Source: a virus
Taxonomy: Duplodnaviria > Caudoviricetes
IMG/VR virus record: IMGVR_UViG_3300045391_006539
Length of the DNA stretch: 64,000 bases
Strand: one strand, 5' to 3'
Positions 1-64,000 of the stretch are shown piece by piece; positions within the stretch are counted from its first letter, which is position 1, and each line of letters starts with the position of its first letter. A program made the position numbers and the translations under genes. The notes beneath the pieces were generated by a model that saw only the letters and a program-made list of their open reading frames with translations, was not told the origin of the DNA and did not search any database.

Positions 1-156
1 TGGGACCAACCGGTTTGGGTCTGCGAACGTGTGCCGCGGGTCTATCTCGCGGTGGAGTGGGCCGCACCCTCGCGGACAGCTGAAGGAACGATGGAATTCG
101 TCGAGCGCCTGTGCCTCGGGACCGAGGACATCATCGTACCCCTCAATCGCCGCTAG
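1..156 (+). CDS. 3' end of a gene entering the window (hypothetical)
   Basis: Frame 1 is open from base 1 to TAG at 154-156. Confidence 0.5.
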   Translation, partial: WDQPVWVCERVPRVYLAVEWAAPSRTAEGTMEFVERLCLGTEDIIVPLNRR

Positions 157-222
157 TGCGACCGCCGGGTCCAGTTCTTTGAAGGCCGCCATGGCCTGAA
201 GTGTAGAATCCGAAGTCGTCCA

Positions 223-3200
223 ATGGCAGATGATTTCGACCTCTTTTGCTTCGAGCATTGCGATTCGATGCTCGACATCCTCGGAGACGGGCAAGTCTCG
301 ACGACGGATGCGGGTGGACAGCTGGTACCAGACTACCCCGACCCGCCGGCGACGTCTTGTGACCTCGGGGTCTTGTCGGGAGAGGCGGGGAACGGGAGCT
401 TCCCCGACGACACGGCCGTCGTCTCCATCGAGCCCGAGGACGGTGTCCCCAATCAGTTCACGACCGAGTGGATAGTCACCTTCGAGAGTCTGCCCGAGAA
501 CTTTGCAGACCTCGATGGTCATCACGTCTACTTCGGCACGAGTGATGCCTCGGGACCCTGCGTGGGTCTGTTCTTCTCCGAGATAGGCATTGCCTACACG
601 GGCAGTGTTCACGTCAATGCGGGCACGCTCGTCGTCGACTCACCCGATGACCCGACGGTCATTCCAGGGTCTGCCGACCGCATCGAGCTCGACACGCCCA
701 CCCTGATTCGCTTGGCGGTCGATGGCGACGCTGGCGTCGCGTACCTCTACGTCACGACGGTCGCACAGGCCGAGCTCACGGGTCAGACGCTCGTCGCGGT
801 CTTCCCTTGTGCCTACTTCGGGCAGATGGGTTTCCCGCCCATTGACCAATCGCTCGTCACCGTCAAAGGCACCGAGGACCAGCCGAGTCGCGTCGCCTTC
901 GACAAGTGGTGTCTCGCGAGCGCGGTGCTCGTGCCCAACCTGCCGCCCATTGCCAGTGCCGGTACCGACCAAGCCGTGCGGCTCTGCTCCATCATCCAGC
1001 TCGATGGCACGGCGAGCTTCGACCCAGAAGGCGCGCCGCTCAGCTACTCCTGGCGGCTCATTGGAAGTCCCCCGTCGAGTGCGTTTACGGTCGTCGGCGA
1101 TGACGGCATCACCTACCCGCTCGTCTCGCCCACGGGCTTCACCGACCTCTTCCATTCCGACTCCCTCGGTGATGCACACGCGGTAGACCCTCTGCAGGCG
1201 GGCGACGTTTTGGTCGTGGCGGGGGTGGTCTATGACGTCGTGGCTACGGGCAGCGACGGCAATGGGTTTTACGTCCAGGTCGAGGACGAAATCATCCCCG
1301 ACGCGTTCTCCAGCGTATCCTTCCGAGTCTTCCGCATGCGGGGCTTGAGCGTCTCGACACCCGCCGACCCTGCCCAGCCGACGTTCTTGCCCGACGTACT
1401 CGGTTTTTATCGCTTCGAGCTCGTCGTCAGCGACGGTCTGCTCGATAGCCAACCCTCGGTCGTGGTCGTCAACGTCGTCGACTCACCCCTGCCTCGCGGC
1501 ATCATTCCCGACGCCAAGTTCGTCTTCGACTATCTGTCGGACTACTGGAACTTGCTCGAAGACCGGGAGCCCGTCGCGACGCTCTGGAGTGGCATGATGC
1601 AGGTCACGGCGAGTGAGCTGTATACGCTCTGGCAGCACGATTACGGAAAGAGCCTGCGCGACATCCAGCGCACGTTCGTCCGGCGCTGGTTGCACTACGA
1701 CCTCCTGCTTGCCGAGCCATTACCCGAGCTCACGACCATCAAGGCGGTCACGGGCGGCGTGCGCACGAACCGCTTCGACTCGAACGGCGCGAGTCTGAAC
1801 GGCAATTCGTTCACGCTCACGAGTCCCGAGCATGACGAGACGACCATCACCATCGCGGCGGCGGACCCAGTCACGCCCGAGGTGCTCGCTGCGGAGGTTC
1901 AGAACCGTCTGCTCGAGCTCGATGCTCGCTATACGACGGCTCTCGTCACACGCAAGGGTAGCCTTTCGAACACGGCGGCTTTGCGCATCAACGCCCCTTT
2001 CGCGTTTACCATCAGCGACGTGACCGGCTCGGTCTTCGTGGCGGGCTCGAATGGGACTTTGACGGGTACGGGCACGGCCATCGCGAGCCGAACCTATCAA
2101 ATTCAAAACGATGGCTTGAACGGGGTGGAGCTCGATGCGGGTGACTTCATCGTCATCGATGACGAGGTCTTTCGCATCCAGCAAGTCTTGCGCATCGGCA
2201 TCCCCGAAGACGTCGGGGACTACACGGACCAGAACATCATCGTCACGCGCGACTTGCCACTCGGTACTACGAGTTGGTCGCTGCCGAGCCAGGTGACGAG
2301 CGAGCTGCTCGACTTCTACGCGGGACTCGTCACGGACCATGACCGGGTCTACTTCGATGTCTCGGCCGAGGACGAGCCTCTCGAGGCGATGGTACTCGGC
2401 GCGTCTGAGGAGGACTCGAGTCGGCTCGGGTTCGGGCTCACTCCAGAGCTCCTGTCGGCCATTGCAGATTCCGAATCGAGCGTGCGACTCGCACGCGTCC
2501 TGCGTGCCCGCTACGCTCCCATCCACGCCGACGTCGTGGACATCCCGACGCTCGTCGAGCTCATCGAGATTCGGGATGACGAGGCGACGCTTCGGCGTAA
2601 CCTCGACTTCTTCATCGAGGACTTCCGGGGCCAGCATTGCCTACGCTTTGCCTATCGCCCATACACCGAGACTGCCATCGGCGAAGAGCTCATCATCGAG
2701 GAAGCCTTCGACCCTTGGGAGCTCGCAGCGCCGCCCCCGCGGCTCTGGGCCGAGTACACCTATTTCGACAACCGCTCGACCATCGAAGACAACTTCGGTC
2801 TACTCGCCGGCGTCAGCGTCGACCAGGTCGAGAGTCTGCCCGGCAACATCGATTACCTCTCGGCCGTGCGTGGGCTCTGGTACGCGTACGTCAACGGGCC
2901 CACCCTGCACAACTTGCGCGTCGGTGCGCAGATTCTCCTGGGTCTCCCCTTCGCCGAGGAGGCGGGGACCATCGAGGAGATTCGCACGGACTTCTCACCC
3001 AGTACGGGACGCATCCTCATTCGCGATGGTGAGCGGAACGAAATCGTCCGCTCCTACACCTTCCCTCGAACGCTGGCACTCGAGACCAACCCGGCGACGG
3101 GCGCTCTGTATGCCGAAGGTGACACAGTCCAGCAGTTCGCACCGCTGGTCAAAGGCGTGGAGGTCGTCGACTACGTCAGCGACCCGACGTGGTTCCAGGG

Positions 3201-4125
3201 TCTCGTCCAGCAGGGTCTGTTCTACGAGGTCGAGAAGTTCTTCAAGTTCTTGGTCCGGGTAGACGCCGCGGCGTTCGGTCTCGAGAGCATGGGGTTCGTC
3301 AGCGACTTCATGCTCAAAATCAAGCCGACGTACACCTATCCGCTATTCCTCGTGAGCCAGACCGTCGAGGACACGGAGATTTCCATCACCGACGAGCTCG
3401 ACGTCACTGCCCAGCTCGTCCTGCTCGATGTCCTGTGTGACCTCTCGCCGTTCTCGACCTCGCTCGACGATGCGAGGGCGGGAGGGGGTGGCTATTGGAA
3501 CCAGCTCGATACCGACAGCAACGACGCGACGCCACTGCCCACGTTCGACACGAGCGACACCGTCGAGTGGGCTCTCGACCGTTATGTCTTCTGTCCCATC
3601 GACTTCGTGACGAGCGGTGCGGCGCAGCTCTTCGCTGGTCCGGGCTCGGTTGCAGCGAGCAATGGACTCAACTTCGTCGACGGCGAGGACCTCTACGACC
3701 TCGCCCGCTTTCGCGAGAGTGGGCCCTTCTCCATCACCAACGGCGCGACGGGTGAGAGCATCACGGCCGAGGCGGGCGCGACCGTCCCCCTCGATGGCAC
3801 CATCGACTATCTGCGCATCCTCATCGCCGGCGGCCCGGGTGATGACCCGACGGGCTACGAGCTCGTGGTCGCGGTCGACGGGGTCGATGAAATCGTGCAG
3901 GCCTTCACGGCCACGGCCCTGCTCACTCAGGGTGTGTTCTCGGCTTCCGAGGCCGTGACGGCGGGGCAGGCCATCAGCGTGCGCATCCGACACGCCAGCG
4001 GCGTGGCGCGCACTCCCGACTGGACGCACGTGCGGGTGGAGGTCGGCGTCAATCTAGGTCCGTGGACTGACTCGGATATGCTGCCAGTCGGCAACTATTG
4101 GTTCACGCGGGAGCTCACACCTTGA
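223..4125 (+). CDS. Large baseplate/tail structural protein with PKD-like Ig domain
   Basis: 1300 aa, acidic, beta-rich; PKD-type motifs NLPPIASAGTDQ..LDGTASFDPEGAPLSYSW and PTFLPDVLGFYRFELVVSDG; heads a tail gene cluster. Confidence 0.7.
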   Translation: MADDFDLFCFEHCDSMLDILGDGQVSTTDAGGQLVPDYPDPPATSCDLGVLSGEAGNGSFPDDTAVVSIEPEDGVPNQFTTEWIVTFESLPENFADLDGHHVYFGTSDASGPCVGLFFSEIGIAYTGSVHVNAGTLVVDSPDDPTVIPGSADRIELDTPTLIRLAVDGDAGVAYLYVTTVAQAELTGQTLVAVFPCAYFGQMGFPPIDQSLVTVKGTEDQPSRVAFDKWCLASAVLVPNLPPIASAGTDQAVRLCSIIQLDGTASFDPEGAPLSYSWRLIGSPPSSAFTVVGDDGITYPLVSPTGFTDLFHSDSLGDAHAVDPLQAGDVLVVAGVVYDVVATGSDGNGFYVQVEDEIIPDAFSSVSFRVFRMRGLSVSTPADPAQPTFLPDVLGFYRFELVVSDGLLDSQPSVVVVNVVDSPLPRGIIPDAKFVFDYLSDYWNLLEDREPVATLWSGMMQVTASELYTLWQHDYGKSLRDIQRTFVRRWLHYDLLLAEPLPELTTIKAVTGGVRTNRFDSNGASLNGNSFTLTSPEHDETTITIAAADPVTPEVLAAEVQNRLLELDARYTTALVTRKGSLSNTAALRINAPFAFTISDVTGSVFVAGSNGTLTGTGTAIASRTYQIQNDGLNGVELDAGDFIVIDDEVFRIQQVLRIGIPEDVGDYTDQNIIVTRDLPLGTTSWSLPSQVTSELLDFYAGLVTDHDRVYFDVSAEDEPLEAMVLGASEEDSSRLGFGLTPELLSAIADSESSVRLARVLRARYAPIHADVVDIPTLVELIEIRDDEATLRRNLDFFIEDFRGQHCLRFAYRPYTETAIGEELIIEEAFDPWELAAPPPRLWAEYTYFDNRSTIEDNFGLLAGVSVDQVESLPGNIDYLSAVRGLWYAYVNGPTLHNLRVGAQILLGLPFAEEAGTIEEIRTDFSPSTGRILIRDGERNEIVRSYTFPRTLALETNPATGALYAEGDTVQQFAPLVKGVEVVDYVSDPTWFQGLVQQGLFYEVEKFFKFLVRVDAAAFGLESMGFVSDFMLKIKPTYTYPLFLVSQTVEDTEISITDELDVTAQLVLLDVLCDLSPFSTSLDDARAGGGGYWNQLDTDSNDATPLPTFDTSDTVEWALDRYVFCPIDFVTSGAAQLFAGPGSVAASNGLNFVDGEDLYDLARFRESGPFSITNGATGESITAEAGATVPLDGTIDYLRILIAGGPGDDPTGYELVVAVDGVDEIVQAFTATALLTQGVFSASEAVTAGQAISVRIRHASGVARTPDWTHVRVEVGVNLGPWTDSDMLPVGNYWFTRELTP

Positions 4126-4769
4126 GGCGCAACAACGTCTTCATCACCGCGCGCCGGCGGGGCAAGCGCATCTACCAATTCGAGGGGCACAACGTCTGGA
4201 CCGACCCGGGCCGGGTCTACGTCGCGACGATGCTGGGGCTCAATTCCCTGGGACCCGACGTGCCGCTATTGCAGAACGTGCGGGTCTCGCGCATGGGCTT
4301 CGGCATCGGCGGCAATCTCCAGGGTACCATTCCGGGCGCGGCGGATACGGCTTATCCAGCGGGGGCTGACCCAAACACGACGAGCGGTAACGAGTACAAC
4401 CACCTCTACCCCGTCGAGCCACCCATCGGTACGCTCGAACGACCAGTGCGCTTCAGCGGCGGTACCAATCCCTACGGGACGGCTGCGCCCAGCGACGTGT
4501 GGCTCAGTCCCACCGACCACCCCGACTTCTTCGTCTACCAGCCGAGCACGAACGAGTACGCGCTCAAGGTCTTCATTCGAGGCATGGACGGCGCCATCAG
4601 TTACTCCACGCTCACCGAGGTGCCACTGTCCGAGGCGGGTCTCTTCCTCTCGAATGCCGATGAGAACGAGCCTTTCGAGCCGGCAGTGGCATACGTCAAC
4701 TTCGAACCGCTCACCATCACCGACGAGGTCGAGGCGGAAGTCACCTGGATTGTCGGTATCGGTTCCTGA
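4122..4769 (+). CDS. Baseplate/tail-fibre attachment protein, paralog 1
   Basis: TTG start overlapping the upstream TGA with GGGAG RBS; VPLSEAGLF motif typical of tail-collar/fibre-attachment domains; similar to next ORF. Confidence 0.65.
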   Translation: MRRNNVFITARRRGKRIYQFEGHNVWTDPGRVYVATMLGLNSLGPDVPLLQNVRVSRMGFGIGGNLQGTIPGAADTAYPAGADPNTTSGNEYNHLYPVEPPIGTLERPVRFSGGTNPYGTAAPSDVWLSPTDHPDFFVYQPSTNEYALKVFIRGMDGAISYSTLTEVPLSEAGLFLSNADENEPFEPAVAYVNFEPLTITDEVEAEVTWIVGIGS

Positions 4770-4777
4770 GGACTCCC

Positions 4778-5398
4778 ATGCGTTTCGTAGAGACCATCCC
4801 CATCAAGCAGAACCTGTTCATCACGGCTCGCGAGCGCGGCAAGATTGTGGCGCGGCGCGAGGGCCACAACATCTGGCTCGACACGGGCAAGGAGTTCATC
4901 GCCCAGCTCATTGGACTGCAGTCGCTCAATCCGGACGTCGCCATCCGTAACGACCGCATCAAGTACATGGGCGTCGGCATCGGTGGCACGGCTCAGAAGC
5001 AGCTCACGGCCGCCAACGCGGCGCCCATCAGTCCGCCGTACACGGGCAACAATGCTCAAACGGATGCCAATCCACTCGTCACGACGCTCGAGCGGCCTGT
5101 GCGCATCAGTGGGTCTACGGGTAACTACCCAGGTCTCTCTGGTGATGCATGGGTCGGCACGGTGCAGGCGCCGCCCACGGTCGTCGGCAGCCAGATTACC
5201 TTTCGGCGGGTCTTTACACAGGAGGAAGTGAGCTACGGACCTTTCCTCAGTGTGCCACTCAGCGAGGTCATGCTCTTCACGAGCAACGCCGTCGTCGACA
5301 ACTACCAAAACGTGGGCATGGCCTACGACACGTTCGATACCATCAGCAAGACGGCTGCCATCAACCTCGAAGTGGTCTGGCATATCCGCGTGGGTTGA
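4778..5398 (+). CDS. Baseplate/tail-fibre attachment protein, paralog 2
   Basis: Shares N.FITAR.RGK....EGHN.W, MG.GIGG, TLERPVR.SG and VPLSE..LF with the upstream ORF. Confidence 0.65.
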   Translation: MRFVETIPIKQNLFITARERGKIVARREGHNIWLDTGKEFIAQLIGLQSLNPDVAIRNDRIKYMGVGIGGTAQKQLTAANAAPISPPYTGNNAQTDANPLVTTLERPVRISGSTGNYPGLSGDAWVGTVQAPPTVVGSQITFRRVFTQEEVSYGPFLSVPLSEVMLFTSNAVVDNYQNVGMAYDTFDTISKTAAINLEVVWHIRVG

Positions 5399-5409
5399 GG
5401 AGAGAGTAG

Positions 5410-8001
5410 ATGTTCCACCGTTACGACCTTCCCGGCTACTTCATCGATGGCGGCGGCGACCTGCTCGCCGACTACGACCTGCTCAATGACCCGGCGCATG
5501 CCTCGGTGGGTGGGTCTGGCGTCCCGGCTCCCGTCGACGGCAAGAAGAGCGGCGGCGACAACGACGGTACGTACTTCGCGGCTTTTGGTGAGGACGGCCG
5601 TGCCTTCTTCCAGAACCGAGGCCTCGCTGCGCTCGGTGAGAACACGGACCTGCTCGACGACATCGTGCAGACCAACGTGCCCGTCGTCACCTTCCAGGAT
5701 GGTACGGCAGCAGGAGCCACACCCTCGGTCACTCTGAATTCGGGCACGGGCTGGGTCTACGTCGGCAAGAGCGGCGCCACCAACAACCAGGCGACGCGCG
5801 ACCGGCTCGTCCATGTCACCGACCAGACGGGCGCCGAGCTCGAGGTGAGCGGGACCAAGGTCACCTGCTCGCTCATCCACGACGGCGCGAGCGTCAACGT
5901 ACTCGGCACCGAGACGGATGGCTTCTATGAAGACCCGGTCGTCAACTTCTCCCCGAGCATTCCGAATGGTACGACCTATCGCATCTGGTACGGCACCCGT
6001 TCGAGCTGGGCGGAGCAAGCGCTCACGAGCAAGGGCCCGCTCGCGGAAGTCCAGATTTTCAATGCCCAGAATGTTACGGCGGAGGTGCGCAAGCTCTTCC
6101 GTCTCCTGCGCAACGATGCGGGGACGCTGGCCTGGAATGCCAACTTCGAGACGAGTCTCCGGGCGCTCGCCGGCGCCGGTCTGAACGAGCGCTATCGTCG
6201 GCAGACGACCGAGCCCGCGGGCTTCACGACGGGGCAGTACAACGTCGCCGGCGACGGGGCGACCATCTTCCGGGATGGCAAAGCGGTCACCATCCAGACC
6301 GATGACTTCACGCTCACGAGCGCGACCAACTACCGTGACCCCAACGCGGCAGCTCTCAAAGTTGTCGGTGAGGCCGCGCGTTCTTCTTCGACCAGTTCGT
6401 CGTACACGGCGGGTGGCGATTTCGGCTACTGGCACGAGACCGAGTGGCGCGTGAAAGAGACGGGTAGCGGCGACCAGCGCACCCGTCAGTTCTCGGCGGG
6501 TCCGGCGCTCATGGAGGTCGTGCCCTGGGACGTGCGCAATGACGAGTACCTCGGCGACGACGTGCTCACGTTCATCAGTCCCTCGACGGCGACGGCTACC
6601 CTCAACCCCGATTCAGGGGCGTCGGCCAACGACCGCGCCACCATCGAGTGCGCCTCGGGGCAGTTCTTCGCGCTGTCTACACCCACGCGCACCGCCATCC
6701 GTCTCGGCGTCGACATGCTGGAGGTGACACTGCAGAGCGGGGACGTCGCGACCTATGTCATCGACAACCTGCTCTCGGCGACGCGCGTCATCGTCCGGCT
6801 CATCTCGGGCGCGCAGCCCTCGTTCAGTGCTTCGGCCGTCACGGATGTAGCCCTTCGCTGGCTCCAGCCCATCGTGCGCATCGGTGGGGTGCTCGCCACG
6901 GACTCGGGTGCAGGGTTCCTCACGCCAGCGGTCAGTCTCAAGGCTCGGCCTTTGCTGGTCATTCCACCCTCGTTCAATACCATCAATCCGAGTAACGAGC
7001 TGCATGCGCAGCCGGCCTTCTTCGGGTCTCGGACGGGCAGCGTCACGGGCGCGGCGGCGGGGAGTTCGGATTCGCGTGCACTCGAGTGGGGGTCGACGGC
7101 CAGTCCCGACAGCGGTGGTACGGTCAACGGTACGCTCACGGCGCGTGGCTATCTCATGGGGGATGGCAGTTTGTTCTCGACGTTAGTGCGGGCGACGGCG
7201 CTGAACGTGGGTAACGGCAATGCGACGGTGGCGAGCAATGGCAACGCGGTCTTCAACGACGTCGTCATGGACAGCCTGAGCGCCGATGATGCCGTCATCA
7301 ACAACCTCGCCGTCAACGAGCCCGAATTCTACACGACCATCGACGAAGACTGGATTCACTTCGTCCAGGAGTTCACCCCGGACATCATCCATTCGGATGA
7401 GCTCTGGGAGTTCAACGAGATTGCCGGGACTTTCACGCTCAACAATGGCACGCCCTCGGCGAAGAATCCAGGGCAGCTCGAGGCCATTGGTGCGGGTGGG
7501 AGCTCGAGCAGGTCACTCGCGGTCTACAAGACCACGGCGCTGCCCTATGGCTTCAGTGCCCTGCAGATGGTGACGGTCGTCGCCAAGGTCGACGACAGCG
7601 TCGGCAACGTGAGTGGCGGCTTCAACGTGGGCGTGCGCGACAACGTGACGAGCAGCGTGGGGGGCAATGACTCCCTGATGCTCGCCTACTTCTGCTCGGC
7701 CAAGGAGTGGCGGCTCAATCACCGGGTGGGTGGTATCGATGGGCCGCAGCACGGCACCGTCCTCGGCGCAGCGACGGACAACGTCTTCGTCTCTTTCCGT
7801 CTGCTCAAGAACGCTGCCAATGGCATTGATGTCTATTTCAACGGTTCGCTCGCCGTCACCGTGGCGTCGGCGGACTTGCCGACTGGCAATGGCACTTTCG
7901 GACTCTACTTTTCGCAGGGCTCGAGCGACGCGGATGCAGTGACGTACGCCGTCGACTATTGCGGCCTCCGAGCATCTTGCGGTGCACGCCAGGGTGCATA
8001 G
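5410..8001 (+). CDS. Tail fibre / receptor-binding protein
   Basis: 863 aa, G/S/T/A-rich; beta-helix-like shaft segment and C-terminal beta-sandwich-like domain; GAGGAG RBS; position at end of tail cluster. Confidence 0.65.
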   Translation: MFHRYDLPGYFIDGGGDLLADYDLLNDPAHASVGGSGVPAPVDGKKSGGDNDGTYFAAFGEDGRAFFQNRGLAALGENTDLLDDIVQTNVPVVTFQDGTAAGATPSVTLNSGTGWVYVGKSGATNNQATRDRLVHVTDQTGAELEVSGTKVTCSLIHDGASVNVLGTETDGFYEDPVVNFSPSIPNGTTYRIWYGTRSSWAEQALTSKGPLAEVQIFNAQNVTAEVRKLFRLLRNDAGTLAWNANFETSLRALAGAGLNERYRRQTTEPAGFTTGQYNVAGDGATIFRDGKAVTIQTDDFTLTSATNYRDPNAAALKVVGEAARSSSTSSSYTAGGDFGYWHETEWRVKETGSGDQRTRQFSAGPALMEVVPWDVRNDEYLGDDVLTFISPSTATATLNPDSGASANDRATIECASGQFFALSTPTRTAIRLGVDMLEVTLQSGDVATYVIDNLLSATRVIVRLISGAQPSFSASAVTDVALRWLQPIVRIGGVLATDSGAGFLTPAVSLKARPLLVIPPSFNTINPSNELHAQPAFFGSRTGSVTGAAAGSSDSRALEWGSTASPDSGGTVNGTLTARGYLMGDGSLFSTLVRATALNVGNGNATVASNGNAVFNDVVMDSLSADDAVINNLAVNEPEFYTTIDEDWIHFVQEFTPDIIHSDELWEFNEIAGTFTLNNGTPSAKNPGQLEAIGAGGSSSRSLAVYKTTALPYGFSALQMVTVVAKVDDSVGNVSGGFNVGVRDNVTSSVGGNDSLMLAYFCSAKEWRLNHRVGGIDGPQHGTVLGAATDNVFVSFRLLKNAANGIDVYFNGSLAVTVASADLPTGNGTFGLYFSQGSSDADAVTYAVDYCGLRASCGARQGA

Positions 8002-8033
8002 TCCAGGCGGCAGCTCCGGGGTATCATGATGGC

Positions 8034-8420
8034 ATGGATATCCTGGAGCTGCTCACGCGGCCTGGTACATACGTTCTCGGCCTGCTCGTCTACATCGCAA
8101 CATTCTTCACCCGCAAGGTGACGGAGATGTTGGCCCCGCAGTTGAAGAAGCAGGCCGACGCGAACGCCCCTGCAATCACCTACCCGACCAACGCCAGCCG
8201 CTGGTGGAACGAGGTAGTCCTGTATGCGATTCCCGTCGCCTATGGTGGCCTGACGTCGCTCAGTTCGAGCGAGTTCTTCTTCGCTGGCATCGATGGTGGC
8301 AGCGCGCGCTTCATGTTCTCTTGTGGCGTCGGCTGGTTTTCGAGTTTCATGTACAAGACCTTGAAGAAGGTCATCAGACAGAAGCTCGATATCAAAGAGA
8401 CCATCAGCGAGGTGACGTGA
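8034..8420 (+). CDS. Holin-like small multi-pass membrane protein
   Basis: About three hydrophobic segments and a basic C-terminus; follows the tail fibre gene. Confidence 0.5.
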   Translation: MDILELLTRPGTYVLGLLVYIATFFTRKVTEMLAPQLKKQADANAPAITYPTNASRWWNEVVLYAIPVAYGGLTSLSSSEFFFAGIDGGSARFMFSCGVGWFSSFMYKTLKKVIRQKLDIKETISEVT

Positions 8421-8788
8421 GCCAACTTCTGAGTGCCTGGGCATGGCTCAAGAAGAACTGGAAGTGGCTGCTCCTACCCATTGGAGTCGCTGCCTGGTTC
8501 CTCGGCAGAGCCTCGGCCAAGAAGACCATCGTCGTCACCAGCCCCGAACTCACTGCACACGACGAGTTCCGTGCGGGCGTCGAAGCCGAGACTCGCGAGA
8601 AGCTCGAGCAGGCCGAGAGCGAGCGCCGGCAAGCTCACGTCCGCATCGAGGTTCAAAAGGACGAGCGTTTACATGAGCTGGACGCCGAAGCCGAACGCAA
8701 GACGGCCGAGCTCCAGCAAGACCCCGAGGCCATCAACGACTTTCTCAAGAAGGTGGGCAAGAGTGTCCGTAATCGGAACCAATCCTGA
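8417..8788 (+). CDS. Membrane-anchored coiled-coil protein (i-spanin-like)
   Basis: GTGA overlap with previous stop; N-terminal TM (WKWLLLPIGVAAWFLG) followed by charged coiled coil. Confidence 0.5.
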   Translation: MSQLLSAWAWLKKNWKWLLLPIGVAAWFLGRASAKKTIVVTSPELTAHDEFRAGVEAETREKLEQAESERRQAHVRIEVQKDERLHELDAEAERKTAELQQDPEAINDFLKKVGKSVRNRNQS

Positions 8789-9350
8789 CCTGGGGCAGGT
8801 CATTCTCGACAGGGTCACGGCGAGCATCCGTGAAGAATTCTCAGACTTCGCCCTCATCCCCAAGAAATCGTCGCTGCAGATGTGCATCATCGACGTGCTC
8901 TTGCGCATCATCACCTTCAATCGGATGCGGACGTTCCTGACGAGCTACGTGACCACGCGCGGTAGCAAGGTCTACGTGCCCGAGACCTGGGACCTGAAGA
9001 CTCCATTTCAGCAGGCCGTGACCCTGCGACATGAACGGGTGCACATGCAACAGCGCCGGCGCCTCGGCGGCTTCATGTTCATCCTCAGGTACCTCTGTTG
9101 GCCACTGCCATTCTTCTACGCCAAGGGCCGACGGGACCTCGAGATGGAGGCGTATGAAGAGAGCATCCGCGCGATGGCGCAGTACTACGGCTATCCGCGG
9201 ACGTGGGACGCGCGTGTGCGCGAGACCATCATCGGTGAGTTCGTGGGCCCCAGCTATCTCTGGATGTGGCCGTTTCGTAAAGACGTCGAGCGCTGGTACG
9301 ATAGCGTGGTCTACAACTTGGTAGGACCCATCGAACATGCCGAAGTTTAA
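8763..9350 (+). CDS. HExxH zinc-metallopeptidase-like protein
   Basis: LRHERVHMQQ motif and downstream E-MEAY. Confidence 0.55.
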   Translation: MSVIGTNPDLGQVILDRVTASIREEFSDFALIPKKSSLQMCIIDVLLRIITFNRMRTFLTSYVTTRGSKVYVPETWDLKTPFQQAVTLRHERVHMQQRRRLGGFMFILRYLCWPLPFFYAKGRRDLEMEAYEESIRAMAQYYGYPRTWDARVRETIIGEFVGPSYLWMWPFRKDVERWYDSVVYNLVGPIEHAEV

Positions 9351-9879
9351 CGCTGTCTACAAGGGCGAGCTCTGCAATGCGGACTCCGTCAAGAAGAAGG
9401 TCGTCTTCCAGGGCGTCGAGATTCATCTCGATAGACCCAAGGGCCTCGTGATGACTGGCGAGGACAAGGAGGGCAAGCCCTGGACGCGCGAATATCTCTA
9501 CGACTACGGCTTCATCCCGAAGACCCTGGGCGGCGACGGTGACGGGCTCGATGTCTTCATCGGTCCGCACAAGGACGCGACCGAGACGTACTGGGCTACG
9601 CAGAACAAGGACGATGGCTCGTTCGACGAGTATAAGGTCTTCATGGGTTTCTCCAGCCGAGCAGCGGCGGAGGCGGCTTTTCGCGAGCATATACCGCTCA
9701 AGTTCTTGGGCAGTATGGTCTCGATGCGTCTCGACATGATGAAGGCGATGCTTGGTATGAACCCGACGGGTCTCTTCAAGGGGCCAGCGGCAGATGCCGT
9801 CAAGACTGCCTCCGCTCGTGCAGCGTTGCAGGCGGTGAGTTTTACCCACCACAGAAACAGGCTACTCGGATGGTCATGA
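9337..9879 (+). CDS. Inorganic pyrophosphatase-like protein (family I fold)
   Basis: DYGFIPKTLGGDGDGLDVFIGP and FDEYKV match the YG.ip.T..gDgDplDv and D.K signatures. Confidence 0.75.
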   Translation: MPKFNAVYKGELCNADSVKKKVVFQGVEIHLDRPKGLVMTGEDKEGKPWTREYLYDYGFIPKTLGGDGDGLDVFIGPHKDATETYWATQNKDDGSFDEYKVFMGFSSRAAAEAAFREHIPLKFLGSMVSMRLDMMKAMLGMNPTGLFKGPAADAVKTASARAALQAVSFTHHRNRLLGWS

Positions 9880-9935
9880 CTCTCTTTGCAGGTCTCGGCA
9901 TCTACCTCTTTGGCCTGACGATGCCATGCTGGAAG

Positions 9936-10388
9936 ATGCGCCTGCACTGGTACGTCGTCACGGGCGTTTTGCTGCTCGGGCCTTGCCTCGCCTTCGGAGA
10001 GGAGCCCATCCCCGAAGACCGCATCGTGTCACTCAAGAAGGGTGCTCTCGCACCTTTCGACGGGCAGCTCTTCGACAACCCCACGGCGCTGCGCTGGGGC
10101 GTCTACCTCCAGCAGATGCAGGCTCGGCACGAGGTCGAACTCGATACCCAGAAGAAGCATTGCGAGGAGGAACTCGAGTTCAAGCGGACGGAGCTCTGGC
10201 TCGAGCGGGACAAGTCCAAGAAGATTGCCGATGACCTGGCCGAGCGTCTGCGCAAGACCGAGGCGCTGAAGCTGCAGGCCGAGCACGAGCGAGACAATCC
10301 GCCTTGGTATAAGACGCCCGTCTTCGGCTTCGTGCTCGGCGCCGTGGCCGTGGGTACGTTTGGGGTCCTGGCAGTGCAGACGTTTTAA
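9936..10388 (+). CDS. Exported coiled-coil protein with C-terminal TM anchor (spanin-like)
   Basis: Signal-like N-terminus, coiled-coil middle, C-terminal hydrophobic helix; ORF could start at 9870. Confidence 0.5.
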   Translation: MRLHWYVVTGVLLLGPCLAFGEEPIPEDRIVSLKKGALAPFDGQLFDNPTALRWGVYLQQMQARHEVELDTQKKHCEEELEFKRTELWLERDKSKKIADDLAERLRKTEALKLQAEHERDNPPWYKTPVFGFVLGAVAVGTFGVLAVQTF

Positions 10389-10421
10389 GAGGCTAAAGAA
10401 GGGCGCCTGAGTGCGCCCTTC
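10389..10421 (-). terminator. Terminator of the (-) replication operon
   Basis: GAAGGGCGC/GCGCCCTTC stem at 10398-10421, followed on (-) by TTTAGCCTC; between convergent genes. Confidence 0.7.
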
Positions 10422-10427
10422 CCCCGT

Positions 10428-10847
10428 TCACGGGACTATCAATTGCTGGACGTAGGCTTCGAGCTCTGCGGGGCTCTTGCGAGCTGCATAGCGGATGGCC
10501 ACGCCGGCGACATGGAAGAGTTGGCGCAGACGGAGTTCCCTGTTCTCCAACGGCACCGTCTTGATGAACTCATCGATGCTAGTCATCAAGTAGGCAAATG
10601 GGTCTCGGATGGGCTTGTGCCTCGTCGTGTAGCTCAGCTTGTTGCAGTAGCCGCACTTCTTACACCACCACCAGTTCGTACCCGCCTCGTAGTCTATCTC
10701 TCCCGTACATTCTCTCGAACGTTCGATGTTCCACGTGGGGTCGAGAGCATTGATGGGCTGGCCCTGCCCTCGACGCCACGGTTCTTTCTTCACTAGTTCT
10801 TCGACGTCACTCATCATGATTCCCGGTGTGACGCTCTCCTCATGCAC
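10428..10847 (-). CDS. Hypothetical protein with Cys cluster (possible Zn finger)
   Basis: C...WWWCKKCGYC motif; coupled to upstream ORF. Confidence 0.6.
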   Translation of the reverse strand: MHEESVTPGIMMSDVEELVKKEPWRRGQGQPINALDPTWNIERSRECTGEIDYEAGTNWWWCKKCGYCNKLSYTTRHKPIRDPFAYLMTSIDEFIKTVPLENRELRLRQLFHVAGVAIRYAARKSPAELEAYVQQLIVP

Positions 10848-11037
10848 TCATTGCATGACGCTGTATCTGCTTGCGAAGTACCTCCTCGTTGATGGTATCG
10901 GCACCGGGAGCGATGCCGAGGGCTCGGACTACGGCGAGTAGACCGTGAGCATCCAGCTTGCTCGGGTCTACGTCGCCGAGGTCGATGTAGTCGTCGGCTC
11001 TGGGCGCGGAGCACCCTGCCCAGAGCGGGATAGTCAT
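10840..11037 (-). CDS. Small hypothetical protein
   Basis: Fills the operon gap with start/stop overlaps on both sides. Confidence 0.5.
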   Translation of the reverse strand: MTIPLWAGCSAPRADDYIDLGDVDPSKLDAHGLLAVVRALGIAPGADTINEEVLRKQIQRHAMSA

Positions 11038-12074
11038 TTTCCCTGGGAGAAGAACTGCGCACGGATGGTGGCGCGTTCACCAGCGATGATGCTCGACAAC
11101 TGGTCCCGCGGGATGCCCATGCGGTCCGCGATGATGACGGATGCGATGAAGTTGCTCTCCAGCAGAGTGGTTATTCCAGCGAGCATGCCGTTTTGCGTGG
11201 CCAGGTGCTGGCTGAGCGTGGAGATGGCGTCGAGCAAGGGGCCCGCCGCACCCTGATTGCTCGGGTCACTCGGAGTCTGCGGCTGGCGTGGGGGTTGCGC
11301 GGCGGAGGGCGGACTTGCGGGCGGCTGCGCTCCCGGCGGCGTGAAGCCATAGTTGGGCGGGGTGCCCGGTGGCACGGGTGTGTTCATGGGGGGACCAGGC
11401 GGGGTCCAACCACCGGCACCCGGGGGCGGCCCTGCCGGTGGGGTGTAGCCCTGGGGCGGCCCTGCTGGCGGTCCCTGGGGCGGGGCCGCACCGGGCGGTA
11501 CATAGCCGCCTGGAGGAGCGCCGGGCGGCGTGTAGCCGCCCACTGGCGGCGGTGTCCAGCCGCCGGGTCCTTGGGGTGCGGGGGTTGCCGGGGGACCTCC
11601 TGGAGGGCCCGGGGGCGTCCATTGCGGCTGAGCCCCACCCGGCGGCTGCCAGGCGCCTGGAGGCGGCGGTGCGGCACCCGGAGGTGTGTAACCGCCGGGT
11701 CCCTGGGGCGGGCCGGCGTAGGGGAGCTGCTGTTGCTGGCCCGGGGGCGCGTAGGCACCGGGAGGGGGTCCGCCGGCGTAGTTCGATTGCGTCATGACTG
11801 GTTGTGCTCCTTGGGGTGCTGCATTGGGTGCTGCATTGGGTGGGGTGATGGCTGCGACCGCAGCCGTTTGTGGGTTGCCATCCAAGCGGATGAGCATGTC
11901 GTAGATGACTTGCGCTTTCTCTGGATGTTGGAGAGCGCAGAAGGCGTCCTCGGACTCCTCGTTGCCGCCGAAGATTTGTCCGGCGAGAGCGAGGCGGTAG
12001 AGGATGGCCGGGCTTTCCTTGTTGAGCTTCGCCAGGTCGCGGGGCGCTTGCTCCAGGCCGTAGAGTATCGACAT
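11034..12074 (-). CDS. Hypothetical protein with long Pro/Gly-rich low-complexity centre
   Basis: About 200-aa P/G/Q region with repeated G[YWF]TPP units between folded-looking ends; GAGGT RBS. Confidence 0.7.
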   Translation of the reverse strand: MSILYGLEQAPRDLAKLNKESPAILYRLALAGQIFGGNEESEDAFCALQHPEKAQVIYDMLIRLDGNPQTAAVAAITPPNAAPNAAPQGAQPVMTQSNYAGGPPPGAYAPPGQQQQLPYAGPPQGPGGYTPPGAAPPPPGAWQPPGGAQPQWTPPGPPGGPPATPAPQGPGGWTPPPVGGYTPPGAPPGGYVPPGAAPPQGPPAGPPQGYTPPAGPPPGAGGWTPPGPPMNTPVPPGTPPNYGFTPPGAQPPASPPSAAQPPRQPQTPSDPSNQGAAGPLLDAISTLSQHLATQNGMLAGITTLLESNFIASVIIADRMGIPRDQLSSIIAGERATIRAQFFSQGK

Positions 12075-12077
12075 CTA

Positions 12078-12443
12078 TCACTTCCTGTGGAGTTGAATGA
12101 GCTGTTCGTAGTCCCGCTGTTCCACGACGCAGGCCACGACCTGGGCATCGAGGCATGTCTTACACGCATCGATGTCCGCGCGAATGGGGCAGGTGAGTTG
12201 GGGCTGCAGAACGGCCCATCGCTCTTGAACGAATCCTTTGAGTCCTTCCCTCCAAGTGTCGACCTCGCGGCGTTCTCCAGGCACTACTTCAAAGCCCAGG
12301 AAGTACGCGACGAGGTAGGGTTTGCTCGAGTATGAAGGCGGTTTGAGACCGCTCTTCACACAGAGTTGATAGAGCTCAGTGCGATTACAGCGCTCGAGTG
12401 TAGCCTGCAATCGTTGAAAACGCTCCGAGTAGTTGCTGTCCAA
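12078..12443 (-). CDS. Hypothetical protein (Cys motif C..C..C..C)
   Basis: In-operon ORF, 121 aa. Confidence 0.6.
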   Translation of the reverse strand: MDSNYSERFQRLQATLERCNRTELYQLCVKSGLKPPSYSSKPYLVAYFLGFEVVPGERREVDTWREGLKGFVQERWAVLQPQLTCPIRADIDACKTCLDAQVVACVVEQRDYEQLIQLHRK

Positions 12444-12879
12444 TGGGCTCCTCGTCCTCGTTCCAAATCCAGATGCGGGTCTCTTCTATCCCAGACTGGT
12501 ACTTGTACTTGTAGTCGAAGCAAATCTGACTGTCGTCGATGACGGTCGCCTCGCAGATGGCATCCTGCAGGAGCTTTGGGCGGTTCGCCAGGTCTTGTTT
12601 GATGAAGCGATGCTTGGCTTCTTGTGGGTAGCCCTTCGACAGCATATTGGGGAAGCCATAAGCGGTGAGCATGCCGATACTCGCCTCCTTCTTGAGCTGT
12701 CCCGTCTGCATTGCATGGTGCTGCACGATGTGCTGGACCACGGCTTGCTTGTATGCCTTACCTGCCTTGGTGAGGCCACGACCACCACGCTGGACGCCCT
12801 TGTTGGTCTTTTTCGAGGGTAGGTTGAAGTAAGCCTGGTTGGCGGAGGGTGGCAGCCCCTCGAGGTAGACGTAAATCAT
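12385..12879 (-). CDS. rusA: RusA-family Holliday junction resolvase
   Basis: LPPSAN N-terminal motif; D..N..K..QDAI....IDDSQI catalytic motif. Confidence 0.75.
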   Translation of the reverse strand: MIYVYLEGLPPSANQAYFNLPSKKTNKGVQRGGRGLTKAGKAYKQAVVQHIVQHHAMQTGQLKKEASIGMLTAYGFPNMLSKGYPQEAKHRFIKQDLANRPKLLQDAICEATVIDDSQICFDYKYKYQSGIEETRIWIWNEDEEPIGQQLLGAFSTIAGYTRAL

Positions 12880-13457
12880 CGTGGATACATGCCTCGACCT
12901 GGCAGGTTGCTGTTGACTTGGGTCTGCTCGAACGACAGTTTCCTGAGCTCGACGTGTCGCGAGATGAGGGCCGCAGTCTTGCTGAGCCGTTCGACATGGG
13001 AATCGGCCATGATTTTCATCTGCTCGTACTTGGTCTTCTCGCGCAGGAGCTCGATGTAGCGGGGCGTGTTCTCCATGAGGGTCTTGCGGTCCTCGATACT
13101 GAAGACCTTCTTGGTGTTGGGGTTGATGACGCCGGCGTACATCACTTTGAGCTGCGCTTCCAGCTGGTCGAACTGGCGGTTGACGCCGAGGAGGTAACTC
13201 TTGACGTAGGCCAGGGTGTTTTCTGCGTAGCTATGCCATGCCGTGAAGCGCGCGTGCATCTCGCCGAAGGACTCGATGCTGGCCTCGCTCAGCGCCTTGG
13301 GGTCTAGCTCGGGGCAGGTGAAGGCGGGCTTGGGCAGTCGGTAGAAGCCGAGCTGGGCGAGGGCAGACTCGGCCTCCTGGTGGGTCCCCGTCCAGTACTG
13401 ACTGAGGTACTGAGCCCGGTCGTTGATTTGGTCCTGGGTGTAGTTCTGGTCGTCCAT
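12876..13457 (-). CDS. Helical coiled-coil protein, possible recombination mediator
   Basis: All-alpha pattern; lies between nucleases in the RecA cluster; function inferred only. Confidence 0.55.
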   Translation of the reverse strand: MDDQNYTQDQINDRAQYLSQYWTGTHQEAESALAQLGFYRLPKPAFTCPELDPKALSEASIESFGEMHARFTAWHSYAENTLAYVKSYLLGVNRQFDQLEAQLKVMYAGVINPNTKKVFSIEDRKTLMENTPRYIELLREKTKYEQMKIMADSHVERLSKTAALISRHVELRKLSFEQTQVNSNLPGRGMYPR

Positions 13458-14359
13458 CAGCGGCCTCCCGAGCGCATGCCACCCACGCTCATCGTTGGTG
13501 GGCTGTAATAGTTGACCTTGGCCTTGGTGAGAATGTTGGGCTGACAGGTCCAGGCGAAGGGGCAGAAGCCGCAGTTACTGCTCTCCGTGCGGTCTGGCAG
13601 GACCTTCAGCTCGGCGTGGTGATGCGCCTTGGCGAAGCGCATCTCGAGCTCGCGTTGCCAGAGGGCCTTGTCGAACTTGAAGAGCCAGGGCGAGTAAGGC
13701 GTCGTGAAGTTCGAGTTGTTCTTGTTGTAGTAGAGCACCCACATGAGTGGGAGGTCGAGGCAAGCTTGATAGAGCGTGGTCTGCTCGAGATGGTCGGGCT
13801 CGGGGGCTTTGCGGCGCTGGAACTCGCCGTCGGAGCTCGTCTTGATTTCCACCCCCACGCGCAGATACGCCTCCCACTCGCCGCCCGTCCAGCGCCAGAA
13901 GGTGAAGGCACCATCACAGGTGGAAGACAGGCTCCAGGCAACGGCTGCGTCGCGTGATTTGACACTGACCTCTGGCTCGAACGAGAGGGCGTAGCCCTGC
14001 GCCGAGTAGAGCTTCGTGTACCAGGCGGCCATGCGCCTGAAGTCGCTCTGGAGCAGAGCGTGCAGAGCCGTGCCCGTGCGAAAGCGCATCTTGAGGTTCG
14101 CGGATACCGTCCCTGCCTGGACCCGGCGCTCGGTAGCCATGATGGAGTAGACCACCATGCGCAGGCACTTGCTCATCTCCGAGGCGTGGATGCCCGGCGA
14201 GCGCTGTCGCTCGCCGTGGTCGACGACGGTGTATTCGTGATACTCGCCATCTTGCTTGACGAACTCGGTCCAGAGCTCGGCGAGGCGTTGAGCTTGGGCG
14301 ATGAGCGGCGAGTAGTTTTCCTCGGGTTGGTCTAGGTCATTTAGTGTCACCAATTTCAT
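13457..14359 (-). CDS. Cas4/RecB-like PD-(D/E)xK exonuclease
   Basis: HASEMSKC.R, GTALH, CDG, EIKT, Q..LY and C-terminal CGFCPFAWTC (1+3 Cys Fe-S pattern). Confidence 0.8.
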   Translation of the reverse strand: MKLVTLNDLDQPEENYSPLIAQAQRLAELWTEFVKQDGEYHEYTVVDHGERQRSPGIHASEMSKCLRMVVYSIMATERRVQAGTVSANLKMRFRTGTALHALLQSDFRRMAAWYTKLYSAQGYALSFEPEVSVKSRDAAVAWSLSSTCDGAFTFWRWTGGEWEAYLRVGVEIKTSSDGEFQRRKAPEPDHLEQTTLYQACLDLPLMWVLYYNKNNSNFTTPYSPWLFKFDKALWQRELEMRFAKAHHHAELKVLPDRTESSNCGFCPFAWTCQPNILTKAKVNYYSPPTMSVGGMRSGGR

Positions 14360-14877
14360 GGTGTGTTCTTGTCCAGTTTGAGGAAGTCTTCGTACGGAAC
14401 GAGCACCCAGCGGTCTTCGAGGTTGCCGGTCTGGCCATTCTGAAAGTCGATGACGAAGAGGGGCTTCTCGAGTCCCTCACACTCGCCACGAATCTTGCCG
14501 AGCTCCTTGCGCTCGACCCGGTAGCTGTCCTTGCGAGTGTACTTCATTTCGACCCGCCATTTACCACGAACTCGACCGTCGCCCTTGAGGTGGCCGACTG
14601 CCCCGCTGCCCGTCTGTCGGCGGCCCCCGAGCGCCTCCATCACCTCGACTTCTTGACGGACGGAGGCGCGCTTCTGGGCCTTCTTGCTGACGGTCTTGGC
14701 CTTTGGCGGTTTTGGGTTAGGCAGGTACTCACCGATGTGTTCGTTGAGCCAGAAGTTGGCTGGTAGCGTCGTGTCGATGGGGCCAAACTTGACGAGGCCA
14801 TCTGGTGTTTTCACTATGACCCAGACTTTTGTCGGGTCAGATACTTCACAGGCTAGGCGAGCGGTCTGTATAGACAT
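14356..14877 (-). CDS. Hjc-like PD-(D/E)xK resolvase/endonuclease
   Basis: QE.EV...LGGRRQTGSGA..LKGD....VEMK motif. Confidence 0.7.
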   Translation of the reverse strand: MSIQTARLACEVSDPTKVWVIVKTPDGLVKFGPIDTTLPANFWLNEHIGEYLPNPKPPKAKTVSKKAQKRASVRQEVEVMEALGGRRQTGSGAVGHLKGDGRVRGKWRVEMKYTRKDSYRVERKELGKIRGECEGLEKPLFVIDFQNGQTGNLEDRWVLVPYEDFLKLDKNTP

Positions 14878-16220
14878 TCGACTCCCAGGGCTTTGAGGAC
14901 GTAGTAGCGGAGGTGCAGCTCGTACTCGAAGTTCGTGCGCATGTACTCGTGCAGGTCGGCCAGGCGTGGCATGCCGCCGAGGTCTGTCTTGGCACGGGTG
15001 ACGGGGTTGTAGATGTCGATGCCCTGTGGCGTCTCTGCGATGACGCCCTTGGCTAGACCATGCGTGATGATGCCCCAGGCGTCGTCATAGGCCATGGGGA
15101 TGTCGTAGCGGAACTCCACCTCGCCGGTGATGTTGTCATGGCAGCCGACCTTGCCCTTCTCGGTTTTCCAGTGCAGGGTCTTGCCATAGACCACGGTCTG
15201 GCCCTGGACGGTGTGGCGCAGGACCTGTCCGTCCCAGATGGTGAGGTCGATGAGTTTGCCGTGGCGGAGGGCATAGGCGCCCGTGACGGCCCAGTCCTTG
15301 AGCATCTTCTGCATGTAGCTCGGGGCGCTCGCCTTGGCGCTGTTCGAGCGGACCTGGGCAATGCCGAGAACGGTCGTCGGGTTGAGTCCGTTGATGCCGC
15401 TCGTGTGCGGCGTGTACTTCTTGAGGAAGTCCGTGAGCAGGTTGGCGTTGCCGCTCATCTTCGGAGTCGCACCCACGTCCTTGTGCTCGTCGGCTTCGGG
15501 CAGGAGGATGGAGAAGGAGTCCACACCGATGATGTTGAAGCGGTTGTAGATGACTGCCTGGTTGACCGTGTGCAAGAACTCCTCACCCGTGCTGCCCTGG
15601 ATGATTTCGAAACCACCCACCTCGCGCTTGTACCAGCGTATCTCGTCTGGATGTAGACCCGGCATGCCGTACTGCAGACGCTCCTGGTGCCAGGCCGAGA
15701 GAATCTCGTCGGGGACTGGGACGACCAGCCCGACCTGCAGCGCACGCTTGAAGTCGAAGGCGCCTTCGGCTTGGGCGTAGGCGATGTTCGCGTATTGCCC
15801 ATAGAGGCGCTGGTGCATGGCCATCGTGCGCATCAAGAGGAAGCTCTTGCCGGCGTTGTCGGGGCCGCTGATGATGGAGAGACCGCCGGCGGGGAAGCCG
15901 CCACCGAGGTCTGCGTCCAGCTTGATGATACCCGTGGGTCTACGGAGCTCGTAGACGTTGGGTGCTTCGTTGGCCATGACGACGCGTTTGCGACCGTCTT
16001 TGTTCATGGCGGCAGCGAACTCGCGGTTCGCCGTACGGACGTCTTTGGCGATGCCCAGTTGGTCTGCAGAGATTCGGGCGCCGACTCTCTGATGTTCTTC
16101 CTCTCCGTCTTCCCCGTCCCCCGCCTCCGCCGGCTCGAAGCCGGCGGACTTGGGAGCTTTGGGTGCGCTGAGGCGCGGCTTTGCGGTCTTGGTCTTTGCT
16201 TGGGTCTTCTTCGCTGCCAT
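14853..16220 (-). CDS. recA: RecA/UvsX-like recombinase
   Basis: PTGIIKLDADLGGGFPAG, Walker A GPDNAGKS, AEGAFD, VDS, QVR, GAYALRH. Confidence 0.9.
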   Translation of the reverse strand: MAAKKTQAKTKTAKPRLSAPKAPKSAGFEPAEAGDGEDGEEEHQRVGARISADQLGIAKDVRTANREFAAAMNKDGRKRVVMANEAPNVYELRRPTGIIKLDADLGGGFPAGGLSIISGPDNAGKSFLLMRTMAMHQRLYGQYANIAYAQAEGAFDFKRALQVGLVVPVPDEILSAWHQERLQYGMPGLHPDEIRWYKREVGGFEIIQGSTGEEFLHTVNQAVIYNRFNIIGVDSFSILLPEADEHKDVGATPKMSGNANLLTDFLKKYTPHTSGINGLNPTTVLGIAQVRSNSAKASAPSYMQKMLKDWAVTGAYALRHGKLIDLTIWDGQVLRHTVQGQTVVYGKTLHWKTEKGKVGCHDNITGEVEFRYDIPMAYDDAWGIITHGLAKGVIAETPQGIDIYNPVTRAKTDLGGMPRLADLHEYMRTNFEYELHLRYYVLKALGVECLYRPLA

Positions 16221-16682
16221 TCACTTCTCGAAGGGTTCGGTGCCACATCTTGGGCACTCGACCACTCGGCCATGCTGCGTCACCGGCGCGCCGCACCGCG
16301 GACATCCGTGTGCGGCTGCCTTCTCGAGCACGTCTGGGTCGATGCCCTCGTCCACTGCGTACTTGGTCATGCCTTCAGAGCTCTTGTCCATGTCGATTCC
16401 TTTCTGGAGACCGTAGTTGTCGGCGATGAGCTTCTTCAGACTACGGGCTTTCGAGAAGTATAGTCGGACTCGGACAGGGTCTTCGGTTTGTTCGGGGGAG
16501 ATGCGCGTCCCCTTCTCGATGCGGACTACGAGCTTGCCGAGACCACGGACGTTGAAGCCTCCGTGATTGACGACCGCGTTGATGAGCTCGTCGACGAAGG
16601 CGTCAGTGAGGTATGCCACGTCTCGGAATGACATACCGATGGAAGACGCGACGCGTTGGTCTAACTGTTGCTTGGTCAGCAT
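16221..16682 (-). CDS. HU/IHF-like DNA-binding protein fused to C-terminal Zn ribbon
   Basis: MLTKQQL...VRGLGKL...LYFSKARSLK HU pattern; CPRCG..CPRCG tail. Confidence 0.7.
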   Translation of the reverse strand: MLTKQQLDQRVASSIGMSFRDVAYLTDAFVDELINAVVNHGGFNVRGLGKLVVRIEKGTRISPEQTEDPVRVRLYFSKARSLKKLIADNYGLQKGIDMDKSSEGMTKYAVDEGIDPDVLEKAAAHGCPRCGAPVTQHGRVVECPRCGTEPFEK

Positions 16683-16692
16683 TCTGCCACCG

Positions 16693-19587
16693 CTACTTTG
16701 AAACGGCCCAGTTGGCCCCACGTCCACCAGCGACGGTCAGGGGAACGTCGAGGTCATGGAAGAAGGGTCTCTCCATCCACTGAACGATTTCCGCGAGTGC
16801 TTCCGCGGCAGTTTCCTTGGGGCACTCGTGAATCAACTCGTCGTGGATGTTGAGGTTTGGACGACAACCATAGCGGATGTCGAGCCGTGCTCGGTCGAGG
16901 AGGAGCTGGGCCATCTTGACTACGTCTGCCGCCGAGCCCTGAATCTCCATGTTGATGGCCTGGCGTTCTGCTCTCGCCCGCTCGTCTTTGCGGGACGAGG
17001 CAATGCCGGGGAGGTTGCGGCGGCGGCCGAGGATGCTGAAGGCGTAGCCCGTCTTCTGGGTGATGGCGACGGCTTCGGTGTAGAACTTGGTGACTGCCGG
17101 GTAGGTCTTCTTATAGAGCGCAATCTTGGCCTCGGCTTCCATGCGAGTGATGCCGAGGTCGTTGGCGAGCTTGCCGGCACCCATGCCGTAGTTCAGACCG
17201 AAGCCGATGTTCTTGGCCGCGGCACGGGAATGCAGACAGTGCAGCACGCGCTCGGTGAGGTAGGCGGCGGCGAGTGACCCCTCCTTCACCTCCTTGTCAA
17301 TCCGCTTGGCTTCCTTCAGCTCCTCATAGGGAATGCCCATCATCATGGACGCGTTGCCCATGTGGATGTCCCAGTTGCGAAGGAAGATATCAATCATGTC
17401 CTGCTCGCGGGCGGCTGCCGCGAGGAGTCGCATCTCCAGCTGGTTGTAGTCGCAGACCAGCATGTCATGGCCTGGGGGTGCGATGAAGCAGGAGCGGATG
17501 CCCCACTTGTCACGCTCCTCGTTCGGGATGTTCTGACACTGACCCGTAACGCAGATTTCTCCATTCGTCCGTACGAGGATGTAGCTCGAGGGAACCGATA
17601 CGCAGTAGACATCGCCGCCGTAAGCGCGTGTCTTCTTTCTCGCATTGGTGGTCAGGCTGTAGTCCCTGGCCGTAACGTCTATCTGGTAGTTGGGCTCTCC
17701 GTTGGCTTTCTCATAGATTCGGAAGTGGGCCCGCTTCCCACGGATGGCCAGGATGGTCTGGACCCATGTGGCATTTGCGGGCTGGTCGCTCGAGTAATGG
17801 TTCCTTCGCGCCCAGCAGCCGTCCCAGAAGAAGACCTCCTCACAGAAGATATCGAGTTCCTCTTCAGTGAGGTCGAGTAACCAGGGCCCAAAGACCTTCT
17901 CGGTTCCGATGAGCTCGAGAACTCGTTCGACGAGAGGACTTTTTGGTAATCGGAAACGTGCGCGACCGAGTGAATCTTCTGGGTTGTGTGCGTACTTGGC
18001 TTCGAGGTTATCCAGTATCGACTTGATGCGCTTGGCCTTGCGCGTCTTCGTGAATGAAAGTTCGATGGCCCCGTGCTGGTCTATATAGCCGTCTGCTTGT
18101 ACTGCAACGACGAGTCTGAGCAGGTCTTCACCAAGCTGTGTCTGACCACCCGAAAACCAACCGGCGTGGAGCTGTTGCCAGTCGGAGGGATAGTCTTTGC
18201 CCAGGAAGACTCGAAGCTCTCCCGTCTTGCGGTGACGCAGCAGGCATCGATGGTCTTCCGTCACCTTCAGGCGGATGTGTTGGTTCTCGATGTGGACGAG
18301 ACGCTCGGCCTTCTGCTTGACGTAGTCCGTGGGTTTGACGAACGAGATGACCCCGTTCTCCCACTGCGCGACGGGCGTCCCGGGTGTGTAGACATCGAAG
18401 CGGACCCACCCAGCAGGTGTCAGGACTTCTGTGTCGGGCGAGAAGCAGTTGGGGTCACTACTGGACAACCGTCCGGTACGAGCGATGTCCTGATTGAATC
18501 GGGTGTGGATGCGGTTGCGACCGTCGACCAGGTCTCCGATGCCGACGATGTACGTGCCGTAGAGCTTGGAGACGTTGCGGTGCTGCAGGGTCAGCTTGGC
18601 GACGGGGTCACCGAGCTCGTTCGCCGCGTACTCGAGGAAGTCCGCGTCTGCAGACGGCTTCCGGTTGCCACTCGCTCCACCCTTGGTCCACTTGATGGGC
18701 TCGTACTTGCGCTGTTCGAAGAAGTAGCGGGCGAGCTCGTGGGACTTCGAGGGCGTGAGCATCCAGCCGCAGTGCTGGGCAATCTTGCGTTCGATGTCTT
18801 CCATCTCGCGCTCGGCGAGAGGAGCGAAGGCGCGGAGCTTGTCGGTATCCACCATGATGCCGTTGCGCTCGTACTTCCAGAGCACCTTGGTGTAGGGCGA
18901 CTCGATTTTGTGGAAGAGGTCCCAGAGCGTCTCGATGTACGGCGGCAGCTCGCGGAAGAGGCTGTGGGTTTGAGCCTGCTCCAGTCGTGCTCTCAGGTCT
19001 CGGTAGACCCCGAGTGTGCCCCAGGCGTCGTTGGCCGCGTACTCCACGAGCAGCGGGAAGTTCTCCTCCTCGGCGCGTGCGATGAGTCTCCAGGGTGGAT
19101 TGTCCTGAGTGATTTTCCCGAAGGTGTCTTGGAAGTCGCTCCAGCGCCAGCCGAGCAGGTGCTTGGCCATGTCCTTGAGGCGGTGACTCTGCTCGTCGAA
19201 GAGCAGGGCGTGCTGGACCTGGGTGTCATAGATGCGTCCAGAGAAGGGTGGCTCGATGCCGTTGCCTTCCATGTTCGCGAACATGTGCATGTCGTACTTG
19301 CCGTTCGCGAATATCCATTTCTTCCGTCGGTCTTTGAAGATGTCACGGAAGTACGGCAACATGCTCTTGTGCAGCGTCGCGCGGCGATTACCCCATGCGA
19401 CGGACCAGTAGAGCACCAGGTCTCGCCAGACCGTGAGACCCGTGGTCTCACTGTCGATGGCAATCTCATCGGCATCTTCGAGGGCGCGGATGACCTGCCC
19501 GACGTCGCCGGAGACTACGCCGCGAGGATTGGGAGGAAGTGGACCATAATACTCACTCGTTGGGACATCGACGTTCCATCTAGCCAT
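16693..19587 (-). CDS. polA: Family A DNA polymerase (3'-5' exonuclease + polymerase), intein-containing
   Basis: DSETTG exo I, TGRLSSSDPN, DYNQLEMR motif A, R..AKNIGFGLNYG motif B, IQGSAAD, IHDEL motif C. Confidence 0.95.
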   Translation of the reverse strand: MARWNVDVPTSEYYGPLPPNPRGVVSGDVGQVIRALEDADEIAIDSETTGLTVWRDLVLYWSVAWGNRRATLHKSMLPYFRDIFKDRRKKWIFANGKYDMHMFANMEGNGIEPPFSGRIYDTQVQHALLFDEQSHRLKDMAKHLLGWRWSDFQDTFGKITQDNPPWRLIARAEEENFPLLVEYAANDAWGTLGVYRDLRARLEQAQTHSLFRELPPYIETLWDLFHKIESPYTKVLWKYERNGIMVDTDKLRAFAPLAEREMEDIERKIAQHCGWMLTPSKSHELARYFFEQRKYEPIKWTKGGASGNRKPSADADFLEYAANELGDPVAKLTLQHRNVSKLYGTYIVGIGDLVDGRNRIHTRFNQDIARTGRLSSSDPNCFSPDTEVLTPAGWVRFDVYTPGTPVAQWENGVISFVKPTDYVKQKAERLVHIENQHIRLKVTEDHRCLLRHRKTGELRVFLGKDYPSDWQQLHAGWFSGGQTQLGEDLLRLVVAVQADGYIDQHGAIELSFTKTRKAKRIKSILDNLEAKYAHNPEDSLGRARFRLPKSPLVERVLELIGTEKVFGPWLLDLTEEELDIFCEEVFFWDGCWARRNHYSSDQPANATWVQTILAIRGKRAHFRIYEKANGEPNYQIDVTARDYSLTTNARKKTRAYGGDVYCVSVPSSYILVRTNGEICVTGQCQNIPNEERDKWGIRSCFIAPPGHDMLVCDYNQLEMRLLAAAAREQDMIDIFLRNWDIHMGNASMMMGIPYEELKEAKRIDKEVKEGSLAAAYLTERVLHCLHSRAAAKNIGFGLNYGMGAGKLANDLGITRMEAEAKIALYKKTYPAVTKFYTEAVAITQKTGYAFSILGRRRNLPGIASSRKDERARAERQAINMEIQGSAADVVKMAQLLLDRARLDIRYGCRPNLNIHDELIHECPKETAAEALAEIVQWMERPFFHDLDVPLTVAGGRGANWAVSK
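17539..18447 (-). mobile_element. Intein (303 aa, LAGLIDADG type, C-terminal Gln) in DNA polymerase
   Basis: DPN|CFSPDTEVLT, block B VTEDHR, VAVQADG/FFWDG, VYCVSVP...TGQ|CQNIP. Confidence 0.9.
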
Positions 19588-19627
19588 GGTTGGGCGAGGG
19601 CCCACCCATGCGGGTGGGCCCGTTCTC

Positions 19628-19819
19628 TCACTTGTGTGTGGGCTCTTTGTCTTCTTCTGTAGACCCCTCGAGGAGGTCTGCCTCGGTCAACGCGCGGTCG
19701 AGAGCGTTGATGAAGTTGGGTCGGACCTTGTATCCGCCATACTTGAGCGGCTCCAGGTGACAGAGCAGGCGATGTGCTGCACCCCGGAGCTGCTTGTAGG
19801 CGAGCTCCCGCTCGTTCAC
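19628..19819 (-). CDS. Small hypothetical protein (63 aa)
   Basis: GTG overlapping the SSB stop (GTGA); fills the gap before polA. Confidence 0.45.
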   Translation of the reverse strand: MNERELAYKQLRGAAHRLLCHLEPLKYGGYKVRPNFINALDRALTEADLLEGSTEEDKEPTHK

Positions 19820-21207
19820 CGAGGTGGAGTCCAGCCAGCAGGAGCCTGTCCCCAGCCCGCGGGAGGTGCCTGTACCGGCTGCTGCTGCTGCTGCTGCTGC
19901 TGGGGCGGCTGGTAGCCATAGGGCGCCGGCGGTTGGACGGGCTGTTGCTGTCCCCCATAGGGCGCCGCGTACTGGTTGGGGTCGTAGCCGTACCCTGCCG
20001 GCTGGTACTGCTGGGGCTGGTAGCCCTGCGGCGCCGGTGGCTGGTACTGCTGTGCTGCCGCCTGAGTGTTGGGGTGGCCGAAGAGCTGCACCTGGTCTTC
20101 GTAGGGCGTAGGCGCGAACTTGGTGAGCACGTTGGGCAGTTTCTCCATGACCTTGGCGTACATCGGGTCGATGGCCTTGGGTGGCGAGCTCCAGGGAATC
20201 ATCAACTGCGAAGTCTTGTTGACCTTGGTCTTGCAGAACTGGAAGTCCACGTCCCAGATGCTCGCGCTGCGGCCGTTCTGGCAGTAGCTGCAGGCCTGGA
20301 TGGCGTAGGGGTACGCCTTCTGGTTGCAGTTGCGGCAGGTGACGACCTGGTTGACGATTTCCTTGACCTTGTCTGCGGGGGTGGCGGTGTCTTGAATGGT
20401 TGGGTAGCTGCAGTGTGGGCACGCATAGGACTGCGTGTGCAGGCAGTTCTGGCCGCCGCAGTTCTTGCAATGCTTCTGTAGCATGTCGCTGTAGGCCTCG
20501 AGGGTCTTGAACATGCCGTAGTTCGCCGGCCAGGTCTGCACATGGCCCACCTTCCACTCGACTTGCTTGCCCTGGGTCTGCAAGTCTCGCGCGATGTGCT
20601 GGAACTCGGGTTCCTGCTGACCGATGTACTTGCGCCACTCCATGAAGGGCTGGCCGCCGTTCTTGCCTACGGAGACGCGGTTGTCCCTGTCGTACTGGTA
20701 GCCTTTGTAGAAGTGGCCACCCTGGCTCGGCTCACCGAGCTGCAGGATGATGAAGGCGTACTTCGTCGAGGCGCCCATGCGGTTGGGGTTCGTGGGCTTG
20801 TGCCCCGTCGCTCGCTCGATGCGCTTGCGTTCCTCGAAGTCCTCGTTCGAGATGTCGCAGCCGCGGCAGGGTTGCGCCTTGGACTTGTCTGCCCAGCGGT
20901 AGACACCGGCGGTGCAAATCATGCCCTTGCGCAGAGTGCCGTGGTAGTGCTCCACGAATTCGTACCAGCCCGTCTCTTCGACGATGACGGCTCCGGTGAC
21001 CTGGTCGATACGCTGGCTCTCGTACTTGCCGGGGATGAGTCGGACGAGGTCGGTGGAACCTTCCGGTGGCTCATAGTTGTTGGCCCAGGACGGCGAGGGT
21101 TTGCGGGGACCGTACTGGCGGCGGGCTGCGTTGCCCATGGCCTGAGAGCTCGTGGCTCCGAAGCCTCCGATGCGGGTGAGGTGACTGTCGTTTTTTCCAA
21201 AGCTCAA
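19816..21207 (-). CDS. gp32-like single-stranded DNA-binding protein with Zn-ribbon insert and Q/P/Y-rich tail
   Basis: VRLIP, EHYH, C...PCRGC pattern; four CxxC pairs; position between primase and polymerase. Confidence 0.6.
   Translation of the reverse strand: MSFGKNDSHLTRIGGFGATSSQAMGNAARRQYGPRKPSPSWANNYEPPEGSTDLVRLIPGKYESQRIDQVTGAVIVEETGWYEFVEHYHGTLRKGMICTAGVYRWADKSKAQPCRGCDISNEDFEERKRIERATGHKPTNPNRMGASTKYAFIILQLGEPSQGGHFYKGYQYDRDNRVSVGKNGGQPFMEWRKYIGQQEPEFQHIARDLQTQGKQVEWKVGHVQTWPANYGMFKTLEAYSDMLQKHCKNCGGQNCLHTQSYACPHCSYPTIQDTATPADKVKEIVNQVVTCRNCNQKAYPYAIQACSYCQNGRSASIWDVDFQFCKTKVNKTSQLMIPWSSPPKAIDPMYAKVMEKLPNVLTKFAPTPYEDQVQLFGHPNTQAAAQQYQPPAPQGYQPQQYQPAGYGYDPNQYAAPYGGQQQPVQPPAPYGYQPPQQQQQQQQPVQAPPAGWGQAPAGWTPPR
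19879..19902 (-). repeat. (CAG)8 microsatellite encoding poly-Gln
   Basis: Eight perfect CTG units on the + strand. Confidence 0.9.
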
Positions 21208-21716
21208 GGGGAGCCTCCAATCTGTTGTGCGGGGAAGTTGGTCTTGACGTATCCGGTATAGAGTTTGCGAACTGCTGTGTCGTAGGCTAGGGCGGCTTCG
21301 ACTTCTTCACTGAAGAGGCCGAGATAGGTGACTTTCCCTTTGGGAATCTTCACCTGCGCTTTCCACTTCCCACTCGGTTCCCACCAACTCACGCCCAGAT
21401 ACTGGCTCGATGTACCAGCTTTCTTCCGCTTGTTCTGGTTGTTGACAGATTGGTCTGCCACTCGAAGGTTACTGCGCTGGTTGTTCAGTCCATCTCCATC
21501 GATGTGGTCTACACCGCGTCCGCATCCAAGTACCTCCTGGTGCATCCATCTGAAGTAACCGTGGCCGCTGGCTTGCTCGGCGCTACTCCGCCGTCCTCTC
21601 GCGTACCAGTTGCCAGATGGTCCTTGGACTGCTTGCCAGTTGTACTGGTCCAGTCGTTCGTAGTCCTCGTCATCGACGAGAGCTACCTTTCCTCGTGTGA
21701 GGCCTATCGTTCTCAT
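21204..21716 (-). CDS. HNH-AP2 homing endonuclease
   Basis: ALVDDEDYE, VDHIDGDGLNNQRSNLR, SSQYLGVSW..KWKAQ..YLGLF..E.EAALAYD. Confidence 0.9.
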   Translation of the reverse strand: MRTIGLTRGKVALVDDEDYERLDQYNWQAVQGPSGNWYARGRRSSAEQASGHGYFRWMHQEVLGCGRGVDHIDGDGLNNQRSNLRVADQSVNNQNKRKKAGTSSQYLGVSWWEPSGKWKAQVKIPKGKVTYLGLFSEEVEAALAYDTAVRKLYTGYVKTNFPAQQIGGSP

Positions 21717-21718
21717 AG

Positions 21719-21787
21719 TTCGTCTGTTCTCTTTTCGTCTTTGAGGTGTTCGTCTTTGAGGGGTCTCGGTCTCTTAGAAGTTCGTCT
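21719..21787. repeat. Four TTCGTCT direct repeats (iteron/operator-like)
   Basis: Copies at 21719, 21734, 21749, 21781; the middle two extend to TTCGTCTTTGAGG. Confidence 0.6.
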
Positions 21788-22802
21788 ATTGAAGCTCACC
21801 TCTGGCGACCTTCGCGCGGAAGTCCCAAAAGTCGAGTGATTGCTCTTTGGCGCGTTGAATCTCTTCGGGAGTCAGGGAATCCGGTTGGGCCTTGTCGTCC
21901 TGCCGGAGTCTCTCAGGATACAGGATGACGCGCACGTTCATGCTCGGGCGGAGAGCTCTGCCCGCCCGCATGCAACCTTTCCATCCCGCATCGTTGTTGT
22001 CGAGAAATAGATACACCGTGGCGCCCGTGTCTTCGATAATCCATTGGTGTTGCTCGCTCATGTGGTCACCCATGAGCGCAGCGACATTGCCGATGCCGCA
22101 TTGGTGGGCCCACATGCAGGCCTTGAAGCCTTCGACGATGACTATCTCGCCGCCCTGCGTGCGGTGATAGAGGTCTGCGTAGCAGCGCCAGGCGTTGTAG
22201 AGGACGTTGGCCTTGCCCCAACTCTCACGCGGTGGCAAGTCCCAGACCTTGTACTCATCTGTGTAGATTTTGTAGCGAGGCTGTTGGTCGATGACGGTAC
22301 GGCCGCTGATGGCAACGAGCTGACCCCCGAGGTCGCGGATGGGATAGGTCACTCGCATGTGCCATCTATCGAAGCCGACGTCGAAGGTCTGCAAGGTCTG
22401 CTCCGTGAAGCCCGCTCGGAGCAGGTCATGCGGCACGTAATCGAGTAGACCCAGCAGCTTGTGGTCGATGGGGTTCTTGTCGAAGAGCTCGGCCTTGATG
22501 GGATTCTTGGCCGCTGGCAGGTGCTCCTTCGCAGCGTCGAGGAGCAACTTGTAGTTATTGAGAATCTCTTGCCTCGGCACGCCGAGGTCTTTGAAGAATG
22601 TGTAGAGGTTGCCCTTTGCACCACAGGCATGGCACAGGTAGAGGCCAGTCGAGAGGTGCATGGCGAAACTCGCACCGCGCTCCTCGCTACCATCGCTCTT
22701 TCTATGGAACGGACATCGACCAGTTGCATTCTCAGGTCCAGACCGACCTACTCCGTTGACGTAAGTCCTGAGGATGTTCTCAATCTCATACCGTACGTCC
22801 AT
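21786..22802 (-). CDS. dnaG: DnaG-type DNA primase
   Basis: CPFH...CHAC zinc finger, YPIRD..G..VAISGR, Toprim IVEG and LDNND. Confidence 0.9.
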   Translation of the reverse strand: MDVRYEIENILRTYVNGVGRSGPENATGRCPFHRKSDGSEERGASFAMHLSTGLYLCHACGAKGNLYTFFKDLGVPRQEILNNYKLLLDAAKEHLPAAKNPIKAELFDKNPIDHKLLGLLDYVPHDLLRAGFTEQTLQTFDVGFDRWHMRVTYPIRDLGGQLVAISGRTVIDQQPRYKIYTDEYKVWDLPPRESWGKANVLYNAWRCYADLYHRTQGGEIVIVEGFKACMWAHQCGIGNVAALMGDHMSEQHQWIIEDTGATVYLFLDNNDAGWKGCMRAGRALRPSMNVRVILYPERLRQDDKAQPDSLTPEEIQRAKEQSLDFWDFRAKVARGELQ

Positions 22803-23304
22803 CCCACTTCCTCACTGGCCTGAGTGCTTCTTCTGCTGAGCAGCCTCGATATAGTCGCACAGCGACAGTGGTGGGATTCAGCCCAAGCTCTTCTGCCCAG
22901 GCAGTCACGGTCTTACTCACCCCTTGAAATACGAGAAAGTGATTGGTGCGGCGATTGTTGGCCTGCTCCTTCTTCGTACTCCAGCAACAATTACTCGGTG
23001 TGTAGTTGCCATCATTGTCTCTCCGTTCGAGCTGTTTGCCCTTAGGCTGCTCTCCCATGTCGGCGAGGAAGTTCTCGAACTTGAGCCAGCGCTTGCAGAC
23101 CTTGATGCCGCGTCCACCGTAGTTGTGATAGGCGGCCTCAGTGGGGTTCAGGCAACGCCTTTTCATGGATGACCAGCAGAGATAGGTCTTGGACCTCCCA
23201 TTTATGGCCGTGGCATGTCCGTGCCTTCTCGGCTTTGGCACGCCTCGTTGTGCATCACCAATGCGCTTCTTTGTAATCTCCAGGTGGGGTGAGTATCTAG
23301 GCAT
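22786..23304 (-). CDS. Phage HNH-related homing endonuclease
   Basis: W.SMKRRC.NP..Y.NYGGRGIKVC.RW..FENFLADMG; ERRDNDGNY.P.NC.W....QANNRR; C-terminal HTH. Confidence 0.8.
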   Translation of the reverse strand: MPRYSPHLEITKKRIGDAQRGVPKPRRHGHATAINGRSKTYLCWSSMKRRCLNPTEAAYHNYGGRGIKVCKRWLKFENFLADMGEQPKGKQLERRDNDGNYTPSNCCWSTKKEQANNRRTNHFLVFQGVSKTVTAWAEELGLNPTTVAVRLYRGCSAEEALRPVRKWDGRTV

Positions 23305-23309
23305 TGTCT

Positions 23310-24770
23310 CTACCTGTTGTGGCCGTGTTGTAGTGGAAAGACCGAGTTGACGTGGCTGATGGCTCCCGCCATGCCGTTGATGTAGCCATCCATCTTCTGG
23401 TTGGCTTCTTTGAGTTCCCGCGCCGGCGTCATGCCATTGCTGGGCTTCTTGGCGTGTGCCTTCTCGTCGTCCTTGTCTCCGGAGTCCTTGTCCTTCGCTT
23501 TCTCGATGTCTTTGGCCGTGAGGAGAGAGTCCTCGTCATTGATGCCGTACTGCTCGAAATTCTGGGCAGGTACGGCATTGATGCGGAAGCCGTTGAGTTT
23601 GAACTCGCGCGCGCCGCCCATGACGACCATGGCCGAAGGCGAGTCCTTCTCGTTGATGACGCGAGAGACCATGGTGGCGTCTTGTCCAATGGCGTCCGAG
23701 AAGGCGAGCTCGTCGAGGTTCGCCTCCTGATGCTTGGCTGCTTGGCGGTTGGCCTGGAGTGTCGCGATGATGGGCACCTTAGTCTCCAGGTTCATCTGCC
23801 GCAGCTCGTTCGAGATGCTGGCGACCTTGTTGTGCTTGTCCTTGTTCTTGTTGACGTCGCTCATCAGATAGAGCCCGTCGACGAAGACCGCGTGTGGCTG
23901 GTACGTCTTCACCTTGCTCATGAGCCAGGGCACGGTGTCTCCACCGCGCGAGGCGTCTTTCCCAGACAAGGTGATGATGTTCTCGTCCCCACCCGTCCGG
24001 GAGATGATTTTGCGGGTCTGGTAGACCCGGACTTCCTCATCGTAGGTGAGTGCGCCCTCGCGGAAGCGGCCGTAGTCGACCTGGGCGATGCAGCAGATGA
24101 TGCGGTTGAAGACGTTCTCGGGCGTCATCTCCTTCGTGTAGATGACGATGCGCCGGCCTTGCATGAACAGACAGGCGGCGATGTAGAAGAGAATCCAAGA
24201 TTTGTAGCTCTTGGGCCGTCCGTAGAAGACGATGTAGTCATCGGGTTGGATGCCACCCGTGGCTCGCTGCAGGATGTTCCAGGGCCAATCGGCGACGGCG
24301 AAGGAGATGCCGTTCTTTCGCAGCTGGTAGTGATGCAGAGCTTGGTCGAAGGCGGTGCCGAACTTGACGTCGGTAATCTTGCCGCTGCCGAGCTGTACCA
24401 TCTCGGTTCCGAGCTGGACCATCTGCGCGGAGGCTTGGATGGGGTCGGTGTCTAGCAGCTCGCGAATCTTGTCGAGCTTCTCGGCGGCTTCCAGAGAGAT
24501 GCGAGACAGGCGGACTTCGGAGCAGAGCGCCTCCGTCGTCATGTGGGGGTCGTCACAGAGGACGAAGTTCGGAAAGACCTGCGTGCTCGCCGCTGGTCCA
24601 ATCACACTGCCGCGGGTCTGCGGCATCGAGTAATACGCCAGGAGATAGCCGTACATTTGGTGGGCGAGACCAGTTCGGAAGTCATCTTGCTGGATGCCCC
24701 ACTCAATACATCTATGTAGCTCTCCTCGGTTGATGATGCGGGAGATGAGTTGAAGCTCCCTACTTGACAT
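23310..24770 (-). CDS. dnaB: DnaB-like replicative helicase
   Basis: Walker A GRPKSYKS, TKEM, VFVDGLYLM, QANR, AFSDAIGQDA. Confidence 0.85.
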   Translation of the reverse strand: MSSRELQLISRIINRGELHRCIEWGIQQDDFRTGLAHQMYGYLLAYYSMPQTRGSVIGPAASTQVFPNFVLCDDPHMTTEALCSEVRLSRISLEAAEKLDKIRELLDTDPIQASAQMVQLGTEMVQLGSGKITDVKFGTAFDQALHHYQLRKNGISFAVADWPWNILQRATGGIQPDDYIVFYGRPKSYKSWILFYIAACLFMQGRRIVIYTKEMTPENVFNRIICCIAQVDYGRFREGALTYDEEVRVYQTRKIISRTGGDENIITLSGKDASRGGDTVPWLMSKVKTYQPHAVFVDGLYLMSDVNKNKDKHNKVASISNELRQMNLETKVPIIATLQANRQAAKHQEANLDELAFSDAIGQDATMVSRVINEKDSPSAMVVMGGAREFKLNGFRINAVPAQNFEQYGINDEDSLLTAKDIEKAKDKDSGDKDDEKAHAKKPSNGMTPARELKEANQKMDGYINGMAGAISHVNSVFPLQHGHNR

Positions 24771-24817
24771 CGGATACGCCCTTCAATTCAACCTCTGGGT
24801 GTACGGGTGCAGGCGGC

Positions 24818-24825
24818 CTTATCCC
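24818..24825 (-). promoter_or_regulatory. Candidate phage promoter GGGATAAG
   Basis: Same motif precedes several (-) units; intergenic upstream of dnaB; sits in the loop of GGCGG/CCGCC. Confidence 0.5.
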
Positions 24826-24899
24826 GCCGGTGCCTCCCGGTTTGCGGCAACCGGGGCTGACCATCCTGCTCGTACGAACAGGACCTGTCAAACGTCGAA

Positions 24900-24930
24900 G
24901 GCGGCTACCCAACCTCTTGGGGTAGCCGCC
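24900..24930. terminator. 11-bp GC hairpin (terminator or processing site)
   Basis: GGCGGCTACCC-9 nt-GGGTAGCCGCC downstream of the 24959 gene. Confidence 0.5.
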
Positions 24931-24958
24931 TCCTGTAACCACTAGGGGTTGTGTATGG

Positions 24959-25279
24959 CTACACCTGGTCAGCGTCCTGACCGAGGTGCTCACCGAGCCC
25001 GCCGAGCTCGAGCGGCCTCGACCCGTCACTCGCGACCGACTGCCCTTCGAAGTGCAGTCGTGCGAGGTCTTTCTCCATCTGAGCGCGTAGCTCGAGCAGC
25101 GCCTCGATGGTCTCTTTCGACCAGACGCTCCCCTCGGCCTTGGTCCAGCCGTGCGTGGCGTTGTTCGATGGGTTGACGAACGCTGCCTTGCCCGAGAGCG
25201 CGATGCTGGTGCCGGAGATTTCGGCGGACATCTCCTTCAGGTCGAGCGCGGAGAACTTGGGCGTGCCGCTGATGGCCAT
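24959..25279 (-). CDS. Hypothetical protein
   Basis: TGATG coupling with the vWA gene. Confidence 0.65.
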   Translation of the reverse strand: MAISGTPKFSALDLKEMSAEISGTSIALSGKAAFVNPSNNATHGWTKAEGSVWSKETIEALLELRAQMEKDLARLHFEGQSVASDGSRPLELGGLGEHLGQDADQV

Positions 25280-25896
25280 CAGTCGTGCAGGGCCTTGGTC
25301 GCAATCTGGATGAGGTCTTCGGCCTCCTCCAGCGCCGTCACGTCGACGACGTCGGCCTCAGTACCATCAGCGAACTTGGCGTTCAGCGTGTCGTCGAGTT
25401 CCACGAGGAAGCTCTTCAGGCTCGGATTCTTGCTGAGGTCGCCGACTGACAAGATACCGAGAGCCCACTCGTGTGGGTCTTTCAGCTTCTGGGTGATGCC
25501 ACGGATGGTATTCTTCACTGCGTCACGGTCGCTCGGCTCGCCGTCGGTGACGAGGAAGCAGAACGTCTGCTTGTTGCCGTTGTTGACGTGTGAGGCATAC
25601 GAGAGCTCGATGGCCTTGTGCGTATCGGTCTGCCCATCCGTCGCCTTGAGCGGCCCGATGACATCGCCCGCATTCTCCGCCGTGGCCTTGCCAATCCAAC
25701 GAGCGCCCTTGCCGAAGACGCCAATCTCGACGCCGTCCGGGTCGTATTTGACGGCCTGGTTGGCGAGTGCGATGGCCTTCTCCTTGGAATACTCCAGACG
25801 GGTAGCTCCAGAAGGAGTGTCCTTCTCGTTCATCGAGAGCGAGATGTCGAAGATGAACTGGAGGTTGTCGTCTTTGTTGAGTTCTTGCTGGCTCAT
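25279..25896 (-). CDS. von Willebrand factor A domain protein
   Basis: FIFDISLSM (DxSxS MIDAS), T, VTDGEP; AGGAG RBS before MSQQEL. Confidence 0.8.
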   Translation of the reverse strand: MSQQELNKDDNLQFIFDISLSMNEKDTPSGATRLEYSKEKAIALANQAVKYDPDGVEIGVFGKGARWIGKATAENAGDVIGPLKATDGQTDTHKAIELSYASHVNNGNKQTFCFLVTDGEPSDRDAVKNTIRGITQKLKDPHEWALGILSVGDLSKNPSLKSFLVELDDTLNAKFADGTEADVVDVTALEEAEDLIQIATKALHD

Positions 25897-26114
25897 GATT
25901 TTTGTTTCTCCTGTTTGTCCGTCGTAAACAGCCCGTAGAGTTGGGCCAAAGAGAAGTCTTCCTTGAAGTGCGCGCGTCCTAGCCAGAATGCGATGGTGAT
26001 GCCGGCATAGACCAACGTGCCGAGGAAGTTGCCTCGAATCACCTCGAAGAGGATGACGAACAGCAGCACTTCGATGGAACCGAGCTTGCGCTCGGTGATG
26101 GGACTGAACTTCAT
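25893..26114 (-). CDS. Small two-TM membrane protein
   Basis: Two hydrophobic stretches; ATGA overlap with the vWA gene. Confidence 0.55.
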   Translation of the reverse strand: MKFSPITERKLGSIEVLLFVILFEVIRGNFLGTLVYAGITIAFWLGRAHFKEDFSLAQLYGLFTTDKQEKQKS

Positions 26115-26131
26115 GGGAGAACTCCAAATGT

Positions 26132-26158
26132 GGGGCTAAAAGAGAGCCTTGGGCTCTC
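26132..26158 (-). terminator. Hairpin + TTTTAGCCCC terminator
   Basis: GAGAGCC/GGCTCTC stem followed on (-) by TTTTAGCCCC. Confidence 0.6.
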
Positions 26159-26168
26159 CCCACCTAGT

Positions 26169-26441
26169 CTATCTAGGTACATTCAGTGTGGGCAGCCCAG
26201 GCGCGAGCCAAGACATGCCGTTGTTGACGTACTGGGTGGCAATCGTGAAGCAAGCCGACGAGGCGGCATCCAGGGCAGCTTGGTTCTGCGGACACGAGAC
26301 AGCGACCGTGAACGAGCACTTGAGCTCACCGTACTGGAGTGAGCGTTGTACCGTTGCCGAGACTCTCGCTAGTTGCCCTCCGTTGTTCTGCACGTGCGCC
26401 GCGCAGGCCTTGTCCAGTAACTCGAATGCGTCTGTGCTCAT
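26169..26441 (-). CDS. Hypothetical protein
   Basis: GAGGG RBS before MSTDAF; ORF could start at 26504. Confidence 0.6.
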   Translation of the reverse strand: MSTDAFELLDKACAAHVQNNGGQLARVSATVQRSLQYGELKCSFTVAVSCPQNQAALDAASSACFTIATQYVNNGMSWLAPGLPTLNVPR

Positions 26442-26500
26442 ATATCCCTCTTCGTCGTAGATGACTACTCCTTCTTTCTCGACCACCCAGTGCCAGTGCA

Positions 26501-26980
26501 TCACTTGGGTTTGGGTGCGTGATAGGCGGATGTCGTCTTCTTGAAATCCTCACTCTCGGCGATGAGTTTCTTGGCGAGAGCGAGCTCGATTTTCTCGCTG
26601 TCGATGTCGTGAACCTTCACGGTGCTCTCCACGCCACCGATTTCCAGGAATTTGGCGCGACCGATGAGGGCATAGAGTCCCTCTGGGTCATACTTGATGC
26701 GCTCGGAGCGCTTCCATTCTCCATAGCCGATGTCTGCGGCACGAATGATTTTGTCGGCATTCTGTAGCTTCGTGTTGTGTTCCTCGATGAGCGCGAAATA
26801 CTCGCGCATCACTGGCTCGTTCGTCGCGAGGAACAGATTGAGGACTTTCTCTGCGTCTTTGAACTCCTGGTGGGCTTTGATGACGTCCTGCTCGATGGGT
26901 TTGAGCTTCGGGTCTGCGGCATCGAGTTGAACGGTGGCGGGCTTCTTGGGGGTCTTGGTGACTTTTTTCTTGGCTGCCAT
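26501..26980 (-). CDS. Hypothetical coiled-coil protein (Gam/Gp157-like pattern)
   Basis: Lys-rich N-terminus, coiled coil, short beta region; coupled to UDG stop. Confidence 0.6.
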   Translation of the reverse strand: MAAKKKVTKTPKKPATVQLDAADPKLKPIEQDVIKAHQEFKDAEKVLNLFLATNEPVMREYFALIEEHNTKLQNADKIIRAADIGYGEWKRSERIKYDPEGLYALIGRAKFLEIGGVESTVKVHDIDSEKIELALAKKLIAESEDFKKTTSAYHAPKPK

Positions 26981-27819
26981 CAGCCTTCCTCACTGGGTAG
27001 TAGGTCTTGTGGTGTGAGTCGTCCTGGCCTCGCGCCCGTCTCTCCGTAGACCACGCCGAGGTAGCGGTGGTAGATGTCCGCCACCATATGCATGTCTTCG
27101 ATGAAGACTTGCAAGGGATTCCCGTGACTCTGGTCGGCTTGCTTGTAGAGAATGTGCGCAGGGTGAAGTGTGATGAACATCATGTAGTTCACATAGTTCT
27201 GCTCCGTTGGAAAGTGGCTCTGGCCACGACTGCGTCTTTCCCAGTTGCCACTCGACGTCCGGTGGGGCACGCTCCAGACGCCCGGGACGTCCACCTGGGT
27301 CATCGTGCCGCGCTTCTCCGTGACTTTCACGGGACGGCGTAGGATTGCCTTTGCCGCTTCACCGCCGAGAGCGACGATGAACATGGGGTCGACGATGTAG
27401 ATTTCCTCATACAGTCGGGCGAGGCATGCATTGACGGCCGTGGTGGGCGGCGCTTCGTCTTGGATGACGGGGAGCATGACTCCCGAGCGTCGGTCCTTGC
27501 GGAACATCTCCTTGCCCTGATTGTCGAGTTTGATGCCGAAGGAACGACACGCGACGACGTTGCTGATGTAGCTATGCTCGGAGAGACCGAGCTTCATGAT
27601 GGCCGCACGCAGGACTTCTCCAGAACGGCCAATGAAGGGACGCCCGACCTCCGCCTCTGTCGCACCCGGCCCCTCTCCGATGAAGAAGATTCTCCCGAGC
27701 GCTCCCTCTCCAACCACCAACTTGCCGTAACTGCTCTCGCGCTTCTGTCCTAGTGGGCATCGTAGGCACCCCTTCCACTCGTCGTAGAGCTGAGCGAGGG
27801 CCTTCCTCGAATCAAGCAT
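26980..27819 (-). CDS. udg: Uracil-DNA glycosylase, family 4
   Basis: C..CPL, V.GEG, FIGEGPG..E...GRPFIGRSG, YISNVVACR, C, LHPA; start could extend to 27873/27882. Confidence 0.9.
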   Translation of the reverse strand: MLDSRKALAQLYDEWKGCLRCPLGQKRESSYGKLVVGEGALGRIFFIGEGPGATEAEVGRPFIGRSGEVLRAAIMKLGLSEHSYISNVVACRSFGIKLDNQGKEMFRKDRRSGVMLPVIQDEAPPTTAVNACLARLYEEIYIVDPMFIVALGGEAAKAILRRPVKVTEKRGTMTQVDVPGVWSVPHRTSSGNWERRSRGQSHFPTEQNYVNYMMFITLHPAHILYKQADQSHGNPLQVFIEDMHMVADIYHRYLGVVYGETGARPGRLTPQDLLPSEEG

Positions 27820-28261
27820 GTCCCGTGTGCATCTCCTTTCCGGTGACGAGACCCATGGCTTGGGCTCTTCCATCCATCGCAATTCTTATTCCGTTTCTGA
27901 TGAGTTCTTCATGCCAGTGTCGGTCGGAGGGAGCCATGTCCTCGAAGAACGCGTAGTCACAAGGTGTGAGAATGAGGCTTCCCTGCTCGATATTGAGGAT
28001 GTGGCTCACCGATTGAGCTTGAACCAATCGCTCGAGCACGGGAATCGGACCCCTTTCCGTCATCGTCGTCTTCTGGAGGACCGTGCAAAAGAACTCGAGT
28101 GGATAGCGCATGCGGATGGGGTTGCCGATGTGCTCGATGAAGTAGCGCCTATCCGTAAATGGGATTCCATGCTCGCAGCCCCAGAGTTGTCCAATGTACT
28201 TACCAGCAGGCGTGAAAGCGATGGCCCAGACGCCGGTGCGGAGTGCTTCGTCTATGTCCAT
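27812..28261 (-). CDS. Hypothetical protein
   Basis: In-operon ORF, 149 aa. Confidence 0.65.
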   Translation of the reverse strand: MDIDEALRTGVWAIAFTPAGKYIGQLWGCEHGIPFTDRRYFIEHIGNPIRMRYPLEFFCTVLQKTTMTERGPIPVLERLVQAQSVSHILNIEQGSLILTPCDYAFFEDMAPSDRHWHEELIRNGIRIAMDGRAQAMGLVTGKEMHTGHA

Positions 28262-31200
28262 AGGTCCTCGAAGATGGGTCGATGGCCGTGTCCAACGGCT
28301 CTCGGGTGGTCATGCAGCTCGTATTCGAAGGGGCCGTTCTCTTCGAGCGGCCACTGATTGAGGTGTCGTCTGAGTTTCTTGCACATCCCGATGAGCGTGC
28401 CAATGTCGTCCTCGTAGATGAGGATGAGGGGCGACTTCTTACCCGCTTTCTGTCGGGTCGGTCTACCCATGACCTGCTGCAGCATGTTTCTGCTGGAGAA
28501 AGGCATGCTCATGAGCACGGTATCGAGGGACTCGTCATCGAGTCCTTCCTTGCCATACTTCGTGATGGCGAAGACGACTTTCTTGGTCTTGATGTATTCC
28601 ATCCTGGACTTCGCGTCCACGGCGTGAATCATGAGGCCAGCCGTCGTCAGGTTCTCGGTGAGCCACTTTCGATATGCCTTCTGGCGTGAGCGAAACATGC
28701 TCGAGACGAGCTGGTGAACGTCGTCCTGCTGGAACTGCAGGTTCAGGTCGGCCACACGTGCTCGTGCCTGCATCCCTTCTTCGCTGTCCGGGTCTATCCG
28801 CTCGAGCCGCTTCGTGATTTTCTCGAGTGTCGTGACCAGGAATGCACGCTGTTCCGTGGAGAGCTCGACGGGTGGCAGATGCTTGCCAACTTCGGCGGGC
28901 GTCGGAATGGGGATGTCGGTATAGAGAGAACCAGGTATCGGGCTAGACCAATTGCGCATCGTCCAGAGCGCACATAGATTGACGGCCTCGTCGATGGCAT
29001 TGCAGAGTACGAGGACCTTGCGCCCGGCCTGCACGGCTGTATCTACGTCGTTCAGAATCAGGTTCAGCCGTCGCGGCCAGCGCCCGAAGAACGAGGAGAC
29101 CTTGGACATGTGGACCTCTCCGTTGCGGTCGTAGACGTCACTCGTCGCATCCACCGAGAGCCCAGTCCACTTGAAGACGATGCGCGGCTTGATGGTGTGG
29201 GTGATGTCCTTGTAGATGGTCGGGCCCACGTGGTTGTCGTAGATGACGTTCAGGCCATCGTCTCGGACGGCCGTGGCTGTCAGTGCCAGGCGTACGCCTG
29301 GGAAGACCTCTGCTGCTGGCGCGAACGTAGACGCCGAGATGTGATGACAGTTGTGGACGAGTACGCCGTTGGCGAAGTAGTTGTGATTGCCTTCTACTTC
29401 GAGGTTATAGACCGCACTTTCTCTAGGCACTCCATCAGATTGCTCTCCACCTCCATGTTCGAGAATCTCAACATGGTCCACCCGGAGCGTTTCAAGAACT
29501 TCTCCTTCTTCACATCCCTCTGCTTTGCCTGGAGTGTCCCGTGCGACTTTCCGTCGACCTCGATGCCAATCTTCAAGGCAGGGTTGGCAATGTCTATCTT
29601 GTAGTGTGTTGGAAGGCCCTGATTGCGACTGAGTGGGCCAGTCCCCACCGAGAACTCCGCTGTCCAGCCCAGTGCCCTCAGGAGCATCTCCTGTGGCGTC
29701 GGGAGCGGCTTGCCATTTCCGCCCTGCATCTTGGGCTTGTGCCCTTTCTTCTTCAGTGTCTTTGAGACCTTCTCTCGGACACTCTTCTTTCGCATTGGGT
29801 TGCGAGTTTTCATCCGCTCGGATGCATACATCCGGTTCGTCTTTGCCATGGTCTCGGAGGACCGCATGCTCCTGAAAGCGCTGCCATGTTCTCGCGAGCA
29901 GTAGACTCGACCGAACTTTCTGTACTGGTCCTTCTGCCACTTCTTTGGAATTACTGGTGCGCTGCACCAGGAGCAAGTCAGCGTAAGCATGGTGTCTGAC
30001 TCTAACTAGGTCATCATGTTTACGCAAGGAGATTGCCGGGACATACCCACGGGATGTCCAGAATGGGTGGCCTGCAGTGCAGACCTGGCTCGTCCCATCT
30101 TCGAAGTGGACGTGGACGAGCCGTCGTGTGAATCCCGAGTGTGCCCGGAGAACTCGACGCCGCTCTATCGCGCCCGTCTCTAGGTTTGCCGAGAGGACAA
30201 TATCCCCTTCACATATGCTCTCAATGGGACGACCATCAACGAGAGTCCCAGCTGGGAAGCATTCATCAAAGACCACGCACTGAAACCAGTTCCTCACCTC
30301 ATTGGGTAGGTCATGTGCTAGGGCGCCGAGTGTGTGGTAGGTCGCCATTACTAGACCCTTCTTCCAGTCGAAGGTCCCAGCTTGAATACGCCCCACACCT
30401 CCGGGCACCTCCAGCACTTCGTCGATGGCTTGTAGCCATTGCTGAAGGAGATTAGTGTTGTCGACGACGACGAGCGCTGGTCCTCCCTTCCTCGCAATGA
30501 AGTCGAGGGCTATGACTGTTTTTCCCTTCCCACAATTGTGGATGACCATGCCGTTGGCCACGAAGTTGTTGTAGGGCGCCGGGCAGGCAATGTCGTAGAC
30601 CTCCTCTTCCCGCTTTTCAGTCATGGAGATGACCTTCACGGGAGTGGGATAGCCATCACCGATGGCAGCTGCTCCTGGCTGATGCTCGGCAAGGTGGTCT
30701 TCGATGGTTCGGACTTCGAGGTTGTCTGGGTGATTGTTCTTGTGGTTCCCGTCTTTGTGGTGAACGTGGAAGCGTGTTGGGTCGATGAATGCGAGGTCTG
30801 TCGTGAAGGACCCACCCCAGCGGCACCGGTTCCTGAACTCGTTGAGCGTCAGCTTGTTCAGCGTGGCCTCAGCGACTGCTCGGTGTTCCTCTAGGACTAT
30901 GCGCTGCTCGCCGCCCCGGGTCCCGTTCTTGTGGGCGAACGGATGTGAGTTGTACCAGGCCAAGCGCTTGTAGACAGGCTTGGACTTGCGACGCGGTGGT
31001 GCCTTACCGTCGACGATGACTTGGTCTCCGACCTTCAAACCGCTGAGCCGGCTCTTGTAGCCCCTCGTTGTCAGTACTTCATGGTCGGAGGTGAGCCACA
31101 GCCGTTTGCCATTCTCGAGCAGCAGCTCGTAGGTGTGCATCTTGTGTGGCTTCTTGATGATGCCAAGGATGGGCTGGAGACCAACTCGCCCGTCGAGGAG

Positions 31201-31728
31201 AGAGCGAATCTGCGTCGGGATGCTGGGGTCCCAGCTGTACCTGCCTTTCTCGTTGAGGCGCTGCCAGGCCTCGCGCACGGTGCACTTGAAGCCTTTGCCG
31301 GCGCGGTTGAGGTTGATGACCGTGTCGCCAGAGACGCAGCCGAGTTGCAAGATGCCGCTGTCGCTTCGGAGCAGTGCCTCGAGTGCCTTCCTCTGGACGG
31401 TCTCGCCCGTTGGCACGAGCTTGCCATTCACTCGGCGATGGTCGAGCTGGATGCGGCTCGTGATGCCTGTGGGCGTGTACTCGCGAGGTCTGCAGTCTAC
31501 GACCCTGAAAGGCATGCCTGAAGGACGCCAGAGATGCCTCGGCACGAGCAGGTGGTGCTCGGTCTCATCGAAGAGGTAGACGTACCGAATCTTCTCTTCC
31601 GAATACGAGTCTACGAAACGCATCGACAGCGCCTTCTTCACGGCGTCGACATCGACGGCGTGCTTCGGCACCCAGAACCAGTTGTCGATGTACCCCGTCA
31701 TTGGGTCTCTCTTTAGCGCTCTCATCAC
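28252..31728 (-). CDS. Superfamily 2 (UvsW/XPB-like) helicase with two inteins
   Basis: Spliced Walker A LG|CGKGKT, Walker B FDE|CHH, LTAT..RDDG, EGLD, QVMGR. Confidence 0.9.
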   Translation of the reverse strand: MMRALKRDPMTGYIDNWFWVPKHAVDVDAVKKALSMRFVDSYSEEKIRYVYLFDETEHHLLVPRHLWRPSGMPFRVVDCRPREYTPTGITSRIQLDHRRVNGKLVPTGETVQRKALEALLRSDSGILQLGCVSGDTVINLNRAGKGFKCTVREAWQRLNEKGRYSWDPSIPTQIRSLLDGRVGLQPILGIIKKPHKMHTYELLLENGKRLWLTSDHEVLTTRGYKSRLSGLKVGDQVIVDGKAPPRRKSKPVYKRLAWYNSHPFAHKNGTRGGEQRIVLEEHRAVAEATLNKLTLNEFRNRCRWGGSFTTDLAFIDPTRFHVHHKDGNHKNNHPDNLEVRTIEDHLAEHQPGAAAIGDGYPTPVKVISMTEKREEEVYDIACPAPYNNFVANGMVIHNCGKGKTVIALDFIARKGGPALVVVDNTNLLQQWLQAIDEVLEVPGGVGRIQAGTFDWKKGLVMATYHTLGALAHDLPNEVRNWFQCVVFDECFPAGTLVDGRPIESICEGDIVLSANLETGAIERRRVLRAHSGFTRRLVHVHFEDGTSQVCTAGHPFWTSRGYVPAISLRKHDDLVRVRHHAYADLLLVQRTSNSKEVAEGPVQKVRSSLLLARTWQRFQEHAVLRDHGKDEPDVCIRADENSQPNAKEECPREGLKDTEEERAQAQDAGRKWQAAPDATGDAPEGTGLDSGVLGGDWPTQSQSGPSNTLQDRHCQPCLEDWHRGRRKVARDTPGKAEGCEEGEVLETLRVDHVEILEHGGGEQSDGVPRESAVYNLEVEGNHNYFANGVLVHNCHHISASTFAPAAEVFPGVRLALTATAVRDDGLNVIYDNHVGPTIYKDITHTIKPRIVFKWTGLSVDATSDVYDRNGEVHMSKVSSFFGRWPRRLNLILNDVDTAVQAGRKVLVLCNAIDEAVNLCALWTMRNWSSPIPGSLYTDIPIPTPAEVGKHLPPVELSTEQRAFLVTTLEKITKRLERIDPDSEEGMQARARVADLNLQFQQDDVHQLVSSMFRSRQKAYRKWLTENLTTAGLMIHAVDAKSRMEYIKTKKVVFAITKYGKEGLDDESLDTVLMSMPFSSRNMLQQVMGRPTRQKAGKKSPLILIYEDDIGTLIGMCKKLRRHLNQWPLEENGPFEYELHDHPRAVGHGHRPIFEDLWT
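29350..30261 (-). mobile_element. Intein 2 (304 aa) in helicase Walker B, no in-frame endonuclease
   Basis: DE|CFPAGT, CTAGHPF, VYNLEVEGNHNYFANGVLVHN|CHH. Confidence 0.9.
29394..29990 (-). CDS. DUF559/Vsr-like PD-(D/E)xK endonuclease nested in the +1 frame of intein 2
   Basis: 198 aa: CSWC..YCS, basic NUMOD-like NPM...VREKVSKTLK, YKIDIA...IGIEVDGKSH...RD..K..FL...GWTMLRFSN. Confidence 0.8.
   Translation of the reverse strand: MLTLTCSWCSAPVIPKKWQKDQYRKFGRVYCSREHGSAFRSMRSSETMAKTNRMYASERMKTRNPMRKKSVREKVSKTLKKKGHKPKMQGGNGKPLPTPQEMLLRALGWTAEFSVGTGPLSRNQGLPTHYKIDIANPALKIGIEVDGKSHGTLQAKQRDVKKEKFLKRSGWTMLRFSNMEVESNLMECLEKVRSITSK
30535..31338 (-). mobile_element. Intein 1 (268 aa, HNH endonuclease) in helicase Walker A
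   Basis: CVSGDT, LTSDHEV, EHRAV..VHHKDGNHKNNHPDNL, VYDI...NNFVANGMVIHN|C. Confidence 0.9.
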
Positions 31729-31740
31729 ACCTCGTTGGAG

Positions 31741-31762
31741 CGGGGCGCCCGTAGGCGCCCCG
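31741..31762. other. Perfect 9-bp GC hairpin upstream of the helicase
   Basis: CGGGGCGCC-CGTA-GGCGCCCCG. Confidence 0.5.
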
Positions 31763-31767
31763 TATTC

Positions 31768-32403
31768 TCACTTGTCGTATCTGCGGAAGGGGTTGAAGTC
31801 GAAGAAGGAAGCTGCCGTGTGGGCCATGCCCTTCAGGGCAGAGCGTGCCAGCTCGTGGGCGAGTCGATGCGACCAGGGCACGTCATCTCGCACGGGTTCT
31901 GGGACCGTCAGATAGTAGGGCATTGGCGACCCTGGGACTTGGTATGGAGGAGAAACGAACTGAGGTCCATACTGAGCGACTACCGGCGGAACGAGAATTG
32001 GGTAGTTCGCAACACCTGGATTCTGAGGGTGGTGGACGTAGTACTGCGGAGCCGTGGGTTGTGGTTGCGGCTGATTGAACTGCGTGAACGGCACCTGCTG
32101 GGTTGGGGGTTGAGGTGGCGGTCTGGGTGGCGTATACGTGGGTGTCACGGGTGGCAGCAATGGTCTAGGTGGCGCCACGGGTGGGCGAGATTGCAGAAGT
32201 GACTGCGGCGGAATGACTTGCGGCGCTGGCTGCGCCGGTGCGGGTCGGTTTTCTGTGTGCTGTCTGCACGGTTCGAACCAGTTGCATCGCTCCCGGTGAT
32301 GGGTCTGGGTTTTTGGGTTCGTATAGACTGGGTCTAGTCCTCCTGCGCACTCCTTCTCGGTTGGGTCCCAGCTCTTGCCGAAGCAGCTGGGTTGGCTGGT
32401 CAT
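31768..32403 (-). CDS. Hypothetical protein: Cys-motif N-terminus plus Pro/Gln/Tyr-rich region
   Basis: AAGGAGG RBS; first gene of the (-) operon; ORF could start at 32412. Confidence 0.7.
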   Translation of the reverse strand: MTSQPSCFGKSWDPTEKECAGGLDPVYTNPKTQTHHRERCNWFEPCRQHTENRPAPAQPAPQVIPPQSLLQSRPPVAPPRPLLPPVTPTYTPPRPPPQPPTQQVPFTQFNQPQPQPTAPQYYVHHPQNPGVANYPILVPPVVAQYGPQFVSPPYQVPGSPMPYYLTVPEPVRDDVPWSHRLAHELARSALKGMAHTAASFFDFNPFRRYDK

Positions 32404-32444
32404 CAACAGCACCTCCTTTTGCTTAGATTGACCTCTCCATTCCC

Positions 32445-32452
32445 CTTATGCC
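32445..32452 (-). promoter_or_regulatory. Candidate phage promoter GGCATAAG heading the replication operon
   Basis: Divergent intergenic region; recurrent motif. Confidence 0.55.
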
Positions 32453-32476
32453 GTGAGGGGACTATCATTTGCGGTC

Positions 32477-32983
32477 ATGAAGAAGCTTTCTGGGCTGGTT
32501 CTCGACTACTACGATGACGTGGACGGAGTGGTCTTTCAGAAGCTCTCGTCAGCGGCGCCAGTCCTCTCGGGTTTGGAGAAGACGGCAGCGAGTCTCGACC
32601 CCGAAGCGCTCTCGCGTCTGCCGGATGACGTATTCGCTCTGCTCTTGCAGGATGGGGACACGAGTCTGCGCAAGTACGCGATGGCAGATGCAGGCAACAC
32701 GGCGCTCTCCATCGCCTACTTCCTCGAGCTCGGTCATCGACTGCCCGTCGAGGCCCAGAAAGTGGCGGCTGCCAATCTCATTCAGGGTTGCGAGTGGTAT
32801 GGCTTCCAACCACCACCCGAGCTCGAGAAGATAGCTCTCGGTCTGGGTACGGCCATTCACGGAGCACTCGTTTTGCCGGGTGCAATGAGTGAAGCGAAGA
32901 AGAACTTGCAGGCGGTCAAGGGCGCTCCCGGTATCATGACACCCGAGCAAATCAAGGCTCGCCGCATGCAGATGGGAGTGTGA
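32477..32983 (+). CDS. Putative virion head protein (K-x-A motifs)
   Basis: EKTAA, QKVAA, EKIAL; TATCAT 8 nt upstream; precedes portal. Confidence 0.6.
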   Translation: MKKLSGLVLDYYDDVDGVVFQKLSSAAPVLSGLEKTAASLDPEALSRLPDDVFALLLQDGDTSLRKYAMADAGNTALSIAYFLELGHRLPVEAQKVAAANLIQGCEWYGFQPPPELEKIALGLGTAIHGALVLPGAMSEAKKNLQAVKGAPGIMTPEQIKARRMQMGV

Positions 32984-32984
32984 C

Positions 32985-33827
32985 GTGAACGAACTCGAGA
33001 ACTACCTGATGGACAAGACGGCAGAGGTGGCGGGTACACACCTGATGCCTTCCAGTGCTCCAACGTACAGTGACCAGAACCGTAGCCCCACCAAGACCAT
33101 CAAGAAGGCCTCCCTCGGACAGCGGGTGGACGTTACCGGTGCGGAAGCATCCGGCGGAGGGGCTACCAAGCAGGCTCATCATTACGCTCTGCCTGGTCTC
33201 TCTCGCTATCCGCTGGATAGTCAGCTGCATGTGAAGCAGGCGAGTGCCTACTTCGAAGAGAACCACAAATCGATGGCGCCCGTGCATCGGCACGAGTACT
33301 GCGTCAACCTGGTCAAGCGCGCGAGTGCGCTCGGCATGAACGTCTCCGACCTCGCTCGTAAGTATGGCTCGGAAAGCTACGCGAGCGATGCGGAAATCGA
33401 GATTGCTCTGCTCGGTCGAGCGAGCGTCATCAAAGAAGCGATGCACCGCAGGGCGCTCAATGCTCTCGATGACCACCGCGCGCTGATGAAGCCGTCCGAC
33501 TTTGTCGTGGCGCTCGAGCAGTTTGACAAGGTTGCTGGTATCAGCCACCTCTATGACAGCCACGTGCTCGACCCCTACCTCTCGACCTTCGGGACCAAGA
33601 TGGCGAGTGACAGCGCCATCCAGGTCGACAACGAGTACATCCCGAGGGCAGACCTCGAAGCCTTTGCGAGGACCGATGCCAGCCGCCTCACCGACTCTTT
33701 CGGTGAGGACTTCGTCAAAGAGTTTCGCAAGGACCCGGTTGGTATCTTGAACAGCCTGCCGAAGGACCAGAAGAAGATGGTCATTCGTTTGGCCTCGAGT
33801 ACTCTGACGGACCCGACCTCCACCTGA
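32985..33827 (+). CDS. Putative virion head protein (K-x-A motifs)
   Basis: KTAE, KKAS, KQAH, KQAS, KMAS. Confidence 0.6.
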   Translation: MNELENYLMDKTAEVAGTHLMPSSAPTYSDQNRSPTKTIKKASLGQRVDVTGAEASGGGATKQAHHYALPGLSRYPLDSQLHVKQASAYFEENHKSMAPVHRHEYCVNLVKRASALGMNVSDLARKYGSESYASDAEIEIALLGRASVIKEAMHRRALNALDDHRALMKPSDFVVALEQFDKVAGISHLYDSHVLDPYLSTFGTKMASDSAIQVDNEYIPRADLEAFARTDASRLTDSFGEDFVKEFRKDPVGILNSLPKDQKKMVIRLASSTLTDPTST

Positions 33828-33828
33828 G

Positions 33829-34662
33829 ATGGAGCGCGAGGATGCAGAGAGCCGCTTCCGCCGCGCGTTGGCGGAGGTGCAGGCGTATCCGAGCTTGGTC
33901 AAGGCTGGGGCTGATTACATCCGCGACCGATTGCGCGAGGGCTCCGTTCCAGGCAACGACGATGATGATGACATCATCGAGACGACCGAGAACGACGATG
34001 GAAAGAAGGAGGCGGAGGCGTTACCGCCCCCGCCCCACATCAACCTCTTCCAACATCCAGATACACACCCAGCGATACTCGACATCCTCTTGCTGCGCAA
34101 GTACGGACCCGAGTGGATGCTCTGGGAGCCCGAGACGCTCGCGCTACGCATCCCGCTCGATTTTCACACCGGTGAAGTGAGCGACCTCAACATGCACAAG
34201 ATTCAGGCCATGAAGACCCTGCACGTGGTCGACAGTCCTTGGACGGCGTGGGAGGTCTTCGTGTGGTGTGCCATGCCACTCAACGGTCTGTTCCCAGACT
34301 TCGAGGTGATGCAGGTACCGACGGTGGCGCAGGTACTGGTGGCCATCGACGTCTTCAACATCGTCCGGCAAGACGTGACTTGGAGCGACGAGCTCGCGAC
34401 TTACCTCGGCACGGTCTGGCGGCACGAAGGTCTATTCGTTCCCGTCTCTCCTGCGGACTTCATCACCATCGATACGAGCGGGACGAAGCTCGACCTCGAT
34501 AAGATTCGGAGCATGTGGCCCGAGGTGCGGCAGAGTCGGAAGGCGCCCTCGGACGAGAATGCCGAGAGCGAGCAGCTGCGGCGCATGCTCGAAGCCGATA
34601 CCTACCTGCGCGAGTCGCAGGAACTGTTCGAGCGCCAGATGAAGGGAGTGCTGGGTGCCTGA
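33829..34662 (+). CDS. Hypothetical protein (head cluster)
   Basis: 277 aa, in operon. Confidence 0.65.
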   Translation: MEREDAESRFRRALAEVQAYPSLVKAGADYIRDRLREGSVPGNDDDDDIIETTENDDGKKEAEALPPPPHINLFQHPDTHPAILDILLLRKYGPEWMLWEPETLALRIPLDFHTGEVSDLNMHKIQAMKTLHVVDSPWTAWEVFVWCAMPLNGLFPDFEVMQVPTVAQVLVAIDVFNIVRQDVTWSDELATYLGTVWRHEGLFVPVSPADFITIDTSGTKLDLDKIRSMWPEVRQSRKAPSDENAESEQLRRMLEADTYLRESQELFERQMKGVLGA

Positions 34663-35662
34663 GTGGGTCAAGGAAGCGCTCGCGCCAGCAACCCTCGCGG
34701 CGATGAGCACGGCAGTCAAAGGCTTGGGGGCCGGGGCTGGGGTGGGCGGCCTGCTCGGCGCTGGTGCCGGTGGAGCCCTCGGGGCAGTCCAAGGGTACCG
34801 GCACCAGCGCCAGCACGGAGCCGACGTCGGTCACGCCCTCGCCGGGGGTCTGAGGGGAGCGCTTCCTGGCATCGGCGCCGGCGCCCTGGCAGGTGCAGGG
34901 GTCGGTGGTATCGCTGGGGCTTTGAAGCCAATGCAAGCGCTGGCCATGGGTCAGAAGCCCGGTCTCTTGCAAAGCGCGAGCCACTTCGGCCAGCGTCAAG
35001 TCCATGCCCTCACGGGCGTTGGCGGGGCCCAGTACGCGCGCTCGGTGGGCGGAGGCGCTCACGATGCCGTCGAGCGCTACGAGGCAGCCAGGAAGGCCGT
35101 GGACGCCGTTCACGAGCTGCACCCAGACCGGGTCCCGGCCATGCGCGAGTTCACCAAGGCCCGACAGTGGCGCGACGCCGCGCTCGAGAGCGAGCGTCAG
35201 GGTATTACCAGCTTGCCGGGCTATGCCAAGGCGCTCTGGAAGAACCCGGCCGATGCCGTGGCGGCTGGAGTCAAGGACCAGTGGCACAGCATGGGTACTG
35301 GGGGACGGGCGCTCATGTATGGCCTGCCCGCCCTCAGCGTGGCGGGCGAGCTCGCCCACTCCGAGGACGAGTCGGGTAAGGGCAAGGGCCGCTTCCAGCG
35401 CGCGGGTGAGATGCTCGGCACGGCGACGGGCGCCCTCGCACCTTTGCCCATCGTCGGTGACCTCGCCTTTGGTGGGGCGCTCTCGGGCAGCTTGGGACAG
35501 GTCGGCAAGCGTCTCGACACCCGCTCCGCGCTCCGCAATTTGCAGAAGCGTCGGGGTGAGCAGGTGTCGCTCCCGCCCGAGCCACGCGGCGAGACGACAC
35601 CGAGCGAGTACATCGCGAGCGACAGGGCCTCAGGGGTCATCCCAGAAAGCGTCACGGCATGA
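34655..35662 (+). CDS. Gly/Ala-rich (glycine-zipper-like) putative virion/ejection protein
   Basis: GAGAGVGGLLGAGAGG repeats; N-terminal VKEAL. Confidence 0.6.
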   Translation: MPEWVKEALAPATLAAMSTAVKGLGAGAGVGGLLGAGAGGALGAVQGYRHQRQHGADVGHALAGGLRGALPGIGAGALAGAGVGGIAGALKPMQALAMGQKPGLLQSASHFGQRQVHALTGVGGAQYARSVGGGAHDAVERYEAARKAVDAVHELHPDRVPAMREFTKARQWRDAALESERQGITSLPGYAKALWKNPADAVAAGVKDQWHSMGTGGRALMYGLPALSVAGELAHSEDESGKGKGRFQRAGEMLGTATGALAPLPIVGDLAFGGALSGSLGQVGKRLDTRSALRNLQKRRGEQVSLPPEPRGETTPSEYIASDRASGVIPESVTA

Positions 35663-37686
35663 GTTTCGTCGGCAGTATCTCGGCAGGCACGGCTGGTAGT
35701 CCTGGCCGCTTCATGGCGCAGACCCGGGGGCGGGTACAGGGCTCCGTCGCGAACGGGGTGAACTACCCGAGTCCGTTCTTCGACGTCGCTCATACCTATC
35801 TACCCGTCACCATCAAGCAGCTCTTTCGCTGGTGTCGGTACTACTTCCTGACCAATCCGCTCATCAACGCGACGGTCTTCAAGCTGTCCGAGTATCCCAT
35901 CACGGACATCATCATCGAGCACCCCGAGCCGAAGGTGCGGCATCGTTGGGAAGAGTACTTTCAGGACCACCTGCGCTTCCGCGCATTCCAGGTCGAGTGC
36001 GGTCTCGACTACCACGCTTACGGCAACATGCTCGGCTCGCTCGGGTTCCCGTTCAAGAAGTACCTCAGCTGCCGAGTCTGTGGCTTCAAGGAGCGGGCGG
36101 ACAAGATTCGCCAGCACTGGACCTTCACGAATACGGCCTTTCGCTTGACGTGTCCCACGTGTGGGCAGACGGGTGATGCCTCGGCGCGCGATATTTACTA
36201 CCGCAACGCGAGCGGCATCAACCTCATCCGCTGGAACTGCGAGCACGTCGAAATCAACTACAACGACGCGACCGGCGAGACGACGCACTTCTACACCATC
36301 CCGCCGCAGGTGAAGAACGACATCACCATCGGCAAGAAGGACATCGTCGAGAGCATCCCGCAGGTCTTCATCGAGGCCATCCGCCAGCAGAAGGGCATCG
36401 TCTTTTCGAAGGACAACCTCTTCCACATGAAGCGGGCGACGCTCGCCCAGCAGGACCGTGGTTGGGGCATCCCACTCATCCTGCCGGTGTTGAAGGACGC
36501 CTTCTACCTGCAAATCATGAAGAAGGCGCAGGAGGCCATCCTGCTCGAGCACATCGTGCCACTGCGCGTGCTCTTCCCCCAGGCAGGTTCTGGTTCGAGC
36601 GACCCGTATACCAGTGTGAACCTCGTCGACTGGCGCGACCACGTCGCGACCGAGATTGCACGCTGGCGTTATGACAATAACTACATACCTATTCTCCCTC
36701 TACCTATTGGCAATCAGACCATTGGTGGTGATGGCAGAGCTCTACTCCTTACTCAGGAGATTCAAATCTGGTCTGAGCAGATGATGGTGGGCATGGGCGT
36801 GCCCAAAGAGTTCCTGCTCGGCGGCATGAGCTACGCTGGCACCAACGTCTCCATGCGCATGCTGGAGAACGCCTTCATCGGCTACATCCTGCGCCAGAAG
36901 CAGATGGCGAACTGGGTCATGCAGCAGGTCTCGGCATTCATGGGCTGGCCTCGAGCGCAGGTGCGCTTCAAGCCGTTCAAGATGGCCGATGACATCCAGC
37001 GCAAGGCCTTCCTGTTCCAGCTCAACCAGGCCAACAAGATTTCCGACACCACGCTCCTCGCCGACTGCGACCTCAATCAGGAGGATGAGGACGAAGTGAT
37101 GATTCGCGAGACGTCCAAGCGTTTGCAGGCAACCAAGCTGCAGCAAATCGCCATGGCGCAGATTCAGGGCGAGGCCTCGGTCGTCATGGCCAAGTTCCAG
37201 GCCAAGGCGCAGCAGGTTTCCCAGGCGGTCCTGATGACCCCGCCGGCGCCGGGTGAGCCCGGGGCAGAGCAGGAGATGATGAACCAGGCCATGCAGGGGC
37301 AGGCGGCCCCACCACAGCTGCCTGCGGGCACACAGAGCCCGCTCAATGCGGGGCAGCAGGCAGGCGTCCAGCCCGCTCCTGATAGCCTCGCCGAGGCCGA
37401 CCTCAATGCCCAGGCGCAACAGGGTGTGGACATCCACCAGCTCGCCACCATGCTGGCCGAGCAGTATCTGTCGCTCGGTGCCGACGAGCAGCAAATGGCG
37501 CTCCAGAATCTCCAGGCTCAGAGTCCCGAGCTCGCGGAGCTGGTCTTGCAGGAAGTCCACCGCATGCAGGCACAGGGCATGGGTCCACAGCAGATGCCTG
37601 GGGCGCTCGGCGCGAGCGTCTCCCAGGTGGACACTAGACCTTTGCCCGAGCAGCGGGGACCTCGTCGCATGGCTGCATCCGTATGA
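35659..37686 (+). CDS. Portal protein
   Basis: R.CRYYF..NPLIN.....SEYP, FHMKR....GWGIP.I, GMGVP..L...SYA portal-like pattern; Zn-ribbon insert; Q-rich tail. Confidence 0.75.
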   Translation: MSFVGSISAGTAGSPGRFMAQTRGRVQGSVANGVNYPSPFFDVAHTYLPVTIKQLFRWCRYYFLTNPLINATVFKLSEYPITDIIIEHPEPKVRHRWEEYFQDHLRFRAFQVECGLDYHAYGNMLGSLGFPFKKYLSCRVCGFKERADKIRQHWTFTNTAFRLTCPTCGQTGDASARDIYYRNASGINLIRWNCEHVEINYNDATGETTHFYTIPPQVKNDITIGKKDIVESIPQVFIEAIRQQKGIVFSKDNLFHMKRATLAQQDRGWGIPLILPVLKDAFYLQIMKKAQEAILLEHIVPLRVLFPQAGSGSSDPYTSVNLVDWRDHVATEIARWRYDNNYIPILPLPIGNQTIGGDGRALLLTQEIQIWSEQMMVGMGVPKEFLLGGMSYAGTNVSMRMLENAFIGYILRQKQMANWVMQQVSAFMGWPRAQVRFKPFKMADDIQRKAFLFQLNQANKISDTTLLADCDLNQEDEDEVMIRETSKRLQATKLQQIAMAQIQGEASVVMAKFQAKAQQVSQAVLMTPPAPGEPGAEQEMMNQAMQGQAAPPQLPAGTQSPLNAGQQAGVQPAPDSLAEADLNAQAQQGVDIHQLATMLAEQYLSLGADEQQMALQNLQAQSPELAELVLQEVHRMQAQGMGPQQMPGALGASVSQVDTRPLPEQRGPRRMAASV

Positions 37687-37889
37687 GGGGCTAAGAGAAG
37701 ACCGCCCAAAGACGGACTACCCGACACGCACCGGTTTGGCATTGGTGGGCCGCGAAGCTTACGTTAGCCGCCCCGTGGTTGTGTGCGTGTCGAGTAGCCC
37801 GTCTTCGGACGGTGGATGAGCCCCTCGAGAGGAGCGTGCTGCCCGCGGAGGGGGTTCGCGAACAGCAGCCCCACTCGAAGGGCTCATCC
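37687..37889 (-). ncRNA. Putative structured RNA: two long hairpins ending in a TCTTAGCCCC terminator-like tail
   Basis: 31-bp stem 37701-37731/37783-37813 whose four mismatches are all G-U on (-); second ~30-bp stem 37814-37889. Confidence 0.55.
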
Positions 37890-37898
37890 CGGTTTCTG

Positions 37899-38342
37899 TC
37901 AGTTGCTGTTGAGGTAGTTCGCAGCCTTGACGAGGCTGTGTTGACTATGCACGGCGCGTGCCATTGCAGTGACCTCGGGTTCGGTCCGCAGTGCCTGGAC
38001 TGTCTTCTCGAGTATTTCGGACACGTCGTTGTAGCGGGTGTCCTTGGTGACCTCCGCGATGGCCAAGGCCCAGACGATGCCCCACTCTGAGGTCTTCTCG
38101 AAGGCGTGCTCGGTGCCGAGGTATCCGAGCAGACCGTGCTTGGCCTGCTCCTTCATTGACCAGAAGGCCATGTCATTGAACGTACCGATGATTTTCTGCA
38201 CGCGCTGCATGTTCCCATCATCATCTGTCACCCGAGTGAGCATCATGCTCTCGGCGGCTCCGGTGATGAGTAGGGTGGCACCCGTGGTAACCGAGGAGGC
38301 AATACCGGCGGCGCGGTCGAGAACCTTGAGGAACTTCTTCAT
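37899..38342 (-). CDS. Hypothetical protein
   Basis: 147 aa helical protein, last gene of the (-) island. Confidence 0.6.
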   Translation of the reverse strand: MKKFLKVLDRAAGIASSVTTGATLLITGAAESMMLTRVTDDDGNMQRVQKIIGTFNDMAFWSMKEQAKHGLLGYLGTEHAFEKTSEWGIVWALAIAEVTKDTRYNDVSEILEKTVQALRTEPEVTAMARAVHSQHSLVKAANYLNSN

Positions 38343-38395
38343 AGCGGTCTATTCACGTGCGGAGATGTGATGCACGTGCCTTTCTTCCATAGTTG

Positions 38396-39706
38396 TTATT
38401 CCTCAAAATCGTCAGAAATTGCGGCACTCTGCAGATTGCGTAGAACTTCATACCGCTTCTGCACGTTGCGGTCGTTGGACGTGAGAATCTGAATGCCCCA
38501 GTCGCAGGGTCGGCGTGTCCAAGGTCCTGGGGCGAGTAGCCACACGAACTCGGTGCCGCGTGGCTTGTGAGTAGGCGCGACGCCGTCTCCATCCGTCGAG
38601 TAGAAGATGATGTCGGGTTTGGGTCTGGAAGACATCACCCGTTCGATGGCTGGGATGAAGTTCGTACCACTCCGACCCACGACGGGCAAGGTGAAGAGCT
38701 CGCGCACACCGATGCGGATGGGTTCTCTCTTTACACTGGCGTCACAGGCGAGGTACCAGACCTCCGAGAATCCGAGCTGCATCATGGCGTGAGCGAACTC
38801 GTAGCGGTTCTCCCGGAGCTGTGGGCTACCCATCGAACCACTCGAATCTTCTATGAAGTAGACGACGGGTTCGTAGGTGATGAGGCCGGGTCGGAGAAGG
38901 CCGATGGCGTAGCTGCGCCGGGAGGGTCGGCGGAGCGAGTAGTCGCTTTGCCCCGAGCGCACACGACCGCAGGCATCCCCCAGCACCATGGGCACGACTT
39001 GTTGCCAGGGGACGACCGCTTCTTCGGTACCATCGAACCGGAGGAGTTCCTCCATGAAGGCCGGCATATTGCCCCGCCCGAAAGCGCCGCTCTTGGCAGC
39101 CTCTCTGAGGGCTTGCTTGCCGGCTTGTTTGAAGTACTGGACCTCCGATTCGCTGCGACCCTGTTCCTTCGTCTTCTGTTCGGAGGGTGATGGCTTTCCA
39201 CCCGAGCAGGTGCCGCAGCGTCCAGAGCCCACTGACAGAGCCTTGGGTCGCTTGTCGGGAGGCAGATTCTTCAGGAGCTCGTAGTACTTCTCTCCAGTGA
39301 GTCCCTTGGGGAAGCCGTAGTTCTTGCTAAAGAGTCCCTCTGGCGGCAGCTTGACGCCGAGGGAGTCGAGCATGTCGTTGATGGGGAAGTCGAAGGCGCA
39401 GGCCAAGAGCTCCCACTCGCTTTGAGGAAAGCTGACGATGCGCGGCAGATGGTCGTTCAGAATGTGCAACGCCTCGTGTATGAGTAGACCACTCGCCACT
39501 TCTACATCCCACTGTGAATACCAGTGGTAATCGATGCCGAGGAGCATCTTGTCCGTGACGAATAGCGTTTGGATGGCCTGGACGTTCTCGGGGACGAGGC
39601 CGAGTACGGTCACGTAGAAGTAGGGGAACTTGGATTTGATGTGGAGACGGGCCTGCTGCAAGCGGATGATGCCCGCACCGATACTCTGTAGCTCAGTCTT
39701 GGACAT
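38396..39706 (-). CDS. DUF2201-type metallopeptidase + vWA domain protein
   Basis: LIHEALH, D..IN, GLTGEKYY.LL, EDSSGSM, GTNF, STDGDG. Confidence 0.85.
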   Translation of the reverse strand: MSKTELQSIGAGIIRLQQARLHIKSKFPYFYVTVLGLVPENVQAIQTLFVTDKMLLGIDYHWYSQWDVEVASGLLIHEALHILNDHLPRIVSFPQSEWELLACAFDFPINDMLDSLGVKLPPEGLFSKNYGFPKGLTGEKYYELLKNLPPDKRPKALSVGSGRCGTCSGGKPSPSEQKTKEQGRSESEVQYFKQAGKQALREAAKSGAFGRGNMPAFMEELLRFDGTEEAVVPWQQVVPMVLGDACGRVRSGQSDYSLRRPSRRSYAIGLLRPGLITYEPVVYFIEDSSGSMGSPQLRENRYEFAHAMMQLGFSEVWYLACDASVKREPIRIGVRELFTLPVVGRSGTNFIPAIERVMSSRPKPDIIFYSTDGDGVAPTHKPRGTEFVWLLAPGPWTRRPCDWGIQILTSNDRNVQKRYEVLRNLQSAAISDDFEE

Positions 39707-40961
39707 AGTCAGTGATGTTATTGTCCGCCATCCAGCGGTATACGGGGTCTGCGAAGATGCGAATCGCTGGGCTCACGCTCCGACCGAGGTTCTTGCTGAG
39801 CAGGGTTCGTGCACCAGAGACGATGACGTCGCCCATGTCGGCTTGGATAAAGTTGCTGAAAATGCTCCAGGCGCGAGCGGCCATGTCGATGGCCACCTGT
39901 CGGTCGGGGATGCTGGCAACGTACTCCGTCACGCTCGTGAGGACGGCGTAGCCGACATCCATGCGGTGATTGTTGGGCTGGAAACCTTTCTCGAGGACCT
40001 CCTCGGGTCTCGGCAGGTCGGCATTGCGCAGCCAGGTGAGCATGTCGAATGCAGCTCCCTCACCCACGCAGCCCTCTATCATGAGCTGCCCGATGGCCTC
40101 GGAATGACCGAGCGCATCTGCGGTGGCCTTGAGGCGCCCGGCGAGTCTCCAAGTACGGTGTGAGGGCCAGTTGTACCCCGATTGCGGGTGGTCCGTCGAT
40201 GGTTCCATGTGTAGTGTCATGCCCTGCCGATACTCGTGGTAGCCCGTCAGCATGGCTTTGGCGTGAGCATAGGTCGAGCTCCAGCGGGAGCGAACGATGT
40301 CTTCTCCCTTGGCGGCGTCGAATTTGGGTGTCGCCCGCTCGCTCGCCATGAAGGCAATCCAATCTCGGTGGGGTGGCGGCTTCACCTGGAGGTGGCAGTA
40401 GCGGTTGGCCGTTGCCGGTGATAGGTGGAAACCACTGGTCGACCACTTGGGTGGGTTGGCTGCAGCCAGGATGCGAATGCCGGGAGCAAGGCGGGTATCC
40501 CCAACGACTCGGTCTTGGATGAAGCCGAGCATGGCTCCTTCCGTTGCTCGAGTCGCGTTGTTGGCCTCGTCGAGGAAGATGACGCCTCGACCCTGTGGGT
40601 TGAGCCAGCGCACGGCGGCGAGCATGCACTCGATGGTGGGCCCATTCAAGCCAGGCATGAGCACGCCTGCAAAATCTTCGGGTTGGCGCTGGCCTGGGTA
40701 GATGGGTGCGTAGGGCAGCATGCATTCGATGCACGCCTGTTTGACCTTGTCGCTCTTGGCCGTAGAGGGTAGACCCCAGTAGAAGACGGGAGCGCCCCAA
40801 ATGCAGTCGGGTTCGAAGGGGTCTCCCATGGGAGTCATGATGGCGACGTGCGCCGTGACGTGCATGACGTTGGTGGCATCCGGCACGTTCGCATCTTCGA
40901 TGCCGACGTGCATGGTGCTGCCTTTGGAATGGTCGAATACGTGCTTTTTCTGGTCAGGCAT
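39693..40961 (-). CDS. MoxR-type AAA+ ATPase
   Basis: WGLPSTAKS, IFLDEAN, AAANPP, ANRY, PSHRTW; adjacent to DUF2201. Confidence 0.85.
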   Translation of the reverse strand: MPDQKKHVFDHSKGSTMHVGIEDANVPDATNVMHVTAHVAIMTPMGDPFEPDCIWGAPVFYWGLPSTAKSDKVKQACIECMLPYAPIYPGQRQPEDFAGVLMPGLNGPTIECMLAAVRWLNPQGRGVIFLDEANNATRATEGAMLGFIQDRVVGDTRLAPGIRILAAANPPKWSTSGFHLSPATANRYCHLQVKPPPHRDWIAFMASERATPKFDAAKGEDIVRSRWSSTYAHAKAMLTGYHEYRQGMTLHMEPSTDHPQSGYNWPSHRTWRLAGRLKATADALGHSEAIGQLMIEGCVGEGAAFDMLTWLRNADLPRPEEVLEKGFQPNNHRMDVGYAVLTSVTEYVASIPDRQVAIDMAARAWSIFSNFIQADMGDVIVSGARTLLSKNLGRSVSPAIRIFADPVYRWMADNNITDYVQD

Positions 40962-40976
40962 AGACTTTGGTTGTAT

Positions 40977-40999
40977 GGAGCCAGCACGCTGCTGGCTCC
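40977..40999. other. Perfect 10-bp hairpin upstream of MoxR
   Basis: GGAGCCAGCA-CGC-TGCTGGCTCC. Confidence 0.5.
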
Positions 41000-41035
41000 G
41001 TGGTTATCTCTGCTTCTCTGAAGAATTGCTAGACC

Positions 41036-41629
41036 TCACCCGGACTCTTTCCGAGTGCAGCTTCCGGGGCAGCCGCTTCTCCAACATCTAGCGTAAGTTC
41101 CGTCCTTACATTCCTCTCCATGACAGACGCCGTCTGCCCAGACTTCTTGTATGTCCGTGTTCAAGTCCATGATGCACGAGATGCAGAAGTACGTCGGGTT
41201 GGGGTCACAGATTTCGAACCTGTCACCTGGTTCACTGACATCTGGATTCCTACTGGAACGATGAATCTCTCCGAATGGGGCGACGCACATCGTCTCGCCC
41301 GGTAGGATGCCGCTCTTGCAATATTTGCAGTACACGATGGCGCCATGCACGTTCACTGGTACTCGGTTCTCCGAGTAGACATAAAAGCGCTCTTCGATTT
41401 CATTCCAATTCTTCACATGGATGAAGGCTGGTTCGTATAGGTAATCGTCCTCATTTTCCGTCTTGATGTCGAAGAACGTCAGCCGACCATTGACGATGAA
41501 CGGTCTGACCATGAACATGCAAACGCAGCCATCCATGTATGGGATGGGTTCTCCATCACACGCGCAGAGGACGTTACTTTCCATGACCCAATCGCTGTTC
41601 TCCCAGTCGTCTTCTCCATAACTTTTCAT
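41036..41629 (-). CDS. Cys-rich acidic hypothetical protein
   Basis: Multiple CxC/CxxC motifs; GAGGT RBS. Confidence 0.65.
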   Translation of the reverse strand: MKSYGEDDWENSDWVMESNVLCACDGEPIPYMDGCVCMFMVRPFIVNGRLTFFDIKTENEDDYLYEPAFIHVKNWNEIEERFYVYSENRVPVNVHGAIVYCKYCKSGILPGETMCVAPFGEIHRSSRNPDVSEPGDRFEICDPNPTYFCISCIMDLNTDIQEVWADGVCHGEECKDGTYARCWRSGCPGSCTRKESG

Positions 41630-42211
41630 CTACAACCTCTCCCAGATGAGCGGTGTTCGCTCGACCCGAGTCCAGCGCCGGTGCACTGTCTCGAGTCGTG
41701 GGTCTGGGGTCAGGTAGGAATCTGGGTCCCAGTCCCAGAGCAATGTGTCTAGTTGTTCGACGTCTTGTCGGAAATCGATGTGCAACCGTCGAGTGAGCTC
41801 GAGTCCTTGCGGCAAGACTCCTGGGTAGTCTCGTCGTGCGATGCACTCGCGTTCGAACAAGTCGTCACGCAGGTCTTCATCATCGCAGCACAGTCCATAC
41901 CAATCAGGGTCGGTGGGTCCGACGTAATCCTGGCCGAGCCATTTGCAGTATTGACCGGGCTTGGCCATGCCGAGCAAGACCTCGAGGTCTCGCTGATTGA
42001 CGAACGTGATGAAGCCTTTCGAGTCCGTGAGCTTCGCCCGGACGCCGCCGAGAAGGCGTCCGGGAACGGGTGCGAGCACCCATTGCACGTACCAAGGTCT
42101 GTCTGGTTCTAGTGGGTCGCGGATGGCGACACCGGGCAGTCCGATGGGGTCTTCGAGAAACCTCGTTCCCTCGATGAGCTTGAGACTATGCGGCGTTGGG
42201 TTGACGAGCAT
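41630..42211 (-). CDS. Hypothetical protein
   Basis: GGAG RBS; 193 aa. Confidence 0.7.
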   Translation of the reverse strand: MLVNPTPHSLKLIEGTRFLEDPIGLPGVAIRDPLEPDRPWYVQWVLAPVPGRLLGGVRAKLTDSKGFITFVNQRDLEVLLGMAKPGQYCKWLGQDYVGPTDPDWYGLCCDDEDLRDDLFERECIARRDYPGVLPQGLELTRRLHIDFRQDVEQLDTLLWDWDPDSYLTPDPRLETVHRRWTRVERTPLIWERL

Positions 42212-42311
42212 TGGCGTTTCTCCAACTCTCTCTGGTCAATACCTCTCGGCACCAGAAGAGAAGCCCACAACATATGCCGTAGAAAAAGCCGAGACAGAGC
42301 ACTCCAAACAA
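42186..42311 (-). CDS. Possible small membrane peptide (41 aa)
   Basis: TTG after GAGGAGG; MFGVLCLGFFYGICCGLLFWC hydrophobic helix. Confidence 0.3.
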   Translation of the reverse strand: MFGVLCLGFFYGICCGLLFWCREVLTRESWRNANARQPNAA

Positions 42312-42315
42312 TGTC

Positions 42316-42426
42316 TTAATCCTCCTCGTCCTCCTCTGTTATGCCGTCTATTCCCAGCATTTCATCTATGTCTGCTTCGAATGCCTGACCTGAATTGTCG
42401 TATCCCTCTTCATCGGTATCTTTCAT
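42316..42426 (-). CDS. 36-aa highly acidic peptide
   Basis: GGAGG RBS and promoter motif upstream; MKDTDEEGYDNSGQAFEADIDEMLGIDGITEEDEED. Confidence 0.5.
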   Translation of the reverse strand: MKDTDEEGYDNSGQAFEADIDEMLGIDGITEEDEED

Positions 42427-42441
42427 TAGTCCTCCGATGTA

Positions 42442-42449
42442 GTTATTCC
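42442..42449 (-). promoter_or_regulatory. Candidate phage promoter GGAATAAC
   Basis: Heads the (-) island, divergent from the RNAP gene. Confidence 0.5.
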
Positions 42450-42512
42450 CGAATCAGGCCTCTTCCTTGCTGATGCAGAAGGCCGTGGGTTACCCTGGTG
42501 CGCGAGTCATCC

Positions 42513-45500
42513 ATGGCGTACCTAGACCATCAAGAAGCGTACGAGGACTTCAAGCAGTCGGTGCTCGAGGGCATCCGCAGCCACTTCCCAGTGACGGGAA
42601 GTCAGCAGAGCGTCGAGCTCAAGAACCTCGAGGTCAAGGACCTCGAGCCGGGCTCCGACGACATCCGTGGACAGCACGCGGCCAAGGTCCAGGGTGGTAG
42701 CTGGTCGAGTCCCGTCTACGCCACGCTGGTGATGAAGAACAAGGCCGGCGCGGTGGTGCAGGAGAAGACGATGCGCATCGCCGAGATTCCGCGTGTCACC
42801 AGACGCTACAGCTACATCGTCGATGGCAATGAGTATCAGGTCGACTCACAGTGGCAGCTCAAGAGCGGCGTCTACGCCCGCCGGCGTGAGAATGGCGAGC
42901 TCGAGAGCCGCTTCAACACGCCCAACAAGGGCGAGTTCAAAATCATCTTCGACCCGACGACGAAGCAGTTCAACATGCACCGGGGCAAGGCCGAGACCAT
43001 CGCGGTCTATCCGCTCATGAAGGCCATGGGCATCGATGACGATGCTCTGGAGAAGAGCTGGGGTAAGGAGGTACTCGCTGCCAACAAGAACGCTCGTGGC
43101 ATGGCGGGCGCGCTCACGAAGTTCTACAAGGCAGACCGCCGGGGTGACCCTGCCGACCACGCCGAGGCACTCAAGTACTTCCAGCAGACGATGGCAGACA
43201 GCCAGCTCGACTCGGCCGTGACGAAGACCACGCTCGGCAAGTCCTTCAGCAGCGTCGAGGGTGACACCTTGCTGCGAGCGACGGACAAGCTCATCAAGGT
43301 CCAGGGTGGCGCTCCCGAGGACGACCGGGACAGCCTCGAGTTCAAGAAGCTCCGTACGACTGGGGACTACGCCTACGACCGTCTCACGGACTGGATGACG
43401 AAGCGCTCCATTGGTGCACGCATGGCGCGTCAGGTGAACAAGGCGACCGACATCCGTCAGGTCGTCAAGTTCAACATGCTGAACGACCCTATCAAGAAGA
43501 CCTTCAAGACCAACTCGGCGAGTCGTCAGGCGAGTCAAATCAATCCGCTCGAGATGGCCGCTGCAGCCCAACAGACTACCATCATGGGGCCCGGCGGCAT
43601 TCAGAACACGCGCGTCATCGACAACACCATCAGCCTCAAGCTGGTGAATCCGAGCCACCTCGGTTTCCTCGACCCCGTCAAGACCCCGGAGAACGAGAAG
43701 ACTGGTATCATCCTGCGTCTGCCTACGGGCGTGAAGAAGGTCGACGGCGAGGCGAAGGTACCTCTCTACAACATCAAGACGGGCAAAATCGACTACCTCG
43801 GTCCGACGGAGTTCGGGCAGCAAAACGTGGTGCTCCCCGACCAGGTCACTTGGGAGAATGGCAAGCCCAATCCCATCTCCAGTGCCGTGAAAGCGAGTAC
43901 CATCGGCAACAAGCTCGGCGAGGTCAAGTTCAAGGACGCGCAGTACGTGATGCGCCACCCGTCTCAGCTCTTCAGCCTGACGACGAACCTCATCCCGTTT
44001 CTCGGCAGCAATTCTGGTAACCGTGCGACGTACGCTGGCGGTCAGATGGAGCAGGCGGTGAGTCTCAAGCACCGCGATGCGCCTCTCGTGCAGGTGGGCA
44101 CGGGCGTCAAAGACCCACACATCGATAGCTTCGAGGGCATCATGGGTCGACAGGCAGGGCACGTGTCCCTGCACTCGGGCGAGGTCGTCAAGGTGAGTAA
44201 GGATGCCGTCGCCGTCAAGATGGCCAATGGCAAGCTGCATGAGGTCCAGCTCTACGACAACTTCCCACTCAACGACCCGAAGAGCATGCTCTACTCGACG
44301 CCGACCGTGAAGGTGGGTGACAAGGTCAAAGCGGGTGACTCCGTTGCAGATACCAATTTTACGAAGGGTGGGCGCCTCGCGCTCGGCACCAACCTACGTG
44401 TGGCTTACATTCCCTACAAGGGCTACAACTTCGAGGATGGCGTCGTCATCAGCAAGAGCGCGTCCGAGAAGCTCACGAGCGAGCATCTCTACAAGGAGAG
44501 CACCCGTATCACGGATGAGACCGTTCGTGATGTGAAGAAGTTCCGTATTCAACATGCAGGCGCATTCGACGACAAGCAATACGACAAGCTCGACGACAAA
44601 GGTGTGGTCAAGATAGGCACCAAGGTTTTGCCGGGAGACCCGCTCGTGCTCGGCATGACGCCGTATAAAATCAAGGACCGCATGGGCATCGCTGCCGTAC
44701 GCAAGAGTCTGTCGGGACAGCACACCGACACGAGCCTGCGCTGGAAGAGCGACTACGCCGGTGAGGTGGTGGCCGTCCACGAGAAACCGGATGGTACGGT
44801 CGCCGTGCACGTGCGAACCGAGGAGCCCATGCAGGTCGGTGACAAGATTGCCGGCCGTTATGGCAACAAGGGCATCGTCACTCAGGTCATCGACGACGAC
44901 AAGATGCCGAAGACCAAGGATGGTAAGCACATCGAGGTCGCGCTCAACCCGAGCGGTGTACCAGGGCGCATGAACATCGGCCAGGTGCTGGAGACGGCTG
45001 CGGCGAAGATAGCGCTGAAGACGGGCAAACCCTACATCGTCAACAACTTCGACGGCTCGAGCGCCGTGGAGAAGGTGAAGAAGGAGCTCGAGAAGCACGG
45101 CCTCTCCGACCAGGAGGAACTCATCGACCCGGAGACGGGCCATTCCCTGGGCAAGGCACTGGTCGGCCCTCAGCACATGCTCAAGCTCGTGCACCAGGTG
45201 GACAAGAAGGTCTCGGTCCGTTCGGGTATGGCACCCCTCGAAGGGTCTGGGGAGACCGTCGAGAAGTACGACAGCAACCTCATCCCGAGTGGCACGGGCA
45301 AGGTCGGCGCCCAGTCCATCGGACACAACGGTCTCTACACCCTGCTCGCCCACGGCGCCAAGGCCAACATCCGCGAGATGCAGACCTGGAAGAGCGAGGG
45401 CCCCGACAAGGAGACCAACCTCGCCAAGAAATGGCCGAGTCAACACATCCAAGTCTGGGGTGCCATCCAGAGTGGTGAGTCGCTGCCGACCCCAACGCCC

Positions 45501-48500
45501 ACCTTCAGCTTCCACAAGTTCGGCGAGCTGCTCCGCGGTGCTGGCATCAACATGGAGAAGCAGGGCAACCAGCTCAAGCTCCTGCCCTTCACTGACAAGC
45601 AGACCCTCGCGCTCTCGAATGGCGAATTCAAGAAGCCGCACATGCTGACGGACGCCCGTCTCGACGACAAGGGTGAGCTCCGACCGTACTCGGGTGGTCT
45701 CTTCGACCCGCGCATCACGGGCGGCCATGGGGGCAGGGGCTGGGGTCACATCACTTTGCCCGAGCCGGTGCCCAACCCAGTCTTCGAGGGTGCCATCCGC
45801 AAGCTCACGGGTCTCTCCCAGAAGGACTACGATGACCTCGCTGGCGGCATGCGTGCGCTCGGGAAGAGCGGCAAGTTGGTCGAGCTCAATACGCCAGGCT
45901 CGGTCACTGGTGGTACAGCACTCAAGCAGATGCTCGACGACATCGACCCGAAGAAGGAGCTCGCCAAGGCGGAGAAGGAGCTCGCGGGCATGAAGCTCAC
46001 GAGCAGCATTGCGCATGGCGCTTCGACCCAGAAGGTCGATGCGCTCGTGAAGAAAATCAAATACCTGCGTACGCTCGACCAGGTTGGCATGAAGCCGAGC
46101 GAGGCGTACATCATCAAGCACTTGCCCGTCATCCCGCCGGCACTACGTCCGCCGGCGCTCATGAACGGCGACGTCAAGTGGGACGACCTCAACGGGCTCT
46201 ACCAGAACCTCGGGCAGCTGGTCACGCGCATGAAGGACCCGACGCTCGAGAAGAGCCTGACCGACAAGGGCAAGATGGAGCTCCGGAGCGACATCTACGA
46301 TGGCGTCAAGGCCATCATGGGTCTCGATAAGCTCACGGATGACAAGCAGAAGAAGGGCATCCTCCACCAGATTGCCAACAACGGCAATCAACCGAAGCAT
46401 GGCTTCTTCCAGGCGACGCTCATGAAGCGCAAGCAGGACCTGACCATGCGCTCGACCATCATCCCGGAGCCGTCGCTGGGTCTGGACGAGATTGGTCTGC
46501 CCAGGGACAAGGCCCTGTCTCTCTACAAGCCGTTCGTGGTGCGGAAGTTGGTGGAGATGGGCGCCGCGCGTAGTCCCCTGTCTGCCCAGCAGCTCATCGC
46601 CGACAAGGACAAGAGCGTCTACCGAGCGCTCGAGCTCGCGACGTCCGAGCGGCCCGTGCTCATCAAGCGCGACCCGGCGCTGCACAAGCACAGCGTCCAG
46701 GCCTTCAAGCCACGGCTGGTGCAGGGCATCGCCGTGCGCATCCACCCGCTCACTACTAGCGGCTTCAACGCCGACTTCGATGGTGACACCATGAGTGCCT
46801 ACGTGCCCATCAGCGATGAGGCCGTGAAGGAAGCCCGGGACATGTTCCCGAGCAACAATCTCTACAATGAAGCAACGGGCAAGGTCATCTACAAGCCCAC
46901 GCTCGAGGGTGCACTGGGTCTGTTCAAGCTCTCCCGCGTCACCGGCGACAGTGGCAAGAGCTATACCAGCATGGCCGAGGCCCTCAAGGCCGTGAAGGGC
47001 GGGGGTCTACCCATTGACAAGACCATCACCGTCGCCGGTCAGAAGACGACGCCGGGACGCCTGCTCATCGCCAGCGCTCTGCCCCAGCAGATGCAGAAGA
47101 AGTACATGAACGCAGACCCCAAGATGCTGGTCGATGGCAAGGGTCTCGATGCGCTCTTCGACGAGCTCGCCAAGAACCACAAGGCCGAGTTCGGCGTGGC
47201 GGCGAACCGTCTCAAGGACCTGGGCAACGGCGCGGCCTACGGCTCCATCATGGTGTCGAACTCGGGCAATGATGGACCGCGCGCCATTGCTGCCGCCGAG
47301 GGTCACACCAAGCGCGAGTTCATCCCCATACCCACGCACTCGCTCAGTCTCGACGACTTCATGGTCGACAAGGGTCTACGCCAGAAGCACGTCTCTTCAG
47401 CCCAGCGCCAGGTGGACTCCATTCAGAAGTCTCGTATGACCCCGGCGGAGAAGGAACGCAAGACCGTGGGGGTCTGGCAGAAGATGATGACGGACCTGAC
47501 TTCCGAGCATCTCGCCAAGCACGAGAAAGACCCGAGCAACCTCGCGCTCATGGTGCAGGCAGACGTCAAGCCCAGCAAGACACAGTACCGACAGATGGTG
47601 CTCGCTCCCGGCATCCTCGAAGATGCGGCGGGCAAGCCCATCGCCATCCCCGTCATCAAGAGCTACGCCGAGGGTCTCGACCTCGCGGGCTACTGGATTC
47701 AGTCGAGTGGTGCACGTGGCGGCACCATCAAAAAAGTGCAAGAGGTCAGAGACCCTGGTGCATTTAGCAAACAGCTGATGCAGACCACCATGGGCTCGGC
47801 GCTCGTGGCTGAGGAAGATTGCGGCACCCAGCGTGGTGTGAGCATGAGTGTGGGGCACCGTGACGTACACGACCGGGTGCTCGCGGCAGATTTCAACGCC
47901 AAGGGTATGACGATTCCAAAAGGGACCGTCCTATCTCCCGACGTCGTCGCGAAGATTCGTGCGCTCGATAAAGACTCGAGCGTCCTCGTCCGTTCGACCC
48001 TGAAGTGCGAACACGAGAAAGGCGTGTGTCAGAAGTGTGCGGGGGTCAGTCCGAATGGCGGCTTCTACCGCATTGGTACAAACCTCGGCGTCATTGCGGC
48101 GCAGGCGCTCGGCGAGCGCAGCATCCAGCTCACGCTCAAGGCATTTCACTCGGGTGGTGTGAGCACGGGTGGCAGTGGGACCATGAACAGCTTCAAGCGC
48201 GTCGAGGACCTGACCAATCTACCCTCGACCATCGCCGACTCGGCGACGCTCGCCATGCAAGGAGGGACTATCGAGAAGCTGGAGAGCGACGCGACGGGCA
48301 CCAAGGTCTGGATTGGTGGCAAGGCACACCACATCGGCAAGGACCGTGCGGGTCAGCTCCTCAGCAAGCCACTGGCTGGTGTGAACACCAGTTGGTCACC
48401 GCCCAAGGTGGGCATGAAGGTCGAGGCGGGGCAAGTCCTCAGCGACCCGACTCGCTCCTTCGTCAACCCTCACGACCTCTACAAGGCCACCGGCAGCATG

Positions 48501-48971
48501 GAGCGGGTTCAGAACTTCCTGACCGACGAGCTGCACGGCATCTACCAGAGCGAGGGCGTCCGCCGCCAGAACGTCGAGACCGTGGTGCGCTGCATGGGGC
48601 AGCTCACCAAGGTGCGGGACTCGGGTGACGCGGAGGGAGTGCTGAAGGGCGAGTATCGAAACGCATCTCACATCCGAGCCATCAACAAGGAGCTCGCCCG
48701 TCAGGGCAAGCGCCCCGTCGAGCATTCGCCCATCCTCAAGGGTATCGATATCTTGCCGCGCGAGATGCAGGAAGATTGGATGGCCAAGCTCATGCATAAC
48801 CACCTGAGCCAGACCATCTTGCAGGCTGCAGCAACGGGCGCGGTCTCTGACATCCACGGCACGCATCCCGTACCCGGCATCGCTTTTGGTGCGGAGTTCG
48901 GACGCACGAAGAAGGACTCTTTGAAGCCAGGTCTAGGTCATCTACGAAGTGCTCCGGATTATGGGTACTGA
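42513..48971 (+). CDS. rpoBC: DNA-directed RNA polymerase, fused beta-beta' single chain
   Basis: beta: YIVDGNEY, GPGGI, KTPE, GYNFEDG, GDKIAGRYGNKG, LNPSGVPGRMNIGQ, KLVHQVDKK; beta': GLFD, PVIPPALRP, RDPALHK, FNADFDGD, GARG, AAQALGERSIQLTLKAFHSGG. Confidence 0.95.
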   Translation: MAYLDHQEAYEDFKQSVLEGIRSHFPVTGSQQSVELKNLEVKDLEPGSDDIRGQHAAKVQGGSWSSPVYATLVMKNKAGAVVQEKTMRIAEIPRVTRRYSYIVDGNEYQVDSQWQLKSGVYARRRENGELESRFNTPNKGEFKIIFDPTTKQFNMHRGKAETIAVYPLMKAMGIDDDALEKSWGKEVLAANKNARGMAGALTKFYKADRRGDPADHAEALKYFQQTMADSQLDSAVTKTTLGKSFSSVEGDTLLRATDKLIKVQGGAPEDDRDSLEFKKLRTTGDYAYDRLTDWMTKRSIGARMARQVNKATDIRQVVKFNMLNDPIKKTFKTNSASRQASQINPLEMAAAAQQTTIMGPGGIQNTRVIDNTISLKLVNPSHLGFLDPVKTPENEKTGIILRLPTGVKKVDGEAKVPLYNIKTGKIDYLGPTEFGQQNVVLPDQVTWENGKPNPISSAVKASTIGNKLGEVKFKDAQYVMRHPSQLFSLTTNLIPFLGSNSGNRATYAGGQMEQAVSLKHRDAPLVQVGTGVKDPHIDSFEGIMGRQAGHVSLHSGEVVKVSKDAVAVKMANGKLHEVQLYDNFPLNDPKSMLYSTPTVKVGDKVKAGDSVADTNFTKGGRLALGTNLRVAYIPYKGYNFEDGVVISKSASEKLTSEHLYKESTRITDETVRDVKKFRIQHAGAFDDKQYDKLDDKGVVKIGTKVLPGDPLVLGMTPYKIKDRMGIAAVRKSLSGQHTDTSLRWKSDYAGEVVAVHEKPDGTVAVHVRTEEPMQVGDKIAGRYGNKGIVTQVIDDDKMPKTKDGKHIEVALNPSGVPGRMNIGQVLETAAAKIALKTGKPYIVNNFDGSSAVEKVKKELEKHGLSDQEELIDPETGHSLGKALVGPQHMLKLVHQVDKKVSVRSGMAPLEGSGETVEKYDSNLIPSGTGKVGAQSIGHNGLYTLLAHGAKANIREMQTWKSEGPDKETNLAKKWPSQHIQVWGAIQSGESLPTPTPTFSFHKFGELLRGAGINMEKQGNQLKLLPFTDKQTLALSNGEFKKPHMLTDARLDDKGELRPYSGGLFDPRITGGHGGRGWGHITLPEPVPNPVFEGAIRKLTGLSQKDYDDLAGGMRALGKSGKLVELNTPGSVTGGTALKQMLDDIDPKKELAKAEKELAGMKLTSSIAHGASTQKVDALVKKIKYLRTLDQVGMKPSEAYIIKHLPVIPPALRPPALMNGDVKWDDLNGLYQNLGQLVTRMKDPTLEKSLTDKGKMELRSDIYDGVKAIMGLDKLTDDKQKKGILHQIANNGNQPKHGFFQATLMKRKQDLTMRSTIIPEPSLGLDEIGLPRDKALSLYKPFVVRKLVEMGAARSPLSAQQLIADKDKSVYRALELATSERPVLIKRDPALHKHSVQAFKPRLVQGIAVRIHPLTTSGFNADFDGDTMSAYVPISDEAVKEARDMFPSNNLYNEATGKVIYKPTLEGALGLFKLSRVTGDSGKSYTSMAEALKAVKGGGLPIDKTITVAGQKTTPGRLLIASALPQQMQKKYMNADPKMLVDGKGLDALFDELAKNHKAEFGVAANRLKDLGNGAAYGSIMVSNSGNDGPRAIAAAEGHTKREFIPIPTHSLSLDDFMVDKGLRQKHVSSAQRQVDSIQKSRMTPAEKERKTVGVWQKMMTDLTSEHLAKHEKDPSNLALMVQADVKPSKTQYRQMVLAPGILEDAAGKPIAIPVIKSYAEGLDLAGYWIQSSGARGGTIKKVQEVRDPGAFSKQLMQTTMGSALVAEEDCGTQRGVSMSVGHRDVHDRVLAADFNAKGMTIPKGTVLSPDVVAKIRALDKDSSVLVRSTLKCEHEKGVCQKCAGVSPNGGFYRIGTNLGVIAAQALGERSIQLTLKAFHSGGVSTGGSGTMNSFKRVEDLTNLPSTIADSATLAMQGGTIEKLESDATGTKVWIGGKAHHIGKDRAGQLLSKPLAGVNTSWSPPKVGMKVEAGQVLSDPTRSFVNPHDLYKATGSMERVQNFLTDELHGIYQSEGVRRQNVETVVRCMGQLTKVRDSGDAEGVLKGEYRNASHIRAINKELARQGKRPVEHSPILKGIDILPREMQEDWMAKLMHNHLSQTILQAAATGAVSDIHGTHPVPGIAFGAEFGRTKKDSLKPGLGHLRSAPDYGY

Positions 48972-49003
48972 TTCAGAGTTGAGTAGATGCTAGACTCGAG
49001 TTC

Positions 49004-50263
49004 GTGCCCCTACCCGGCGTAGCTACGTACTCTCAGGCTGGACCTGACCAGAGACACCCCTTTCGAAACGCGTGGACGCAACCGGAAGGGGGCTCTGGCG
49101 CGTTCGTCCAGGAGTGCCAAGTCACCGATATCAATCTCAAGCTCTGGACGGTCGACGTCGTCACCAAGTTCGACCAGAAGCAATACCTGAACATTCAGAT
49201 TGCTTCTCCGTACATGCACTTCAACCAAGGTGAGGGCTTCTATGCGATGCCGGACATCGGCGCGAAGTGCCAGGTCTGTATCCCCAGTGATGGCCCACCA
49301 CCCTTCGTACTCGGCTTCATCATGCCGCAGGAGACGATAGATGGCGCGAGTGCGGACGCTCCCCAAGGAACAGATGGGCAGAAGGGAGGCGTCACCCAGA
49401 CCGCCACTACCGCCTCCTTCGCTGGTGGCCGTAAGCGGGCCAAGCCTGGAGACATGGGCGTCGCTTCCAGAGACGGGAGCTTTGTACGTCTCCACCGCGG
49501 TGGGGTCTTGCAGATTGGTGCTTCAGAGCTCGCTCAGCGCATTTACATCTCTCTACAAAACGTCATCACGGATATCAGCCAGAACTACCGTCACCAGAAC
49601 ACTGGCGGCAGCGTCAACTGGTTCATCTCCCCCGGAGAGTCTGTCACTAACCCTCCTACCACAGCACGGTATACCTATCGAGTTCTGGCCAATGAGGAGA
49701 AGGCTACCGTCCGTGTTGCCGTCGGACGAGTGAGCGACGTCTTGAAGGAACCGCTCGAGGAAGTTCGGAGCGACCTGACGCAGCTCGGTATCGATGGCAA
49801 GAGCATCGTCGCAGAGGTCATCATCGCGCCCGAGACCATTGCGGCAGAGGATGGGGCTCTCGGCAAGGACACTCCAGGTGCCAGCGTGCTTCGCTACTTC
49901 TTCGACAAGGCGGGCAATGCCCTCTTGCGGATGGAGGGCAGCGTCGTCGCGAGGGTCGGCAAGCGTCTGCGCCTGCGTGTCGATGACAACGTCGAGGTCT
50001 TCGGCAAGAAGGACATGACCATGACGTTCGATGGGGTCGGCCGCCTCGCAGCGCAGGGCGGACTCGACCTCTCGGGAGCCGTCGTTCGGGTCAACGGTGG
50101 CAGCAAGGCTGTGGCTACCGTGGGTTCGACCGTGATGATGACCGTGGTCGCGCCCATCCCCATCACGGTCGTCGTCGCCGGCGTGCCGAGCCCGGGAACC
50201 ATTCTCACCGGCGCGGTCTTCAGTGGGGTCATTACTAGCGGCAACCCGACCTTCCTCGCTTGA
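49004..50263 (+). CDS. Baseplate spike/hub protein (gpV/gp5-like)
   Basis: N-terminal OB-fold pattern (TVDV...GFYAMPDIG..C.V....P.VLG), beta-helix repeats, C-terminal VATVGS...G.ITSG. Confidence 0.65.
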   Translation: MPLPGVATYSQAGPDQRHPFRNAWTQPEGGSGAFVQECQVTDINLKLWTVDVVTKFDQKQYLNIQIASPYMHFNQGEGFYAMPDIGAKCQVCIPSDGPPPFVLGFIMPQETIDGASADAPQGTDGQKGGVTQTATTASFAGGRKRAKPGDMGVASRDGSFVRLHRGGVLQIGASELAQRIYISLQNVITDISQNYRHQNTGGSVNWFISPGESVTNPPTTARYTYRVLANEEKATVRVAVGRVSDVLKEPLEEVRSDLTQLGIDGKSIVAEVIIAPETIAAEDGALGKDTPGASVLRYFFDKAGNALLRMEGSVVARVGKRLRLRVDDNVEVFGKKDMTMTFDGVGRLAAQGGLDLSGAVVRVNGGSKAVATVGSTVMMTVVAPIPITVVVAGVPSPGTILTGAVFSGVITSGNPTFLA

Positions 50264-50294
50264 AGATGAGTCCTCGGGCTAATCTGGTCTAACG

Positions 50295-50939
50295 ATGGCC
50301 TCTGTAGATGAAATTGCGGGCGGAACGCTCGGTGAGCTCAACACGGGCCTCGACCAGGCCACGGTGCTGCTGCCGGCACTGACGGCGCAGATAGACGCGG
50401 CCATCGGGCTCGGCCTCGGCCCCCTCAAGTTTGACCTCGGGGTCCAGCTCAACGCCGCGCTGGCCGCGACGGCCACCCTCACGCTCCAGGTGGGCAACCC
50501 CCTGGCGGCCCTGCAGGCGGCGCTGGCGGCCGTCGTGCAGCTCCAGGCTGCCATCACGGCGAGTCTTGCCCTGCCACCAGTGCAGCTCAGTCTGGGCGCC
50601 GAGCTCAGCGCCATGGCGGCCCTCGCCGGTACGGTCTCGGCTCGGCTCGGGGCCATCGAGGGCATCATCCAGGCCGCGCTCGCGGCGAAGCTGCCAGCCG
50701 TTCAGTTCCTCGATGGTCTCGACCTGAACGTGGGCCCCGCCATCCTGCTCGGTTTCGACGGCATCAGCGACGGTACGCAGATGTCTCAGATTGGCAACCT
50801 CATTCAGAACAAGCTGCAGGCGCCCGTCACCTTCGGCGGCGATACCATCCAGCCCACGGACAACGTGAGTGGGGTGCTGCTCCTGACGACCGCAGACCCT
50901 GTCTTCACAGTGATGGCGCAGATATTTGCGGGGCTATGA
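50295..50939 (+). CDS. Ala/Leu-rich hypothetical (probable baseplate-associated) protein
   Basis: 214 aa; follows the spike gene. Confidence 0.6.
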   Translation: MASVDEIAGGTLGELNTGLDQATVLLPALTAQIDAAIGLGLGPLKFDLGVQLNAALAATATLTLQVGNPLAALQAALAAVVQLQAAITASLALPPVQLSLGAELSAMAALAGTVSARLGAIEGIIQAALAAKLPAVQFLDGLDLNVGPAILLGFDGISDGTQMSQIGNLIQNKLQAPVTFGGDTIQPTDNVSGVLLLTTADPVFTVMAQIFAGL

Positions 50940-50976
50940 GAAGCACTCGATGAGTGCTCCTCTGGGCACTCTGCCG

Positions 50977-51246
50977 TCAGCCGAGTGCACGTAGGTCATG
51001 AACCTCTTCGATGTTGGTGACCACCCATCCTGATTCGGTATCGGTGGTGTCTAGTCCCCCCAATTTCTCTAGGGTGGGAACTGGGTCGAGCACCTTTCGG
51101 TAGACCTCGGGTTCGTTACCGAACCGCACCTCGAAAAGCTCACTTCGGTCGCCCTTTTCATTCACCGTGAAAGGCCAACTCGGATGCGCAAAGAGAAAGA
51201 TGTTCCGGTGTGGATACCCAGTTCTGATGGTGAATTGATAAATCAT
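50977..51246 (-). CDS. Hypothetical protein (solitary opposite-strand gene)
   Basis: GGAGG RBS; own GGAATAAG motif at 51270-51277. Confidence 0.6.
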   Translation of the reverse strand: MIYQFTIRTGYPHRNIFLFAHPSWPFTVNEKGDRSELFEVRFGNEPEVYRKVLDPVPTLEKLGGLDTTDTESGWVVTNIEEVHDLRALG

Positions 51247-51269
51247 CGCGTTCTAGTCCCTCCAGTCCG

Positions 51270-51277
51270 CTTATTCC
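51270..51277 (-). promoter_or_regulatory. Candidate phage promoter GGAATAAG
   Basis: Intergenic; in the loop of CCAGTCCG/CGG(T)ACTGG. Confidence 0.55.
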
Positions 51278-51310
51278 GGTACTGGCAAACTCTTTGCTAT
51301 CCTCTCGGCC

Positions 51311-53662
51311 ATGCAGCCACTCTTCCTCGAGCCGCGAGTCGAGTTCCAAAAGACTGCGGCGATGACGCAGCTTCCTGAAGACCCAAACGCGTGGCCTCAC
51401 GAGATTCTGCAGGAGCTCTACAAGCAAGCACCCTACATCGCAGACTTCTCCCCGCACGTGGTGATGGAGAAGGTCGATGGGGAACAGGGGTATGGACTCG
51501 GGTTCGTAGAGGTGGGAAACCAGACCGAGATTCAGGCGGCTGCAACGCCCGAAGCCACGGCAGCATCTGGAGTGCGCAAGGTGCGCGTCCCCGTGGTCAT
51601 CAAGGACGGGATGCTCTTCCCCTTCGACTTGCTCGTGAGCGACGACTCGAAGGTCTTGCCGCTCACCGAGACGCGGCTACGTGCCGCCATCTTCCGTCCC
51701 CAGGCCTTCGACGTGACGAGTCGTACTCCTGGCGACCAGAGCATGATTGGCCAGCTCTATCCTCCATATCGCCAGAGCATGGGCTTTGGCAGCGGCACCA
51801 TGACGAGCGTTGGCATGGGCGGCATGGACAAGGGTGGCAGCGCGCTCGAGACCTACCTCGGCGAGAAGACGGCAGGCTTCCAGGAAGAAGCGGCGCAGTT
51901 CATGTCAGCGGACTACCTGCACGCGCCGGAGGGCACCAAGCAGGCACGCTACGGCAAGAAGGTCGCCTCGGGTGACGCGCGCGTCGGGATGATGGACGAG
52001 TTGCTTTCGAAGAGCGCCTCGGCGCTCGGCGCCGTCAACGCAGCGCTCGCGGGTCGAGGTGCAGCCAGTCAGGCCGTGAAGAATACGGCAGCGGCCAAGA
52101 GCCACGCCACGGCGGCGATGGTGCGCGCCAAGAACATCGCGAGCAAGAGCGGGCTCTTGAAGAAGACTGGGTCACTGCTCGCCGATATCGCGCCGACGGT
52201 TTACGAGAGCGACCTGCTCGCGTTCAAGCGCGCCATGGTCGACTCCGACCTGCAGCCCTTGCTCTACAAGAACGCAGCGGCCATGACCCCGGCACTCGAG
52301 GTGCTGCTCACGGTGCCAGAGCGGCCCAAGTTCGCCTCCGCTCTGCCCAGCCTGGTCTCGCCCACGGTGGTCCAGCTCAAGCGCACGGACGAGGGTTACA
52401 GGGTCAAGGCGGCGAGTCATCTCCTATGGGCGCCGTTCACGGAGGACATCGACCGCGGCGCCGCCGTCGCGCGCTTCGGCGAGAAGGTCGTCCTTGCAGC
52501 CGATTTGTCGGGTGCCGTCACTATGTCTGGGGAAGAACCCGCCGCCGAAGACATGGAAGCGGCGCAGCCCACCGCGGCGCCCAAATCTATAACGGCGCCG
52601 GGCGTCTATCGCGTGACCACGCCCGAGGGCGAGGACGTCGTCGGGCACGTCATTCCCAACCTGGTCGACATCGACGGCACGGAGTTGCCGCTCGCGCTCT
52701 TCACGAATGGTGAGCAGTCCATCGTGCAGGGTGACGTGGTGGGCGTTCCCGTAGACGAGGCCGTGGAACTACCCGCGGGAGCGAGCGAGCCTCACGGTCG
52801 TGGTGTATTTATCACCGAGGGTCCCGAAGGCACCAAAGCCACCATCCCGCTCGACATCCAGGGCTCGGTGGACATGGGCGATGGTGAGCCCTCGCTCTAT
52901 CGCGCCGAGAGTTTTACGGGTGAGCAGGTCATGGTCTCGCTCCAGCCCAACATCGTGGCCGTGACGGGCACCGAGGACGGCAAGATGCTCATCCCCTCGA
53001 GCTGGTCGTGGCTGCCACTCGACCATACGGATGCCGTAGCGCTCGAGTCCCAGGAAGATGGGCTCGGTGGCAAGACGGCCTCGCTCCGCGCTGCAGACTC
53101 CACCATCGAGCTCGTGAGCGGGCATGGCGGGACGTACTCGCTGCGGGGTCTACCCGTCGAGAAGCTCGCACATGACGAGCGCGAGATGCTCGGTCTCGAC
53201 GACACGATGTTTCTGCTCGCAGGTCTCGGTGTGCCGCAGAAGCGGGGCATCGAGAAGCTCGCCAAGGCGATGACTGGGCTCGAACCGGTGCAGGTGCGTG
53301 TGTATCACACACTCAAACTCGCGAGCGATGCGGCAGCGGAGGCCGTAGCCGCCGCGCGGGAGGTACTCGCACACCTACCCAACCTGCGCCAGCCCCATCT
53401 CTTCAAGGAAGCGGCAGTGCTCGGCGACCCCCAAGCCGTCGACACGGTGCTCGCTCTCGGGTTCCTAAACCCGGAGAATCTCACTACGTTCGTGGGCTAT
53501 CTGCCCGAGCTCGAGGCGAGCCAAGCCAAGCTCTGTGACATCTTGCTCGCGAGCCGTCTCGGCAGCCTCATCGAGACGCCCGAAGGCGCCGTCGAGCGCT
53601 CCGTGCGCAGCGTCGAGGCGGTACTCGAGGGGCTCAAAGCTCTGGCCTTCCAGCAGAACTGA
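51311..53662 (+). CDS. Large putative head/inner-core protein rich in K-x-A motifs
   Basis: 783 aa; more than 10 motifs (KTAA, KTAG, KVAS, KSAS, KFAS, KTAS, KLAS, KEAA); TATCCT 7 nt upstream. Confidence 0.65.
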   Translation: MQPLFLEPRVEFQKTAAMTQLPEDPNAWPHEILQELYKQAPYIADFSPHVVMEKVDGEQGYGLGFVEVGNQTEIQAAATPEATAASGVRKVRVPVVIKDGMLFPFDLLVSDDSKVLPLTETRLRAAIFRPQAFDVTSRTPGDQSMIGQLYPPYRQSMGFGSGTMTSVGMGGMDKGGSALETYLGEKTAGFQEEAAQFMSADYLHAPEGTKQARYGKKVASGDARVGMMDELLSKSASALGAVNAALAGRGAASQAVKNTAAAKSHATAAMVRAKNIASKSGLLKKTGSLLADIAPTVYESDLLAFKRAMVDSDLQPLLYKNAAAMTPALEVLLTVPERPKFASALPSLVSPTVVQLKRTDEGYRVKAASHLLWAPFTEDIDRGAAVARFGEKVVLAADLSGAVTMSGEEPAAEDMEAAQPTAAPKSITAPGVYRVTTPEGEDVVGHVIPNLVDIDGTELPLALFTNGEQSIVQGDVVGVPVDEAVELPAGASEPHGRGVFITEGPEGTKATIPLDIQGSVDMGDGEPSLYRAESFTGEQVMVSLQPNIVAVTGTEDGKMLIPSSWSWLPLDHTDAVALESQEDGLGGKTASLRAADSTIELVSGHGGTYSLRGLPVEKLAHDEREMLGLDDTMFLLAGLGVPQKRGIEKLAKAMTGLEPVQVRVYHTLKLASDAAAEAVAAAREVLAHLPNLRQPHLFKEAAVLGDPQAVDTVLALGFLNPENLTTFVGYLPELEASQAKLCDILLASRLGSLIETPEGAVERSVRSVEAVLEGLKALAFQQN

Positions 53663-53796
53663 TTGCATTTCCCGAAGAGCTGGGCCAGGTTATGCCTGGG
53701 CCAGCTACCCCGGGGTCGTCTTCTCCGTTCAGCGTTTTTCCGTGGGTTCGTCGTGCTTCGCCCTGTTCGGGGTAGCTGGGCCCGGCTTCGACCACC

Positions 53797-54729
53797 ATGA
53801 TTCGCTCGAGTCCTGCGGACTATTATTTGAAATATTTATGTACCCATCCCGAGGGGTACAAGAACGACCAGATACGGCGCCTCGTCAAGCTTCAAGGTCT
53901 CGACTTCTTGGGCATGGAGCATCTGCAGAACCTGCGAAGTGAGTGCACACCACCGACGCCGTTCTACCCAGAGGACAAGCTGCACCACTCGTCCATGCGC
54001 TTCCTCACCAAGGAACGCATCTACGGGCTCTATCATCCCGATGGGGACACCCTCATCGCCATCAAGTTGCTCGACAATCCCAAGGCCAAGGAGGTCGTCG
54101 AGAGCATGCTGGCCGCCGGCGCCGAGCCGGTCTTGATAGTCCACTCGCTCAAGCGCCTGCAATTCCAAGCGACGAGTCGAGCCGTCGAGCTCTACCAGCA
54201 TTTCTACTTCAACACGAAGCTCCTCGATTCGACAGAGCTCCGTGCCGTCTTGCTCATGCGGTCGCAGATAGATGTCGACCCGATGGATACGGATGCGAGC
54301 CGTTATCGGACTGCCTACGAGAAGGTCTCCAAGAGCAATGTACACATGCTGGCGCAGTCGTCTCCGCTCTCGCCCTTCAGCCGCATTCTAAACATGATGC
54401 AAGTTGGCATCATGCCAACGGGTGTGCAGATTGCGAAGCTCGCTACCATCGCGCGCATGGCTGCCGTGGTACGAACTGCCGAGAACTCCTTGCTGGGCCG
54501 CGCCGAGCGAGCCAGGGACTTCGCGCTCACTGGTAAAATCATGAACGAGCTCATCGAGAGCGTCGGTGACGCCTCGGGTGACTTGCAGAAGAGCATGATG
54601 GGTGTGGCGCTCGACACCGAGGCGAGTGCAGTGCCCAGTCTCGAGCAGCTCACACAGGGTAACTACACGGTAGAGTTACTCCCCGAGCGCGTAGGCGAAG
54701 ATTCCGAAGTGGAGGCAGCGAGTGAGTGA
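53797..54729 (+). CDS. Hypothetical helical protein (candidate small terminase)
   Basis: Helical; upstream of the large terminase; function inferred from position only. Confidence 0.5.
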   Translation: MIRSSPADYYLKYLCTHPEGYKNDQIRRLVKLQGLDFLGMEHLQNLRSECTPPTPFYPEDKLHHSSMRFLTKERIYGLYHPDGDTLIAIKLLDNPKAKEVVESMLAAGAEPVLIVHSLKRLQFQATSRAVELYQHFYFNTKLLDSTELRAVLLMRSQIDVDPMDTDASRYRTAYEKVSKSNVHMLAQSSPLSPFSRILNMMQVGIMPTGVQIAKLATIARMAAVVRTAENSLLGRAERARDFALTGKIMNELIESVGDASGDLQKSMMGVALDTEASAVPSLEQLTQGNYTVELLPERVGEDSEVEAASE

Positions 54730-55147
54730 GAGAACGGTAGTCCTGGGAGAAGTCGATGAGGACCGTGCGCGGCGCACCATCAGTGACATGCAGGCGGCCA
54801 GTGGTCCATCCTTGTCGGCTGTGATTGATGCAGTCCCCAAGTTCATCTCCGTCGATGACTTCACCACCTTTCGCGCCGAGTGGACGCTGCAGGATGGCAA
54901 CGTCATCGTTCACTTCTTCACGCCCTCCGTGGCCCCGACCATCGCGTACTGGACCGAGGTCTTCCCCGTGGCCCTCGACCGCGTTGGCCGCGAACACTTC
55001 GAGGCAGACAAGCCTAGGCTGCAGGCCAAGTATACGGTGGAGCTCAACTCCTGGTGGCTGCGTGCTTTGAAGTACGACCACATCATCGACATCGTCCGTT
55101 TCATGGATGCGTTCTTCGACAAGCTCGACGCTGCTCTCGAGGCATGA
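54722..55147 (+). CDS. Hypothetical protein
   Basis: GGAGG RBS; overlapping start. Confidence 0.65.
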   Translation: MSERTVVLGEVDEDRARRTISDMQAASGPSLSAVIDAVPKFISVDDFTTFRAEWTLQDGNVIVHFFTPSVAPTIAYWTEVFPVALDRVGREHFEADKPRLQAKYTVELNSWWLRALKYDHIIDIVRFMDAFFDKLDAALEA

Positions 55148-55388
55148 GACCGAAGCTCAGAAACCGCTTCTCGAAGACGAGGTCTTTCAGCATCCAGCCC
55201 GCCTCCTTCGTGTGCCAGCGCATGAAGTGACGCACCATGGGTCTCATCTTGACGGGGATGACCTCGCGCGCCTGGAAGTAGATTAGGTATCCGTCCTCCA
55301 GTGTCTGGATGACCGGGTTGTAGAATATCTCGTACGCTCTCTGTAGAGAGGCGAGCAGGTCTTCCACATAGGTATCTACTTTCATCAT
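55101..55388 (-). CDS. Hypothetical protein, head-to-head with terminase
   Basis: 95 aa, protein-like composition; fills the otherwise empty 55148-55386 gap. Confidence 0.45.
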   Translation of the reverse strand: MMKVDTYVEDLLASLQRAYEIFYNPVIQTLEDGYLIYFQAREVIPVKMRPMVRHFMRWHTKEAGWMLKDLVFEKRFLSFGLMPREQRRACRRTHP

Positions 55389-58266
55389 GGCAGCAGCCGA
55401 AGTCTATCTCGACAACGACGAAGAGGAACTCCCAGATGTCTCTGCGAGCCATCCGGATTACATCTGGCAGCCTGAAGAGGACCCCGAGGAGCCGGACCTG
55501 CTAATCCGCGAGGAAGCCATTGCGAAGCTACCCAAACTACCACGGGTCAAGCCGAGCGTCTTCACGCAGACTGCCTTTCTCATGCCCACCGAGGTGGGTG
55601 AGGGTGACCAGCAGACCATAGAGCTCAGGAACTTCTCGTTCAAGGAGCGCCCGCACCTGCGCCGCATCTACGATACGGCGTGTCGTCGTGTATTGCTCAT
55701 GTGCGCTCGTCAGGTGGAGAAGTCCACCCTGCTCGGCAATATCTCCATCGCGTACTCGTGCATCGTCCCCGGCTACCGCACGCTCTACGTCTCGCCCTCT
55801 GCCACTCAGACCAAGACCTTCAGCGCCGACCGCATCAAGGAGCCGCTCGAGACCAGCACCTTCCTTCGTCAGTTCACGACGAAGATGCTCTCCATGAACA
55901 TCCTGGAGAAGCAGTTCATCAATCGCAGCAAGATTACCCTGCGCTACGCGTTCCTCAACGCCGACCGCTGCCGAGGAATTCCGGCATGGGCTCTGTTCCT
56001 GGATGAGATTCAGGACATCCTCGCCGACAACATCCCCGTCATCGAGGCCTGCCAGAACCACGCGCCCAAGCGCTGGCGTCGCAACATCTACAGCGGCACT
56101 CCGAAGTCCCTCGACAACACCATCGAGACTTACTGGTCGTCGATGAGCACGATGAACGAGTGGGTCGTGCCCTGTGAGGGGTGCAACAACTGGAACATCC
56201 TGGGCGAGAAGAACATCGGCAGGAAGGGCATCGTCTGTACCAAGTGCGGCAAGTACCTGAACGCTCAGCACCCACGAGCTCAGTGGGCCGCGCAGCGCCA
56301 GTTCGACGACGTGAAGGTCCCCTTCGAGGGCTACCGCATCAGTCAGTTGATGGTGCCCTGGGTGGACTGGAACGAAATTCTCATTGCCTATGAGAAGCAC
56401 GGGCGTGACAAGTTTTATAACGAGACGCTCGGCATTTCGTACGACTCGGGCATGCGCCCGCTCACTCGGGCGCAGGTCATGGCGGTTTGCAACCCCGAGA
56501 TTACGATGTATGACTCGAAGCAGCGCGAGTACTACAAGCAGCTCAGCGCTGCTCAGCCCATCTTCGCTGGCATTGATTGGGGATGTCATGACGAAGACAC
56601 CCGCATCCTGACGAGGGATGGCTTCAAGTACTTTCGAGACCTGGGTGACAAGGACGAGGTTGCTCAGTGGGACCCAGACACTCGGGAGATGACTTACACC
56701 AAACCGAAGGCCGTGACCGTGAGGGATTGGGACCAGCCCCTTCTGCACTTCAAGACCAAGGGTGGTCTCGACATGATGTTGACCCACACCCATCGCATGC
56801 GGGTGGGCGCCCAGCAGGGGGAGCACTGGCTGACGGAATCTGCAGGTGAGCTTGCTGAGCGGGGTGGCAACGTGAAGTTCGTGGGCCACGTCGAGTGGAA
56901 GGGCGACTTCGATGCCGTGGGCTTCATCTTGCCAGGTCTACCAAAGAGTCCTGGCTACAAGGGTTCCGAGGACGTTGAGTACAGAATGGACGACTGGCTC
57001 GAGTTCCTCGGCTATGTCCTGTCCGAGGGTGGTGTTTGCCTGAAGAAGAACAAGGTAGGTGAGCTCGTTCCTTACTGCGTGAAGATGTCACAGCGGGAGA
57101 CAGTGAGTCCAGAGAAGTACGAGAAGATTCGTATGTGCATGGTGCGTATGGGTCTCAACTTCACGGCATTTCCCAACCCGAAGACGGGCGATGTCAACTG
57201 GACCATCTACGGTAAGCAGCTCTGGAGCTGGCTTGCCAAGCATGTAGGGATGACGGGTGACGTGAAGCGCATCCCCGCCATGTTCAAGCGTCTCTCTAAG
57301 CGGCAACTGCGCATTCTGTTCGACGCCATGCTCCTCGGTGACGGTTACGTAGACCCACGGGATGGTTGCACGGGTGGCGCCTACTACTCGACGTCGAAGA
57401 AACTCTGCGAGGATTTTCAGGAACTCTGCATCAAGTTGGGTCTACGTTGCGTGGTGCGTCTGCACAAACCAGCCGCAGGCAATCGCAAGGCTCGCTACCG
57501 TGCATCTTGGTCTGTGGGCAGGGACTATACATTCAACAAGCCCAGCACCAGCATCGAGCGAGTCCCCTACAAGGGCAAGGTCTACTGCTGCTCGGTGCCC
57601 ACGGGCTACATCGTGACCGAGCGCAATGGTTGCATTGCGTATCAGGGCAACACGGGCGAACATTCGTACACGGTGCTCACCCTGGCCACGTACATCGGGC
57701 GCAAGTTCCGCTGCTTCTACATCCACCGCTTCGTCGGCGAGGAGACGGAGCCCGACCGGCAGATAGAGCTCATCATCGAGACCTTGCGCTACTACAACGT
57801 GGCGCTCATCGGTTGTGACTATGGTGGTGGTCACTACCCGAACGACAAACTCGTTCGTGTCTTCGGTCCCAACAAGGTCTGGAAGTATCAGTACTCCAAC
57901 ACGCCGAAGCAGGCATACAAGTGGAACCCGCAGCTCCTACGCTTCATGCTCCACCGCACCGAAGTGATGAGCCAAATCTTCAATGCCATCAAGCGCCGGC
58001 GTGAATGTGAGTTTCCTCGCTGGGAGGAGTTCGAGAAGCCCTACGCTCAGGACTTCCTCAACATCTACAGTGAGGACAACAAGATGACGCGCATCATTCA
58101 GTACAAGCATGCGCTCGACAAGCCCGACGACAGCTTCCATTCGTTCCTCTACTGCTGGCTGGTCTCGATGCTGAAGTTCCGTCGCCCAGACATCATCAAG
58201 CCCAACCGCGAGGACGCGAAGGGCAATCAGGTGCCCATCTATACGGGGCCTGTCGAGCAGTCGTGA
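55387..58266 (+). CDS. terL: Terminase large subunit, intein-containing
   Basis: ARQVEKST Walker A, LFLDEIQD Walker B, SGTP, CxxC..CxxC, G.ISQL, GIDWG nuclease, PDDSFHS. Confidence 0.9.
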   Translation: MAAAEVYLDNDEEELPDVSASHPDYIWQPEEDPEEPDLLIREEAIAKLPKLPRVKPSVFTQTAFLMPTEVGEGDQQTIELRNFSFKERPHLRRIYDTACRRVLLMCARQVEKSTLLGNISIAYSCIVPGYRTLYVSPSATQTKTFSADRIKEPLETSTFLRQFTTKMLSMNILEKQFINRSKITLRYAFLNADRCRGIPAWALFLDEIQDILADNIPVIEACQNHAPKRWRRNIYSGTPKSLDNTIETYWSSMSTMNEWVVPCEGCNNWNILGEKNIGRKGIVCTKCGKYLNAQHPRAQWAAQRQFDDVKVPFEGYRISQLMVPWVDWNEILIAYEKHGRDKFYNETLGISYDSGMRPLTRAQVMAVCNPEITMYDSKQREYYKQLSAAQPIFAGIDWGCHDEDTRILTRDGFKYFRDLGDKDEVAQWDPDTREMTYTKPKAVTVRDWDQPLLHFKTKGGLDMMLTHTHRMRVGAQQGEHWLTESAGELAERGGNVKFVGHVEWKGDFDAVGFILPGLPKSPGYKGSEDVEYRMDDWLEFLGYVLSEGGVCLKKNKVGELVPYCVKMSQRETVSPEKYEKIRMCMVRMGLNFTAFPNPKTGDVNWTIYGKQLWSWLAKHVGMTGDVKRIPAMFKRLSKRQLRILFDAMLLGDGYVDPRDGCTGGAYYSTSKKLCEDFQELCIKLGLRCVVRLHKPAAGNRKARYRASWSVGRDYTFNKPSTSIERVPYKGKVYCCSVPTGYIVTERNGCIAYQGNTGEHSYTVLTLATYIGRKFRCFYIHRFVGEETEPDRQIELIIETLRYYNVALIGCDYGGGHYPNDKLVRVFGPNKVWKYQYSNTPKQAYKWNPQLLRFMLHRTEVMSQIFNAIKRRRECEFPRWEEFEKPYAQDFLNIYSEDNKMTRIIQYKHALDKPDDSFHSFLYCWLVSMLKFRRPDIIKPNREDAKGNQVPIYTGPVEQS
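56584..57651 (+). mobile_element. Intein (356 aa, LAGLIDADG type) in terminase nuclease domain
   Basis: IDWG|CHDEDTRILT, LTHTHRM, LGYVLSEG, AMLLGDG, VYCCSVP...QGN|T. Confidence 0.9.
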
Positions 58267-58268
58267 GA

Positions 58269-59000
58269 CTACTCGTTGCGGGGCGCCTCCCAGACGAGGT
58301 TGTTCATCGATAGCGCGATGACATCTTCGTGGGGGCACCCCTTGACCTCGGGAAACATCTCGGCGGCGAGCTCTTTGCCGTAGAGCGTGCGCACGTGAAA
58401 GTAGGCGGTACGTCGGGCTGTGCGTAGTCCCGTGTTCAAGAGCTGGTAGGTCGTCTCGAGCTCGGGGTTGTAGCGGGTGACGAGGACATCCTGCCCGTCG
58501 CAGAGCTTGCGACCGAGCCTGAGGAAGGCCCGCCAGGGTTCCTTCTGGTCGGTGTAGAAGGTGATGGCCTCGAAGTGACTCTCGGTCAGACCGTATAGGG
58601 TCTTGGCCCACTCGAGCAGGACGGTAGGATTGCGACTGGCTGGCTCGCGCAGTGCGTCCTCTGCTCGGAGCAGAAGACTCACGACCGAGTCCCGGTCTGT
58701 GGCGATGTGTGGCGTGTTCAAACCCAGCACGAAACGAATCTGGTCGAGTTCACGGCGCAGGGCGCGTGCCTCCATGGACGCACGCTTGGCTTCGACGAAG
58801 GCGGCCTCCGGATTACTACCCTTCTCGCGAATCTCCTTCAGCGCTGCGATGTCCGTCATTCGATAGAGTCGATTGGCGACAGTCGAGGGGCTCTCTGGAG
58901 CGGGTTTCAAGATGCCCCGGCGCAGCATCTTTTGTAGTTGTGAGCTAGTGACACCGAGGATGGACGCAGCTTGTTCGCCATTCACGAGCTCGTATTTCAT
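58269..59000 (-). CDS. MerR/excisionase-like HTH regulatory protein
   Basis: QAASILGVT...KMLRRGILKP....RLYRMTDI..L followed by coiled coil. Confidence 0.7.
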   Translation of the reverse strand: MKYELVNGEQAASILGVTSSQLQKMLRRGILKPAPESPSTVANRLYRMTDIAALKEIREKGSNPEAAFVEAKRASMEARALRRELDQIRFVLGLNTPHIATDRDSVVSLLLRAEDALREPASRNPTVLLEWAKTLYGLTESHFEAITFYTDQKEPWRAFLRLGRKLCDGQDVLVTRYNPELETTYQLLNTGLRTARRTAYFHVRTLYGKELAAEMFPEVKGCPHEDVIALSMNNLVWEAPRNE

Positions 59001-59090
59001 CGCTCGAGTGAGACACATCGAGGCCCTCGCGTCTAGGCCCCTTCCTTCCCTTGACTACATGCCACGGTATATTCTTACCCCGGAGGACCG

Positions 59091-60332
59091 ATGGAAGACC
59101 TACCCACCGCACTATTGACGCAGCAAGAGCATGCGCGAGCGAGAACTGGCGAGGAACTGGAGACGTTCGGCAAGCATGCCTCGAAGCTCTACCTCCGGGG
59201 AAAATGTGAGACGCTGAGCGAGGCTGTGGTCGAGGCGGTGAAGACCGCTGGTCTGTCCCCAGAACAGGTCAAGCGCGTCGTCGAGTTCGCCAATACGAGC
59301 ACCTACCTCGAGAAGTTTGCGAGCGAAGACTCGACCCACAAGGTCATCAACTTCGAGGGCGGCCCAGCCTCCTTCCCCGACGTCATCCGCGACCTCAATG
59401 ACGGTGGTGGGGGCTCGGTCTACGATTCTGCCCAGGGCGACTACTCGCTCCCACCCCCAGACGTGGAGAAGATGGCGGCTGCCAACCTCGCTCGGCTGGG
59501 GTTCATGGACGGGAAGCTGGCGAGCGCCTTCGCCGTCGACGAGATTCCGCTGCCCTATGGAGAGCCACTGCGTGACGCCATCGACATGAAGGACAAGCTC
59601 GCGAGTCTCTACGATGAGGCCATGAGCGAGCTCGGCAGTCTCGAGACCCGCTATATGGACCTCTGCGACCTGATGTTTGGGCAGGTCAAGCAGGCCTCGC
59701 TCGAGGGCGTGCCACTCGGTCAGCTCGTTCCGCTCTTTGCATCGGTCACCGAAGACCCCGCCTTCCTCAAGGCGGCCTTCGCCGAGCTCGGTCCGCGCCT
59801 CGTGGACAACCGGGTCTTCGAGACTCACGATGCCATGAGCGAGTCGCTCATGAAGACCGCGGGCGCCGGTATGCCCAATCCCCAGCACCCCCTCGTCGGT
59901 ATCTACGCGGACTTCTGCGAGACGCTCGCGAAGCTGGCCGCCACCCGCCAGGTGAGCGAGGACGTCGTCGCCAACCTCGACACGTTGCAGACCTTCATCA
60001 AGAAGGCTTCTGCGGCCACGGCTGGCGAGAGCGTCGGCAAGGTCCTCGGTGCCATCCCAAAAGCCTGGAGGGCCGTCACGGGAGCGGCGGCCCACGCCTC
60101 GCAGCCTGTTGAGCAGTTCGTCGAGAAGGCGGTGGGTCCCAATGCGGCATGGGCAGCGAGCCGCGCCGTCAAGTACGCCCCTCATGCGGCGACGGCACTC
60201 GCGGGCGAAGAGGTCTACCAGCGCGCCAAGGCCAACCCCGCCATCCAGGGCGCGGAGAACTTCGTGCTCTCGCGTCTCCCCTATACTCGTCAGAACATGG
60301 CGCGACAGTACAACTTGCAGATGGGTTACTGA
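59091..60332 (+). CDS. Putative head protein rich in K-x-A motifs
   Basis: GGAGG RBS; KHAS, KTAG, KFAS, KMAA, KLAS x2, KQAS, KLAA, KKAS. Confidence 0.65.
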   Translation: MEDLPTALLTQQEHARARTGEELETFGKHASKLYLRGKCETLSEAVVEAVKTAGLSPEQVKRVVEFANTSTYLEKFASEDSTHKVINFEGGPASFPDVIRDLNDGGGGSVYDSAQGDYSLPPPDVEKMAAANLARLGFMDGKLASAFAVDEIPLPYGEPLRDAIDMKDKLASLYDEAMSELGSLETRYMDLCDLMFGQVKQASLEGVPLGQLVPLFASVTEDPAFLKAAFAELGPRLVDNRVFETHDAMSESLMKTAGAGMPNPQHPLVGIYADFCETLAKLAATRQVSEDVVANLDTLQTFIKKASAATAGESVGKVLGAIPKAWRAVTGAAAHASQPVEQFVEKAVGPNAAWAASRAVKYAPHAATALAGEEVYQRAKANPAIQGAENFVLSRLPYTRQNMARQYNLQMGY

Positions 60333-60333
60333 G

Positions 60334-60801
60334 ATGAGCAATCCCCTCGAAGACTACCTGGCGACCAAGCCCAAGACCAAGACGGCCTTCCTCGGCATGT
60401 CGGGCAGCAGTATCAAGAATGGCATCACCATGGGTGCCGAGGAAGCCATCGGCAAGGGCGTCGTGGGTCTAGCTGCGACAGGTATCGGTATCGCTGCACT
60501 CAAGACCATGCGCGCCCTGGGCAAGGCCCGGGACTTCAAGAACATGATGGCGCTCAACCCAGACCTGGTCGAGTACCACGACCAGAACCCGGCGCAGTTC
60601 AACGCCCACTACAACTCGCTCCGAGCCATGGCTCCAGCGTACGGGCAAGACCCCGTCATCTCCGGCACGCTCATGCGCCAGATGAACAACAGTCCCATGC
60701 ACGCCGGCGGCGTCCTGATGAGCGCACTCGAGGGCGCTCAGAAGTCCTCGCCGTCGTTCACTGCCAGCATGGACCCGCTCAAGGTGCAGGGTCGCTTCTG
60801 A
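60334..60801 (+). CDS. Putative virion protein
   Basis: MSNPLEDYL..KTAF N-terminus resembles 32985 ORF (MNELENYLMDKTAE); hydrophobic helix. Confidence 0.6.
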   Translation: MSNPLEDYLATKPKTKTAFLGMSGSSIKNGITMGAEEAIGKGVVGLAATGIGIAALKTMRALGKARDFKNMMALNPDLVEYHDQNPAQFNAHYNSLRAMAPAYGQDPVISGTLMRQMNNSPMHAGGVLMSALEGAQKSSPSFTASMDPLKVQGRF

Positions 60802-60804
60802 GCG

Positions 60805-62493
60805 ATGCTCAAATGTAGTCACTTCCGGGCCGAGACGGAGCATGGACCCTCTGCCATCCCGCTCTTCGGCAAGGCCGACGCGTACTTCGAGAAGACCGCG
60901 TCGGCCCAGCTGCTTCCGGAGGTGAGTCGGTACATCGCTCAACTCCGTCCGCTGCCCAACTCCCAGTACGTCTTGGTCAACGCCATGGGCGCGGGCGAGT
61001 ACTACGGCAGCAACGTCAACGGGGACTACTTCACGGAGGCGTGCCTCATTCACAAGCCCGACGAGTGGACTGGCAATCCCCTGTTCGACCGTGCTCTGGC
61101 GGCAGCATGGCCCTATGGGTTCCCCACCTTCTATCGCGCTCATCCATACGCGCATCATCGAAACAAGGACAGCAAACGCGCCTTCGGAGAAGTCGAGCTC
61201 GCTGCCTGGAACCCGCACATGCGCCGGGTCGAGCTCGTCACCCGGGTAGACCAGGACAAGTGTGCCGAGTTCGGTGGGCAGGGTACCTGGGACAAGCTCA
61301 GGACAGGGGCCTATCCCGATGTATCGATGGGTACCAAAGTCCCTTTCGACACCTGCAGCATCTGCCTCGACTGGAAGACCTACGAGGAGGCGCTCGCGAG
61401 CTTCGACCCAGTGCGGCACAAGCACCCGGGTCTCGCTGCGCTCGAGTGGCACAAGACCAAGCGGCCCATCCAGGGCCTGTCCATCACTCGCCAGGACTAC
61501 TGCGAGCATGCCCTGCGGCAGATGAACCGCATCTTCCCCGATGGGAGGAAGTCATTCGTCTACAACGACTGGCCGGCATTCTTCGATATCAGCTTCGTCT
61601 TCATCGGCGCGGACAAGACGGCGAAGACGATGTTCTTCATCTTCTCGCAGGGTGTACCGCACAGTGCGGTACGTTCGAGCGCCGAGCTCGCCGATGACCT
61701 GGGGGTCGAGGAGCCGGGGGAGAAGACCGCGAGCGTCGATGACCTGCTGCTCGAACAGGCTTTCGGCAAGCTAGCGCGGCAGAAGCGTGGGGAAATCGAC
61801 AAGAGGTACGTGCCCACGCAGTTCGCGGGCAAGGCCGTGCCCCTCATCACTGGGTGTGAGCCCGACCTACCCAACGAAACTCTCGACCAGCTCTCCTCGG
61901 TGGCACCCGCGAACGTCCTGTCCACGCTCGGCGGGATGGGAATTTTGCTCAAGCCGAGGGAGTTCCAACGCCTGATTCTCACCCAGCTCGGCCAGCGTGA
62001 GTTGGCGGATGAACTCGATGAGAATGGTGAGGTCATCGAGCAGACGGACGAGCGAGAAAACATGGGCGTGGATGCCAAAAACTTCCAACCCGCGCTCGCC
62101 GAGATGCTCTCTGGACTCATCGCCCAGCGTTCCCTTTTAGCCCCCGAACTCGAACAGCGCGCAGTCATGTCGTCGCCGTCCGAGAAGACCAAGAGCGCAC
62201 GAGCGCCTTCCCATTCCAAAGACCTGCTCGATAAGATTGCCGCTGCCTATAACGGCTACCGCCAAGACGTGATGGAACTGGTCGCTCACTCGCAACACTT
62301 GATGGCTCTGGCGGGGACTACGAGTCCCCTGCAGAAGCTTTCATCGGTGCCTGCCAGTGAGGTCTTCACCCCGCTATCGGCTGCATACCTCCGGTATGCT
62401 TACGCCGATGAGTTCGGTGGGGCGAGTACCACTACCAAAACGGGCGGCAGCCGGCGTGGAGGAGGGTCTCCCTCCGAAGAACACGTGGGGTGA
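60805..62493 (+). CDS. Prohead (maturation) protease, clan SH-like, with Zn-binding insert
   Basis: N.NGDYF, H (AHHRN), GEV, DVSMG (catalytic-Ser motif), CSIC..CEH, FFDISFV..GAD (equivalent of E.S.V..PA). Confidence 0.7.
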   Translation: MLKCSHFRAETEHGPSAIPLFGKADAYFEKTASAQLLPEVSRYIAQLRPLPNSQYVLVNAMGAGEYYGSNVNGDYFTEACLIHKPDEWTGNPLFDRALAAAWPYGFPTFYRAHPYAHHRNKDSKRAFGEVELAAWNPHMRRVELVTRVDQDKCAEFGGQGTWDKLRTGAYPDVSMGTKVPFDTCSICLDWKTYEEALASFDPVRHKHPGLAALEWHKTKRPIQGLSITRQDYCEHALRQMNRIFPDGRKSFVYNDWPAFFDISFVFIGADKTAKTMFFIFSQGVPHSAVRSSAELADDLGVEEPGEKTASVDDLLLEQAFGKLARQKRGEIDKRYVPTQFAGKAVPLITGCEPDLPNETLDQLSSVAPANVLSTLGGMGILLKPREFQRLILTQLGQRELADELDENGEVIEQTDERENMGVDAKNFQPALAEMLSGLIAQRSLLAPELEQRAVMSSPSEKTKSARAPSHSKDLLDKIAAAYNGYRQDVMELVAHSQHLMALAGTTSPLQKLSSVPASEVFTPLSAAYLRYAYADEFGGASTTTKTGGSRRGGGSPSEEHVG

Positions 62494-62519
62494 CGATAAC
62501 CACGGTTGAGGAGTTTGGA

Positions 62520-63326
62520 ATGACCATGAATCAAGATTTGCGCCAGATGTTCGCGGGCAGCGACGAAGCCACCGTGAAGCAGGCCGAGGCCGAGATGTTC
62601 GCGAAGCTCGCTGCGGCGGAAGGCGTCAACCTCGCAGACTTCACCGATGAGCAGGTGCAGCAGCTCTGGGACCATACCTTCGGCAAGCATGCCGAGGATG
62701 GCGAAGAGGCCAAGAAGGACGACGAGGAGAAGGACGACGACGAGAAGAAGGAAGCGGCCGCGGCCGAGCACCAGCAGAAGCTCGCGTTCGCCAACGAAGT
62801 CGCCAAGGCCGAGCACCTCGGTCAGGTGATGGCCGAATCTTACGTGCAGCACCTCAACAAGCTGGGCCACGACCTGTCGAAGGAAGCCACCAAGGCGCTG
62901 CCGGGTCCGAGCATGCGTGGTGCCTTCGGTCGGGCACTGACGAGCGTCCAGCAGGCGGCTCGCAAGGGCAAGGGCGCCGTCGAGCGCGGCGCGCGCAAGG
63001 CGGGTGATTTTGCCAAGGAACACAAGGGCAAGTTCATCGCTGGTGGCGCGGGTGCTGCTGCGGGTGCCGGTGGGGGCTATGTGGCTGGCAAGAAGAAAGA
63101 GAGCTCGGCGCTCTCCAACATCGACCAGCTGGCGCTCGAGCACGCGGTCAAGCTCGCGAACGACGCAGGTCTCGACCCCGAGGTGGCGGCGACGCGTGTG
63201 ACGAGCGTCGCGAACCTGGGTCTGGACGAGTCCGACAAGGTCGCCTCCACGCTGCAGGAGCAGGTGCACGTCCGCGCGCTCGAGTATCTCGAGGCGGCGG
63301 GTTACCCCGTCACCTGGCCCGAGTGA
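62520..63326 (+). CDS. Scaffold-like acidic helical protein with K-x-A motifs
   Basis: GAGGAG RBS; follows the protease; KQAE, KLAA, KHAE, KEAA, KLAF, KEAT, KLAN, KVAS. Confidence 0.6.
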   Translation: MTMNQDLRQMFAGSDEATVKQAEAEMFAKLAAAEGVNLADFTDEQVQQLWDHTFGKHAEDGEEAKKDDEEKDDDEKKEAAAAEHQQKLAFANEVAKAEHLGQVMAESYVQHLNKLGHDLSKEATKALPGPSMRGAFGRALTSVQQAARKGKGAVERGARKAGDFAKEHKGKFIAGGAGAAAGAGGGYVAGKKKESSALSNIDQLALEHAVKLANDAGLDPEVAATRVTSVANLGLDESDKVASTLQEQVHVRALEYLEAAGYPVTWPE

Positions 63327-63360
63327 ACGTAGTTCCGTAGTCATCGGGACACGACGAAAG

Positions 63361-64000
63361 GTGGCAGCGACGTTCAAGATGGCGGCGTCTATGGGTTCTG
63401 GTCTACCAGACCCCCATAAGGACGTCGCTGCTTCCAACCCCATCCCGACGATGGCTGTCGAGAACAAGCCAGCGCCGGGGCAGACGGGTCCCAAGGGTCT
63501 AGCCCCGAGGACCACGTACTCGCGAGTGAACACGGGGCAACCTCCCGTCATGGACGCTGGAGCATCCGCCCAGAAGAGTGGCCCCAACATGGGGATGAGT
63601 TTTCTGCCTGCTAAAGTGGCAGCGGATAGAGGTTTTATGGCTACGTCATTTCAAGAGCGCCCCACGCTGCAGTCGATGGTGAAGGCAGCCATGGAGGGGG
63701 CGACGCATCGTCTGTCTGTCAACATCGAGGCAGGGCGTCAGGAGCAGACTCGCAGCGGTGTGAAAACCGCGAATGCGAAGGCGTCTTCGTCCTCCCCCGG
63801 TCACGTATCTACCGAGCTTTGCCAGAAGCTCGCAGGTGCACTCGGTTTCATCAGCCAGCAAATCGTCAAGGAAGCGGAGGGTCCCGGTGAAGGACCGGGC
63901 GCATTGACGGTGATGCAGGCGACGAGCAACGAGAAGCCCCTCGAGCCGGGCGAGAGTGGCCAGGCGACGGGCAAGAACCAGCCGCCGCGCACGCCCGAGA
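63361..64000 (+). CDS. 5' part of another head-cluster protein (runs off the window)
   Basis: Frame open from GTG 63361 to the end; KMAA, KVAA, KTAN, KLAG, KEAE. Confidence 0.55.
   Translation, partial: MAATFKMAASMGSGLPDPHKDVAASNPIPTMAVENKPAPGQTGPKGLAPRTTYSRVNTGQPPVMDAGASAQKSGPNMGMSFLPAKVAADRGFMATSFQERPTLQSMVKAAMEGATHRLSVNIEAGRQEQTRSGVKTANAKASSSSPGHVSTELCQKLAGALGFISQQIVKEAEGPGEGPGALTVMQATSNEKPLEPGESGQATGKNQPPRTPE

Follow-up and report, generated by a model that had tools for sequence, protein, structure and literature searches.

The window analysed here is a stretch of 64,000 nucleotides from the 150-kb record (80% complete) of a large uncultured soil phage. Among its virion genes lies an open reading frame in which the two large subunits of a bacterial-like RNA polymerase appear to be joined, which raises the question of what such an enzyme would transcribe, with which partners and at which stage of infection. 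It seems fairly probable that an alpha-less polymerase carried by the virion, together with a sigma factor of the phage, transcribes the early genes.

The gene occupies positions 42513-48971 of the plus strand and encodes 2152 residues, with beta joined to beta' in one chain. A start at the in-frame GTG of 42498 would make the protein 5 residues longer (2157 in all); the homologues begin at ATG. The Pfam domains follow one another in the order Rpb2_3, Rpb2_6, Rpb1_1 (partial), Rpb1_2 and Rpb1_5, and profile alignment to E. coli places beta at residues 7-1019 and beta' at residues 1003-2132, both at 100% probability, so that the chain is colinear with E. coli beta-beta' at 27-28% identity. The beta half takes up about residues 1-1018 (42513-45563) and the beta' half about residues 1018-2152 (45564-48968). 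A reading made earlier from the sequence alone, which had one ORF of ~2150 residues carrying beta and then beta' colinearly with a join near 45550, is borne out by both analyses, the junction motifs being at 45528-45581. The junction itself (residues 1012-1025, 45546-45587) is a predicted two-strand hairpin with a 2-residue turn; its length is identical in 178 of 180 homologues, and the fusion at this point is also found in the cultured relatives Salmonella phage Arash and Vibrio phage D69. Faulty assembly does not account for the fusion, because all 80 of the 80 fetched viral loci of the family are single reading frames.

Several parts of the E. coli enzyme are missing. The beta half has no counterpart of the insertions at about 225-343, 938-1042 and 1122-1180, and the beta' half is without the large trigger-loop insertion. 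A glycine loop (45696-45758) stands in for about 32 residues of the beta' N-terminal zinc-binding domain, and none of the 180 family members has a cysteine in it. The second zinc site (47814-48038; C1770, C1832, C1839 and C1842) is kept; both zinc assignments had been made by the sequence-only reading. That reading had also called the polymerase minimal, an epithet that has to be dropped, as beta and beta' of the type-b mReC phage polymerases total only about 1890-1970 residues. The rifampicin pocket in the beta half is degenerate, and the enzyme is predicted to be rifampicin resistant.

The catalytic residues that were checked are invariant or nearly so across the family set of 180 sequences, which are 36-77% identical. 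In the beta catalytic barrel (44421-44873), E641/D642 and K778/K786 correspond to E. coli E813/D814 and K1065/K1073, and D642, K778 and K786 are invariant. So are the three aspartates, D1421, D1423 and D1425, of the NADFDGD active-site loop, which lies at 46767-46787, exactly where it had first been placed. In the trigger loop (48126-48149), Q1872 and H1879 are conserved. The chain has both hallmarks of a two-barrel RNA polymerase, a beta' barrel with DxDGD and a beta barrel with two conserved lysines, and with its catalytic residues intact would be expected to synthesize RNA. A model of residues 585-1505 is confident (pLDDT 86, pTM 0.77) and finds its best fold matches among bacterial beta' chains; a single-sequence fold of residues 851-1996 was discarded (pLDDT 38).

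Here and in relatives, the polymerase gene belongs to the structural strand and has portal and terminase to either side. The portal gene (35659-37686, plus strand), which in the relatives examined lies upstream of the polymerase and shares its strand, encodes a protein 33% identical to Arash portal Gp204. The large terminase subunit (55387-58266, plus strand) is of the lambda gpA type (PF05876) and has a central insertion, absent from relatives, that is probably an intein. The capsid protein belongs to phrog_2522. Portal, capsid and terminase are homologous to those of the Arash-like family (33%, 30% and E 7e-36, respectively). At least 120 full-length fused homologues are found on phage contigs of up to 200 kb, and each of four fused genomes has one polymerase match. 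As parts of a model that is reasonably likely when all its parts are taken jointly, the family, including Arash and D69, would consist of myoviruses of roughly 180-200 kb with this ORF as their only recognisable RNA polymerase. Two family contigs in genome bins pointed to Leptolyngbyaceae and Bacteroidales as hosts and were rejected as host evidence, the contigs being phage-sized. There are no tRNA genes in the window, and no RNA datasets among the listed holders of the sequence; the two DNA holders are soil metagenomes, possibly the record's own source. A search of the literature, mostly without subscription papers, found no description of the fused polymerase family.

Cellular RNA polymerases need an alpha dimer for assembly, and those phage enzymes without alpha that have been studied are, to our knowledge, all very divergent. 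The statement that the window has no alpha gene can be extended to the entire 150-kb record, in which PF01193 has no match. Nor does it match in any of 18 family records (positive control 14/14), although the Pfam model might miss a divergent substitute for alpha; a bacterial rpoBC locus, by comparison, would have an alpha gene in its genome. In E. coli, beta G1215 contacts alpha R45 (PMC13202282). The corresponding residue is proline in this protein and in 178 of the 180 homologues. The polymerase is predicted to be independent of alpha.

The sequence-only reading had likewise noted that there is no sigma gene, and neither PF04542 nor the family profile finds one in the window or in the rest of the 150-kb record. 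The family, however, has a dedicated sigma-70-type gene (Arash Gp10 type), which 19 of 21 records carry as a single copy, all 8 of the 99-100% complete ones among them; relative G002, 91% complete, is also without it. The neighbours of this gene in the tail block are likewise missing here: the record, 80% complete, stops short of that block, and the gene is probably in the unsequenced part. When the polymerase and sigma of a relative, G001, are modelled as a pair, the score is 0.78 against 0.25 for the best control, with contact agreement of at least 65% and partner pLDDT of at least 73; the pass mark is reached by 58 of 80 solved pairs and 2 of 110 mismatched pairs, and the pass of this pair may only reflect likeness to solved holoenzymes. 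In this model sigma region 2 is predicted to dock on the clamp helices, which here comprise about residues 1222-1270 (46176-46322). A second sigma (Arash Gp196, D69 0246) was rejected as the partner: it is present in Arash and D69, was not found in the three fused relatives searched, and is not in the Arash virion list (PMC10585845).

A bipartite, sigma28-like motif, GCAA-N16-GRRATAAS, with a G at what is likely to be +1, stands ahead of non-structural genes in this phage, in three relatives and in Arash, as do the GGNATAAS-type promoters of the Arash-like family; its box positions match those of the sigma28 fliC promoter (PMC12784957). The core first proposed, GGNATAAG, was nearly right; taken alone it has 5 matches in the window, a number that 13 of 100 shuffles also reach and that does not exceed chance, and it is the refined motif that is real. 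Within 200 nt of a same-strand start lie 17 of its 27 sites, against a background of 12.6% (p about 1e-9, post hoc). The motif is recovered de novo in G004, G007, G011 and Arash. Each of the five genomes is enriched in CAA at a spacer of 15-17, and four of them in G at +1, the exception being G011 (p 0.2). Of the 27 gene-proximal sites of Arash, 26 lie on the non-structural strand, and the remaining one precedes gp9-gp10, the sigma operon; in G004 a site lies 28 nt upstream of the sigma gene.

In the window the 7 refined sites all fall on the minus strand, which supports the proposal that the polymerase transcribes the minus-strand genes, and it may be inferred that this enzyme reads these promoters. 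The predicted promoter at 42435-42470 (GCAA box, 17-nt spacer, -10 box 42442-42449) is divergent from the polymerase gene, and that at 51263-51298 (-10 box 51270-51277, spacer 16) stands 31 nt before the ORF 50977-51246. Others are predicted at 40996-41031 (-10 box 41003-41010) before the AAA ATPase gene, at 38388-38423 (38395-38402) before the ORF 37899-38342, at 24811-24846 (24818-24825) before the DnaB-like helicase gene, and at 11163-11198 (11170-11177); the one before the uracil-DNA glycosylase gene, at 27878-27913, has a -10 box only (27885-27892). The strand of the polymerase gene has no phage-type promoter in the window. Structural genes probably use host-type -10 boxes, and the late genes would be transcribed by the host. 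A tentative example is the TANNNT box at 48991-48996 (plus strand), 7 nt before a structural-gene start; the pattern, chosen post hoc, is weak (p 3e-4 here, also post hoc, 0.03-0.04 in two relatives and 0.46 in one).

The virion content of Arash bears on where the enzyme is found. Its polymerase pieces, Gp206 and Gp216, and the sigma factor Gp10 are all present in virion preparations, with 3516 spectra (the highest of all proteins), 1210 and 467, respectively (PMC10585845). Per residue, as computed from the Arash list, this amounts to 2.3, 2.0 and 2.0, compared with 1.5 for the portal. The suggestion that the polymerase is virion-packaged gains support from this proteome, and by analogy the protein is probably packed in the virion of the present phage as well. 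It could instead be a non-virion enzyme, made by host transcription during infection and then driving middle or late genes. The Arash proteome of 116 proteins includes metabolic enzymes, and its authors allow for carry-over of abundant proteins (PMC10585845); the K-x-A motif of the head block is absent from the polymerase, and therefore no packaging signal is found in it; and in phage Carin-5 the polymerase is beside a sigma gene in the replication block. Against these points, Gp206 is represented by 128 unique peptides and many metabolic enzymes by 2-3 (PMC10585845), the gene is part of the structural block and the window has no phage-type promoter on that strand, and the motif precedes non-structural genes. 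A polymerase made only after infection is unlikely on this evidence.

The preferred model, in which the polymerase is carried by the virion, can be described as follows. The bacterial-like two-barrel core, with beta and beta' head to tail, would assemble without alpha and be expressed together with the virion genes. It would be packed into the particle with the small phage sigma-70-type factor and then injected. Because relatives carry their own sigma and share the promoter motif, the polymerase is probably packed to switch on the first viral genes. The holoenzyme would recognise GCAA-N15/17-GRRATAAS, start about 7 nt downstream on a G, and transcribe non-structural genes, replication genes and the sigma gene, while host-type -10 boxes would probably serve the structural genes.

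Phage sigmas such as T4 gp55 and SPO1 gp28 redirect the host core polymerase, and the family sigma might do the same at these promoters, with the fused enzyme serving other genes or borrowing host alpha. The sigma does match bacterial sigma-70 proteins over regions 2 to 4 (E 3e-18), the promoter has ordinary bacterial geometry, and use of host alpha is compatible with the Pfam result. Such redirection is nevertheless improbable: Arash virions give comparable spectra per residue for sigma and for both polymerase pieces, the clamp helices are divergent in sequence from those of E. coli, G1215, which contacts alpha, has been substituted, and the de novo search yields no second conserved class of phage promoter. 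Still less probable, to the point of being very doubtful, is that a host sigma28-type holoenzyme, unrelated to the phage polymerase, reads the promoters. The geometry and ATAA core do resemble the sigma28 consensus; yet the -10 box departs from GCCGATAA and changes from one phage lineage to another (fused members have GGGATAA, Arash has GGTATAAG), and the motif precedes the phage sigma gene itself.

In the phylogenetic tree the family is a clade of its own outside Bacteria; the outgroup is mostly beta' only, and giant-virus beta subunits, archaea and eukaryotes are left out. A clade of family plus Bacteria is rejected (AU p 0.006, LG+G4) and one of family plus mReC is neither recovered nor rejected (AU p 0.08), in 20-row LG+G4 tests that share the long-branch bias. 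The family is also outside the sampled mReC type-a and type-b clade with support of 100, gut mReC lineages being left out. The idea that the ORF is a piece of bacterial rpoBC, captured or wrongly assembled, or an artefact of read-through draws on the bacterial order of beta and beta' and on a family profile in which the scores of bacterial subunits are about double those of mReC subunits, but it is refuted by flanks that are portal and terminase instead of host-like genes, by the 80 single-frame loci, by an identity of only 26-29% to the best ordinary bacterial loci and by the position outside Bacteria. The data support a compact phage enzyme, not a host gene, as had been supposed.

If the preferred model is true, no simpler bacterial-style machine for promoter-specific transcription would be known, and its lineage would be separate from the sampled mReC. 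The chances are about even that a widespread family injects such a two-protein holoenzyme, an alpha-free beta-beta' chain plus a small sigma-70 factor with a sigma28-like bipartite promoter. As the enzyme is colinear with bacterial beta-beta' and is apparently one chain plus sigma, it could reveal directly which functions depend on alpha and on the zinc domain. A predicted promoter and a cultured relative, Arash, make the model testable by ordinary assays, and a system of two genes that has a promoter of its own and is probably insensitive to rifampicin would be a candidate orthogonal expression tool.

Natural bacterial rpoBC fusions, in Helicobacter and Wolbachia, join the beta C-terminus to the beta' N-terminus in the same head-to-tail manner, but are cellular enzymes of full size that have alpha and also possess the zinc domain lacking in the phage protein. 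Gp96 of Thermus phage P23-45 is presumably a single-chain two-barrel polymerase, and crAss-like phages have a polymerase that is delivered by the virion. The enzymes of crAss-like phages and YonO also have both barrels in one polypeptide (PMC7481178), but are too divergent to match cellular profiles, whereas the present one is colinear with bacterial beta-beta' and apparently sigma-dependent. The RNA polymerases of the jumbo phages phiKZ, AR9 and PBS2 (PMC7598289) resemble it as two-barrel enzymes without alpha; theirs lack omega too, have a virion-carried form, as is probable here, and are associated with rifampicin-resistant infection. They consist of two sets of four or five chains with no sigma recognisable by sequence, in contrast to one chain and a recognisable sigma-70 factor.

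The mReC polymerases (Weinheimer and Aylward 2020, PMC7481178), of the lineage of multi-subunit-RNAP-encoding Caudovirales first cited as context, are alike in compact size, in a deep branch outside Bacteria and in cell-like beta and beta' matched by standard profiles; recognisable beta/beta' homology with NADxDGD on a tailed-phage contig is found here too, and mReC type-a beta' is also without the zinc domain. The polymerase nevertheless lies outside the sampled mReC clade, and the virion genes differ. In all of about 100 supplement rows, mReC beta and beta' are separate genes (PMC7481178), ordered beta' then beta where checked and often in two sets per genome, and a search with Carin-5 beta' gave no matches. 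The mReC capsid (PF07068), found in TM30 and Carin-5, has no match in this record, four near-complete relatives, Arash or D69; the terminase matches PF05876 and not PF03237, the mReC type being PF03237 / VOG01069; and three mReC-type records have no Gp10-type sigma.

The closest known systems are Arash and D69, with which Vibrio phages D148 and D181 are grouped. Arash Gp206 plus Gp216 (OQ632216) is the orthologous polymerase at 32% identity (25% for D69), although in the Arash paper Gp206 is named just 'beta', with neither a fusion nor a promoter nor an activity reported (PMC10585845). Arash Gp206/Gp216, D69 and the fused family form one clade (SH-aLRT 100) and share the beta-beta' junction, the loss of the zinc domain, the sigma family, homologous portal, capsid and terminase and, in Arash, the promoter type. 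Unlike the fused members, Arash and D69 have beta' cut into two genes near residue 1508, which corresponds to about 47034 in the window.

The reading frame at 42513-48971 (+) encodes a single-chain beta-beta' RNA polymerase of 2152 amino acids, and its source record is linear, 150,234 bp long and of 80% estimated completeness. Pfam domains of beta are followed by those of beta', and in a family profile of the fused polymerase E. coli beta aligns at residues 7-1019 and beta' at 1003-2132. The motifs quoted in the sequence-only reading all lie where it placed them. That reading called the enzyme minimal, which is true beside the shortest bacterial beta plus beta' pairs sampled (about 2320-2350 amino acids, roughly 200 more), but not beside the type-b pairs of the Caudovirales with genes for a multi-subunit RNAP (mReC, PMC7481178), which are smaller still (about 1890-1970). 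The small size is due to the absence of E. coli lineage insertions and of the zinc-binding domain, at whose site none of 180 family sequences has a cysteine. The catalytic aspartates, the beta lysines and the equivalents of R678, R1106, R425 and H936 are invariant in all 180, of which 178 share a single junction length. In an AlphaFold2 model built with 81 sequences the junction is a predicted hairpin, and residues 585-1505 (pLDDT 86) have bacterial beta' chains as best fold matches. Degeneracy of the rifampicin pocket (Q513R, D516S, H526A, R529Q, S531T and L533M, E. coli numbering) affects known resistance positions, and the polymerase is predicted to be insensitive to rifampicin.

Protein searches gave at least 120 matches, of which the best 120 are nearly all full-length and fused (53-77% identity, contigs up to 200 kb), and all 80 viral loci fetched with an alignment have a single reading frame, down to 36% identity. 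Portal, polymerase, conserved plus-strand genes and terminase follow one another in the same order in the relatives. A literature search found no paper describing this family. Large in-frame insertions extend the polymerase of several relatives, among them loci L003 and L093, to 2500-3249 amino acids; in the window, a helicase (28252-31728, -) has intein domains and the terminase (55387-58266, +) a probable intein. Two members from GTDB genome bins (L168 and L169, contigs of 162 and 204 kb) are probably mis-binned phage contigs. A DUF2201 metallopeptidase/vWA gene and an AAA ATPase gene (38396-40961, -) lie between portal and polymerase, as in closer relatives, with a predicted phage promoter ahead.

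The best matches among annotated phages are Salmonella phage Arash and Vibrio phages D69, D148 and D181. Residues 15-1507 correspond to Arash Gp206 and residues 1510-2130 to Gp216; thus, the beta-beta' junction is fused in Arash too, and beta' is cut further along. Portal, capsid and terminase are also homologous between the two phages. In the Arash virion proteome Gp206 is highest in spectra, and Gp216 and the sigma-70-type factor Gp10 were also detected (PMC10585845); per residue, we compute from these data about 2.0-2.3 spectra for the three proteins against 1.5 for the portal, spectral counts not being copy numbers. We favour, with some reserve, a process in which the fused enzyme would be synthesised late in infection, packed into the particle together with the phage sigma and injected, and the two would then transcribe the non-structural genes from promoters of the form G[GA][AG]ATAA[CG], host polymerase probably reading the late genes. 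That the polymerase is instead a non-virion enzyme seems unlikely beside the proteome, but the Arash authors allow for carry-over of proteins into the preparation (PMC10585845), and the motif K-[TQEVL]-A-small does not occur in the polymerase, in which no packaging signal was found. This pattern, picked by eye, occurs 40 times in 8244 residues of head-block proteins (32477-35662, 51311-53662, 59091-64000 and beyond) against 13 in 32630 elsewhere, possibly as prohead-protease sites. Arash gp7 (L008:7425-8105), a tail-block virion protein of 226 amino acids, resembles the bridge-helix and second zinc-site region of beta', cysteines included (E 2e-7 against Gp216; 48% probability against the family profile); in four fused genomes no homologue of it occurs separately.

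The absence of alpha, read earlier from the window, extends to the family: a search of 18 of its records turned up no alpha domain, and proline replaces G1215 of E. coli beta, a residue contacting alpha (PMC13202282), in 178 of 180 sequences. The absence of sigma holds for this 150,234-bp record and not for the family, since a Gp10-type sigma-70 factor is present in single copy in 19 of 21 records, among them every one of the eight with 99-100% completeness. In the relative G001 the sigma gene follows homologues of Arash gp234, gp236, gp237, gp6 and gp8, a block that begins where our record ends and has no match in it; the sigma gene of this phage is therefore probably in the unsequenced part. 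The sigma matches of two relatives, G008 and G017 (L113, L123), have one stop codon each. Arash and D69 carry a second sigma-like gene (L006:10495-11532, L007:4831-5607), absent from the fused records searched, which may serve another gene class. In a model of the G001 pair the sigma docks on the clamp helices of the polymerase, with a score of 0.78 against 0.25 for the best control; the mark it passes is one that 58 of 80 solved pairs and 2 of 110 mismatched ones also attain, and it may pass because it resembles solved holoenzymes. We give little credence to a phage sigma acting on the host core polymerase.

The promoter core guessed earlier, GGNATAAG, by itself occurs no more often than by chance, and it is the refined motif, G[GA][AG]ATAA[CG], obtained by de novo counting, that stands. 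Seventeen of its 27 sites lie within 200 nt of a same-strand gene start (background 12.6%) and none precedes structural genes; 11 of the 27 have GCAA 15-17 nt upstream, and 23 have G 7 nt downstream. All seven window sites are on the minus strand, and the genes behind them include DnaB helicase and uracil-DNA glycosylase, members of a replication block (11034-31728, -) that also encodes a family A DNA polymerase, a RecA-like protein and a Cas4-like exonuclease. Because the motif was derived from this genome itself, its replication in other genomes is the real test. Among upstream words it ranks first in the relatives G004, G007 and G011 and, in the form GGTATAAG, in Arash; with this genome counted, the upstream CAA is enriched in five of five and the +1 G in four of five. 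Of the 27 gene-proximal sites in Arash, 26 point towards non-structural genes and the remaining one precedes gp9-gp10; the sigma gene of G004 has a site 28 nt ahead of it. TANNNT stands 5-9 nt before the start of some structural genes, a weak sign of late promoters read by the host. Host sigma28 is a very improbable reader of the phage promoters, even though GCAA, motif and downstream G stand where the sigma28 fliC promoter has its -35, -10 and +1 (PMC12784957).

A quick tree search on a concatenated alignment (44 rows, 1571 columns) places the family in one clade with Arash and D69 (support 100), mReC types a and b in a second (100) and Bacteria in a third (99); six fetched loci were matched to mReC contigs of PMC7481178. 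The polymerase is not nested in a bacterial rpoBC clade, a family-plus-Bacteria clade being rejected (AU p 0.006, LG+G4); for a family-plus-mReC clade rejection was not reached (AU p 0.08, LG+G4). The phage groups join TM30 and Carin-5 in an unresolved cluster (95), which could be a long-branch effect. The cultured phages Carin-5, RHph_TM30 and vB_Yru_GN1 (L125, L126, L127) encode cell-like polymerase subunits, and TM30 and Carin-5 may be cultured relatives of mReC, as they have its capsid type, PF07068. The N-terminal zinc domain is missing from type-a beta' (L457:6831-9842) and kept in type b, suggesting that it was lost repeatedly, perhaps in virion forms. In mReC beta and beta' are separate genes, with beta' before beta where checked, whereas the fused family has one reading frame with beta before beta'; the capsid and terminase types differ as well. 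For these reasons the fused polymerase is not filed as mReC, and in its inferred mode it is like other alpha-less phage polymerases.
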